Source: Nemertoderma westbladi (Eukaryota > Animalia > Xenacoelomorpha). Taken from it: a stretch of 64,000 bases of DNA. The notes beneath the pieces were generated by a model that saw only the letters and a program-made list of their open reading frames with translations, was not told where the DNA came from and did not search any database. Of this stretch, positions 1 to 64,000 are shown in pieces. The position numbers and the translations under genes were made by a program. Location of the stretch: contig JAUCBJ010001802.1 of the NCBI GenBank assembly GCA_032718475.1, positions 1 through 64,000 on the forward strand, in the 5' to 3' direction. The first letter of the stretch is position 1; each line of letters begins with the position of its first letter.

Positions 1-671
1 ATTTATAAACCACAAAACAAAGAACAAACAAGGGCGAATTTATAAACCACACAACAAAGAACAAACACGGGCGAATTTATAAACCACAAAACAAAGAACA
101 GACACGGGCGAATTTATAAACCACAAAACAAAGAACAAACAAGGGCGAATTTATAAACCACAAAACAAAGAACAAACACGGGCGAATTTATAAACCACAC
201 AACAAAGAACAAACACGGGCGAATTTATAAACCACAAAACAAAGAACAAACACGGGCGAATTTATAAACCACAAAACAAAGAACAAACACGGGCGAATTT
301 ATAAACCACACAACAAAGAACAAACACGGGCGAATTTATAAACCACAAAACAAAGAACAAACACGGGCGAATTTATAAACCACAAAACAAAGAACAAACA
401 CGGGCGAATTTATAAACCAGAAAACAAAGAACAAACACTGGCGAATTTATAAACCACAAAACAAAGAACAAACACGGGCGAATTTATAAACCACACAACA
501 AAGAACAAACACGGGCGAATTTATAAACCACAAAACAAAGAACAAACACGGGCGAATTTATAAACCACAAAACAAAGAACAAACACGGGCGAATTTATTA
601 ACCACACAACAAAGAACAAACACGGGCGAATTTATAAACCACAAAACAAAGAATAAACACGGGCGAATTTA
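1..671. repeat. 37-bp tandem repeat, ~18 copies, runs off the left edge
   Basis: Unit ATTTATAAACCACAAAACAAAGAACAAACACGGGCGA repeated head-to-tail with only point variants. Confidence 0.95.
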
Positions 672-3094
672 TCTATTGACTGATTACTTATATAGATTTT
701 AGATTTGATACATCAAGCATGATGGCGCCTTCTTGGTTTTTATGATAAGTCTGCTCTATCAACTCGTTTATGATGTATGCAGTCGTTAGAACAATGATTA
801 TGCGCGTGTTGTTCACTTCTACGTCTCGTCAATCCTAGATATTCGATTTGTATTATGACTGTTCGTTCGGTGTCGGTGTCTTATTGCTAAGTTGTTGTAA
901 ATATGGAGACAATGTGATGTATGTGGAGGTGCGATATCTGTTATTAAATACAAATTGCGTATAAGGAATCTGTTGGAAAGTTTTAGGGGCAATACCCCTA
1001 AAGAAAGCAATTCACGTTCATGTACGTACAAGTACATTAGTACATTAGTATATAGGAACTATAAAATAGGAAGGAATAGTTGAAGGTTGAGGGTTACTAA
1101 ATTCATTATTAAAAATTAATAGTGCTGGACGTTTGACGATAGACGATGTTGTAGGGAAATTATATTTTGTATTTATTTTTTAGGAAAATAAGTTAGGGCC
1201 TACCTTAGTTTACCTTATATATATCACCAGGAGAAAACTAAAATCCTTTGAATCGTCGACTATAAATTGTTTAAGACATTGTATATATTATACATCAATA
1301 CATGCGGGTATCGGGAATTTATTACAACAGGTGTTTTTTTTTCTTTCCTTTCCACTCTTCTCTATCACACCCATATCCTTCGCCCTAAATGCGCTACAGA
1401 AACTTGTAAATTAAAGGACAGCTATAGCTACTGCAGCAACAAGATGTATTGTTTATGTTTAATGTTTATATTGGATGGATAATAAAATTTGCAATCTGTA
1501 CGTTTTCATGACTTTTCTATTATTCATCTAAATGTTTCCTATGCGATCCGTATATATCTGTCAGCGTACCTTATATACAATAGCGCCTTCATGGAGTTCA
1601 AGTTCTCACACGATACAGCCCCCACCACCCATCCGTGTAGGGGGACCCCACCACCCATCCGTGTAGGGGGACCCCACTGGCTGTTGGCGCTTAATGCTCC
1701 ATCATATTTGTGCCCCATTTACAATAATTATCTTTTCGCGTGAGAGAGGAAATTGTATCAAGCTGTCAATTTTAATTAAATTGTAATGTACGCCATTTAC
1801 ACATCGGGGGCCATATTATATTTGCATTCTTATAGCCAGTATTCCTTTAAAAAGGCTTTAAGTGGCTAATAAGTTTTATATAGTGGAAATTGTTAAAATA
1901 GTTAATTAGTATGAGGTCATCCGAGATACATTATGTCGAGGTCTTTCTGTCGCCGGATAATAACCGGTCGGCCGGTTAACGCAGTGTGATACCGATGGGT
2001 AATCAGATAGTTTAGTGCCACTGTCACTCTCGGGAATTAGTTGTGAGTGGGGTTTATTACATCACAGGGGGTCTATTTGCATGGAGAGGTAATGGACAGG
2101 ACATGACTCTTTTATTATAAGTCGTATTTAGAGTGATTTTCTTCTGCGTATGACACCCGAATTGGAAAATCGTTATCAGTTTTTCCCTTTCCCACCCATA
2201 CCCGCACTAGTATATAGTATAGTTGACATTTTACGAATTATACACTTATTTTGTGTGACAAGCAGATCAGTTAATGATTTTGATACAGGCGATGAACTTA
2301 TGCACGATTTAGCCATATTAATGTCATGTCACTCATGGCGATGGTCAATTAGATATATTAAAGCCGCCCTCTCTATTGGGAGGGAATCACCACTACATGT
2401 CGCGTCTAATCAGTCTATTGTTAAAGCTAACCCTCCAGATGCATTTATCATTTGTATTTGTTTAGGATTGAAATTAACATCAGTTTCATGCTCTGATATA
2501 GTGGTCACTGGTATACTCACTAGATCAGACACCATACTGACTGGTTGCGGTTGCTGTTCTATTCTTTCGATCAATGATGAAGACGAACATAGAATGTCAA
2601 GTACAATGACAGCTGCGCAGAGTGTGGTAGTGGTGCCGGTAGTATTAGAAGCAATGATGTGGGGGTAGATTATCGATCGTTCTATTGTCGTATCACTATT
2701 CACTATGTAGTCACTAAATTCAACATTTCTAACTAAAAGTCGCCCTTTAACGGTCCGCACCACCATGTAATTTAATCGAATGATTCATGAATTAGGCGAT
2801 GAGCGGCTATTTGACCGCATTAAGCAGTGAAGGTTCTCCCATATGGACCACATCTGGTGCGCTGTTTGCGGTATAGGAAGGCACTGGGCGGGATGGGAGC
2901 ATGTATAGCTGGCCTTGGGGAAAATATATAAAGTGAAAGAAAGTGTTCTACAAGTTATATAATGACTGAAATTTGAAACCCTGCCATGCTCGGCGGTCGA
3001 ACCACTTGTGTACCTCCCAGCTGCATTCAGTATTGCATGACTATACAAACTTTAAACTTACATACTTGCTGAAATAATAAACTTCGGGAAACTT

Positions 3095-3220
3095 GACGCA
3101 AATCCCATCTCGGCTAATCAATTATCCCACCTCAACGTTAAATTCTCAATTTAAGGAAAGGAGCAGGTTACAGTGACATGTTATTCTAACAAAACAATAA
3201 ACGAAACTCAATAGAACAGT
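3095..3220 (+). repeat. Dispersed repeat; a diverged second copy is at ~48001-48130
   Basis: Both sites share CGCAAATCCCATCT...GGAAAGGAGCAGGTTA...AAAACAATAAAC...CAATAGAACAG. Confidence 0.75.
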
Positions 3221-3358
3221 TTTATTTTTGTGAGTAATCAGCTGTTATTTGCGCCGAATTGTCCCCCCTCTATATCTGTAAACTAAAATGTAATTCATTG
3301 GTTTGAGAGTTGCGAAATAATTTTTTATCGATATTTTTACATATTTGTTTGTTTTCAG

Positions 3359-3548
3359 GATTCTGAGGAAACTGACCTAGAATATAGGCTGGAAGGCTCG
3401 GTTGAGAATTTGGCAATGTTCGCCATAGACCCAGACACCGCGGTGCTTTCGACTACAGTGTCCCTGGATAGAGAGACCATAGCTAAGCACACTCTAACTT
3501 TGCTTGCTATTGACCATGGTCTCCCTAGACTCAGTGGCACGGCTAAAG
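3359..3548 (+). CDS. CELSR: CELSR/Flamingo exon: second half of the first cadherin repeat
   Basis: TTTTCAG acceptor. Reads DSEETDLEYRL...FAIDPDT...LDRE...AIDHGLPRLSGTAK. The phase-1 G|GTATGT donor matches the next exon. Confidence 0.85.
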
Positions 3549-3594
3549 GTATGTGCGGTGATATTATGTGTGTTACATTTAATCTTAATAATGT

Positions 3595-3776
3595 TTAATT
3601 GGCGCATTCCCTCACATTAATTTAGGGGAGTCTAACTCGCTGGTGTAGTTCAAAGGGATCATATGGATATGAACTTATGTTGACAAATTAACGCTGTGAC
3701 CGCGGGATTCGAACCAGGGACCTCTCACATACCGTGTGATCTGATAGCTTTCCTTCCACTGACCTACCCCAGCACC
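3595..3776 (-). mobile_element. tRNA-derived SINE (head plus probable body)
   Basis: The minus strand has an A-box-like TAGGTCAGTGG and a B box GGTTCGAATCC without a clean cloverleaf. The 3' boundary is approximate. Confidence 0.55.
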
Positions 3777-4145
3777 ACCAGGGAAAAATAATACGAGATA
3801 AATAGTGGTAAAGCTCCTGTGAAAGCAACAGCCACAGCGCAGGTCAATTGATTCTGTATGAACCACACCATCGCTCGTCCTTCAACCTCAATTATATTAT
3901 AATTGTTCTAGGACCCTAGCCCCCTGAACTAGCCGCAGGACAGTAGACACCAGACATTAGCCCCCCAGTACAGTAGCCCCAGGACAGAGTTTATGGATGC
4001 TAAATGCTTAGATAAATATAATAACTACAACTAATCTAATATCTAGAATATATATATTTATATGTCTAAAAAACATTATAGAATTATATCGTTTTGCGTC
4101 TAAAAAACAATATAAGTAAATAAATAAATGAACTCGTAGCCGAGG

Positions 4146-4940
4146 GATACTGTCCGGGGGGCATCCCCTATTGTCCGGGGGGCATCCCCTATTGTCCGGG
4201 GGCATCCCCTATTGTCCGGGGGGCATCCCCTATTGTCCGGGGGGCATCCCCTATTGTCCGGGGGCATCCCCTATTGTCCGTGGGGCATCCCCTATTGTCC
4301 GTGGGGCATCCCCTATTGTCCGGGGGCATCCCCTATTGTCCGTGGGGCATCCCCTATTGTCCGTGGGGCATCCCCTATTGTCCGGGGGCATCCCCTATTG
4401 TCCGTGGGGCATCCCCTATTGTCCGTGGGGCATCCCCTACTGTCCGGGGGGCATCCCCTATTGTCCGTGGGGCATCCCCTATTGTCCGTGGGGCATCCCC
4501 TACTGTCCGGGGGGCATCCCCTATTGTCCGGGGGGTATCCCCTATTGTCCGGGGGGCATCCCCTACTGTCCGGGGGGCATCCCCTATTGTCCGTGGGGCA
4601 TCCCCTACTGTCCGGGGGACATCCCCTATTGTCCGGGGGGCATCCCCTATTGTCCGGGGGCATCCCCTATTGTCCATGGGGCATCCCCTATTGTCCGTGG
4701 GGCATCCCCTATTGTCCGGGGGCATCCCCTATTGTCCGTGGGGCATCCCCTATTGTCCGTGGGGCATCCCCTATTGTCCGGGGGCATCCCCTATTGTCCG
4801 TGGGGCATCCCCTATTGTCCGTGGGGCATCCCCTACTGTCCGGGGGGCATCCCCTATTGTCCGGGGGGCATCCCCTACTGTCCGGGGGGCATCCCCTATT
4901 GTCCGGTGGGCATCCCCTATTGTCCGGGGGCTACAACTGT
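4146..4940. repeat. 20-21-bp GC-rich minisatellite
   Basis: Unit CTATTGTCCG(G/T)GGGGCATCCC in tandem; explains the five overlapping repetitive ORFs. Confidence 0.95.
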
Positions 4941-6024
4941 CCTACTATTATAATATCTCCTTATTGTAACATTTTTCTATATTTCAAAAGCGTATATTAA
5001 CTTCCAAAGAAATCATCAAACAAACAAACCATTTGTTGAATATAATATTAAAAATCAGTCTTCGTCTATATCAAAAAATTTTATTACATGTAAAGTAGTC
5101 CGTTTTTTTTTATCTGTAACAGTCTGACACTAGTTTTCACTATTTTAATCAATAAATTCGGCTTTTTCCTTTGATGGGAATTGATATCTGTTTAGCTTAG
5201 AGTTAGGAGGTGCGATACATTGAAGTTATATGTGGTTATAAAGTGAAGTTCTACTAAGAAATGTAACAAAACCGTGATCGGGAATTTTACTTTTTTCGAA
5301 TTAATCGCAATTATTTGTCTGTATACTATAAAATATCAAATACATAGGTTGTATTTTAACGATTTCCGAGGGACTTTTTCTGACAAATTTATTTGTATCG
5401 GTGCCACCGCCACTGCATATGCGGAAGACACATAGAGACAAGGTTTATGAGACTCAAGTATCACCTTCAAAGCTTTAAGCAAAACATCAAGATAGACTGT
5501 ATAAGTATAAGTGTGTTTTTGTTCCGTGTTCAGGAATTTATATCGTTATTATAATAATTAAGTGTCGCAGCGGAGACTTTAGGGATTGTGGGAATTTGCC
5601 ATTGTTATGTAATGGGAATTTCTGACTAAAGACTAACTATATATTTTATTATGTTTGAGTCTAAGTGAAACAATGTTTGAATGAAAAAATGAAACGAATG
5701 AAATTGATATGAGCCGAATTCCCACAGATAGTTCAGATGAAATGTATGTTTGTGTATTTATGATAAATTATGAAATAATTTGATAATTAAATTAAACTAT
5801 TAAACAGTTTTACAGGGAATTAACAGGGATTAAACAGGGAACATTGGTAAAATTCGCTTTTCGGTTATTTAAATTTGTTCAAGAGCTAAACTACACCATT
5901 CCATTATAATTATAGTAATTAACGGTGTCCCACAAATTACAATATTTTTTAATGAACTATATGACATAATAATCGTTGTAATTAATGTAAATGTAAATTA
6001 ATATTGATATTTTGTTTATTATAG

Positions 6025-8036
6025 TTGTAATAAACGTGATCGACGTGAACGATTTCTTTCCAACATTTGAGCGAAGCATCTACTCCGTCGACGTCGTTGA
6101 AAGCTCGCCAGTCGGTGCGGAAATCCTGCGCGTAAGCGCCGCCGACCACGATGTCGGTCTCAACAGTAAAATACAATACATTTTAGTCGATTCTCAGTAT
6201 TCTAGAATGTTCGAGATGAATGCGACTACGGGTCGGGTCGTGCTAACCCAACGATTGGATCGGGAGCTCATGGATCATTACGATCTCGAAGTAACAGCCG
6301 TGGATCACGGTGATCCATATTTATCCTCCACCGCCGCTGTTATCGTCAACGTCATTGATATAAACGATAATTCCCCGGAATTCTCTCAAACTCAGTACGA
6401 GTTTAATGTTCCAGAAAATATCGAAAGTAATTCGGAAATTGGAATTGTAGAGGCCAAAGACGACGATGAAGGAGACAACGGTGACGTCACCTACGTGTTG
6501 CTAGGCGACCATCACGACGTATTGGCGATCGACACGGATTCGGGGGCGGTTCGAGTGATAGCGGCGCTGAACTACGAGGACCGGTTCACGTACGAGATGT
6601 TAGTCCAAGCCAGAGATAAAGGAGACCCTTCCCATTCTAACACGGCGATTATTGTGGTCACTGTAACCGATGTAAACGACCACGCCCCCCACTTCGAACG
6701 GGCCGAGTTCTCGGCCCAGATCAGCGAGGACGCCCCTATCGGGAACTCAGTCCTACAGTTAACCGCGTACGACCAAGACTCTGAGAAGTTTTCTACTTTA
6801 ATTTACGAATTTGCTGATGAAACTTCTGCTTCGGATTTACCTTTTCAGTTGAATTCCACATCCGGCGTTATAACGGTGCTGTCTGCGTTGGACGCCGAGA
6901 CTGTGAGGGAATATCGTTTCGATTGTCGCGTTTCCGATGGTTCATTGATGGAGAACGCCGATACCACCTCCGTTGTTGTTCACGTGGGTGACGTTAATGA
7001 TAACGCGCCCACATGGGAGCAGAATTGGTACGCTGTGGTTCTCTCGGAAGGGACCCCACCCAGCTGGAAAGTAATAGAAGTCACCGCCACTGATCCGGAC
7101 GATAAATCGCTGATCACGTATAACATAAGCAGAGGGGACGACGATAGTCGGTTCAGTGTTGGTAAAGATAAAGACGCGGCTGTCGTTTCGTTAATCAAAC
7201 CTCTAGAATTCTCGATCGCTAACAAATATGTTCTAGAACTGGATGCTTGGGACGGCGTACATCTCTCGACAACACGGATCGGCATTAACGTAACGGACGT
7301 TAATAATAATCGGCCTGTGTTCTCCTCGTCTACGTACTATATTAACTGCTACGAAAATGTAACAGTTGGCGCTGTAATCGGTAGAGTGGAAGCCGTTGAT
7401 GATAAGGATAGTGGAGACAATGCGAGGATCTCGTACGCTGTAGTGGAAAATCAGTATATTGATATAGACGTGGAAACAGGGGAGCTGAGGACTGTAGATG
7501 TGTTGGACAGAGAGAAGACGGATAGATTTACAGTAGCGGTTACAGCAATCGACCATGGAGAACCTCGTCTGGATACCGTCGTCGATGTCGTGGTAAATAT
7601 TATCGACATCAATGACAACAAACCGATATTCCAGCAGCCCGTTTACGAGGTTGAAATCTTGGAATCGGTGGATTATAACTTCTTGGTTGTCGAAGTAAAG
7701 GCGACGGATATCGATTCGGACAGATTCGGCGAGTTGAGTTACAGCTTGGATGACGATTTCGATGTGTTTTATGTGGATGATACCAACGGAATGGTTCGCA
7801 CACAAAGTCGATTGGATCGGGAAACGCGGGCAGAGTACGAGCTGGTTGTTATAGCAACCGACATGGCGGGTCGCAGTTCGTCGTGCGTCGTGCGCGTTGT
7901 GTTGCTGGACGTTAACGATTCCCCTCCGAAGTGGCCCTCCGATATTGTTAAACTCTCCGTCGTGGAGAACATTCCGGTTGATACGGTGATTGGCACTGTC
8001 TCTGCCGAGGACCCCGATGAGTCACCCAATAATGTG
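6025..8036 (+). CDS. CELSR: CELSR exon: cadherin repeats ~EC2-EC7 and start of EC8
   Basis: Seven DxNDxxP-type linkers plus LDRE/LDAE and AxDxD motifs. ATAG acceptor at 6023-6024; phase-0 GTG|GTAAGA donor. Confidence 0.95.
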
Positions 8037-8358
8037 GTAAGATTTCCCAAACCCTGGAAGTATTTTAACTTTAAAACCATAATTATTATACTAATATTGC
8101 ATTGTGAATTGTAGTCTGTTTTCATTTAAAACTGAAGCATTATCAAATAAAATTAATTCAAATTTCGTTATTTTAATCTATTAAATAAAACATTTCAAAA
8201 ACAAGTTAGATATTTGTGATTTATCTTAACGTGAGTCATGTATTATTTGTATTGATAAATGAACAGCTGATTTAGGTAGGCTGATGTTACCTACGTGACC
8301 TACAATTACAATTTACTCAGTAAGTTATTTACGATTTCAACTTTTATTGTGTTTAAAG

Positions 8359-8791
8359 ATCGAGTACGCGATGGTGTCCCAGAGTGTTCGCAACGCTTTC
8401 AGCATCGATAGACAGACCGGCGCCATCCGATCCAACATCCCCATCGACTACGAGATCCATAAATCCTATAAACTCGAGATCCGAGCCGCCAACGAGGGTC
8501 TCTACGACGACACCCACGTTGTCGTCGACGTCGTCGATATCAACGACCACGCCCCCGTCCTCAGCGACTTCCACGTGGTGTTTAACAACGTGCTAGACGC
8601 ATTTCCGGACGCCTCTATCGGACGCATACCGGCCTACGACGCAGACGCATCCGACGTGTTAGGTTACTCGGTTGTTAGGGGCAACGAGGCAAACATTCTG
8701 CTTATAGACAACGATGGTTCCATTCGTATCAACCCGTTGTTAGAACGATCGATGAAAGCTTTCACTGCAACCATGGATGTGGAGGTCACAG
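8359..8791 (+). CDS. CELSR: CELSR exon: EC8 and the atypical EC9
   Basis: IDYE, DINDHAPVL and IGRIPAYDADASD motifs typical of Flamingo EC8/9. AAAG acceptor; phase-1 G|GTTAGT donor. Confidence 0.93.
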
Positions 8792-11700
8792 GTTAGTCGA
8801 TGAAACCTAAATCTGTAGATTTTGCAAATAGAAAATATATTTGGTATCTATGAGCTGTTTTTAAATTTGGTGGACTGGTTCTTAATTTTGGGTGGGTGTT
8901 TCGTGTTTGGTTTAGGTAATGTCCTGTCCAGTGTCAATCAGAGCAGGACCACACATTACAGTAATACTGCCGCCAGATATTATTTGTTACATAATAAGAA
9001 AAAGTACCCTATAGATTGAGAGAATTTCCCAAAATTCGACTACCAGGTACCACACAAGGCCATTGCCCTCCCAGCTCTTGTGTTATGAAAGCAAAGCCCT
9101 GGGGCAAAGGGAATATTTCTCTATAATATAAACAGACAGAGATAACCCACAATATTTACATAAACTAATAAACATAATAGTATGTCTGATACACGCCCCC
9201 TCCTGGTTTAGAAAGAGATAAAGTGCTTGGTCAGCCTAATTAATTCCATATCTTCCATTCCGCCGACGTCTAACACTACATAATTGATAAGGCGTGGTAT
9301 TTTCCCTTAGTTGCCAGTATCATATCATATCTATTAACTTCTCTAATAATAATGTGGTTTAATATCAAACCTGTGATCTAGCTAGACCCTAGAGGCTGTT
9401 TACTAAACATTAACCCAATCCAACCCATGGTTTATTAATATAATAACCCAGACGCCAGCACTAAATATTTTTTAGGTTGCCACTAACACCGAGTAAGAGA
9501 CTGTCATGTAGTGTATCTTTAATAGAATCCACCATCTCAGTCTGGGGTCCCCCAGGTGCTGTAATTTAAACCATACCTAGGATATTGACCCCTGGGGGTG
9601 AACAATCCTAATAAAATGCCTTTCTTCTACCACCAGTCTATAAGTCAGTATTCGCCGTAGTCTTCAATCCATCTCCGTAATTTATTACATGGAGACTTTA
9701 CATTGCAGACATCTTATGGCTAGAAAAGCAAGTAACAAGGCTTACAGCGGTACAAGCTGCTACACTAAAAAGTTTGGTAAGGCCTTAGTGTCCCTTGCCG
9801 CTGCCTTTCTGCTGGCAATGATGTGTTTTATAATTTTATCAATACTATGTGACAGGGTGTCCCTTTGATTGGTGCCGCTCAAGGTTATAAATATAAGGTG
9901 GTCTATCTCTTTCAGAGCATCTGACATATTCTAGGAAAGAGATGTCTGAATAGCTGTGTGAGCTGTAATTTTGGCGCAGGTAGGATACTGATTCAGCCAA
10001 ACATTTAATGATTATAATTGACTTTAGAAACTCGAAAGAGGATATTCTTCGCCTTTACTCAAATCGTGAAATAAAGTTTAACAAACAATATTTCACCGTT
10101 GCCGTAATTATTATGTACACAATAAACTTTTATTGGTGGCTTATTGTTAGTTACGCAATGTTATGATTAACATGATATTAGCTTATTGTTTTGTCTGCAG
10201 GAAAAAAACATTAAGGGTATAAATTGTTTTGGCTGGTGGCTGGATAACCTATGGAGGGAGATTTCAAATCTGGTTGAACTTAAATAAGTTTTATAAGTGG
10301 TTCTTATGCGCGATAATAATATAAAAGTTCCAATTTGTAATGGGAACACTGCCGAAAGTTTCATTTTGGTAAGAAAATCACATTAGCCTCCCAAACCAAA
10401 ACCCTAAACCGGTATTGTTTGCAAGACGCGGATTTGATTAAAGCGAGATGCCCAAAGCGGTTGCTGGTTTCCGCTCTAAGCTATAGATCTACATCAATGC
10501 ATCCAAACATTCATTTACTTTACTTTTATAATAAAAGTAAAGTAAAGTTTTATTCACGTATGTTTCCAAATCACGCTAAGAGTGGATTAGAGGCTGATTG
10601 TAGACTTGCCAAACATTCAACTGCTCACCTTTACGTATCCAATCCATCTACTATTATGTCAATAATTGTAATTCATATTATTTGACCAAGTATACATAAC
10701 GAACTTACAGTACACACACAGTATTTAACGCTACTATCCTTAATTAATTAAGCCAATAGTAGTTAGATTTACATGTTTTTAAAATTCCACTATAGAGCAC
10801 GAGCCCCTAAAAATGTTACCGCGGTCAATGTTGAGGTTTATTAATGAAAACAGGATTACTTACAGGCAGCGCACTTTATTAATCTACGGTTGAGTTGTCC
10901 TAAGGGTTGTTGTGGGGACAATAGACCATTGAGGCGGCGCCAGATTTAACACATGGTATCTCTTTTGGAAGAAATTAATAGCCGGCTATGTAACGTAATA
11001 CATCAATTAGTGTGTTAATCGGTCTGGAAGTGGATGTTCTATGGTGAAGGTTGTGGCCTAGTTGTTCACTTTTTCTGCTATGCAGGATGGCCCCTTTTAT
11101 ATCGTGTGCAATGAGGTGCAAATGTTAAAATGCAGATAAGGCACACGTTGCTGATTATTATTGGGTTTGGTTTGGGATTACTTAATTATTTGATTATGAG
11201 TTCGTAAATTTTAACCGCATGGGGACTGGGGAGGCCGTTAGATAATTGGATTATCTTTACAGTTTCAGTATAGGTCTAAGGATTATTTGTTTTGTGTATT
11301 TGATTAGATTTGGATTAAACTTAGGAATCCGGCATAGTACCGTTTGTGTGCAGTTCAGTACTAAATGCGAAATTGCAAATTAAACTAATTAACCTTTAAA
11401 CACTAAACACGAAATTGCCAATTATTACATACTTGGTAATGTTGGACCGCTGTCTCAGCCTCCAGGGGTATTCTTTGAGACTTAAAGTGCGGGAGAGTAA
11501 AAATATATTGAAAATACCCATGACTGGTGCCATGTTTTGTTATATTGTAGCGCGTATAAGGACGAGTCGTATAGTAATAGTTTATAGGAATAATTGGTAA
11601 TAGTATAGTAAAGGTCGGATCAATCCTAACTTTAAAGCCGACATGGATCGCTGTCACTCATCACTGTATCACAAAAAATGACTACAAAAAACCACCGAAG

Positions 11701-11829
11701 ATGGCTCTTAATTGATATGATTGAATTATACAAAAATACTTGCATTTAAATTCTTGTATTTATTTAATAGCAATGCAATAATACCATTAATTCGGGAATA
11801 AAAATAATTGTGCAAATTATATTTTACAG

Positions 11830-12095
11830 ATGGCGTTAACATTGCTCGAGCTGTCTGCAGTCTAACAGTGACCCCTGTCATCCCATCCGTGCTCAGTTCC
11901 TCAATCACTTTCCGACTCTCCACTATGAATTTCCTCGATCTCTATTTCCAATCATTCCGCACAGCCGTATCGTCGTCCCTCGATGTCCAACCTGCAAACA
12001 TTATCCTACTAAGTGTTCGTCAGTTGGATGAGTTTATGTCAACAGATGTTACCATAGCTGTTACTCACGATGAAACATTTACCTTTCTAACAAAG
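11830..12095 (+). CDS. CELSR: CELSR exon: end of EC9 and Flamingo-box region
   Basis: TTTTACAG acceptor. Reads (D)GVNIARAVCSLTV...LSSSITFRL. AAG|GTAAGT donor; phases are consistent. Confidence 0.88.
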
Positions 12096-12681
12096 GTAAG
12101 TAAGGAGTCATTAATGTTGGTGATGTGATTTCATTAATAACTTTCCATAGTGTAACTTTTAAAATGTTGCTGCTTTTAAAAACACGTTTCTGTCTCCATA
12201 TTTCTATTTCACCTTTTTCGAATTTCTGTGGAATTTAATAAATTGAGATAATAATTACACTTGAAGTTTTGTTGGGATTGATTATATATTAACTATTGGA
12301 TTAGTTTCTATATCTTTAGTTAATTAAACGGACTGTTCTATCTACTTTAGTTAGGATAAGCAGTAAGTAGTACACAGTATACTTAGTGACAAAACTTGAG
12401 TGGTTTTACCTGGAAGAGGCGCCTCAGGAAGCTAACCGCGCCACTCATTATTTTATGCCCCCCATATGGAATGCGACTTCCTTTCCTATTAGCATATCTT
12501 CCCTTCTGACTGTATAAGAAGCAGTAACACGTCTAGGAAACTAGTATACCGTTTGGTATGACTCATACATAAATCACGCCCCCACCCCCTCCCATTTCGA
12601 TTGATTCAGCATTGACGATTGACTGAGAGATTGGGATTTTTTGTGGATTATACTATATTTAATTGTTATTTATCTATACAG

Positions 12682-12879
12682 GAGTTTCTAAGTGAAAAAC
12701 TTAGTTTCGCTGAGGAGAATATATCGGCGATAATGAAAGTAACTGCGGAGATCCGAAGAGATAATCTTTGTACGTCCGAGCCGTGTAGTTTATGGTATAA
12801 GTGCCGCCCTGTTACACAGTACCAATCCGCTCAACCCTTCACAACCTCAACTAATTTGATGTTTCGTTCTGTCAACATC
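12682..12879 (+). CDS. CELSR: CELSR exon: start of the first EGF-like region
   Basis: TACAG acceptor. DNLCTSEPC...C...LMFRSVNI resembles CELSR DNxCLREPC...FRPI. ATC|GTAAGT donor. Confidence 0.88.
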
Positions 12880-12948
12880 GTAAGTAGACGTAAATTAAGT
12901 TTGTAAGCACTTTTCTGTTATATTTATTTCGGCATTAATCCAAAATGT

Positions 12949-13384
12949 AATAGGGTTGGTGCGCGAAAAAATACCGGTCAGGCAATCTGCCGAGTTTACA
13001 ATTGTGAACAACATTATATCAATGTTCATTACCATGAATTTAATTAATTATAGAGTCAAAAGATGCGCAAGACTCCCCGCTTTCAATTGATATAAGCCAT
13101 GTTTGAAATGATTGAGATTAAATGTGTATTTGAATGGATCTAAAATCATCCTCCATAGAAACCAACATAAGAAATTATCAAAGCACTGCGTAGTGACGTC
13201 AAATATGTAGTCAAATATGTAGCAGCCAATCACAGCTGATTTTCAAAATTGGCTTCCCGCGTTTACTTAAACCCGCAATTTCCACGTGTTTTTACAAAAC
13301 ACACCCCGCCACTCGATTCAGGGCACCTTGTTACCTTATTCAACTGTTTCTAGCCCGTCAATTTTTTCGCGCACCGACCCTATT
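12949..13384. mobile_element. MITE with ~24-bp terminal inverted repeats
   Basis: AATAGGGTTGGTGCGCGAAAAAAT ... ATTTTTTCGCGCACCGACCCTATT (one mismatch). Confidence 0.8.
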
Positions 13385-13517
13385 CTTAATCAATATCCTA
13401 ACCATATTATTTTGGATTCTATATTACTTTGATTTGACCCAGAAAAGTATAAATATTTTTTAGCGGATCATATTTATTTATTAATTCTTCGTAAAAAAAA
13501 AACAAAAGCAAACAGTC

Positions 13518-13734
13518 GGCCGAAGCCGGAGGCGACCCGAAGGCTCCTCTTTCGATAGCTATTACCCGAAGGTAGGGGTTGGCGCTACTCCTATCCCAAG
13601 ATTTGCTCCCAGTTATTTAACTGGTACTCATTTTATCGACCCCAGTGGATGAAAGGATGAGTGGACCCTGGCGGGGCTGATCCTACAACCAATAGATTGC
13701 AGGCCCGGCGATCAACCAACTGAGCTACCCCGCC
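13518..13734 (-). mobile_element. tRNA-derived SINE with a conserved central domain and RTE-related tail
   Basis: Minus strand: GGCGGGGTAGCTCAGTTGG (A box), central ACTCATCCTTTCATCC...GGTCGATAAAATGAGTACCAG, tail TAGCTATCGAAAGAGGAGCCTTCGGGTCGCCTC. Confidence 0.75.
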
Positions 13735-14810
13735 TTCCTTTTCTTCGTACATTTGATAATTCTTCGTATACATTTGCATAAACAACCCATACAAGACAAG
13801 GTACAGTCCGGAAGAATATATTATAGCGAACTAGTGATTGATGTTCCAAATTAATTTAATTAATTGTATACTATACAATAAATAAATACAATTTACACTT
13901 CCCTAAATAAATCAAAAATATATTGTACTCTAAATATATCAACAATAATTGTTGCATCGATACACCATATCCTGGAATATAATAATTAATTCAGGGACCT
14001 GCACCCCCCCCCCCCCCCCCCCCCCCCCCCCATTATACATTTATTTTGCTTCGTCGATGTTGAACCAGCCGTACTGCACTTATTCGTCAACCTTAGTGAT
14101 CCATGTGTACTGTTGGATAACGGTGGAGAGATTCAGAGATTCCAAATATATAACAATATCCAAATTTCATTGAAGAAATTTCTGCATTGAACGTCATGCA
14201 TTTCTTTCATATACTTGATTGTGTTTGTCTTTCAATTATTAACAGTAAAATTAAATATTCTAGGAAAAAAGTTGTTCATACATAACATAATAAAATTTGG
14301 TGTATTTATGTGTATTTATTTAGAATAAATGGTCCCCATCGGATGCAAAACCATGCTTCTTTCAAACCCCCTTATCTCAGCTATTTATGAATTTTAAAGT
14401 TCGTTTTATAAATAAATATTGTATGTAGTTAATCGTTTTATAGTAGTTAAGTTTGTTTTATCTCCGTTTTATGGGCACTATACGTTTATTTACGCAACTA
14501 CGTTTCTATTCGCTATAAGTTTAGCTTCCTCGCCCTGTAATATATGAATATGAATAATACAGTACCTATTTAAGCATGACGATATGCTTTTGCTATCAGG
14601 CTATGATGGCATTATCATCTTCCGTGATTCCCGTTATATCTGTAGTCACAACAACAACAATCTACTAACAGTCGCCCCCGCACCCCGCAGGCGGGTCCGC
14701 CTATTGCAGTATTGCTGCACGCACAGATGCGCGAGCTGCTGTGTCTGTCTACCGGTAGTACCGTTACCGGCGTTACCGTACCTACCGGGTTCTGCTGTAC
14801 TGTGCTGTAC

Positions 14811-15029
14811 TTTGCAGGACATTGCTTTCGCCGTGAGGACCAGCCAGTGCATAATCTTGTACTTTGGCAGCCTCATGGAGTAAATAAGCATGGTGGACAG
14901 CCCATGACTTTCTTGAGACGCATCTTAAAGGACACTGGCCTTAAAGATGCGGATGATCTAGCAAATGTCATGGGTAATAGGGAGTTGTGGCGGTGCAATT
15001 TTGTTGACAAGCCGGCACAGCATTCTTAA
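14811..15029 (+). mobile_element. 3' fragment of an RTE-like LINE ORF2
   Basis: FAGHCFRREDQPVHNLVLWQPHG...GGQPMTF...KDTGL...MGNRELWR matches the RTE/RTE-X ORF2 C-terminal pattern (FAGH..R, LW.P, RGRP, DR..WR). Confidence 0.75.
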
Positions 15030-15316
15030 AAATGCAGCTGCAATGCAGCATGCCGATCCTAGTAGTAGCTGTACTGTGTAGTGTAGGCGTACTGCAGTAC
15101 TGCCAGATTGCTGGACTGCTGTAGGCCTACTGTAATAACTGAATACGAATACGTGAATACTGGGGTAACCAATACAGCAATATGCGGTCGGTCGAAGCGT
15201 CGAACCTGATACCGGTCTGCCGGTAGGCCTATGTATTAAAGACACGATCAGACGATTTGGATTTAGTCTATTAAACCTGTAAACAGTTAAATAATAATTA
15301 ATAAACTCATCGATCA

Positions 15317-17209
15317 ATGGTATATCTGTCAATGGCGAGATTTTTCACGTACATAAACCTGCAAACTATTAGAAACCGACGAAATATTATCATCGGTGTT
15401 TTGTTTCTTCTACTCCTTATTTACTTAATGCCGAATATATTTCGTTCGACAAAATCTTATCTGGGAATTTCTGCGAGTTCAGAATGTCTGACGAAGTTTG
15501 TCGCTTCGGAAAGTTGGGACGGTTTGGTAGCGGATGAGAAAGCGACCTTATCAACCGCGGAGGTCCCTCTCCTCCCATATCTAGGCAACGGACGACTCGG
15601 TTTCGGTTTATCCCGCGACAGTAAGCTGTACCTCCACGATCCCGGTGAGGGGGGCGAGCACTTCTACATAGATTCCGGGTTATCGCCTCTAATTAACATT
15701 ATGGTAGAATCCGGAGTGGGTTCTCGTAGTTTATCTAACGACGCGTGGGCTCTCAACATCGAATCCGCTTTCGGCTATCGGTACGTAAGTTACTCGCAAC
15801 TTGATTGTCTCACAGTAAAACAGAAGATATTCGCTCACCGAACCAAATCCTCCCTAATTGTCCAACGATTTTCCATCTACAACTACAGGGATACCCGTAC
15901 GTTGTCGGTTAAACCCGCTCTATCCACCTCGCCTTCCGACCTGACCGGTCGTTTAGGTTTAGCCGCGGATCCGGCCCCGTTAGCGGTAGCGGACTCGCAA
16001 GGTAAAGCCGTCAGTTACGTCGTCTACAAGGGAATCCTCCCGGCGGCCGAGGCGGGGGCCGATCGCGCGGTGCCGGTGTGTCTCGCGGTCCCTAAACCCG
16101 TCGTCGAGATGAGCGAACTCCCTGGGAATCCGATCGGAACCACCGAGTTCACGTTCGTCTTGGGCGTTCAGTACGGGGCCATTAGTTCTAGAACTTCTAT
16201 AACGGAGGAAGCGGTAGAGGATTGTGTGACGCGACTAAAAGAAGAGATAGAGTCTGGGATTAAACTGGTCACGTTGGAAGACAGCCACACGGAGGCGTGG
16301 AGGAGTCTATGGAGGAGTCGGTTGCACGTGGGACCGAGTAGCGAACCAGACGCCCCGAACTCGTTCGTTACCCAGTACACCATATACAACATACTGAGTT
16401 CGGTGGAGTCGCCTCTCCTAGACGTGGACGAACTGACGACCACGCGACGCGAGGAACTCGTCCGGTTGCTAAATAACCCGGAGACCTGCTTCCGGGGGCA
16501 TCCCACGGTGGACGCGGTAGCGTTGTGGCGCACTCCCGCCACCGTGGCCGACGTCCACCAACTGGTCCGGCTGTGGACGTTGACTTTGGAGAAACACGGC
16601 TGTTCGAAGATCCCCGAGTTGGGCGCCTCCGGTATGATGGAGGCGATGGTGCTGAGTTTCGCGTCGTTCACCTTCACGCAGCACCATCTCGCGCTCACCG
16701 CTGACCCGCACTACTTCCATCGCGACATCCGCCTGCGACACGTTAACTGCGAGGGTTGCTACATCCATCTGAACATATCGCTTCTCGCGGACGGCACAGC
16801 TAGTCTCAACGTATCCGCGGAGAGTTGCGAACTGCAGCTGTTCGTCTGCGGCGGCGGGTGTCTCGATAAACCGCTCCCGTTGGACGTCGAGACTTTAAGC
16901 TTCCCGGTTAAGGTAACGCGGCCTCTAACCGCGCTGCTTTACGTCGCAAAGAGCGAGAAACATTTACTGGAACTTAAGAGCGCCTTGCACATTAGGGACC
17001 TCGTGGTGTTCCACGCCAGCGGTTCCGGCTCCAATCTCGCGCTCAATATATTCTGGGTTTGCGTTGCGGTTATAGTTATATCGTTCCACGGGTTCCTCTT
17101 GGTTCTCGTGGTTCGGGAATGGCGCGGCAGCCGCAATGTGGTTGTTGATCTGCCCAGTTTGTACCGAACCGGTCGTCCACCACGTAGGAAACTCCAGGGC
17201 TGGATTTAG
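15317..17209 (+). CDS. KIAA2013: KIAA2013 homolog (DUF2152), intronless, nested in a CELSR intron
   Basis: 630-aa ORF with N- and C-terminal hydrophobic segments. Family motifs PYLGNG, LWTLTLEKHGC, MVLSF..F.FT.HHL, GCLDKP, VKVTRPLTALLY, FWV..A....SFH.FL. The start may instead be the ATG at 15332. Confidence 0.9.
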   Translation: MVYLSMARFFTYINLQTIRNRRNIIIGVLFLLLLIYLMPNIFRSTKSYLGISASSECLTKFVASESWDGLVADEKATLSTAEVPLLPYLGNGRLGFGLSRDSKLYLHDPGEGGEHFYIDSGLSPLINIMVESGVGSRSLSNDAWALNIESAFGYRYVSYSQLDCLTVKQKIFAHRTKSSLIVQRFSIYNYRDTRTLSVKPALSTSPSDLTGRLGLAADPAPLAVADSQGKAVSYVVYKGILPAAEAGADRAVPVCLAVPKPVVEMSELPGNPIGTTEFTFVLGVQYGAISSRTSITEEAVEDCVTRLKEEIESGIKLVTLEDSHTEAWRSLWRSRLHVGPSSEPDAPNSFVTQYTIYNILSSVESPLLDVDELTTTRREELVRLLNNPETCFRGHPTVDAVALWRTPATVADVHQLVRLWTLTLEKHGCSKIPELGASGMMEAMVLSFASFTFTQHHLALTADPHYFHRDIRLRHVNCEGCYIHLNISLLADGTASLNVSAESCELQLFVCGGGCLDKPLPLDVETLSFPVKVTRPLTALLYVAKSEKHLLELKSALHIRDLVVFHASGSGSNLALNIFWVCVAVIVISFHGFLLVLVVREWRGSRNVVVDLPSLYRTGRPPRRKLQGWI

Positions 17210-18125
17210 TTCGGCTTTATTTTTTATATCCCAGATGTTTTTACTTGAAAATCGTATTAAAGGGTCTCCGATTCGGTTGCCCAAGTTACGTCGAGTCCGT
17301 GGCCAGTCTGTGGCCGGAGATACCCAGTTCGTTGTTTTACCATTTACAGATAAGTTGACGTTGGATTTTAAGTACCAAATCGTATATTGCTGAGATTATT
17401 TATAACTTTTGTCCTGCCCAATCCGTGTTGGTGCGTAGAATATAGAGAACCCTAGTTAATTTGGTATCCGTAACGTTCGTACGTACGTATTTTTTTATAA
17501 ATTTGTCTTCGTTTATTTAATTTAAAACTTCATTTTGGGTTGTACGATTGTAGGTCTAATAGGTTTGTGATCGGGTCAACATTGCAATATAGCGATTGGA
17601 TTTTGTTTCTGTTTTTCTGTTTAAAGACAATAAGTACTGCGGTGTTTAATGGAATTTCGTTTGATGGCCAGTATATTTTTACAGACTATGTTTGAAGCTA
17701 TAAGAGTTGCCACTTTGGTGCCACTTATTATGGCATAATTTTAATGGGTTTAGGTTAGGTATTACGAAGGTTAGTCATCCCGTCCCCTCTGTCGTTTAAT
17801 TGTTTTTCTCAATTATTTTTGTAGCTATACATTGTATTCAGGCAGGTGCGCCATCGGCCACCTGTAAAGTGACTCAAATTTCCCAGACAGCAACTACCAG
17901 ATCAACTGCTGACCAATAAGATACTTTAACAATGGATAGGAATTAGCCAATAGCAGAATTAATAATTATACGATCATTAAAGTACACAAATTATAACAAT
18001 GTGGGTTAACCCTGTAATAAAGCAATCGTTATGTAAGTCTTTACAGTCAATTTCACGAAATGAGACCTTCGGTTCTATTTATCTACGATATAATAAGGGA
18101 GAAAGCAATACTCCCCTTTAACAAA

Positions 18126-19680
18126 GAGATTGTAATTATAGAGGTATAGCGCCACGGGGAGATTGTAATTCTAGAGTTATAGCGGCACGGGGAGATTGTA
18201 ATTCTAGAGTTATAGCGGCACGGGGAGATTGTAATTCTAGAGTTATAGCGGCACGGGGAGATTGTAATTCTAGAGTTATAGCGCCACGGGGAGATTGTAA
18301 TTCTAGAGTTATAGCGCCACGGGGAGATTGTAATTCTAGAGTTATAGCGCCACGGGGAGATTGTAATTCTAGAGTTATAGCGCCACGGGGAGATTGTAAT
18401 TCTAGAGTTATAGCGCCACGGGGAGATTGTAATTCTAGAGTTATAGCGGCACGGGGAGATTGTAATTCTAGAGTTATAGCGGCACGGGGAGATTGTAATT
18501 CTAGAGTTATAGCGCCACGGGGAGATTGTAATTCTAGAGTTATAGCGCCACGGGGAGATTGTAATTCTAGAGTTATAGCGGCACGGGGAGATTGTAATTC
18601 TAGAGTTATAGCGCCACAGGGAGATTGTAATTCTAGAGTTATAGCGCCACGGGGAGATTGTAATTCTAGAGTTATAGCGCCACGGGGAGATTGCAATTCT
18701 AGAGTTATAGCGCCACGGGGAGATTGTAATTCTAGAGTTATAGCGCCACGGGGAGATTGTAATTCTAGAGTTATAGCGCCACGGGGAGATTGCAATTCTA
18801 GAGTTATAGCGGCACGGGGAGATTGTAATTCTAGAGTTATAGCGCCACGGGGAGATTGTAATTCTAGAGTTATAGCGCCACGGGGAGATTGTAATTCTAG
18901 AGTTATAGCGCCACGGGGAGATTGTAATTCTAGAGTTATAGCGCCACGGGGAGATTGCAATTCTAGAGTTATAGCGGCACGGGGAGATTGTAATTCTAGA
19001 GTTATAGCGGCACGGGGAGATTGTAATTCTAGAGTTATAGCGCCACGGGGAGATTGTAATTCTAGAGTTATAGCGCCACGGGGAGATTGTAATTCTAGAG
19101 TTATAGCGCCACGGGGAGATTGTAATTCTAGAGTTATAGCGGCACGGGGAGATTGTAATTCTAGAGTTATAGCGCCACGGGGAGATTGTAATTCTAGAGT
19201 TATAGCGCCACGGGGAGATTGTAATTCTAGAGTTATAGCACCACGGGGAGATTGTAATTCTAGAGTTATAGCGCCACGGGGAGATTGTAATTCTAGAGTT
19301 ATAGCGGCACGGGGAGATTGTAATTCTAGAGTTATAGCGCCACGGGGAGATTGTAATTCTAGAGTTATAGCGCCACGGGGAGATTGTAATTATAGAGTTA
19401 TAGCGGCACGGGGAGATTGTAATTCTAGAGTTATAGCGCCACGGGGAGATTGTAATTCTAGAGTTATAGCGGCACGGGGAGATTGTAATTCTAGAGTTAT
19501 AGCGCCACGGGGAGATTGTAATTCTAGAGTTATAGCGCCACGGGGAGATTGTAATTCTAGAGTTATAGCGGCACGGGGAGATTGTAATTCTAGAGTTATA
19601 GCGCCACGGGGAGATTGTAATTCTAGAGTTATAGCGCCACGGGGAGATTGTAATTATAGAGTTATAGCGCCACGGGCGTA
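18126..19680. repeat. 33-bp tandem repeat, ~47 copies
   Basis: Unit GAGATTGTAATTCTAGAGTTATAGCG(C/G)CACGGG; very homogeneous. Confidence 0.97.
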
Positions 19681-20229
19681 TAATTAGTGGGAGACGCTGT
19701 TCCTTTTCCTCTTATTTTTTTTTTGAATCCGCGTAGATAAGTAAAATACTGTATGTATGTGATTTGGTTGTGGATTTCATTTTATGATAACTAGCTAAAT
19801 CACCTGGGTATCGAATTAAAACAATCACCAAAATTAACCAAACACAGTCCGAGTATTCGAATAAATCCGTCACCGTCGTTAATGATGACGTGTTGTTTAT
19901 TATACAAACAAGATACACCAATACCAACAATGACAAACAATGAATATTAAATTAATTACATTAATTTTCATTAAATACAAAGGAAATTGTTGTGATTTAA
20001 CCTGCGGGGTGATAAGTCTAAGTCTCCCCCCCCCCCCCCTCCTCTCTTCATAAATACTTCTTCGGATTACATTTTTATTGTGCGCGTAATTTTCCACAAA
20101 TCAGCCATCCAAGTCTCGATATATTCTAATAATAAATTTACTACCGAACTACAAGCTTGTAGATAGTAGTCGTTGGAACTCACGAAATATATTAGTAGCT
20201 ATATATGCCGAAGGCACCGCATCCCATTT

Positions 20230-20392
20230 GTTAACGAACAGACGCGTGATTTACGTTTAGTTGGTGGGTGATCTGGGTCCCAGTTAACGAACAGACGCGT
20301 GATTTACGTTTAGTTGGTGGGTGATCTGGGTCCCAGTTAACGAACAGACGCGTGATTTACGTTTAGTTGGTGAGTGATCTGGGTCCCAGTTA
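20230..20392. repeat. 53-bp tandem repeat, 3 copies
   Basis: GTTAACGAACAGACGCGTGATTTACGTTTAG...GGGTCCCA begins at 20230, 20283 and 20336. Confidence 0.9.
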
Positions 20393-20951
20393 GCAGTCGT
20401 GCTATATTTTCCTTCCCCTTTTGATACTTTCAGTAATTTATCGCCGTCTAGCTCGCCCTTCTGTTAATGCCTCCCTTCAATAGCTGCTGGCGGCGCTATC
20501 TATATTGTACGATTGGTGTCACCGTACCATTAGCAATGCCGCCTCGCTTACTCTGTGCAACTATCTGAATTTTATACGATATAACTAAAAACACGCTCCT
20601 ATTTTTTGCTATTCTAAATGCATTAGGATTTGTCACAATTATTATACATCAATAATTATTACACTGTAATTGTTGTATTATGGAATCTGACTATGTAACA
20701 TTATTGGTTTCTTTAATTGCCGGAAACATCGTACCGCGACGTCCTCAAATGATAATTATCTCTTTATCTTATTTTACACATTTAACACTTTACTGACTGA
20801 AGAAGACAGTAATAGGTCAATTATACCATAACGGATTTCTGTTAATTGTTTTAAACTGGAACCCAGCGCGATATGCAACGCATCGGTGGAACTAATAGTA
20901 GGAAATATAATACCAAATGATATGAGCAAAATACCGACGTCTTAATGTTAA

Positions 20952-21197
<246 letters not shown>

Positions 21198-22085
21198 TAA
21201 AGAAACATTTTTGAGATTGAGTTACTAAACTTTCTGGCAAACATTGCACTTTTAAGTTTCCTGAAGACATCAAGTATATAGATTGGTAATTTTATAATTT
21301 TTTCTGTTCCCGTTGTTAATGCTAATATTCCACAATAATCTTAATATCATTGCAATACAGCTCTATACAAGGATCAGCACACTGCAAAGTGTTACATCAA
21401 GTAAACAATGTGTACAATTAACCGATGATGAATAACTTTCTAAGTTACTTGACAAAATGTTAACGCAACTCCTCAGCCTCCTATTGAACTAATAAGAGGC
21501 CCTGTACGTACAGTGTCCACCATCTAGACTTTATGAATGTTTATTGATTTGTTGTAGTGATGAACTACTATCTGCGATATGGTCTGCTAATAAATATTAA
21601 TAATAACTAACATTTCTTGTTCTCAATAAATTTGTTCATACAAATTCCATCTCATCCTACTACTACAGTAAGTATTTCTCTACGGAATTTAATCCATATC
21701 TTTATCTGAAGTCACAAGCTGTTCGCCGCAGTCAATACCAGCGGGTTGTGATAGTGACAGCATATAATCTGCGTGAACGCCTACAACTTTATTAGTTGGC
21801 GTGTGCCCCACCGAAGCTAATGGGCAGTCGGTTAACAATAACCTATTGGGGCTTCACGCAGCCCTTTGTAACACATGTGGGGTTTGGGGCGGGTTTGATT
21901 GCGGTGCGGTAGAGTAGGAGGCCAATGTTTACGGGGCCGTCTTTACGGGAGTAGAAACTGTTTACTTCTGGAGTTGGTATCTCAGTAGGCTAGTAAGTCA
22001 AGAGGTTGTCGCCCGTGAAGACTTACCATCAGCCCAGCATGTATTTCAGCCCTCGGTCTGAATTTGGCACCTATGCATACGTAGT

Positions 22086-22667
22086 GGTATTGGTGAAAAA
22101 TATCGAAACTTGAAATATAATCTGGTGTTGAAATATATCGCGAGTAAAAATTTCGAAAATATCGAGAGTAAAAATATCGAGAGTAAAAATATCGCTAGTA
22201 AAAATATTGAGAGTAAAAATATCGAAAGTAAAAATATCACCAGTAAAATAAATTTTCATATTAGCTAGTGTTTTCTAAGGAAGCTAGTAGTGTTTGTTTT
22301 CATGGGTAGCTTGTGTTTTTACAAAAACTATAGCTATTCAAATTTTTTTAAATAAGACAGTATTTATTTTAGTTTCCATGGAACTAGGAGCAAGTATTTT
22401 CGTTGGTAGCTAGTGTTTCATTACAAAAATTGTAGCAAATTTTACTCGCGATATATTTCAAGTCTTGATATTTTTACTCTAGATATTTTTTACTCTCGAT
22501 ATTTTTACTTTCATATTTTTCAACACTCGATATTTTACTCTCGATATTTTTCAACACTCGTTATTTTTACTCCCTATATTATTACTCGCGATATTTTTAC
22601 TTGTGATATTTTGTTAACTCGCGATATTGGCGATATTTGTCAACATGCGATATTTTTCAATAGAACC
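22086..22667. mobile_element. Foldback/MULE-like element with arrays of 15-bp subterminal repeats
   Basis: Left arm AAAATATCGAGAGTA repeats; right arm inverted TACTCTCGATATTTT repeats. Termini GGTATTGGTGAAAAATATCG / CGATATTTTTCAATAGAACC. Confidence 0.7.
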
Positions 22668-23053
22668 AAAATTATTGGTTATATGGAATAATATCGAGTG
22701 TAAAAATATCGTGAGTGAAATAAACGGGCAAAATAAATGATTATTGTTCGGAAAACTGGCGATACAAGTTTAACAAAATCCCTTGATTCGTGATTCCCTG
22801 ATTCGTGTTCGCACTCCATCTAAAACTTAAAAGGTCATTAATTAAAACTTATATAACTAAAATTGTCAATTATCGACTCAGAAATTTAGAAAATGACTCA
22901 TAATTTACCTAATTATTCGATAAATTCTTAATGAGTATGTTTTTGTTTATGTATATTTTTGCATATTGCGTCTCATCAATTCCTAATTTTAATTTAAATA
23001 TTTCGATTAAAATGATATACCATAAATATTCGCTATATTTTGTTTATTTCTAG

Positions 23054-26000
23054 GTGATAATTGCGAGATCGACTTTAGACAAACAATGTGTCGGAGACAC
23101 GGACATCTGTGCCAACCCGATTCCACTTGTATCGATACTCCTATCGGCATGAAGTGTCTCTGTCCTTCCGACAACCACGTTCAACCATTATGTATCCTAC
23201 CGGCGCGCCAATTCGTAGAAGGCGCATTCGCGAGTTTTCCATCTATCGCCACTAGATGGAGCGCGGTAGTAGAACTGGAATTCGCCACAACTCGAGACAA
23301 CGGGCTTATCTTCTACGCGGGAAGTTTCGACGCCACTGATGACTTCATATCCCTCGAACTCGTACATAGTCAGCTGATATTCTCTGTTTTTACCGGCGGC
23401 GATTTGCGGACCCAGGCAGCGACGCGAATGTCCGTGGGTTTATCGGACGGGGAGTGGCATACCGTTACCATGGAGTATAAAGTGAAACAATCCAATGGCG
23501 GTATGTACGGAGTAGTGAGTTTATCCGTGGATAAATGCGACGCCATCTTGTGGACACATGGCGATACTAATCTATCCACAGATCGTTGCTCGGAGACAGC
23601 CAATCACATCGACTCTCGTCTCTCTTTGGACCTGGAAGGACCGGTGTTTATAGGCGGGTTGCGTCGGCGGCTGAGAGACGTGTTGCTGGGCAACCGGATT
23701 CATCACGCTGACTTTGAGGGTTGTGTGCGGAACTTGCGAATTAACCACGCCCCTGTGGATATGGGCCAGTACGTAGCGGAAAAGAACTCACGTCCTGGAT
23801 GCCCCGCAAGGCGGGATTTCTGTTCGACGACGCCCTGCGACCACGGGCGTTGCGTTAACCGATACGATAAGCGGGAATGTCGTTGCGACGACGGTTGGGG
23901 TGGAGAAGGTTGCGATCGGACTGCCTCCCCAACCTACTCCTTCCGTGGATCCGGTCTGCTCACCTACGTCGTCTCACATGAAGTCGAGTTACCATGGCGA
24001 CACGAAATAATGTTCCGAACGACGAATACCAATGGACTAATCCTACACCTTACGTTCGCCTCTTTGCTAAAGTCATCGGGTCTTACAATCGATATAAATA
24101 AACATGGGCTTTTACGATATAGTCTGGACGGTAAAGTGTCCCTAGTGATGGATAGTATGCAAGTTAATGATGGTATATGGCATCACGTAGCCGCTACTTG
24201 GTCCCACACCTCGTTGAATCTCAGTCTGGATTACGGGAACCACACGAAATCGATACGGGTTGAGGGGAGGTGGATAACGTTGACAACAGTGACAGGGTTG
24301 ATGTTGGGGGGCATACTGGAAGAGCACGGCGAGGGGAAGGTGGCAGACAGGCCGTACACTGGTTGCATACAAGGGGTTGTTCTAGAGAATGAGAGGCTGA
24401 GGGAGACACCAAACGAGATAGGGGAAGTGAGACTCGGTTGCGAAGGGGTGGGTCTTGGATGCCAAGGAGTTAACCCGTGCGGTCCGCGGTCAGCTTGTAG
24501 TGAAGTCTGGGGAGGCCGCGATTGTGCGTGCGATCTTGGTTACCATGGGTACCCTGATTGTGTCCACGCGTGTTCCTTCTCTCCGTGTCTCAACGGGGGC
24601 AGTTGTGCTCCGGTTACTTTCGGTTTGGGTTATGTCTGCGAGTGCGCGGTAGGCTGGTACGGACCTACCTGCGAGGTTTCGGTGCCTAGGACCTGCCCCA
24701 ACGGCTCCTGGGGCCACCCCTTCTGCGGACCTTGCCTATGTTCCGTTACGCACTCCTTTGGGTGCGATGCGACTACGGGACAATGCCGATGTCCCGACGG
24801 GAGCTACGAGTTGGAGGGTGAGTGCGTGGATTGCAATTGCTACGTCGAAGGGTCTATCAACTCGGTATGCTCTAAGGTCGGTGGGCAGTGCGAATGTGTG
24901 AGCGGGGTCTCTGGTCGGCAGTGTAACCAGTGTCAAGGTGGTCCGTCCGGGGAAGTCACTAAACGTGGTTGCGTAGCAACCAACAACGTATGTCCGAAAT
25001 CCTTCTTAGGGGGAGTCATCTGGCCGGAGACTTCCTTAGAGAGTTTATCCAAACAGGAGTGTCCACGTGGCTCTTCGGGATTGGCTACTAGATTCTGCGA
25101 TCTTGAGTGGAACGAACCTAACTTCGTGCGTTGCTATTCGGACAAACTGAAACAATTTCAAACGTTAAATTTTACGGCAACGTCAACAGAACAAATGTTG
25201 TATCTAAGCGAAGCCATCCACGGAATTGATAGTCTGCAAGGCGGAGACTTAGTTACCATTACAACGTTATTGACTAAAGTATTGGGGTTTGAGTCAAAGC
25301 AATCAGGACTGAATATGGCGGCGTCTAGGGATGTTATTATAAATGACAATCGGTTTGTAGATAACGTCGTTCAGGTTCTCGATCGGGTAGTGGTAGAAAA
25401 ACACCTGAACAACTGGGAGAATATTAATAAAGGCGATAACCGAGACACTAATATAACGCAGTTGATTCAAGTTGTCAACGAATTTGCCATTAATATTGTC
25501 AACAATTCTGCAATGTCCTACATACAAGAGTTCACATCTAGCAGCGATGGTGTCTTATTTTCACTACACAAACTCACTAACGATCCTATAGAACTGGTAT
25601 TGCCCTTAGGCAATTTATCTTCTAGTGTTTCAATATCTCCGTTTACACAAACATTAGCTTCATCCGCCTCTCCTATAAGAATGTCAAGGGCGTCGCCAAT
25701 GCTAAAGGATGCCCATTACCACGTTATTGTTCTCATTTACAAAGATTTAGGAAAACTTTTTCCTATGAGGAAGGCTTCCACAGTTGATGATGGATATGAA
25801 TCAATGTATTCTAGAACTATTGTTAGCCCGGTGGTTTCTGTGGTATCCTCGCTTGAGTTGAGTCAATCAGCGGCCATTGATGTCTACCTAGAACTGTACA
25901 ACTACTCCGCAACTGGGAACTTAAGCTGCGTTAGTTTCGACCTGGGTGGCACCGACAGATGGAGTGCTACCATGGGCGAGTGCAACCTAACCAACATCAG

Positions 26001-28124
26001 TGGTCGCAGTGCTGTCTGCTCATGTGTTAACGTTAGCTACGTCGCAGTGATGGTAGAAACCCAATTAATTGACCACAAGCTGTTAATAACGTCAAGATTA
26101 ATAGTTTATATATTTGTTTCAATTTCTCTAATTTTCTGCTTTTTGACTGCGTTGTTTTTTGCGATTAGCAGCAAACTCCATAGCGTCATCAACGGTATCC
26201 GCATTAACTGCATATTCTCCATCATTATCAGTCAGACGGTGTTCCTCATCGGTATCAACTCAACCCAGCCGGTGATTGTTTGTCGTCTCGTCGCAGCGGT
26301 TCTCCAGTTCGCCCACACTTCCACGTTCCTCTGGCTGCTGCTAGAGGGCGTACATATCTACCGGTTGCTAAGCGAGGCCCGTGACGTCAGTAAGGGGTAT
26401 ACTCGTTACTATCTTGCGGTTGGTTACACCCTGCCATTGGTTAATCTCGCGCTGTCTATTGGTCTCAGTACAGACAGTTACGGTAACGAACGATTCTGTT
26501 GGTTATCCCTTTGGGAACCAGTAGTTTGGGGTTTCGTGGGCCCTCTTATATGTTGCCTTGTTTTAACCATATTATTCTTTGCCTTATCCGTTTTTGTGGT
26601 TATGGACAGGAAAAACAATGAAGGTGAAAAACGACTGATTATGATTGCATTGAAATCCTGCTGTATTATTCTCCCATTGGCTGTCAGTTGCTTGGTAACC
26701 GGATTACTTTCGGTTAATCACAACGATCCCATTCTGTATATTTTTTATGGTTTAAGTTGTCTATTTTTGAGCGTCGCACTTTTCACTTTGCACGTTGTGG
26801 GCAACTCACAATCTCGCAAGGAACTAGCTATAAGTTTGAAGAACTTTAATAGGTGCGCAAATGGTGGCACAAAACTTGACGAAAAATCTGCGCCGAAATC
26901 CGCCTTGGCGTATCGGAATAACAACGGAACCAACGTGGACTTAACGACATTCAAAACAGTCGCCTTCTGTCGGGATATCAGCGAATCGGGGGACAGTTAC
27001 CCCGCGGGGACGGGACACATGCACTCGGGATACTCGACCGGATCCAGTGACGAGAACCTCGCCGTGTGGCACACCTTACCGGACAGCGTGAAGGACCAAC
27101 TCCGTGATAGCATGCGATCTTCCTCGGTGGACACCGGCTGCACCATGTCCACCATAGTCGGAACGTACCCCGGACCAAAACGGTTCGGCTCTGGGAACTC
27201 TTTCTCACGCCGGAAAAAATGCAACGAGGCCCAGGACATATTATCCTACTACCATCGGGAGGACAACGGGTTCCCGGTTTTAGATTCGTTCGCGCCATTG
27301 CGGAATCCGCGTCCTGTTGTTTCCGATTCCGAGTCGTATTTGTCCCCTGATTTGACCAACACTATCCGGATTCCGGCCCGCTCGGAACCTCTGTACGAGG
27401 AGGTGGACCGAGTGATGCGTTCTAGAAACGCCACCCCCGACACTTCGCTAGCAGCAGTGAGTGTATCCGCGGTTAGCGACTCGCTCCGGGACAACATCGA
27501 TAGAGGCAGACCGATAACTCCGTTGGCTGATGTCAGACCCTCTCCGAGTGGAGGGAACAGCGAAACCAGCCCCAACGGAGTCAGAACACCCCCAAGCGGC
27601 GGGAGTCCTAAAGGGAATTCCGTCAAATCAAACAGTATCAAGGGGATATTTTACAACCCAGTGTTCGATACAAAAGTAAAAAGTAACGCGGAACAAAAAC
27701 GGAACGGTGTGGAACAGATCGAGAAAGGGGTTGAGAATGGGAACATTTATAAACGCGGGAGTCCACTAGTGGAGTCACCGCAGGCCACCAGCACTCCGCG
27801 AGGCAGCACTTCCGATCCCGACACACTGCAGCGGTACCTACCAGTAGGTCCGTGCGAGATGATAGTCGGCCGAGTGGCGGTACCCAGCGATTACCCAGAT
27901 AAGTTTGTACCGCCCCCACCAAACTCCTACATATCCTCCTTTAAGCGACTCCACCAGGACTGCAGTCTACAACCTGTATCAGTCGACGGCAAGTACAAGA
28001 TGATTCGCGTACCGGCTGAGCGCGAATACTCAATGTACCCGCCCGGGGGCGCTAATATCCGCACTATATGTTCGACGCCTCCTAAAGAGTTGTCTATTGT
28101 TTCTCAACCACCCCCAAAGCCCAT
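23054..28124 (+). CDS. CELSR: CELSR 5-kb exon: EGF, 2 laminin-G, laminin-EGF, HormR, GAIN/GPS, 7TM and cytoplasmic tail
   Basis: TTTCTAG acceptor gives GDNCEID. LamG motifs (LEFAT, DGEWHTV, FEGCVRNL), HormR (CPKSF..GVIWP), family-B 7TM (FLWLLLEGVHIY, YGNERFCWL). AT|GTGAGT donor at 28125. Confidence 0.95.
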
Positions 28125-28932
28125 GTGAGTACTATGTATGGCATACAATTAATAATTAATTTCGAGGAATATGGAATGGCCTTTTTATAGTGGTACATTC
28201 TTTAAGAATTTGGTGGCTTTACTGACGCATAAATAAAGTAAATTGACACAAATTATTTAACTTTGAAAAATTACATTAACCTGGCACAATTTTTATTTTG
28301 TTTGGCCTAGTAAAGAGACACGTAATGGAAAGGATCATAGGTCAAGAGAAATACATTTCTAACCAAAACTATATACGATATAATTTCTAATTGTGGGAAC
28401 GGAACAGTTGTGGTTGCACTTAGACTTAGACATGTTTCACTATCAGAGATTCATTCTTAACTATATTATTGATATTAACGATCATTATAAAGGAGGTATA
28501 CAATACTTTATGTGATAGTAAAGTAATGAGACGAGACTCGCCTAAATTATAACCGATATTTTATTTGCACACAACCCATCTCCGTTTACCGGTAATTATT
28601 AAATCACTTTTCTAAACTTATCAATTTCTGAGTTATTAAACAATATATTACTGACAAATATAAAAATCTACTGTATTCATTTTAGTTTTATTACGTAGTG
28701 CCCAATGGGCCTACAAACCGATTCACCTACTAACAATGGGGTCAATAAGCCAAAACGCCCGCCCTTCCCTAAACATAAAAATGTAATAATTATAAATGAA
28801 TAAATAAATGTATTGTTATAAAACTTTGGAAACAATTACATTTTCTTAAAATTGTTAACTTTATTGGAATAATAATATTTCTGGGTGCGTTATAAACTCA
28901 TTAATTAATTTGTTAACTTATTTATATTTTAG

Positions 28933-28963
28933 GACCGGTGCAAATGGTGAAACCGCAGTTTGA
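28933..28963 (+). CDS. CELSR: CELSR terminal micro-exon encoding (M)TGANGETAV*
   Basis: TTTTAG acceptor; the phase-2 join completes ATG. Ends in a PDZ-type ETAV, with AATAAA just after the stop. Confidence 0.75.
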
Positions 28964-30177
28964 AGACAATCAATAAATTTTGGTTTCAGTGGCAATTAAT
29001 TTGTCGGTCGGTTGTGGCGCGGCATAATAACGTTGGTAATCAGATGTAACGAATAGCCGATACATTGCTAATAATGCTGATAATATTAAACACTTCAACA
29101 GACTGACAAATATTTATTATATTGAACAAACTTTGCTTAGTAATAAATAGTGCAAAAAAATTGATAATGTAAATAATAAATTTGTTTATTTATAACGTGA
29201 TGTGACCTAGTAAAATGCGTTACAAAGTGTAATATTTGTTGCCTTTGTATAATGACTTTTTATTCTACATTTATACCGTGTGTTTCATATTATAGGCCTA
29301 ACTTTATTACTTTACGTTGCTTATTTTATTTAAATAGTGTATTATTTTGTTATTTATATTATATAATTAAGTACATTGTAAATATTATTATAGTAAACAT
29401 AGTTTATTTGATTACAAATATTTGTTTATTAATTAATTATTTTGAAATTCTAACCAGAGATCTTATCCGATTGGCTGTTATTTATACACCACTAACGTAA
29501 TTCACCAGCCACCACACGAAACCCTCAATTCCATACAACCCCACAGGTAATCTAATCTAACCATCCTAACCCATGATTCAGTAGTACCTTAACACAAGAA
29601 ACAAACAAACCCTAAGCAAACAAATAAAACAGTCGCTAGGGGTCGCCAATTTTTTTTTTTTAATTTTAATTTACTTTAGTTCATTATCGATGGTACACCG
29701 TTTTCTATGCATTTTCAACCAAATTGGAAATCTAAACTAATTAAAAAAAACACCAGGTGGGATACCATCCCCCCCCCCCCCCCCTTAATTTAAAGGGTAT
29801 TGTATAGCTTTTTACTGCACAAAATATAAAGACATTAAACCACATTCTTAAAAAGGTAACATCTCGGTGAGAGCCTACTGTAACTGTGCCGGTTATATTC
29901 AATAATTATAATAGTCCCCAATTATAATTTATATTAAATTCTTAACACAGCGCGCTTCCTTTCGTGTGGCACGAAGTATGACCAATTGTATAGGAGTTAA
30001 ATTGGTGGACGTAGTCACTCCTCCTAGCGGCTGGCAGAGAAAATATAGGAGCCTGTCTGTGAATATAATTTTAAACCTTTGTTAGACTACTCATGTGTAA
30101 TAGGTTTGGTTCCATTTCATCTTATTAGCATTCAAACATTTTATACAAGGATGACAGACGGTCCACAGTCCACGGTA

Positions 30178-30973
30178 GAGTACAAAACAGAGACAAAAGA
30201 CCCAAGACCTGCACAAAACAAAGACCCCCCTCCCCATGTACAAAACAAAGACCCCCCTTCCCATGTACAAACAAAGACCCCCCATGTACAAAACAAAGAC
30301 CCCCCTATGTACAAAACAAAGACAACCATGTACAAAACAAAGACCCCCCTCCCCATGTACAAAACAAAGACCCCCCTCCCCATGTACAAAACAAAGACCC
30401 CCCTCCCCATGTACAAAACAAAGACCCCCCTCCCCATGTACAAAACAAAGACCCCCCTCCCCATGTACAAAACAAAGACCACCCATGTACAAAACAAAGA
30501 CCCCCCTATGTACAAAACAAAGACCCCCCTATGTACAAAACAAAGACAACCATGTACAAAACAAAGACCCCACTATGTACAAAACAAAGACCCCCCTATG
30601 TACAAAACAAAGACCCAAAACAAAGACCCCTCAATGTACAAAACAAAGACCCCCATGTACAAAACAAAGACCCCCCTATGTACAAAACAAAGACCCCCCC
30701 CCCCCCCCCCCATGTACAAAACAAAGACCCCCTATGTACAAAACAAAGACTCCCTATGTACAAAACAAAAACCCCCATGTACAAAACAAAGACCCCCCTA
30801 TGTACAAAACAAAGACCCCCTATGTACAAAACAAAGACCCCCCTATGTACAAAACAAAGACCCCCCATGTACAAAACAAAGACCCCCCTATGTACAAAAC
30901 AAAGACCCCCCTATGTACAAAACAAAGACCCCCCCATGTACAAAACAAGACCCCCTATGTACAAAACAAAGAC
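30178..30973. repeat. Variable 20-24-bp minisatellite
   Basis: Unit ATGTACAAAACAAAGAC(C)n with a variable poly-C length. Confidence 0.93.
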
Positions 30974-31158
30974 ATGCATATGCAACAATCATGTTTTTAT
31001 GTTACTGGAGTCTGGAGTTTTATGTGGGGAGTAGGCCTATAGTTCTGGGGGGACCGCACTGGAAACACTTTGTTTGTAATCCCTGGCGTAACGGCCGAAG
31101 AAAATTTACTTTACATCGGTAATATCCATATACTGTATTTTTATTAGTCAGTCTACTG

Positions 31159-32105
31159 CAGTGGCGTAGCCAGGATTTCACAAGGGGAAGGGGCCAGAGC
31201 CAGGGGGGGGGGGGGGCAGACTCAAAATTAACAAATCTAATCAAAGTGAGTGAAATTAAACCAGTGCCGGCGTTAGGGTCTGCGCCCCCCCCCCCCCCCC
31301 CCCCCCCCGAAATAAAAAAAATAGGGCCTCTAAACAAACAAAATTGGTCCCGAGGAAGAAGAAAAAAGGAGCTCCTGCATGCCCCCCCCCCCCCCCCCCA
31401 GTGTGTGAGGATGGGGAATGGGGGGGGGGGGGGGGGGGGGGGTGTACAAGGCTGAGATAACTCCATCTTGAAATAACACCCCAGTTATATCAGCCTAGGC
31501 TGAGAACACTCCTCAGTCGTCTCAGCCTCAGCCTGCCCCTTTCCTTCAATTGGTAATTTTATCATTTATTGTTTTGGTTAGAAAAGACCGTCAGACCGTC
31601 TATGTAACGTTTCTGTAACGTTGTTTATGTAACGTTGTTTCTATGTCGTGGGATATGTGGATTTAATCGCGTACAAAGCGAATAGTACTATAACACTGCC
31701 TTTCATCGAATTATGTTCAACCCTAGCTCAAAATTAAACTAATACAATACCCAAATAAACGTTCTCAAATAGACAGGCCATGCCCATGCAGTTTGGAGGG
31801 GGTGGGGGAGGGGGGGGGGGGGGGGGATCGAGCCCCATACCCCCCCCCCCTAGACGCGCCCCTGAGTATACAGTATACCTAACTCACCCAGCCCCTTTGG
31901 TCTGGCTCTGTTGCCATGGCTCATATTGAAGTATTGGCTATGTGGGGCCCTGGTGTGCTCGGGGCCCCGGCGTGCTCTGTACACCGGTGTGCTCGGGGCC
32001 CCGGCGTGCTCGGGGCCCCGGCGTGCTCGGGGCCCCTGCGTGCTCGCCCCCCCCCCCCCCCCCCCCCCCGATCGGGGGGTTCGGGGGGCCCTAACGCCGC
32101 CACTG
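31159..32105. mobile_element. Cluster of hAT-like MITE ends with poly-G/poly-C runs
   Basis: CAGTGGCGTAGCCAG (31159) pairs loosely with CTAGACGCGCCCCTG (31864). CAGTGCCGGCGTTAGGG (31262) pairs with CCCTAACGCCGCCACTG (32105). Confidence 0.6.
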
Positions 32106-33762
32106 AATTAAACAATAACATGTGAGGTTTGATCAAGGAACCGACCTACTACGGTTACAACAAATAATTGTTTTTAATGATTCTAATGCACAATTTTATA
32201 TGCTGAATCTAACACCGAACACAGATTTCAAATCCAAATGACGCTTGCTACTGCTACCTTGGGCTCGGCCCATGTCATTAATGCTCTAGGCCTAATGTCA
32301 GAAATTCCGTTAAAGTTCTTAGATTATTTCTTAGGCAGTTAGGCTGTTAGGTGTTAGGGTTGTCGCGTAGGGCTACCGCGCTACCGGTAACTTTGATTCT
32401 TAGGAGGCGCCGTTCGACTTCAAGCGACTAGCGACAGGCTGGCGGCTGGTAATGGGTAATCGGGGTTTACAGGTTTATAAGGTCGGCGCCTCTCCTGGAC
32501 AGCTGAACGGTCGCGGTCTGTCACACTGTCTGTCTATTTTGTTGCCAGTTGCTGGGGTTACAGGTCCTGTAGTTACAGGACCTAACGCTACAGCTGACCT
32601 AACGCGCCAGGTGCCAGGACCTAAAGCTACGAGATCTAACGCTACAGGACCTAACTGCCCAAGGAAGGTATAGGCCTACCGATTTGGACCTACCGCTATT
32701 TTACCGTTGCTGGAGCTGGTTGGCTGGGAAGAGACTCAGACTGTCAGAGCTGCAGAGTGCATTGAGTATTGAGCAGTTGAGTGCGCTCTACTGTTGTCAG
32801 GTTGTAGTGTAGTCGGGTGTTTCTCATTCGGGGCCAGTCTTGCAGGTTGGCAGTTGGTGGGCCTTTGTGAGCCTGGCTGCCTGGGCGGTACGGTAGTTGG
32901 TAGTGGTCTGTAGCCTTGCAGCCTTGACGCCAGGTAGCGACAGAGCGAACGACTTCTGTCAGCATGCTGCTGACATGTTGTTGGTGCTGTATGGTTCCGC
33001 CGTGCAGAAACCGTCTCCTGTACAGCTGTCTGGCTGTAAGACAGTAAGATGACCAGCCCGAGGGACTGAAGCTGTGAAGCACTGACTGACTGAGGCGGGC
33101 ACTTGTAGAGGGAGAGTAGCAGAGTAGGGAGGGGCTGCGGCTGCTGGCTGGCCATTGCGCGAGCGCCGGGTGGTAGCGATACCGGTACAGTACACCGATG
33201 TTGGAAGTTTGTATGGCAGTATGGCTTCGAAGTTTGTAGAACGTGAAAGTGTGGGAGTTGCCGGGTTGCGTGGGTCCGCTTCCATGCCATTTGACAATAC
33301 ACTTCGTTATATTATTATAGGGAAAGCAGAGCGAGAGCAGCTCCTGCTGACACATAATTATTTACCGAAAAACTCGAAGTGTCTTAGGCTGTTAGCCTGT
33401 CAGCCTGTTAGGGTCTTACGTCTTTTTTTTGTAAACACCCGACACCCTAGTCCGACCCCACTAGGCCTACTAAAACATATCTGTGATTATATAAGATCAG
33501 ATTTTTAATATTTAATTCACAAAAACTGCTGCGGCCGAGTTTCGAACCCTGTAAATCTCATCACTGTTCCTACGACTACTAGCTAACACTTTCTACCACT
33601 AAAATACCGGTAGTTATTGAAATACTTCCTGTCACTAATTGGTACCAATTTACTTTACTTACTAGGCATGCTAGGCCTACCGAATACAATCTACATTAAT
33701 AGTTTATTGATAAACGGGTTATTGTGTCGGAAATACATTATATTAATTAATCACGCGCTGCT

Positions 33763-35214
33763 ATGATGGATGATACCGGTACCGGTACGGTTGCTACTAC
33801 TAGGAAGATGTTATTGAATCCTAATGCTAAATTATTTAAAAAGAAATCGTCTGGGAAAATTATAAAGAAAGAAACAGACTGCGACGGTGCATCTTATTCG
33901 GTGGGAGGAGAGCAAGGTAACAGCTTCGAGGGATTGTCTGGCAATTTATTTTGTGATGAATATGTTATTCCTGTACAAGATGACGAATATATTTCTTATG
34001 AACAACCTGCAGATTGTTTTGTTGAAGAAAAACATGAAAGAGACAGCTTAGAGTTAGACATTCCATATGACAATGAAACTGAATACACAGATGTCTTTGA
34101 CCGGCATTGCACTTATGGTTGTGGGCAATCTGAAGATACCCTTCCTTTTACGAAAGAATACGAATTTGCTAGTACCTCGTACGAGGACGCCCCCCTTTGT
34201 AGCACTATTGAACCAATCAATAATGCGCTGCCGTTACCTGATACTACTGGTAACGGTAAGGAAGTTAATAACCGAAAAAAGTATGATTGCATTGATTGTG
34301 ATAAATTATTTCGCGATAAATACAGCTTGAACAGACACGTTGACTCTATTCATAAAGGTATCAAGTATAATTGCTATGAATGTGGGAAAGTATTTAACAA
34401 CAAAGACCATCTAAGGATACACGCTGACTCGGTACATAATGGTATTAAGTTTCATTGTGTTATTTGTAACAAATTATTTTCACAGAAAATAAGCCTAAAT
34501 CGGCATGTCGACTCTATTCATAAAGATATCAGGAATTTCAAATGCAATGATTGTGGTAAAACATTTAGCCAAAAAAGTCATCTTAAAAGACACATAGACT
34601 ATATCCATAAAGGCATTAAGAAATTTAATTGCATTGATTGTGGTAAATTATTTAGAGACAAAGGCCATCTAAAGGGTCACGTGGACGCTATTCATATAGG
34701 TATCAAGTATAATTGCAGAGATTGTGGGAAGGTTTTTACTAATAAAAGCGATCTAAACATACATGCATATTCTATTCACGATGGCATCAAGTATAAGTGC
34801 TTTGATTGTGGTAAAAATTTCTCACAGCAAAGCAACCTAAGCAGTCATGTAGACTCCGTTCACAACGGCATTAAGAAGTTCAATTGCTTTGATTGTGGGA
34901 AATCATTTGTTTCAAAGCCCAGTCTAAAGTTGCACATAGAATCTATTCATAGCCATTACAGGTATATTTGTGTTGTTTGTAATAAAGTATTTAATTACCA
35001 AAAGAACCTAACTAGACACCTAAACTCTCTACATAAAGGTACCAACTCTCAGCGTATCCACGGTACGGTTTCCGCGATCGTAAACGCGAGCGCGGTACCT
35101 GCGGTTCCGGAACAGATGTCGACGTCAACTCTTCCTCGGTTATTATCATCGGCTCCTGCAGTAGACGTATTGAGTCATACCGAGACCCAGCATAGTGATG
35201 ATACATTAATCTAA
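33763..35214 (+). CDS. C2H2 zinc-finger protein (9 fingers, acidic N-terminus), intronless ORF
   Basis: Nine C-x2-C-x12-H-x4-H units with H(K/N)GIK(Y/F) linkers; 483 aa. Confidence 0.9.
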   Translation: MMDDTGTGTVATTRKMLLNPNAKLFKKKSSGKIIKKETDCDGASYSVGGEQGNSFEGLSGNLFCDEYVIPVQDDEYISYEQPADCFVEEKHERDSLELDIPYDNETEYTDVFDRHCTYGCGQSEDTLPFTKEYEFASTSYEDAPLCSTIEPINNALPLPDTTGNGKEVNNRKKYDCIDCDKLFRDKYSLNRHVDSIHKGIKYNCYECGKVFNNKDHLRIHADSVHNGIKFHCVICNKLFSQKISLNRHVDSIHKDIRNFKCNDCGKTFSQKSHLKRHIDYIHKGIKKFNCIDCGKLFRDKGHLKGHVDAIHIGIKYNCRDCGKVFTNKSDLNIHAYSIHDGIKYKCFDCGKNFSQQSNLSSHVDSVHNGIKKFNCFDCGKSFVSKPSLKLHIESIHSHYRYICVVCNKVFNYQKNLTRHLNSLHKGTNSQRIHGTVSAIVNASAVPAVPEQMSTSTLPRLLSSAPAVDVLSHTETQHSDDTLI

Positions 35215-35983
35215 AGAACGCGGGATAAAACCGTTGTACCTCAGTACGAGCGATTCGCCATACTCCCCAGGACTCTCTTCTATAACTTTCTCAAACATTG
35301 TAACTTATCATATACTTTCCCCAACAACAGATTAATAACTAAAATAAAATTCAAATATCTTCAGTTGCCATCACCACTTATTCACTTTTGTTTAATTCAC
35401 TTGTAATATACTTTCAGTTTACCGTATCATATATAAATGTAATTGTGAAATTCAGTATATTGCTTATACAATACATATAACAAGCAATGTATAGGCATGC
35501 AGGGATGCAATGCATAAACTTTGTTTTGTATTTCAATATATTGGCTATTAAAGTTATTCCTTCACTGTTATATAGCTTTGGTGTTCAACTTAGTTGATTC
35601 TATATCACTTGCAAATGTTAAATGTCTATTATATTCATAGATTGTTTTAGAAAATTGACAGTTTTCTGGGGAAATTCTCTATCTCCACTTACGTTCCTTA
35701 TTCCTCAGTTTATTTAGAATTTTTGAAGTTGTACCGGTACTACAATTACACTAACATAACAAACATAATAAAACAACTGATGACCTCAAACATAATAAAT
35801 GTATGACAATAATACAAATACAATGTAATTTTTGGATACCGATTTTTATTTAGTTAATTAACAATCAGAGGAATTCCGACAAAACTTGCTAAGCGACCTG
35901 ACTATATATAGAATCCATCTGGTATCATTAAACTGGCGACCGACCCAATTACTGTACATAAGACAACTGAATAGGATACTTAA

Positions 35984-36916
35984 GGGGAGATGGTACCCGA
36001 GGCTATCCCCATACATTTTACTATTAACACATATGTACCCATTACGCTGGTTCTACAAAATTTCCAGAAGGGCGGAGTAACTATCGAGACACACCTGGAA
36101 CCTAAAAAAAATTGATTTTTTTTGTGTCTATGTTTGAGGGTCACTTAATTGCACCAAAAACCAAAAAATGACACATTTTTGAAGTTTATATTAGAAATAC
36201 ATTTGATAATTGTTTTAAACATATGTTTTTAGAGGTTGAGATTCCACAATTAATTGTGTCTCAGAACAACAAACCTGCTGCGAAAATTGCAGCCAATTCC
36301 ATCAACCCGTTCTCGGAAAAAGGTATATTTATTTCTAAATTTCACGAAAAATAAGATGCTGAGAATAACGCATTTTAAGTTTTCAAACCTTCCCGCTAAT
36401 TTTATGTAAAACGCGGGAACTTTCAAAAATAAGCCAAAATATAATAAACAACTCCAGCGAACCAAAATTTACGATTTAGGGGTTTTCGTAGTCGCTGAAT
36501 TCATTTCTGATATCTGTTTTAATGTTTGATGATATCTGGACATCCTGTCTGTCTGTTTGTCTGTCTGTCTGACTTACTGTCGGTGTCACAGATAAAATAT
36601 AAGTAAACACATCACTTTACTATAATTTCTGATATGGGGGTTTTCCTAGTTGCTGATTTCATTTCTCACGTCATTTTTAATAATTGCATGAACCTAGACT
36701 GTCTGTTTAAGTCTGTCTGTAGGCTTTCTTTACAGACAGATCGACTGGCAGATAAATATACAGGCATAATAGAGTCCTCCAAACAGGAAAGATAACACCA
36801 TAAATGAAATCACCGACCTTAAAAACCTCGATATCGATTTCTGAAATCTACGTTAAATAAAAAAAAAATTTCGAAAATTTTTCAATTTTTGAAAAGTTCT
36901 GGGGTACCATCTCCCC
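35984..36916. mobile_element. Non-autonomous Kolobok-like DNA transposon
   Basis: 15-bp TIR GGGGAGATGGTACCC / GGGTACCATCTCCCC with TTAA on both sides. Purine-starting termini with a TTAA target duplication fit Kolobok rather than piggyBac. Confidence 0.8.
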
Positions 36917-37771
36917 TTAAATGAAGTGTCTCCTTAAAGTTAAGGGAGCTTTAAAATGTTTATTTATTTAATTAAAATTAATTAAATGATAAATGTAAGT
37001 TTATTAATAATTATACATGTCGTTATGGTGATTTGGTTTCTTATTGCTATTAAATAATACCAAAAAACTTGTAGCTTCTACTATATGTGTAACAATTTTT
37101 GAACACCCTTCAATATATTCGACAGATATAATTTAATATTTTAAGTCTTTAATCTTTTTTTCATTTTACGCAATATATATTGCGCGATTGCAGCATTATA
37201 ACGTTTTATAATATTTTAAATTATTGTTTCAATTTAAAGTTTATTTAACTAAAATTGTAATTTTGGTGATATTAATGCAATAGTAAGTAAAGATTTTAAA
37301 TGGCGAAAAAGAGCAGTAGCATAGCTAGTGTTGCTCTATTTTTACTGTTGTGGTCCGAAGATTAAAGAGAAGGATTCATGCCATCATAAATACACACCGT
37401 TCATACACATTGTAAATTTACACCGTTCGAGATTTCGCGACTCGTAGATTACTTAGGTGCACGTTTCTCCAACTCTATAAACCGATTAATTGCCATGACA
37501 ATTTAACCCCTTATACACAATTTCCGTCTCTATCAACAGTCACAAATATTGAAGCTGTTTTGTATCGGCCTACCTATGATAAATGGGGATGGATTAGAAA
37601 AATAAATTAGTAATAAATTAATAAATGAGTACTGTCGGAGTTTCCTACATACAATGCCCTACATTAACACATAAAATCGGCTATCAAATAATTTTACTGT
37701 TGTGGTTAAAAGGTTTTTTAAAAGACATAAAAAGTATGTCATGCGTAATGGGATAAAAGATGTGACAATTT

Positions 37772-38327
37772 TTCAAAAATGAGGCGCAAATTCGCGATTG
37801 GCTAAAAAGATGGGTGTAAATTATTCAAAAATGAGACGCAAATTCGCGATTGGCTAAAAAGATGGGTGTAAATTATTCAAAAATGAGGCGCAAATTCGCG
37901 ATTGGCTAAAAAGATGGGTGTAAATTATTCAAAAATGAGACGCAAATTCGCGATTGGCTAAAAAGATGGGTGTAAATTATTCAAAAATGAGGCGCAAATT
38001 CGCGATTGGCTAAAAAGATGAGTGTAAATTATTCAAAAATGAGACGCAAATTCGCGATTGGCTAAAAAGATGGGTGTAAATTATTCAAAAATGAGACGCA
38101 AATTCGCGATTGGCTAAAAAGATGGGTGTAAATTATTCAAAGATGAGGCGCAAATTCGCGATTGGCTAAAAAGATGGGTGTAAATTATTCAAAAATGAGG
38201 CGCAAATTCGCGATTGGCTAAAAAGATGGGTGTAAATTATTCAAAAATGAGACGCAAATTCGCGATTGGCTAAAAAGATGGGTGTAAATTATTCAAAGAT
38301 GAGGCGCAAATTCGCGATTGGCTAAAA
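37772..38327. repeat. 52-bp tandem repeat, ~10.5 copies
   Basis: Unit TTCAAAAATGAG(G/A)CGCAAATTCGCGATTGGCTAAAAAGATGGGTGTAAATTA. Confidence 0.95.
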
Positions 38328-38934
38328 TATGAGTGATGTTATTTTTAAGATTTCTAAATGAGAACATAATTCCTTAAATCATTGACTCTTATTAAAATAT
38401 GAGTACAACATTTTCCGAATTAATGGTGTACTCATTTTAAAATGAGAACATAATTAATTGTGTGGCTTTTGAAAATTTTATTTTAATATATATTAATACA
38501 ATGTAATAATTCGTTTTATTTTTTTATTTATGAATAGTAATAACTACAGTATTACATACTTGCAGTACTATAAGAAAATTGGGTCCTAGCCAGGACGCTA
38601 ACCGCTGCTACCCACCAAACTAATAATACTGAGTCCTAGAATAGGATATTTCAAAACATCCCTTTTGATTTCATCAATCATTTAATTCACCCTCATTGGC
38701 TGGTTGTCAAGTTGCTTCCAATCCAACTATTATGGCATACTTTTAGTATTAAAATTGTATTTTATTATTTACTCATATTCTTTTAATTATGTACTCTTGT
38801 TTTTATATGTTTAACTAATTCTGTATGTTTAGTATTCAATGATCCATTTTGGATAAAAATTACGTATTAAATATCCCAATGGGCTCTTTATTAAGTGGGG
38901 GATTTATAATTATATTTATATACAAATGGTTAGT

Positions 38935-38993
38935 ATGCACTGCACTGCACTGCACTGCACTGCACTGCACTGCACTGCACTGCACTGCACTGC
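38935..38993. repeat. (TGCAC)n microsatellite
   Basis: Directly visible pentanucleotide run. Confidence 0.95.
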
Positions 38994-39223
38994 TTTTCAA
39001 ATGTCCCGCAAAATAGGAATAATTGCAATCACGTCTTTACCCACTGGCGGACATATACTGCGCTAATAAATTAATGGTTGCATAGCGGCATAGTATAATT
39101 CCCAAATTTCTGAGGAAATCTCAGTTCAATTTGTTTGTCTCTCTGGCTGCGATTGAAAGACAACGAAACACGTCGACTACGACAAAAACGAGAAAGGCAC
39201 CTTAGGGTCGCCTCTATAATGAG

Positions 39224-39835
39224 TCACTCTCTGTTACCTCGGTCGAACTGCACCCCTCCACCGTTCCCGTATCGGACAGCCACCGCTCTATCATACTCGG
39301 GACTCGGCATCCCCCCGCCTCCTCCTCCACCCCGACTCCCCCACGCCACGTCCATGGCGTCGTTGGCGTGCGTCCATCGGCTGGGATCGCTGCACCTCTC
39401 GCTCTTCCTCGCCCAGCCGGGCTGCTGGGTCCACCACACGAACTCGGACTGCCCGTCTTCCGGGGTCAGCCACCAGCGGGATCTCTCCGACCTCGCGATG
39501 TGCCGGTAGCACTCGGAACCGAGGTCCTTGCCGCCCGAGTGCGAGTCCGTGAAAGTCCACGCCTTCACGGCGTTGAACCACTTCCGATGGCTCCGAACCA
39601 CCGGTTTCTCGGGATGGTCGTACTCGGACATGTCCCAGTAGTAGTTCCGTTGAATTCGTCCGCGGTGAATGGGCGTCAGTGTGAAGTCGATCTGTCTCGG
39701 CACCGACGATCTAGTTATCTCCGACAAGGTTGAAAGCGGGCGGGTTGCGACAGTTACGGGGATTCGTGTAAGAGTTCGAGGAGTGTGTATTAAACCTTTA
39801 GACAAACGGCCATACGCTATAGTTGTAGTTGTCAT
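39224..39835 (-). CDS. Orphan 203-aa protein, Trp-rich, possible mitochondrial presequence
   Basis: ATG-to-stop ORF that coincides with a GC-rich island in AT-rich DNA. GC-ending codons resemble those of neighbouring genes. No family recognised. Confidence 0.55.
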   Translation of the reverse strand: MTTTTIAYGRLSKGLIHTPRTLTRIPVTVATRPLSTLSEITRSSVPRQIDFTLTPIHRGRIQRNYYWDMSEYDHPEKPVVRSHRKWFNAVKAWTFTDSHSGGKDLGSECYRHIARSERSRWWLTPEDGQSEFVWWTQQPGWARKSERCSDPSRWTHANDAMDVAWGSRGGGGGGGMPSPEYDRAVAVRYGNGGGVQFDRGNRE

Positions 39836-40468
39836 GTTAACGTAGATAATCTAACAGAGAATCCAACGAACTTAAACGCTAAGATTATCAATAAATACTG
39901 AAATAGATGAGGTGGCAGGGCATCTCATATATACGTAATGTAACCCTATGCAACAGTAATAGCAGGTAGGCATACGCCATACGGTACAGTCTTGCTTAGA
40001 GTAAAAGATCACCCAAGTAGGCCCACTCTAGACACTAGACACCCATATTATATTGCACTTGCACGGCGTCTTGCTTCTGCATCAATTTAAAATTCCCCCG
40101 TAGTCATTATAAAGAGGGAGACAGAGAAGGGGGGGGGGGGGGGGGGGGGGGGGGGGTGTACTAAAACATTATAATGATATGAATATGGAAGCAAATAGTT
40201 GAGTAAAAAAAAGTACACGAATTCTCCATTTAAACTTAATATATTGATACTACTTGTGTAAATTACTCTGGTGCAAATAATGGGCCTGTGTCTGCGACAT
40301 TAGACGCTATTTGATTTTATATTACCGTTGTGTGTTGGGTTTTTTAATTTTTAAAACTGCTTGTTGATTTTCTCAAGAAAAGGAAAGGTGAGACAAACAA
40401 TTAATAATTTAAATTTCATAAATCTGTTGCTAAGGCGGTTACTAGGGCCGGGTTGGCGGACTGCATTA

Positions 40469-40863
40469 GGGGCCGTCCAAGTATGACGTCTGCACTTTTC
40501 CCCAAAATGTTGACCCCCCCCCCCCCCCCCTCCCCTAAATCAGATTAAAAAAAATTTTTGTAATAAACTATTATATTATGAAGATTATTTATAATCACTT
40601 GTAAATCATTCAAATCGTCCTAATCACTGAAACATGGTGACTGGTAACTGAAACAGAAGGTCGTGCTACGGGCCTTCGGGGGCTTCGAACAATTAAAATA
40701 GGCAAGCTATTTACTCTTCTGCTATATCTCTTCTAGCACCTATAAATGAACATGCTGACGTCAGATTTTGGCTGACCCCCTCCCCTCCCCTCATCAGCAC
40801 GTCATCAGATTTTCCCAACCCCCCTCCCCCCCTAAAGTGCTGACGTCATACTTGGACGGCCCC
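40469..40863. mobile_element. PIF/Harbinger-like MITE
   Basis: TIR GGGGCCGTCCAAGTATGACGTC / GACGTCATACTTGGACGGCCCC; TTA on the left flank. Confidence 0.8.
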
Positions 40864-41720
40864 CAAGGGAATTTCGGAAATTTTCTTCTTTACCAAAGTG
40901 TTTATAACAGTTTCAGGACAGACAATATTGATGCATTTTGATTAACTTTCAATATATACACTGGTTAAGAGACGAGATTCACTAACATTCACCATGAACT
41001 TGTATCCTAAAATCGAAAAAACCCATTTTTGAGCAAAAAAACTTTGACGCCCAAAAAAAGGAATTAAATAAAAAATAAAGAGGTGGCATCCGGCCTAGCA
41101 GGATTCGCCATGTCTTGAAGTACAAAAATCAGGTGGTTGCCAACCATTAACAAAAATGCCATCTAAACTTAATTTTAGGGAGTTGGCAGGTAGACTATTA
41201 TGAATATTATTGCTTATTGTTTTATTTTCTGTCCCGGTGTATTTCACTCCATACAGTATGTATAAGCAATAATTATTTTATTCCATTTAAAAGGAGAATG
41301 GCCTACTCTCCTTCTGCATTATCAGAAATTTGTTCATTTTATCACAATGATCTGAGATTTTTTACTGTTAAATATGAGTTTAAAAAGCAACGTTAAGCAT
41401 TTTCTTCAAAAACATATTGCACTTTTTGTAGACCATCGGTTTTTTCAAATAGTGAAAATTTTTTAGGCTTTACTGTATATGTAAAATATCTCGTATAAAA
41501 GGATTATTAATATGTCCTCTTCAGTTTCAGTATTAACGCTCCAAAATTGTGGGACAGTAGATCTCTAAATATGTAGGCCTACGCATTCTTCTATGAAAAT
41601 TTCAACACAAAATCACACCTTTTTTTTAATTTAAGGGAGTTTTGGTTAGGGCTCTATATTGGCCATCAAATATCATAATTAATATTGGTATTTAGGAAAA
41701 ATGTGTGGTTTCATATTATA

Positions 41721-41860
41721 ATTTTCGCTGGGCAAAGCTTAACGAAATGATGATAACCCCGCCGGTATTTCCCTGAGCCGGTATTTCCAACCTGGAGGTC
41801 ACCAGTTCGACCCCACCTGGACGTGAAAACTGACGTTTCTAAGCTGCGCCCAGCGAAAAT
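41721..41860. mobile_element. Small MITE (~140 bp)
   Basis: ATTTTCGCTGGGCAAAGCTTA ... TAAGCTGCGCCCAGCGAAAAT inverted termini. Confidence 0.7.
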
Positions 41861-44083
41861 AATAATTAAATATTATATGATCTCCAAAGGGTAGGTGGGA
41901 TATAAGCCTACTATTCGGTTCTAGAACTAGAACATACAAATGGCCACAGGCCAGGTATTAAAACCGTCGAAATAATTATTTTCTTTGGAGCTTGTTTGTT
42001 CCAAAATTGACCTTGTTCAATTTTAGCGAAATTTTGATCAAAGCCAATGTTATTTTATTTTTCCTCATATGCGTCTTTAAAATTTTCCAAAATTAGGCTA
42101 TCAAAAACACTGTATAACCAACAAAACAACACATTCTAACAATTTTATACTTATATTATATTTTAGGGTCCTCCAGATAAAAGTGGCCCTATTCCATCGA
42201 AAAAAACCGTGCTGCTAAGGACTGCCAAACCGATAAATCGAATTTGAGAAATAAACAAGATCAACTGCTTCAGATATGAAATCTCCATTACATTCGACAC
42301 AAGATAAAACTATGAAACAAATTTTAGAATATTCAGCACAGGGGGTGCTGTGTTACAATCCCACCCCAGTGAGTCCAAGATACACCTCACACCCGCGTCC
42401 CTCTTTCTTCCAATATTTTTATAAATAGGCTTACTGTACCACTCAATGTACGTAATGTACTGCCGCGCCGCGAAGCCGGTGGTAAGGAATTCTGCAATAT
42501 CTGAATCGCACTGTATGCTACTGTTGTGAAATGTTGTGAAAGTAATATAATGTTATTCTTAATAAACCTACATTAAAAGGCAAAAAACAAATTAGGCTAC
42601 ATTGTAAATTATTGTTGGGTTTGACCCGAATATGAGCCTTATTGTTTTTTTTTTATAAAAAATAGGTAGTATATCATCTCGACCCTCCCAAAGTGTACAG
42701 AATATTATGGTGTGGCTGTTTGTTACCAGCGAGAATTGAAAGATTTAGATTATTGGAATTTGAATGAGGTTAAATATTGCCCATTACCCAACCAGAGCAT
42801 CCAATTCCTAGACCAAACTGATTCATCTTGACCCTCCCAGACTATAGAGATTATGTAGTTGGACGTTCCCAGCAAGAATTCAAAAATGTCGTCTTAGATT
42901 AGGTGAGTTTTAACGAGGTTCGGTATTAGCCAATTAGAGCATCACCATCACATACCTAGATCTCAGACCCTATGAATCTGTAAATTTGCGAGTAAACTGC
43001 GGTACCTAATACCATGTAGAGTTAGACGTCGATAGATATGATAGAAATTATTCCATCCAATGAGTCATAATATGGGGTTTGGGGCAAAGATAATTTATTA
43101 ATATTCATTTATATTTATAATTTAAATTAGGTAAAATAATTAATATATATAATTATTACATTGGCAACAATTAAAAAACGATGATAACTTACAGTACCGT
43201 AGATACAGCCCATTCTACATTGCCCAATTTCAGAATAAAATTAAAAACAGCTTTATAAAATGCAATAGACTACGTAACTATTCAACTATTTATTATATAG
43301 AAAGGTGATTGATTATAATAATAATAATACAACTGAAAATAAAACTGAAAATGATATAAAACTAATAAACACAGTTAAATAAATTCGCACAATTGGCTTG
43401 ATAGAAATAACTGAAAAGTCAATATAAACTTATTGAGTACGTAGTTAATTAAAGACCAGGAAACAATAAGAAAAATGAATGCTGGAAGTGGAATGCATCA
43501 AAAAATTAAATAAAATATAATTTACGACAAAGAGTAATAATGTCGTAGGTACATTATCGCAACATAGTGTTCTGAGAGTATTACTGTATGCTAAAGCTTA
43601 CCTTATTGTTGGAACATTGTAAGTATGTGTTGTATTTGAAATTCTATATATACTGTAAATGAGGATTATTAATAGTTTTTTTTTTAGCGCGATGATAAGG
43701 TAACTAATTAATTATAAGTTACAGTATACAGATATACGTAATCATATCAGTTATAATTTAGGTTTAGTTCTCATAGTGTATCGTGATTTAACCTGGAGCG
43801 CTAGAGCTCTATTATTAGTTCTCACTACACTAGCTAGTCAGACTAGATGGCAATGGCACCAATTAATTTCCGTGTTTACCTGTTAGCCCCCATGTATATA
43901 ATTTTATTATCAATTGGAATTGGTAACAAGATCGCTTATTGTTTTGGTTACAAAAATAATAATATTGTAATATTAATATATTATTATTATATTGTAAATA
44001 ATATTGCACGGCTACTTGACGCTAGTGAGGGCGCAGTGGTGTTACGCTACTCCCTCGATACGGATAGTCGCATTACTTTTCCA

Positions 44084-44760
44084 GTAGCCGTAACGTACGT
44101 TACAGTCCCGTTACTGCTACTGTCGCGTTACAACTACTGTCGCGTTACGGCTACTCCCTGGTGTTGTTTTACTTAGATTAATCCTATAGATGTTGATAAG
44201 AGGCTCATTAAAAATTAAATTAAATAAAACGAGAACGTCACAGATTTCAGATCTCTATAAGACAATTTTTCAATTTCATTCTAATAGAAAGCTATTGCAC
44301 TTCGCGCCATTTATATAATTAAATTATCGAGTTAACGGCCCCGAATGGCAGCTGGTTCTGTGCAGCGTGCAGTTAGCCGCTTATGGATCGGCAACGAAGT
44401 TGTGGTTCTAATAGAGATCTTCTAGAGAATAATATCTTACACGTCTATAAAAGTATCTAAGTAAAACAACACAAGGGCGAACCCGCAACGGGAAAGTAGC
44501 CGTAACGGGACAGCAGCCATAACGGGACACCCCGTAACGGTACTACCCGTAACAGGACACTCCGTAACGGGACAGTAGCCGTAATGCAACTAGACAGTAG
44601 CCGTAACGGGACAGTAGCCGTAACGAGACAGTAGCCGTAACGTGATAGTAACCGTATTGGGACAAAAACCGTAACGGGACAGTAGCCGAAACGCAACGCG
44701 ACAGTAGCCATAACGCAACGGGACAGTAACCGCAACGGGACAGTAGCCGTAACGAGACCA
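44084..44760. mobile_element. Degenerate foldback element with 17-bp GTAGCCGTAACGGGACA arm repeats
   Basis: Inner arm ends CCCTGGTGTTGTTTTACTTAGAT (to 44178) and ATCTAAGTAAAACAACACAAGGG (from 44455) are inverted copies, each flanked outward by oppositely oriented 17-bp repeats. Confidence 0.7.
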
Positions 44761-44928
44761 CAACCTAGTGAGAACTAAGAAGATGGACACCGGGTGCTGA
44801 TAAGTTAACATAATGTAAAAAAATCCTGTGAAATCCTATGGGTTAGGAGCACAGACAGCACTGATTAATGATTATAACTAATTTTGAACCACAGTCCCCA
44901 ATCCATGCGTTAGAAGCATCAAACTACA

Positions 44929-47055
44929 TTAAAATGAGGGTATATAGGTATCTAAAATGCTCTTGCAACTTGGTCGCCTTTCTGGGTTGATATCAACCAT
45001 TGTTTTAATCGCTGACGAAACACAAGGAAACTTCTTTTCGAAGTCGTCCAGTAAACATCCCGTGGTACTACCGGTGCGCAGTTTATTAAATATCTGAGTT
45101 CGATCTTCCTTATCACAAGGATGGTAGATCTCCAGCAGTATTAAACCCAAAGCAAATATGTCCGCTGGTTGACCATAATCAGTGCCGTACTGCTCTGGAC
45201 TCATATATAAAGGCGTACCAACACGGGATGTCTGTTCAATCTTATCTATTTGGGCGTTGTTGCAAGGTCCATGTTCTGGTTTTCTCTGTATGCTACTAAC
45301 TAAACCGAAATCTCCAATTTTAACTTTACCACCATTTGCAAATAGGATATTCGAAGGTTTCAAATCCCTGTGAATTAAACGACCTCCATCGTAATTGTGT
45401 ATATACTCAACACCGGTAACTATACTTTCGAAGTATTTACGCCCTTTGGGGTAATCACGGTTGACAGGGTTTTCGTCCAGCCACTGGCGAAGTGTCCCCC
45501 CCGTGCACAGTTCCAACTGGATGTACAGGTAGGGGCATATCAAGCTGCTCGCTCCCCCATCAGTTGAAGATTCCTTCAAACTGACCTCGGAATGTTTTCC
45601 TAAATTATCATATGTTTTACTTGAATTGGTTGTCGATCTACAACTACATTCGAGAGTGTCGTATTTGGATCTGGCATCAACTTTAACCATCCTCTCCAAC
45701 TTACTGTCATGATGTTTAACCCATCCGGCTGGAGGTGTTTCAATCCAACATGAAGAATATCCCACGATATTCGGATGCTGCAGCGACGATAGAACACGAA
45801 CTTCCCTTAGAAGCCTATCTTTCTTGTCTTTATCACCATAATTAGCAATGGCGATGCGTTTAACAGCATAGGGTTTATCTTCCAAACGGTGTTGCACTTT
45901 AAAAACAACCCCAAAGGTACCGCCACCGATATATTTAACATCATCAAAATTATCTTTGAAAAAAGATAGGAATTCACGATCTTCCTTTGTCTCAGGTTCA
46001 GGATGTGTTATATCTATATGTTGTCCAATTGTAGTGTCAGCAATCTCATTATGCTGCGTTGTCCCACCAGCAACATCCATATTCTGAGTTCTTCCACCAG
46101 TTACCTCTCTATGCTGTGTTGTCCCACCAGCAACCTCTCTATGCTGCGTTGACCCACCAGCAACCTCACTATGAAGGGCTTGCACTTTGGCGGCTTTCCC
46201 GAGATGCTTTAAAGATTCATTATGTTCTCTAAAAGGTTCTGCTCCAGTTGTCTGTATGCCACAAATATTACAGAAAAACTTATTTTTTTCAGATGGTGAA
46301 TCAACAGCACCAGCAACTATCACTGTACTGGTACTGGGACTGGTAGGTTGTAAATTCCCATCAGGAACTAAACTCTCTGCTACTTTTTTCTTATGTTTAG
46401 TAGAATCCAAATGTTGTTGAAATGGTGCATCCCCAGACATATGTACTCGGCATTGTTTGCAGTCATGTATACCATCGTAATCGGATTCAATTATGTTTGT
46501 TAGTGACTCCTGTTTTGCAACTCTTTTGTTGTGTCCTCCGGACTCCAAATGCTGCTTGAGGGAAGCAGCCCCAGACATATGTAGTTGACATGGTTTGCAA
46601 TCAAATTGACCATTGAAAGAGTCAGAAGAAGCAATGGGCATGATAGGTGGGCACGGGTTGACGTTGACAGAAGTTTTAAATACCTCCTCACACTTCCGCA
46701 TATGTTTACTTGATTGTTCATGCTGCTTCTGGTTATCTCTTCCCGACACTTTAAGGCGACATATTTTACACGTATAAACATCACTGAGAACTGACTTGAG
46801 ATCTTCCTTATTTCGCGTGTGCTTCAGAGATAGATAGTGTTGTTTGAGAGGCTCTGGTCCGTTTACGGTGACATCACAGATTTTGCATTTATAAAAACCG
46901 CCATTGTCAGGTTGACATTCGTCTTTCAACTTCAGCAAAAGTTGAAGTTCTTCTATTTTGCGGTTGTGTTTATCAGAATCATGATGTTGTTTTAGAGGAG
47001 CTGGTCCAGTTAGGCGGATCTGGCAAATTTGGCAATCTAAGATTCCATTAAACAT
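44929..47055 (-). CDS. eIF2-alpha kinase (PERK/PKR-type domain) with six N-terminal JAZ/matrin-type C2H2 zinc fingers; intronless
   Basis: Six C-x2-C-x12-H-x5-H fingers. Kinase motifs GGGTFGVV, YAVKRI, REV..L..L.HPNIV.Y...W, insert, YLYIQLELC, IHRDLKPSNI, KIGDFGL, VGTPLYMSPEQ, DIFALGLILLE. Confidence 0.92.
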   Translation of the reverse strand: MFNGILDCQICQIRLTGPAPLKQHHDSDKHNRKIEELQLLLKLKDECQPDNGGFYKCKICDVTVNGPEPLKQHYLSLKHTRNKEDLKSVLSDVYTCKICRLKVSGRDNQKQHEQSSKHMRKCEEVFKTSVNVNPCPPIMPIASSDSFNGQFDCKPCQLHMSGAASLKQHLESGGHNKRVAKQESLTNIIESDYDGIHDCKQCRVHMSGDAPFQQHLDSTKHKKKVAESLVPDGNLQPTSPSTSTVIVAGAVDSPSEKNKFFCNICGIQTTGAEPFREHNESLKHLGKAAKVQALHSEVAGGSTQHREVAGGTTQHREVTGGRTQNMDVAGGTTQHNEIADTTIGQHIDITHPEPETKEDREFLSFFKDNFDDVKYIGGGTFGVVFKVQHRLEDKPYAVKRIAIANYGDKDKKDRLLREVRVLSSLQHPNIVGYSSCWIETPPAGWVKHHDSKLERMVKVDARSKYDTLECSCRSTTNSSKTYDNLGKHSEVSLKESSTDGGASSLICPYLYIQLELCTGGTLRQWLDENPVNRDYPKGRKYFESIVTGVEYIHNYDGGRLIHRDLKPSNILFANGGKVKIGDFGLVSSIQRKPEHGPCNNAQIDKIEQTSRVGTPLYMSPEQYGTDYGQPADIFALGLILLEIYHPCDKEDRTQIFNKLRTGSTTGCLLDDFEKKFPCVSSAIKTMVDINPERRPSCKSILDTYIPSF

Positions 47056-47196
47056 AATTATTGTAGTGTATTGTAACCCTATTGCGTTAGGCCTATATTG
47101 TATTAAAGCCTATAATTAATTACAAGAGCTGAAGAGTACTTTAAACCTCTACCTACAGTTGACAGTACCAGAGTACTGCAGTAAAGAAGCACCTTC

Positions 47197-49619
47197 CCGT
47201 ACAAGGTCATCTAAATAACAGGCCATGACAAGGGCCTAGCCTGCAAAATTATCGTAGACTGACTGCTGAATTATCAACCATGAATGCAGGGTCCATATTT
47301 AAAAGAAAAATTTTCGTAAAGAATTTAATTGAAACAGTATTTAATAATTAATTAATGATCGCTCGAGTTCCTGCAGCTTTTGTTTGTCTGTGGCTGCCTC
47401 TGGCTATGTTTGTGGCAGGAATGTTTGAACGCTAATAAGTCGGTCAATCAAGGATGAAATGGAACCAAACTTGGTACACATATTCTATCAAAAATTTAGA
47501 AATTAGACTTATAGACAGATTACAGACTTATACAGTTCCTCTGTCTGCCGCTAGGGGGGTGAAATAATGTAAATAATAATGTAAATAAAATAATAACGTA
47601 AAAATAGCAGATAATTATAGAACCAACCATCAGATTCATCTGAAATTTGGTAGCAGTAACCTACGAGCATTGCATAATTAGAAATTCTACACATAGACAG
47701 ACTTTTACACCTCTGTCTGCCGCTAGGGGGCGAAATTGACAGAAACGTAAAAATAGCTGTAATTATAGAACCAGAATCAGATAACCTACGAGCATTACTT
47801 AATTCGAAAACCTACACACAGACAGACTTTTACAGTTCCTGTCTGCCGCTAGGGGGAATTGTTAGAGCTCCAGTTCAACGTGCTTAGCACGGTTTAATAA
47901 ACAATAAATTCATTATTTATTCATTACAGCGCCGTAATTATAACAGTAAATGCTATTTATTCTATTTTCCATTGAAATCAAGAGACGGGGGGTGGGACTG
48001 GTCGCAAATCCCATCTTGGCGAATTAATATCCCGCCTCAATATTAAATTATCAATTTTGGGAAAGGAGCAGGTTATAGTGGCACGATATTTTAACCAAAA
48101 CAATAAACTAAACACAATAGAACAGGTTACCAAATGTTGGTGTTGGTGGGCTGTTATCAAATGGAAATCAAATACCAAAAATATATTTATAATATGAACA
48201 ATGTATTTGGAAAAAGTTTGGCCTTTTTTACCAAAAGCTCAGTATCTTTATCTGATGTGTTTTATTTTATTATTTTACCAATTATTTAATATGTTTGATA
48301 GAATTGAACAACATTTGCTTAAATAATCAGATGGCACTAGCTGTAGCTGAGCCCAGTCAGCCAGTTGTTAATAAGAGAAAAATATCGGCTGTAAATACAG
48401 TTTTACACAAGATGACAAGGGCGTTACATCCTGTTGTATAAGAAATATAAAATGTAACACAAAATACAAGACTATCGGCTAATCGGGAGGAATAACTACT
48501 GAACTAAACCTCCCCGACTGTACTGATTATCCATAAGATAAGTATCATCGTGGTCTCTTTGAATACTACCTGGCATTTTATGTCCAATATAATGCGCTTC
48601 CTGAATGTCGACTTCCTCAAATTCCGAGTATAAATAAATAACAATAACAAAAAAACATAATTATAAACAGATCAGAGCTATCCAGCTATCGGTATCAACC
48701 AACTCTCTATCCACCTCGAGCTTCGAGTCGAGAATACGAGAAACTCTATCGAAGTACCTGCTTATCCCAGTAGTATCCGTCCGTAGTCACTGGACCGCTG
48801 CTGTTTATTCCCGTAGAACAGTAGAATTCCCGCAACTTCCGACCCAATTCGACAACAAATTCGCCTCACACTTTCGCGTCGCAGAGAACGTTATCCGGGC
48901 AGCCGGGCGATACACGTCTGCCTACCGTTCAACCATTTCCCCCAGACGATCCCAGGATCCTGGCAGCCTGGATCCGGGACGCCGCTAAACCCAGATCGCA
49001 ATCTTCGACGATTCGTCCAGTCGTCGACGTAAGTCGGACTCTTCCCACTGCCCACCGCACTCCAAGGTGGGCTGGTGGGAGGCCGGAGTGAGGCATGAGG
49101 AACTTGGCAGTGGCCCGCATTATGATCCGACCGACCGCCGTATTCCCAGTGTACAGGTGTAGTAAATAGAATCGCACTGCTGTACTGACAGCAAGCAATT
49201 CCGTGTATTTATTCCTCTGTTAATCACATCTTGATGCCACTCGTCTGCTCGGGTCCAGATACATCGGACTGTCGGAAGTGTTTCAGACAGCAATGGAGCG
49301 GCATTTGCGGATATTTCCGATGGTTTTATAAATAAATAAGGGGATTCAATGTTAAAACAAATGGATTATTCCAAACCCCAATATACAGATATACCTAACA
49401 GTCTGACAGTAGGCCTATATCAGTATATTATGTATTACTGTATTCAGTATTAGGCCTATAGCTGTATAGCTTAGCCTGTCAGCCTGTTACTGTTAGGTAC
49501 AGTTTAAGTACCAAACTCAGCTCAGTCAGTCAGTCTGCCTACGATAATTTTGAAGGCGAGGTCCTTGTCATGGCCTGTTATTTAGATGGCATTGGCTGAT
49601 TGGTCCCGTACTTGTACGG
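47197..49619. mobile_element. ~2.4-kb DNA-transposon derivative bounded by ~60-bp inverted repeats, carrying nested repeats
   Basis: CCGTACAAG..CATCTAAATAACAGGCCATGACAAGG..CAAAATTATCGTAG (47197-47257) is the inverse of 49539-49619, allowing a ~20-nt indel. Confidence 0.65.
47360..47895 (+). mobile_element. Interspersed repeat resembling Helentron-associated (DINE/HINE-like) elements; related copies at ~55770-55920 and ~57165-57390
   Basis: Shared AATGTTTGA...AAGTCGGTCAATC..GATGAAAT core, three CTGTCTGCCGCTAGGGG subrepeats, and a 3' hairpin CGTGCTTAGCACG. Confidence 0.55.
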
Positions 49620-50162
49620 TACTACAGGCGTACACAGTAGCAGTACCCAGCGTAGCTCTGTACAGCTGTAGCTCTGTAGCTTAGCAATGTGGCTGTAGAC
49701 AGCTACCGGTATTACTGTATTAATAGGCATACCGCAGTAGGCCTACTGTATAATGCTGTAGTGTAGGTAAACAACATTACTGTATAATAATAAATCAGTA
49801 AAAAATGCAGAAAAAGACTAGGCCTACTTACGGTACCTACTCCTACTGATTTATTAAATGGGTTTGACATGCATCAATGTCAATGTCAAACAACTAATCT
49901 AGCACCTAATTTCTTTTTGAAACATATCGTATCTAATGCGTATCTATCTAATGTATCGCGGTATTGGTAAATGCGATGAAGTTTGGGGTATGTTCTCAGT
50001 GGTGTCAATTGGATATCTCTACGAGAAAAGCCTCACATAAATGTAATACACAGTACTGTAGCCTAAGCAGACAAATCACAATTAGTGCGATGTGCGATGT
50101 GTGAATGTGAAATGTTATCCCTATCCGCAACCTGGGAAACGGCCTAAAAGAGCAGTTTATTA

Positions 50163-53100
50163 CAATAGTATCTACATCATTGTCCAGAATTGGGTGTTTC
50201 CCTTCACTTCTATGGGGCTTTCTATTATTCCTACCTGTCCCAAATACGTTGTGTAATGATTTCCAACCTGTCCAATATAGGGGCATCCAATCAAATCATC
50301 ATATGAGCCAACTCCTCGTCATCGGACCAATACCAACATTCCTAAAGTTAGGCATCTCCCTTATTGGCTATATAATGTAAAGGTTAATGGAAAATTCCAC
50401 TGATATATAAACCAAGTGTCAACTACGTATCCAGGGCTCATTATTATAACAAACAACCTATACTGGACAGAGCAAAGTATTTGGGACAAGAGCTGGTTGA
50501 GGTATATGTGTATATGTTGTGGAAATTCCCATTCTATATAAGGGCATTTGGAATACTTGTTCCCTAGTTATGGTTAAAGATATACTGTGGGTGCCTTGCA
50601 AATGGCCTGTAAGACTGTGATGCATTGTGTGTCATCATAGTCATGTTATTTAATTTCATGTTGTGCAATTTATTCATTTTGTGCAATTTATTCATGTTGT
50701 GCAATTTATTCATTGTGCAATGTATTCATGTGGTGCAATTTATTCATGTGGTATAACAATAATTAAATGACAATCAAATTAGTGATATTGCAACCTCCTC
50801 CCCAGACTCAACTTCATCCCAAATAGTCCTTAATAAGTCTTAAATTTGACTCAAATAGGTTGTTAGTGTCCCATATAGGGTGTTTGTGTTCCATATAGGT
50901 TGATTTTGTCCAAAATAGCCTGTAGCTTTATCAAAATTATTTCAAATAGTTTATAAATGTAAAGGAGTACTGAAAAGAATATCGACTTCATAATCATAGT
51001 TTTAATTCCAATTTGCCCCAAATAGGTTGTTTATGTCCCATATAGAGTGTGTGTGTCCCACACAGTGTGTTTTTGTACCAAATAGCATGTAACTTTCTCA
51101 AAATGATTTCATATAGTTTATAAATATAATGGAAATACTCAAAATAAAATAGAATCCACTATCATAGCTTTAATTTAAATTTATCCCAAATAGGTTGTTT
51201 GTGTCCCATATAGGGTGTTTGTGTCCCGTATATGGTGTGAAGTGCTTATAATGATTTCAAATAGTTTTGAAATGTAATGGAATACTCAAAAGAATATAGA
51301 ATTCACTATCATAGCTTTCATTTAAATTTGTCCCAAATAGGTTGCTTGTGTCCCATATAGGGTGTTTGTGTCCCAAATAGCGTGTGACTTTCTCAAAATG
51401 ATTCTAAATAGTTTCTAAATCTCATGGAATACTCAAAAAATATAGAAGTCACTACTATAGCTTTAATTTCAATTTGTCCCAAATATGTTGTTTTTGTCCC
51501 ATATAGGGTGTTTGTGTCCCGTATAGGGTGTGAATTGCTTATAATGATTTCAAATATTTTCTAAATTTAAGGGAATACTCAAAAGAATATAGAATTCACT
51601 AACATAGCTTTATTTTCAATTTGTCCCAAATAGGTTGTTTTTGTCCCATATAGGGTGTTTGTGTGCCAAATAGCGTGTGAATTTCTCAAAATGATCTTAC
51701 ATAGTTTATAAATAATATAATGGAATACTCAAAAGAAAATATAATTCACTATCAGAGCGTTAATTTAAAAACCTATTTGGGACAAATTGAAATTAAAGCT
51801 ATATGGTGTCCTAGTGAATTCTATATTCTTTTGAGTATTCCATGAGATTTATAAACTAATTTTTAAAATCATTTTGAGAAAGTCACACGCTATTTGGGAC
51901 ACAAACACCCTATATGGGACACAAACACCTTATATGGGACACAAGCAACCTATTTGGGATACATTTAAATTAAAGCTACTGTATGATAGTGGATTCTATT
52001 TTTTTTGAGTATTTCCATTATATTTATAAACTATGTAAAATCATTTTGAGAAAGTCACACGCTATTTGGGACACAAACACCCTATATGGGACACAAACAC
52101 CTAATATGGGACACAAACAACATATTCGGGACAAATTTAAATTAAAGCTCTGATAGTGAATTCTATATTCTTTTGAGTATTCCATTACATTTAGAAAATA
52201 TTTGAAATCATTATAAGCAATTCACACCCTATACGGGACACAAACACCCTATATGGGACAAAAACAACCTATTTGGGACAAATTGAAATTAAAGCTATAG
52301 TAGTGACTTCTATATTTTTTGAGTATTCCATGAGATTTAGAAACTATTTAAAATCATTTTGAGAAAGTCACACGCTATTTGGTACACAAACACCCTATAT
52401 GGGACACAAGCAACCTATTTGGGGCAAATTTAAATGAAAGCTATGATAGTGAATTCTATATTCTTTTGAGTATTCCATTACATTTCAAAACTATTTGAAA
52501 TCATTATAAGCACTTCACACCATATATGGGACACAAACACCCTATATGGGACATAAACAACCTATTTGGGACAAATTGGAATTAAAGCTATGATTATGAA
52601 GTCGATATTCTTTTCAGTACTCCTTTACATTTATAAACTATTTGAAATAATTTGGATAAAGCTACTGGCTATTTTGGACAAAATCAACCTATATGGAACA
52701 CAAACACCCTATATGGGACACTAACAACCTATTTGAGTCAAATTTAAGACTTATTAAGGACTATTTGGGATGAAGTTGAGTCTGGGGAGGAGGTTGCAAT
52801 ATCACTAATTTGATTGTCATTTAATTATTATTATACCACATGAATAAATCGTACCACATGAATACATTGCACAATAAATAAATTGCACAACATGAATAAA
52901 TTGCACAAAATGAATAAATTGCACAACATTAAATTAAATAACATGACTATGATGACACACAATGCATCACAGTCTTACAGGCCATTTGCAAGGCACCCAC
53001 AGTATATCTTTAACCATAACTAGGGAACAAGTATTCCAAATGCCCTTATATAGAATGGGAATTTCCACTGTACATATACCTCAACCAGCTCTTGTCCCAA

Positions 53101-54119
53101 ATACTTTGCTCTGTCCAGTATAGGTTGTTATAATGAGCCCTGGATACGTAGTTGACACTTGGATTATATATCAGTGGAATGTTCCATTAACCTTTACATT
53201 ATATAGCCAATAAGGGAGATGCCTAACTTTAGGAATGTTGGTATTGGTCCGATGACGAGGAGTTGGCTCATATGATGATTTGATTGGATGCCCCTACAGT
53301 ACAGGCCACCAGAAAACGCAGATTTGTACAATTGTGAACACATTTTATCAAATGTGTACCAGTGTAATGTAATGTTGTTGAAGGGGACAATTGAACATAA
53401 TTGAACATAATTGAAATGGCAACAACCAAATTTTTTTCGCCAAAGGATACAATTGAATACTTTTGAAACACTTAGTAATCTGGAAACTCTCTGTAGTTTG
53501 CCGCTAACTGTCACTCACTGCAGCTGGAAATGCGATAAGGATTTTGTTTACCTTTATAGTGTGCGGTTAATAGTGTCTAGTAGGCAGGCCTATAGTTAGT
53601 GATGTTAAGGAATCTTCTGGTGTTTCTCTGTGCCCTCTCGGTGTCAGACTAGGCGCGCCATCTCCCTGCACTAAATTAATTATTCAATGGTCTAGGCTCC
53701 TCCATCCATATACCCATCCACTCCCATACACTCAATGAACCTCCATGTTGTCTTGTATGTAGTTCTCTCTCTACCAATACAGCCCATGTCCGCAATGTTA
53801 CGCCCTGGGGGCTCTCTCGTCTACCTGATATCAGACATACAGGCGCACCGCACACAAAGCCTTTGTCGGTCCCAGCAAGTTAGCCTCCTGCTGTGTGATC
53901 TAGAAGATACCTCGCCATAACCTGCCAATCAGATGACTTGAACAAATGTGTTCACATGTGATCACATTGGATGAAATCTGCTTTTTCTGGTGGCCTGTAC
54001 TGTATATTGGACAGGTTGGAAATCATTACACAACCTATTTGGGACAGGTAGGAATAATAGAAAACCCCATAGAATTGAAGGGAAACACCCTATTCTGGAC
54101 AATGATGTAGACACTACTC
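50163..54119. mobile_element. Large foldback element: ~1.6-kb near-perfect inverted arms, almost no spacer, 8-bp target duplication
   Basis: 50280-51770 mirrors 51771-53294, and 50166-50279 mirrors 54003-54116. GTTTATTA flanks both ends (50155-50162, 54120-54127). The arms contain ~130-bp subrepeats. Confidence 0.9.
53297..54002. mobile_element. Tc1/mariner-type MITE inserted in the right arm of the foldback
   Basis: TIR CAGTACAGGCCACCAGAAAA.GCAGATTT with TA on both sides. The left arm preserves the empty site (CCAATATAGGGG). Confidence 0.9.
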
Positions 54120-55229
54120 GTTTATTATGCGAAAGGGGTCTTACTGTATATCCTTTATTACAATTGAGCTTTAAGTCTGATTTGATGACAATATTATTAT
54201 AACGATGGCAATAGGCCCTATAGATACGATATGTAAATGGTGTACAGCAACCCACTGCCTGACATTACACTAACTGGCTGAATACAGATAGAATAATAAT
54301 TAACGATCTAATTAATGTACGTAACGTACATTAACGTAACCTATGTACTGTAGTTGTGGGTATTTATTTTCGCGTTCCACAATGTTGATAAAATCCAAAT
54401 ATTTCGAATATTGCACATCGAATCGTTTCCAACCTTTTATTCTTCAACAACTAGATATTAATTGATAAATAGTCGCATTTACAATTTTCCAATACATCAA
54501 GTGGTTTGAGTGGTTTTTCAAGTCTTTACAAGTCTTTTCTCAATACAAACATCTATCAGCTTTTTTAGACAAAAACTACTTAGTCTAAAGACATTTTCGT
54601 TATTAAGGCAAACCGAACAAAGCTGTTTCCACTAGGCCTCCAGTCATTCTCTAGCCCTGTATCGGTTCTCATGCCCGTTGTGTAGAAAGAAAGATATGAC
54701 TTTACATATTAGGCCTACTATTACGAAGCTATTTCTACATAAACAACATGTTCTAGAATATAGAGTAGGCCTATTCTACACTCCTAAGTCGAATCCATGT
54801 AACTGAAAAAAACACACTGTAGTTTTGAGTAAAATCGACTAAATTAAATTGATCTGTCTGGCAACGTATATAGGCCATGCGGCTTACATGCTTTTGAATT
54901 AGCTGACTTAAATAAAATCGTGTAAGTGCGATTTACATTAATTGATAGTGGTTCTATATTGAGAAGAAAATACAATAAGATATCATCTTTAGCTTCCAGA
55001 AGGATAACAAAATACAGTATAATAAATTTTTAGTTACATGGTTTAGTAGACTTATGAGGGTATTCTTCGTCATTTCATATATTATTTTCACATACGATCG
55101 GTTTGATATCACTTAGACTACTTGTAACCATTGATTCTTATACGATCGTTCGATTTTAAAGCATAAACCTCATCCATACAGCGTAACTTTCTTGAGTAGC
55201 GTGTGAGGTGCTCACTCTCTGACTACAGT

Positions 55230-58200
55230 ATGGAGGAGCATAAACTTACATCAGCATGTAATTTTATATGGAGACGCTTTTCTTCAGAAATATGTTGCAT
55301 GGGAATTTTGTTAGGCATGTTATTGTGGGAGTCACTGTGGGGATTCGATGAAATAAAAATATCGGCAGATAAACAACACGACCAGGTTCAAGAATTTTTT
55401 AAAAAACAGACCAAGGTGAGTTCATACAGTCACACAGTACAGTTTGTTACTGTACAGTACTGTACAGTACTGTTTCAATAAGTAGGCCTACTTACTATGA
55501 AGTCTGTATATCCATAAACATACTGTACATAGGCCTACATACTGTATCATACAGAATTATAATATATTTAATACACCGTCACTCCACCCCCCAACACTGC
55601 AACAATTAATATCAGTTCAATCCGATACAAATGCATTGATCCAATTACAGGATAGGTAAATACAGTAGGAGATTACAGTACGATTTCTATCGTACATTAC
55701 AGTATTAACCTGTTTACTGTAGGAATAACGCTGTATATACTTTTTTATTATTTAACTGTAGAATAATGTGGTTCCGTCGAACTGTGGGACGAGCAGCGAA
55801 GTCTAGGTGAACCTTTGCATAGTGGTATAATTAGTAAACCGTCTGTCGTCATAGTCGTTAGAAATGTTTGACCCTGAATAAAGTCGGTCAATCATTGATG
55901 AAATGCAATCTGGATGCAGTAGTTGATCAAAAGTTTCGGAAGTCAACACAAAGATTACAAAGAAAGACTGTGTACTGCTACGCAAAGGATCATCTAGACC
56001 TCGTGCTGTGCGAAGTATCCGCGAACGCGTATATCCTCCAAAACATTTAGGTCTATATGACAAATATCAACATAGAATTTTTCAGTATTTTACAGTACAA
56101 TACATAGTATAGGGTCTACTATAAATAACCATAAATATTATATTAAAGATTTACAAGGATGATTTGGATCAGGTAAAACAGAACAACAAAACAACATCAG
56201 TGTTAATTGACAAATACGCTCAGGATATTAGGGACATGAGAAATTGTGAAGAAGATATGAGACTCAATTTACGTAATCTTAGTCTATCGATTGAGTACGA
56301 AAAGGCGAAAAAGTTAAATAAGGAAAATATAAGTGATAATATTACAAAAAGGTAACGTTTTTATAATCACCATTTTATTTAATAGGAAATTATTAAAATA
56401 TTATTCTAATTACTTCTGAGATTTAAAACCCACTATGATTTACAGGAACATATCGATTACTTAATGTAGAACCCTAAGCTTACAATACTTTATATACTGT
56501 AACCACTACTGCACTGCTTAGAATATGAGCAATGAATGGCTTCGTAAAAGCACAAAAGCTTGAAAAAAGTGAAATTTAAAATTTAACAAAATTCACCCGA
56601 TAACTTTACTTTTAACTAATAAGTCGGACGCAGTACCACAAACTTGTATAAGAGGTTCATTACTTCTTCCTTTAAACCTGTATGCATGCAATTGATTACA
56701 ATATATACAGTAATATTATGCTGAATTAAAATATTATGAAAATTTTATATTAAGTTATGGGACATACAGTAGTTCTATGGTGTAGGCCTATAAGCATTAT
56801 ATTATTTAGAAATATTAACTCCAATGAAGAAGGTTCGGACGTGATACAATTAGGCAGAGACACACAAAGATTAGCTAATAACGAAGTTTGCATTATACCG
56901 TATTCAATGCAAGAACGTCAAACAGCTACCGGGTCCAAAACAGGATACCTTACAATGTCTCGTAGATCGTTAGTTATATTGTATACAGTAGCTCCATAGA
57001 ATAATATTTATATTGTTAAGAACTGTATATACAGTAATATATGTACTGTATGTAAACCATGAATAAGCATTATTTATAATTTTATTACGTATTTTTCTGC
57101 AGATTAAATAAAATTAATATCCGCTACTATTTAGTCAGTTACCTATAAATAGTCATAAATAGCCGTTTGGGGCGAGCCACGAGGTCTAGGTGAGCCTTCG
57201 CGATCGGTATAATTAGTGGATACTCTGTCGTAGTCGTTGGAAATATTTGAACGGTGATAAGTAGGTCAACAATTGATGGAATTGAATCAAACTGTACACT
57301 GTACACCTGTAGTGTATAAAAAGTTTAGAAATTCTACACATATACAGACTTATATAGTTCCTCTGACGGCCGCTAGGGGGAGTTACCAGGTCCACTAATT
57401 TTACTGCAAACGTATTTTATATAAACACCTGTGATTGTATTAATTAGGTTTATATAAACACCTGTGATTGTATTAATTAGGTTTATATAAACACCTGTGA
57501 TTGTATTAATTAGGTTTAAACACCTGTGATTGTATTAATTAGGTTTATATAAACACCTGTGATTGTATTAATTAGGTTTATATAAACACCTGTGCCGATT
57601 GTATTAATTAGGTATCTACAAGAGAAGTTTACTAAACTCCATGGAAGACATTCAATGCGGGACGAAGCAGATAACATTGACAGTGTGTTCTCTATTATTC
57701 AACCAAACCCCCGAAAATCCCACAATGAAAATCCAATTAGTCTTCCCAAGGTAAATGGCGTTGAGGATTTTGCATTAAAAACGAGATTCACTTTTTGGGC
57801 TCGGGACGAGATTCGCCCATATGAAGAATACAAAGGTTTTCACTTAACCAGTAAGGTCGAAACTCGTTCGTGGTTTGGAGAGATATGATATATTAATTTC
57901 AAGACAAATTGCGCGATTCCTAAATTTGTACACTACCCGGTTAAAAAGTACGCATGTGAGGGATTAGTCCTACAATTGCGCCAATAAAAGATAAGTTATT
58001 TTCGGTAAAAATAAACTTATCATTCGAGGTTAAGACCCCTAGATCCCTTCCTATAATAAATATAGGCTTGTTTCTATCTTATAACCGGTATTTGTAATAA
58101 TTCGTTTATTGTTTTGGTTATATTTGAACAGCCCTACTGTAACTTGGGTTTTTAGTGAAATCCTGATATTCTTTATATTATACAGTATAGTAAACTAGAA

Positions 58201-59473
58201 AGTGAAATAAAACAGCAGAAAGTCAGGTATACTTCACATGAGCCACGGGATTGGAATTCTTCATGGAATAGTGATTTAATTTTATACACATTTTTCTTGG
58301 GTGGGTGCAGTTCTGTGTGGCGGTGTAATGGATGAAACGGGTTTTGGGACACTTTATATCATTTTATTTAAAACTGTTACTATTACTGTGAAAAATTGAT
58401 ATAATAAAATGATTACACGAGGTAATTTATTACTTCTGATACCGGTAGTTTAGATATGTAAACGTAATTAAAAAAATAAGTTGTCCAAGTACAGTATTAC
58501 TACCAATTTTAATTTATTTAATTTAATTAGTTAATTAATTTGAAATTCAAATTTAAAAAATGAATTTGTATAGATTTTTCCATGGAGTGTTGAATGTTGA
58601 TCGTGTCAAAAGTCCCCCCCAACCCCCCCCCCCCACCCATCTGCGTTTTGTAGGGCGATGGTGATGTGTTTCAAAAATATGGTTTAAAAAATTTGGATAT
58701 ATAAAAGTATTTTAAGTTATTAACTAACTATACTTGATCAACAAAAACGATAGAGCTGTTTGAAAAAAATACAATTATAATATAGGCCTAACTAGTTTAA
58801 ATTACACAAATTTCATTCTTAAATTTGGAAAAAAAATAAAAAGTTTAAAAAAAGCGACCTTTGATTAAAACGATGTCATGTTGGGAACGCGAATGAAAGT
58901 GGGACATTTAAAATTTTTCAGATGTTTACATGTACAAACTCAGACGACTCAACTGAAATAAACAGATCGAGTGAATCCCCAAGCTCGTCGATGGGAACCC
59001 TGCGTTTACTATCGCGATTGTCTCAGCAAGTCAAAACAATGGTGGGGACTTGGGAACCAGAACCAAAGGAAAGATCCCAACAAAATCCAGATGTGGATGA
59101 ATCCATCATAGTTGGGGTAAATGGAAACACATCCATTATAGACAATGAGAGACAAGATGGAACAACGATTAGTGATGGTAGAAAAAGCGAGGAACAATTC
59201 CAGACATCGAAGATAGTGGATCCTGTGACCGAAGATACATGTACCGAGAGCAGGAATTTACTTGTGAATAATAAAGCAGAGCTAGAGGACGAATTCAATG
59301 TGTGGGAAGATGCTGTAGATGAACAGGAATGGATAGGTAATCAAACACCGGTGATTGGACCGATGTTAATATCCACATCAGAGATGCTCGCACCTGGCCA
59401 ATCAGACATCGAGAGTGATATAAGTAGCGGACATGCTGGAGGCTACACAGAAGAAGATTCAAAGGAAAACTAA
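55230..59473 (+). CDS. Probable multi-exon lineage-specific gene (~412 aa). Exons 55230-55415, 56149-56351, 56810-56968, 57612-57750, 58922-59473
   Basis: Each piece is bounded by AG/GT with consistent phases (0,2,2,0). The product has an N-terminal hydrophobic stretch, a coiled-coil-like region and an acidic C-terminus. No homolog recognised. Confidence 0.5.
57415..57612. repeat. 33-bp tandem repeat, ~6 copies
   Basis: Unit TTTATATAAACACCTGTGATTGTATTAATTAGG. Confidence 0.9.
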
Positions 59474-61123
59474 CGGAGAAAGCAATATAATGCAATGCAT
59501 CGATCGATAGAGACAAATTAAGGATCATCGGTAACGAAATAAATGTTGAAACATGTTGAACAATGATAATATTTTTTATTGAAGCTACTTGGTTGTACGA
59601 TCAACGCTTCTGCGTCTAATATCGCTTGTTTTACGTTGTTTATTAATTTCAATTTAATTAAATTTTAAACGTACTGTACACATAATAATTAGTAATAACA
59701 TATCTTAATTATCATTACTGTCGACCAACTTACACCTTTCCTTATTTTTTGTTGTTGTTTCAATGAAATTTTCAGAATTTGAGAAATTTAGTTTACCCTT
59801 ACATCGCCCACAGCCACACACTCTAGAATTAATACATCAAACGTCAAAACAATCAATCCGCTATTGGATAAAAATTCAATGACCAGGAAAATCCTTAAAT
59901 GCAAATTTTTAGCTTGGCAGTGTGCGCCAAGCTATATCATAGCGATAATATTGCACAATGAAATATTATGCAATGTATTATTATATTTCAATTTATTATT
60001 AAGTAAAAAATGAATAAACATTATCTATTTCAATATTATTCACTAATCTCGAGGTATTTTATTTACCGAGCGACATCGCGGTTAGTAAAGTGTCGACATA
60101 ATATTAAAAAAAAAAGGTTATACGTTTTTTTCGCATGTAAAACGTACTTTCTTTAAATAAAAAAAAAGAACGAACTGTGTTGACTGTAGTAGTACTTGAA
60201 ATTGAACTGCACTGTATTTTACTATATTGCTTCCATAGCTACTACGTTTCCAATTATTGTACTTTTCAACTCCTGATGCTGCCTTACTCAATGTTAAATA
60301 ATTTAGTGTTCTCGTATATTTATTACGTTAGAGAGCCGCTTAACTACATAAACCAATGTTGGATATTGAATGTGTGAATGGATTTTGCTCAAATTACTTG
60401 CAAACCTTTTCTACTTCGATGCTCTTTCAACACATGTAATAAAATTCAAGAAATTCCACGAAAATGTTTTGACATTTTCTATCTTCTTTGTTTCGCCAGG
60501 AAAAATGAACATTGCGGAACATTATTATATATTATATAATTACTCCACATTCTTATTGGAATATCTTACTAACAAGCACAACAAATGTTATATATTTTGT
60601 AAATTGCTACTAGTTTCTTCGTCATCTTAGCTGGAGATCAAGCCATAAACGAGATTCATATTTCAATTACAACCTTCGGCTACCCCGACACCACTCGTCC
60701 AACCACTTAAACAAATTATTAGGACAAGTGCAGTAGTTCAGAGTAGCCAGTTGAGGATAGCAAGGGATGGCAAAAAAAAAAACATAAAACCAAATGTTGA
60801 AAAGTTGTTCTAGACGTAACAAATCCGAAACAGTCAAAAGAATCACATCGAATTTAGATGCATTGTCCGAAACAATATAATATAAAAATAAGTGGCACTT
60901 GTTGGAAATATTCTACTGTGAATGAATAGTGAAAATTTGGCAAGGCATTTACCTCTAAAAGCACAACCCCCACTGATTAACAAAAATACAGTCTATGTAT
61001 CAAAATCAATGCAGGTGGAATTATGAATTAATTAAATACATAATAAAATAAACGTTGTTGCGGTCTTGCAGTATAGATGTGACGATATTCAACGGTCAAC
61101 GTGTTTGCAGTGATGTGATAGAA

Positions 61124-62170
61124 TTACTCTCTACCCTGTTCTAGAATGTTCAAGGCTTTCCTAAGATAGTCTACGGCAGTCGGTACGTCATCGTACTCCA
61201 AGGCGCTTTTGCAGTACATACAGTATTTCTGTGCCGCTTCAGAGAGGGCCGCGGTGAGGGGAGCGCCGTTGAGACAGGTACTAGGGGGTTCGGGTTGTTC
61301 GACGGATGGTTGGGGGACCCCGCGCCCGGTAGAGGGGGCAGGGGGTACCTGGGACGACGTGCCCAAAGAGGACGCCCCTGGCCCCAGACCAGACGCCCCT
61401 GGCCCCAGACCAGACGCTCCGGGCCCCAGGCCAGACGAGCCGGGTCCCGGACCAGACGCCCCGGGCCCCAGACCAGACGCCCCGGGCCCCAGACCAGACG
61501 CCCCGGGCCCCAGACCAGACGCCCCGGGCCCCAGACCAGACGCCCCGGGCCCCAGACCAGACGAGCCGGGTCCCAGACCAGACGCCCCGGGCCCCAGACC
61601 AGACTGCCCCGGTCCGATTTGGCCCATCGACCCTCCCACAAACCCGACCTCCGGACCGCTTATAGGATTGCCCTCCGCGTCCAACGGGCCAGCGTGCGGC
61701 GTCTCTCCTCGACTCAAGCACCCGTGGATATACGCAGCCTTAAACCTCGCGTATTTCCTCTTCTCTTCCGCTTCAGCCGGGATATCGTCAAACACGGAAA
61801 GAATATCGAATATGAGAGCGGAAGAGTAAAAGGATTTAACAACAGCCTTATTGAACTGTCCCGCTCGGTCGCGTGTATCCGCCCAGTTGAACAGTTTAAT
61901 CGCGTACTCTTCTATATATGCGGCGCCGACTACCTCATGGGTGACCTCTTCTCGGTCTCCCATAGACTTCTTCGCTTTCTCTAGTCTATCCATCAACCCG
62001 AGGAGGAAGGACTTTGCCTCCGGGGATTTACTGTCCAGTTTTATTGCGGTGTTCATTGCGTACATCCGGGAGTAGTACGCCACTACCGGGTCCCGGTTGT
62101 CGTGATCTTCCGCTGTCTTTAGGTGGTGCTTCACCTGGGAGAGACTCGGGGGGAGACTGGATGACGTCAT
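61124..62170 (-). CDS. VTA1: Vacuolar protein sorting-associated VTA1 (LIP5), intronless
   Basis: N-terminal MIT region (RDPVVAYYSRMYAM, LFNWADTRDRAG, KYARFKAAYIH.CL..GETP.AGP) and C-terminal VSL (AQKYC.Y..SALEYDDVPTAVDYL.KAL). Confidence 0.95.
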   Translation of the reverse strand: MTSSSLPPSLSQVKHHLKTAEDHDNRDPVVAYYSRMYAMNTAIKLDSKSPEAKSFLLGLMDRLEKAKKSMGDREEVTHEVVGAAYIEEYAIKLFNWADTRDRAGQFNKAVVKSFYSSALIFDILSVFDDIPAEAEEKRKYARFKAAYIHGCLSRGETPHAGPLDAEGNPISGPEVGFVGGSMGQIGPGQSGLGPGASGLGPGSSGLGPGASGLGPGASGLGPGASGLGPGASGLGPGASGPGPGSSGLGPGASGLGPGASGLGPGASSLGTSSQVPPAPSTGRGVPQPSVEQPEPPSTCLNGAPLTAALSEAAQKYCMYCKSALEYDDVPTAVDYLRKALNILEQGRE

Positions 62171-62390
62171 CTTACAAATGATTTCGATGTATCTAATAAA
62201 ACAATTTCTACTGTACTGTGTACTGGTGTAGGGCTGTAGGGTAATGTTTTATATCCAATCCAGTAATATATTTATTTATGTTCAGTAGCAGTCAGTAGAT
62301 AAAGAGTAATTTCCATTTCTGAAATAATTCAATATCTATCTATAGTCTAGAACTAGAATTACTTAGGCCCTTAGGGTAAAAAACAAAATC

Positions 62391-62882
62391 TTATCTTTCG
62401 CGTTTCACGATCTGCGTTTCTGATTCTTTACTATCCGACAGACCAGACTGTTGGGCAGCAGTATTCTCCAGACTCACATTTAGCGCTGATAGCTTCAGCT
62501 GTAACTGAACATCAGCAATGCTGTTTAAGGCTTGCAGTATCTGTTGTAACAAGCGCTCCCCCTGAGAAACAACCCTCCACAGTTCCCGACTAGCTTCCTC
62601 GTTCTCTCGGTTCAGCTGAGCGAGACTCGCGTTCTGTAGATCAGCGGACGAATCTTCGCTCGGCAACGAGTTGATTAAAGCGTCGATATCCTTTGCGGTC
62701 CTGACTATCAGCTCGCTGAACACTTTGCAGTGTTCCAAAGCCTCCAAGGACTGAACCTGCGGGTTGTTTATTTGGTTGAATTCGCCAGGGGTTGAACTTT
62801 GTTGGAGGACCCCGATAGCGTTGCACATGTGGTCAGAGAGTTGATTGACAGCGTCTTGAAGTTGAGTCAATCGATCGGCCAT
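62391..62882 (-). CDS. MED21: Mediator subunit 21, intronless
   Basis: MADRLTQLQDAVNQL..HMCNAIGVLQ, LIVRTAKDIDALINSLP, LNRENEEA..EL..VV..GE.LL..I..AL..IA. Confidence 0.96.
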   Translation of the reverse strand: MADRLTQLQDAVNQLSDHMCNAIGVLQQSSTPGEFNQINNPQVQSLEALEHCKVFSELIVRTAKDIDALINSLPSEDSSADLQNASLAQLNRENEEASRELWRVVSQGERLLQQILQALNSIADVQLQLKLSALNVSLENTAAQQSGLSDSKESETQIVKRER

Positions 62883-63257
62883 ATAACTGTAGGCTACTAC
62901 AGTACTAAGTACTGAAGTACCCGGTACCTGAGTACTGAAGTAATTGCCGTAATGAAATTATTTAATACCGTAGGCTACCTGTCAGCCTGCTGGTCTGTGC
63001 GCTATGCTGTCTGGCTCGGCTTCCTGGAAAACACGCAACAGCGCAACGGCGCAACAGCGCAACAGCGCAACAGCTCTATAACCAATGGGCAGCATTGGCG
63101 CAACAGCGCAACAACCTAAGATTGGTTTATACATTCCACTCTAAGTACATTCTGTTGCGTTCTATGACATTCCATTTCTGTAGCGCCGATGGCGCACCAG
63201 AGTAATAAATAAAGAAAGGTACTGTACGTTCTAAAAGGGATGCGACCTATAACAATC

Positions 63258-63340
63258 CTAGTACCAATATGGAACTCACTTCCCCAGTGACGTTATCGAA
63301 TCAGTAAGTGTTAAGTCCTTTTGTGACAAACTTAAAACTT
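63258..63340 (+). mobile_element. 3' remnant of a CR1/L2-type LINE
   Basis: Translates LVPIWNSLP / SDVIESVSVKSFCDKLK with a 1-nt frameshift, the typical WN.LP...S...F..KL tail. Confidence 0.6.
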
Positions 63341-63412
63341 GTAATTTATTAGAACATTGCCATTACAATAGATTCGATTAATTAGGACGCATGATCATTC
63401 ATTTATTTTTAG

Positions 63413-63557
63413 TTTCTACTCAGTATGCATAAACTTTTGTCCTTATAAAACACAAAATGTTTTTATAGAAGAGCGAACAGTATTTCTACTCAGTATGCAT
63501 AAACTTTTGTCCTTATAAAACACAAAAAATGTTTTTATAGAAGAGCGAACAGTATTT
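63413..63557. repeat. ~70-bp direct duplication
   Basis: TTTCTACTCAGTATGCATAAACTTTTGTCC...GAACAGTATTT occurs twice in tandem. Confidence 0.9.
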
Positions 63558-64000
63558 GATGGCGTGGTTATTTGTAATTATTGCTGTTTCTAATTCAGTG
63601 TATTTAAATGTAAATTGTTGATTTCAATAGTTATTTGTTTTATTTTATAATTTTAATAAAAAGAGAGTTCAATTCAATACAATCCAATGCAGAGCTATAC
63701 CGAGCTAAAACCGTCCTACCATAACTATAGTGATGCCATAGAGATAACAAGTGCAACCAATCATGGTAGACAATTTAGTCTCCCCCTTCCCTTGTCAAGG
63801 GGTTAACATACTGTATTAAATATATCCTTGCCCTCTCGTGAACAAAAGCAATGGAGAATCGATAAGAACCATCGGCCTATTTCCTTTGTAAACTACTTTT
63901 GAACTCGAAACATTATTTACACATTTTAGCGCGCGCAGCAACGCATGAAGTGAAGAATATGTAGTCTTAGCGTATGCCACTACATAGAGTATACAGGTAT

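Follow-up and report, generated by a model that had tools for sequence, protein, structure and literature searches.

A domain-based survey traced PKR back to bony fish as its point of origin (PMC5851622), and PKR was reported missing from Aplysia (PMC9334734), so the route from dsRNA to translation shut-off in invertebrates is poorly charted. One locus of Nemertoderma westbladi, within the 64,000-nucleotide stretch of DNA analysed here (the window), raises the question of whether a non-vertebrate animal has joined a zinc-finger dsRNA sensor to an eIF2-alpha kinase in one polypeptide.

Architecture and integrity of the gene

The locus is a 708-aa ORF (P0001) read on the minus strand from an ATG at 47055 to a stop at 44929; the plus strand over 44929-47055 is stop-rich. 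Its features are:

44929..47055, minus strand: single ORF P0001, six fingers, linker and kinase, 708 aa; covered end to end, with 0 gaps, by one X3 contig
46966..47034, minus strand: zinc finger 1, aa 8-30; zf-met 19.9 bits, below cut-off
46819..46887, minus strand: zinc finger 2, aa 57-79; zf-met 27.8 bits, passes; ZNF346 finger 2mkd matched weakly, at E 0.06
46702..46770, minus strand: zinc finger 3, aa 96-118; zf-met 19.9 bits, below cut-off
46531..46599, minus strand: zinc finger 4, aa 153-175; zf-C2H2_jaz 22.9 bits, passes
46393..46461, minus strand: zinc finger 5, aa 199-221; zf-C2H2_jaz 23.6 bits, passes
46204..46272, minus strand: zinc finger 6, aa 262-284; zf-met 19.2 bits, KIN17-type 19.1 bits
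45976..46170, minus strand: acidic linker, aa 296-360; net charge -6, contains a repeat
45715..45975, minus strand: kinase N-lobe, aa 361-447; Gly loop, K399, E418, F365/N369, E-x-P-P-x-G-W at aa 439-445
45541..45714, minus strand: insert typical of eIF2-alpha kinases, about aa 448-505; modelled as partly disordered
44941..45540, minus strand: kinase C-lobe, aa 506-705; LYIQLELC, HRD, DFG, T609, altered alphaG motif at aa 647-652

The frame is free of stops and indels in contigs of runs X3 and X4, which come from two other studies. These contigs differ from the ORF at 19 coding positions, none of them a zinc ligand or catalytic residue; with 6 synonymous and 13 non-synonymous changes (pN/pS 0.63, p 0.24), polymorphism does not show constraint on the ORF. 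A 77-base X3 contig with gaps at 46124-46168 was discarded, being a short, loose-ended match judged unrelated. No contig of runs X6 and X7 (organisms B and C) aligned at 80% likeness, which does not prove absence from these organisms. The Vta1, Med21 and DUF2152 genes of the same window are likewise single ORFs.

A motif scan found six C-x2-C-x12-H-x5-H fingers, starting at aa 8, 57, 96, 153, 199 and 262 and separated by linkers of 26, 16, 34, 23 and 40 residues, and no others in any of the window's six reading frames; shuffling the protein 10,000 times never gave more than one such motif, and gave exactly one in 19 cases. Pfam assigned zf-met (4e-16) and zf-C2H2_jaz (6.7e-14) to the whole protein. 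Scanned singly, three of the six fingers passed the cut-offs (21.2 bits for zf-met, 22.6 for jaz) and the other three scored 19.2-19.9 against 21.2; the top model was zf-met or jaz for every finger. Identity between fingers is only 28-47%, yet all 24 zinc ligands are kept, which points to long selection on the fingers. The finger region has a pI of 8.5, and its top PDB matches, both weak, were ZNF346 (E 0.06) and ZFa (E 0.14). None of the six fingers has a basic residue at position -2 from the last His, as the three aligned ZNF346/ZFa fingers do; around this His, Lys is found at -1 in five of six fingers and net charge ranges from 0 to +5.

The linker, which carries a 30-bp unit in 4.5 copies (46038-46173), is predicted to be flexible from its composition. 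With a highest 19-residue hydropathy mean of only 1.0, the protein has no TM segment, and there is no dsrm, z-alpha, RWD, HisRS-type or HRI (PF22949) domain among the seven Pfam families listed. The signal peptide, lumenal domain and TM of PERK are absent from the ORF, and a tblastn search with 376 proteins, including many full-length PERKs, gave no match under E 0.01 in the window outside the ORF.

The kinase (Pfam Pkinase, 8e-45 for the whole protein) has a complete catalytic set: G377/G379/G382, K399, E418, HRD at 562-564, N569, DFG at 582-584, E621, D632 and R694. The family insert that follows beta4 is present, and LYIQLELC, at aa 510, occupies the position of the family motif L-Y/F-I-Q-M-E/Q-x-C. 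In the PDB, 19 sequences match at E<=1e-25, every one of them an eIF2-alpha kinase, the best E-values being 7e-47 for PERK, 2e-44 for PKR, 8.8e-41 for HRI and 1.5e-40 for GCN2. The predicted structure (pLDDT 84) matched PERK and PKR best, and the structural matches listed, down to rank 36, are exclusively PERK, PKR or GCN2. T609 aligns with PKR T446, a position held by Thr in 22/22 PERK and 17/18 HRI rows and by Thr or Ser in 11/12 PKR/PKZ rows.

We conclude that a non-vertebrate animal carries here an intact gene in one ORF, with six JAZ-type fingers, an eIF2-alpha-kinase-family domain and no membrane anchor. An earlier note had described a single 708-aa ORF of six zf-met/zf-C2H2_jaz fingers and an intact kinase with the family insert and LYIQxExC motif, lacking a TM segment, dsRBM, Z-alpha, RWD and HisRS domains; the ORF, motif, Pfam and hydropathy analyses, together with PDB matches, fold and alignment, uphold this description and place it on the minus strand.

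Departures from the family and a modelled dimer

Two features that went unmentioned in that note set the kinase apart. The inter-N-lobe R-D salt bridge (PKR R262-D266), described as strictly conserved and required for activation (PMC6467004), is absent, with F365 and N369 in its place. Alignment shows R/K/H and D/E at these positions in 22/22 PERK rows and R and D/E in 18/18 HRI rows; the bridge is also absent from the Z-alpha row P0225, which like our ORF has Asn at the Asp position, and from some other PKR/PKZ rows. The alphaG motif, T-x-x-E-R as defined by our own alignment, here reads C-D-K-E-D-R; it is shorter by one residue, lacks the Thr and has Asp for Glu. We take the Thr and Glu to be PKR T487 and E490; the Thr is found in 22/22 PERK, 17/18 HRI and 9/12 PKR/PKZ rows, and the Glu in all 52. 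AlphaG is the docking site for eIF2-alpha (PMC6467004), and a 12-residue helix is still predicted there (aa 649-660).

A homodimer model scored 0.44 against 0.00 for the best control, with at least 90% of contacts agreeing between runs and a pLDDT of at least 71, and its interface sits on the N-lobe. F365 is predicted to pack on the partner's F365 and W437, where PKR has its salt bridge. Of 29 eukaryotic pairs, 17 attained the same mark (7 of 16 from animals), as did none of 30 single chains; of seven pairs with no older solved relative, only one attained it. Because the PKR and PERK dimers have already been solved, the pass may reflect those known structures.

Origin of the kinase and comparison with known systems

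In the main tree, of 62 rows including 18 HRI and excluding nematode-type cytosolic kinases, the kinase lies outside both crown PERK (100/97) and crown PKR/PKZ (99/96). A position sister to PERK had support of 89/84 and was recovered in 893 of 1000 bootstraps of the full alignment; a position sister to PKR rose from 87 of 1000 to 800 of 1000 when the columns of a short PERK-type motif were left out, and grouping with PKR was not rejected (p-AU 0.229). HRI grouping appeared in 0 of 1000 bootstraps, with no formal rejection (AU p 0.065). Two other placements were discarded: an affinity to nematode-type cytosolic kinases (FastTree, 273 domains, support 0.54) disappeared once 18 HRI rows were used in a tree that excluded the nematode-type rows, and proximity to the sole HRI row of a 73-row quick tree, in which nematode-type rows fell inside PERK, was likewise lost with 18 HRI rows.

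The locus had been proposed as a convergent PKR analog. Because placement with PERK or PKR depends on one short motif, and the PKR grouping survives the AU test, convergence is plausible but not shown. We consider it an even call that the gene derives from a duplicated PERK which shed the lumenal and TM portions, gained fingers and converged on PKR. A less probable but serious possibility is that it split off early within the PKR lineage and uses a different sensor, and any other origin seems improbable.

Layout brings the protein closest to vertebrate PKR (EIF2AK2), which is also cytosolic and has N-terminal RNA-binding repeats (predicted in our ORF), a linker and an eIF2-alpha kinase; the two share Thr at the T446 position and, in contrast to PERK, H389, K394, C436, E515, G520 and G548. 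PKR differs in having dsRBMs where our ORF has six C2H2 JAZ-type fingers, in its R262-D266 bridge, and in a gene of 17-18 exons (PMC5851622) compared with a single ORF. Fish PKZ, a PKR-type kinase whose nucleic-acid sensor has been exchanged (PMC13712846), is a precedent for such a swap; its sensor is Z-alpha, its host a vertebrate, and our kinase falls outside its clade. PERK (EIF2AK3) is the top single sequence and structure match and shares E-x-P-P-x-G-W at the insert start (P441, P442, G444 and W445 occur in 20-22 of 22 PERK rows), in contrast to its signal peptide, lumenal domain, TM and longer insert. HRI has the PF22949 N-terminal helical domain, and GCN2 has RWD, pseudokinase and HisRS-like domains, none of which is among the Pfam matches of our ORF.

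The finger region resembles ZNF346/JAZ, dsRBP-ZFa and rice DRG9, which have several widely spaced zf-met/jaz fingers. Binding of dsRNA has been shown for ZNF346 and DRG9 (PMC10957929), and these finger proteins are not known to contain a kinase; our fingers lack one basic helix residue. The list of animal eIF2-alpha kinases first drawn up for this locus (PERK, GCN2, HRI, PKR, PKZ) was incomplete: it omitted an oyster (Crassostrea gigas) gene named PKR, which is reported to be linked to an antiviral response to poly(I:C) (PMC4883820), and dsRBM-kinases without a name that fall outside the PKR clade of vertebrates. A PKR-like kinase in an invertebrate is therefore not unprecedented in itself. 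What relates the oyster gene to ours is its name and its antiviral association; no mollusc match in our sequence searches had fingers of this type.

Fingers and kinase occurred together in none of 375 other proteins retrieved, and a literature search found no protein of this architecture, in agreement with the suggestion that it is undescribed. Protein-collection searches, metagenome scans and runs X6 and X7 yielded no orthologue, a scan of viral sequences for the finger region found no relative, and the matching ESM Atlas clusters, among those of at least 50 members, were kinase-only or finger-only. By exact look-up none of seven window proteins is in the protein collection; this animal is probably poorly represented there, which makes the missing orthologues weak evidence.

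A candidate RNA-sensing kinase and its rivals

By analogy we infer RNA binding, RNA-dependent activation, an antiviral role and eIF2-alpha as substrate. RNA duplexes would be captured by the fingers, and RNA-bound fingers may gather the kinase domains into a back-to-back dimer, as modelled; dimerization would lead to phosphorylation, likely of T609, and then of eIF2-alpha, turning translation off. We judge the case for a cytosolic sensor kinase that shuts off translation in response to dsRNA to be evenly balanced. In human cells with dsRNA, knockdown of ZNF346 lowers PKR activation and overexpression raises it (bioRxiv 10.64898/2026.06.03.729416, preprint); the two modules fused here thus already cooperate as separate human proteins, in trans where ours are in cis, and the sensor reading gains outside support from a protein with the same finger type. 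The altered salt bridge and alphaG motif, the missing basic -2 residue and the presence of related fingers in proteins not known to sense dsRNA count against it, as do polymorphism that shows no constraint and the failure to find an orthologue.

The fingers might instead bind the cell's own structured RNA or RNP (rRNA, pre-60S, snRNP or retroelement RNA), with the kinase signalling ribosome or RNA-processing stress, not infection, through eIF2-alpha. Further matches of the finger region, to Bud20 (E 0.3) and Vms1 (E 0.82) in the PDB and to KIN17-type and zf-C2H2_2 profiles, are consistent with this; to our knowledge KIN17, Bud20 and Vms1, which carry related fingers, are not dsRNA sensors. The helix tail is also less basic than in the finger-only proteins P0122 and P0123, and ZNF346 is mainly nucleolar (bioRxiv 10.64898/2026.06.03.729416). 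We consider this explanation unlikely, with zf-met or jaz the top model throughout and six spaced copies seemingly better suited to avid binding of long duplexes than to one docking site. The changes to the alphaG docking motif and to the dimer salt bridge, along with a long terminal branch (1.24 against a median of 0.44), would also fit an RNA-binding kinase with a substrate outside the eIF2-alpha pathway, or a decoy that soaks up viral inhibitors of PKR type. This too we doubt, and somewhat more strongly: the catalytic residues are all retained, the alphaG helix is still predicted, PKR-clade rows vary at the same sites, and PKR itself evolves fast under viral pressure (PMC13712846).

The ORF could also be just the final exon of a gene for a larger protein, which may be membrane-anchored, or a recent fusion that is not expressed. 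Upstream of the ATG lie 18 further open codons, with AG dinucleotides at 25, 39 and 56 bases; no AATAAA or ATTAAA occurs within 700 bases past the stop; GC3 is 0.35, versus 0.54-0.64 in five neighbouring housekeeping-type ORFs; and pN/pS is not significantly below 1. Against this stand the absence of indels from 2.1 kb of coding sequence whose flanks have gaps in the contig comparison, the retention of every zinc ligand in divergent fingers, the empty tblastn search and the single-ORF genes nearby, and we regard a partial or non-working gene as improbable.

The protein may represent a third type of eIF2-alpha kinase that senses nucleic acids, after PKR with its dsRBMs and PKZ with its Z-alpha, a proposal to which we give slightly less than even credence: a zinc-finger dsRNA sensor that places ZNF346-PKR cooperation in one chain, derived independently from PERK or surviving from a pre-vertebrate branch of PKR. 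If so, its mechanism would be directly testable, because yeast SUI2-S51A and poly(I:C) kinase assays are standard; searches for dsRBM plus kinase would overlook such sensors; and the reported ZNF346-PKR link would gain evolutionary support. A natural kinase without the R-D bridge and the alphaG Thr would test how strict both rules are, and, should it belong on the PKR stem, the PKR lineage would predate vertebrates.

A reading frame with six zinc fingers and a kinase

The earlier note had described one open reading frame in which six fingers precede a kinase, and the frame was recovered as described.

Features of the finger-kinase gene
47055..44929, minus strand: finger-kinase ORF P0001, 708 codons
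Motif starts at aa 8, 57, 96, 153, 199 and 262, minus strand: fingers 1-6 of P0001, C-x2-C-x12-H-x5-H

Upstream of the ATG the frame stays open for 18 further codons, to 47109. Pfam scores Pkinase, zf-met and zf-C2H2_jaz over cut-off in P0001; scanned singly, three of the six fingers exceed a cut-off and the remaining three lie 1.3-2 bits under. No further copy of the finger motif exists in any of the window's six frames, and 10,000 shuffles of P0001 never gave more than one motif each. As claimed, P0001 has no transmembrane segment (top 19-residue hydropathy 1.0, located in the kinase). It has no Pfam match to dsrm, z-alpha, RWD, anticodon-binding or HRI domains, and by defining domains it falls into none of PKR, PKZ, PERK, HRI and GCN2.

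The region is present in four DNA runs from three studies. Run X1 matches the coding part nearly letter for letter, and may be the source of the window. One contig of run X3 crosses the entire ORF and two contigs of run X4 cover it, in both cases with 0 gaps, which rules out an assembly join as the origin of the fusion; the finger-kinase architecture is real. No second copy at ≥80% likeness was found in X3 or X4.

P0001 shares the window with a CELSR/Flamingo gene whose exons are very large, and also with a DUF2152 gene, a C2H2 gene, Vta1 and Med21. The Med21 protein aligns to its mammalian counterpart but differs from it at many positions. CELSR is characteristic of animals, and the divergence of Med21 suggests a non-vertebrate host. 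Because Vta1, Med21 and DUF2152 likewise consist of one ORF each, a kinase gene of this form is unremarkable here and retroposition need not be invoked. GC3 is 0.35 in P0001, similar to the C2H2 gene, and 0.54-0.64 in five other neighbouring ORFs. A tblastn search of the window with 376 fetched proteins, many of them full PERKs, gave nothing at E<0.01 outside the P0001 ORF, and thus no sign of an upstream PERK lumenal exon within the window.

About 150 bases past the P0001 stop begins a stretch of ~760 bases (44012-44775) in which a 17-bp minisatellite forms inverted arms; 44105-44178 and 44455-44528, for instance, are 82% complementary. An X4 contig joins 44011 directly to 44776, making this a polymorphic insertion; if in the 3' UTR, it could fold into a long duplex within the mRNA that encodes the kinase. 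Elsewhere, the DUF2152 gene (15317-17209, plus strand, KIAA2013-like) is a single ORF. On the same strand it is flanked by the cadherin exons of CELSR/Flamingo (5997-8796) and by that gene's LamG-to-7TM exon (23026-28128), and is apparently nested in an intron. The latter exon is unusually large, one 1700-codon frame encoding LamG, EGF, GAIN, 7TM and tail. Vta1 (61124-62170, minus strand) carries 11.5 copies of a 21-bp repeat encoding a Gly/Pro/Ser-rich linker. An acidic, Ser-rich frame of 202 codons at 58865-59473 (plus strand), with no Pfam match, is probably an exon of a gene without assigned identity.

Placement of the kinase domain

All 19 PDB sequences matching the kinase at E<=1e-25 are eIF2-alpha kinases, led by PERK (7e-47) and PKR (2e-44), then HRI and GCN2. 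A model built from a 60-row alignment (pLDDT 84.1) likewise matches PERK first and PKR second. By descent, P0001 is a member of the eIF2-alpha-kinase family.

From 389 extracted kinase domains we chose 62 for a tree: 22 PERK, 12 PKR/PKZ, 18 HRI, 1 GCN2, 4 from two unnamed dsRBM-kinases, 4 protist/ciliate, and the query, labelled from source names, Pfam or motifs, with protist/ciliate labels guessed. The careful tree supports PERK (100/97), PKR/PKZ (99/96) and HRI (96/92), with the query outside all three, on a long branch sister to PERK at 89/84; in 1000 bootstraps it joined PERK 893 times, PKR/PKZ 87 times and HRI never. Forcing the query to PKR was not rejected (p-AU 0.229); forcing it to HRI gave p-AU 0.065. 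When 15 columns around the PERK-type motif E-x-P-P-x-G-W were removed from the linsi alignment, the query moved to PKR/PKZ at 83/35 (800 of 1000 bootstraps, 155 with PERK). At five columns discriminating PERK from PKR it carries two PERK states, two PKR states and one of neither. The query belongs close to the PERK/PKR split. The family placement proposed earlier stands; the proposed convergence with PKR is plausible rather than established, with deep orthology as its alternative: the sister group switches with the motif columns, and grouping with PKR has p-AU 0.229.

Two unnamed proteins in the tree, P0134 and P0171, each carry two tandem units of dsRBM and kinase; their kinases group together, separately from vertebrate PKR (100/99), and the proteins are possible further independent PKR analogues. 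Another unnamed eIF2-alpha kinase, P0244, carries a PQQ-type propeller at its N terminus together with a hydrophobic segment, a layout like that of PERK, but groups away from animal PERK.

We also predicted a homodimer of aa 356-708, without the 60-row alignment. The prediction passed, scoring 0.44 with the best control at 0.00; no less than 90% of contacts are shared between runs, and pLDDT is 71 or higher. Its interface is on the N-lobe (aa 363-369, 391-394, 416-424, 434-438), where F365 contacts the partner's F365 and W437. Of eukaryotic pairs, 17 of 29 attained this mark; 7 of 16 did so among animal pairs, 1 of 7 among pairs that lack a solved older relative, and 0 of 30 among single chains. 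Structures of the PKR and PERK dimers are already solved, so the pass may reflect likeness only.

Search for the same architecture

No other protein joining such fingers to a kinase was found, bearing out the suggested novelty within the scope searched. No finger family occurs in the 120 of 1719 matches listed, and no such finger in the best 150 of 386,103 matches among 1.84 billion representatives, below which a distant finger-kinase scoring under ~150 bits would fall. The collection probably covers this lineage poorly, since none of seven tested window proteins is in it. Searching 1252 candidates with the finger region gave two matches, both finger-only, and a six-finger profile against the 376 proteins (E<0.05) found only P0001 and the finger-only proteins P0122 and P0123. 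The top kinase identity among 273 domains is only 46%, indicating no close orthologue among the best matches listed. The literature covered, mainly open-access with few subscription papers, yielded no description of a zinc-finger eIF2-alpha kinase; published accounts cover a gene named PKR in oyster (PMC4883820), Aplysia without PKR (PMC9334734), and PKZ (PMC13712846).

Possible functions

An incomplete or silent gene is the least likely reading. X3 and X4 together show 19 coding differences, 6 synonymous and 13 non-synonymous (pN/pS 0.63, p 0.24), and this polymorphism is no proof of constraint; the differences introduce no stop and leave all zinc ligands and catalytic residues unaffected. 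A stronger sign of constraint is that the fingers are pairwise 28-47% identical, yet keep 24 of 24 zinc ligands. A changed substrate, or a decoy role, is slightly more probable, though still unlikely. The catalytic residues are complete and the activation-loop Thr (T609) is retained. According to PMC6467004, the PKR N-lobe salt bridge R262-D266 is strictly conserved and required for activation, and alphaG is the docking helix for eIF2-alpha. P0001 has F365/N369 instead of the bridge, which is missing too in some PKR/PKZ rows, including the Z-alpha protein P0225, and its alphaG motif is C-D-K-E-D-R, against T-x-x-E-R in the family, and one residue shorter. With two family motifs altered, eIF2-alpha is not assured as substrate.

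Surveillance of ribosomes or endogenous RNA is a somewhat better candidate, at roughly a one-in-five level of belief. The finger region finds ZNF346 (E 0.06), ZFa (E 0.14), then Bud20 and Vms1 in the PDB, all weakly. The basic residue at -2 from the last His, present in three aligned ZNF346/ZFa fingers, is missing from all six P0001 fingers, which counts against a dsRNA sensor analogous to ZNF346; five of the six have Lys at -1, and net charges run from 0 to +5. In a 2026 preprint (10.64898/2026.06.03.729416), ZNF346 enters dsRNA-induced foci, its knockdown lowers p-PKR, and its overexpression raises p-PKR only with dsRNA. There ZNF346 and PKR are separate proteins, whereas P0001 unites a module of each kind in a single chain. 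By this analogy the most likely reading, in which we place moderate confidence, is that P0001 would work like PKR.
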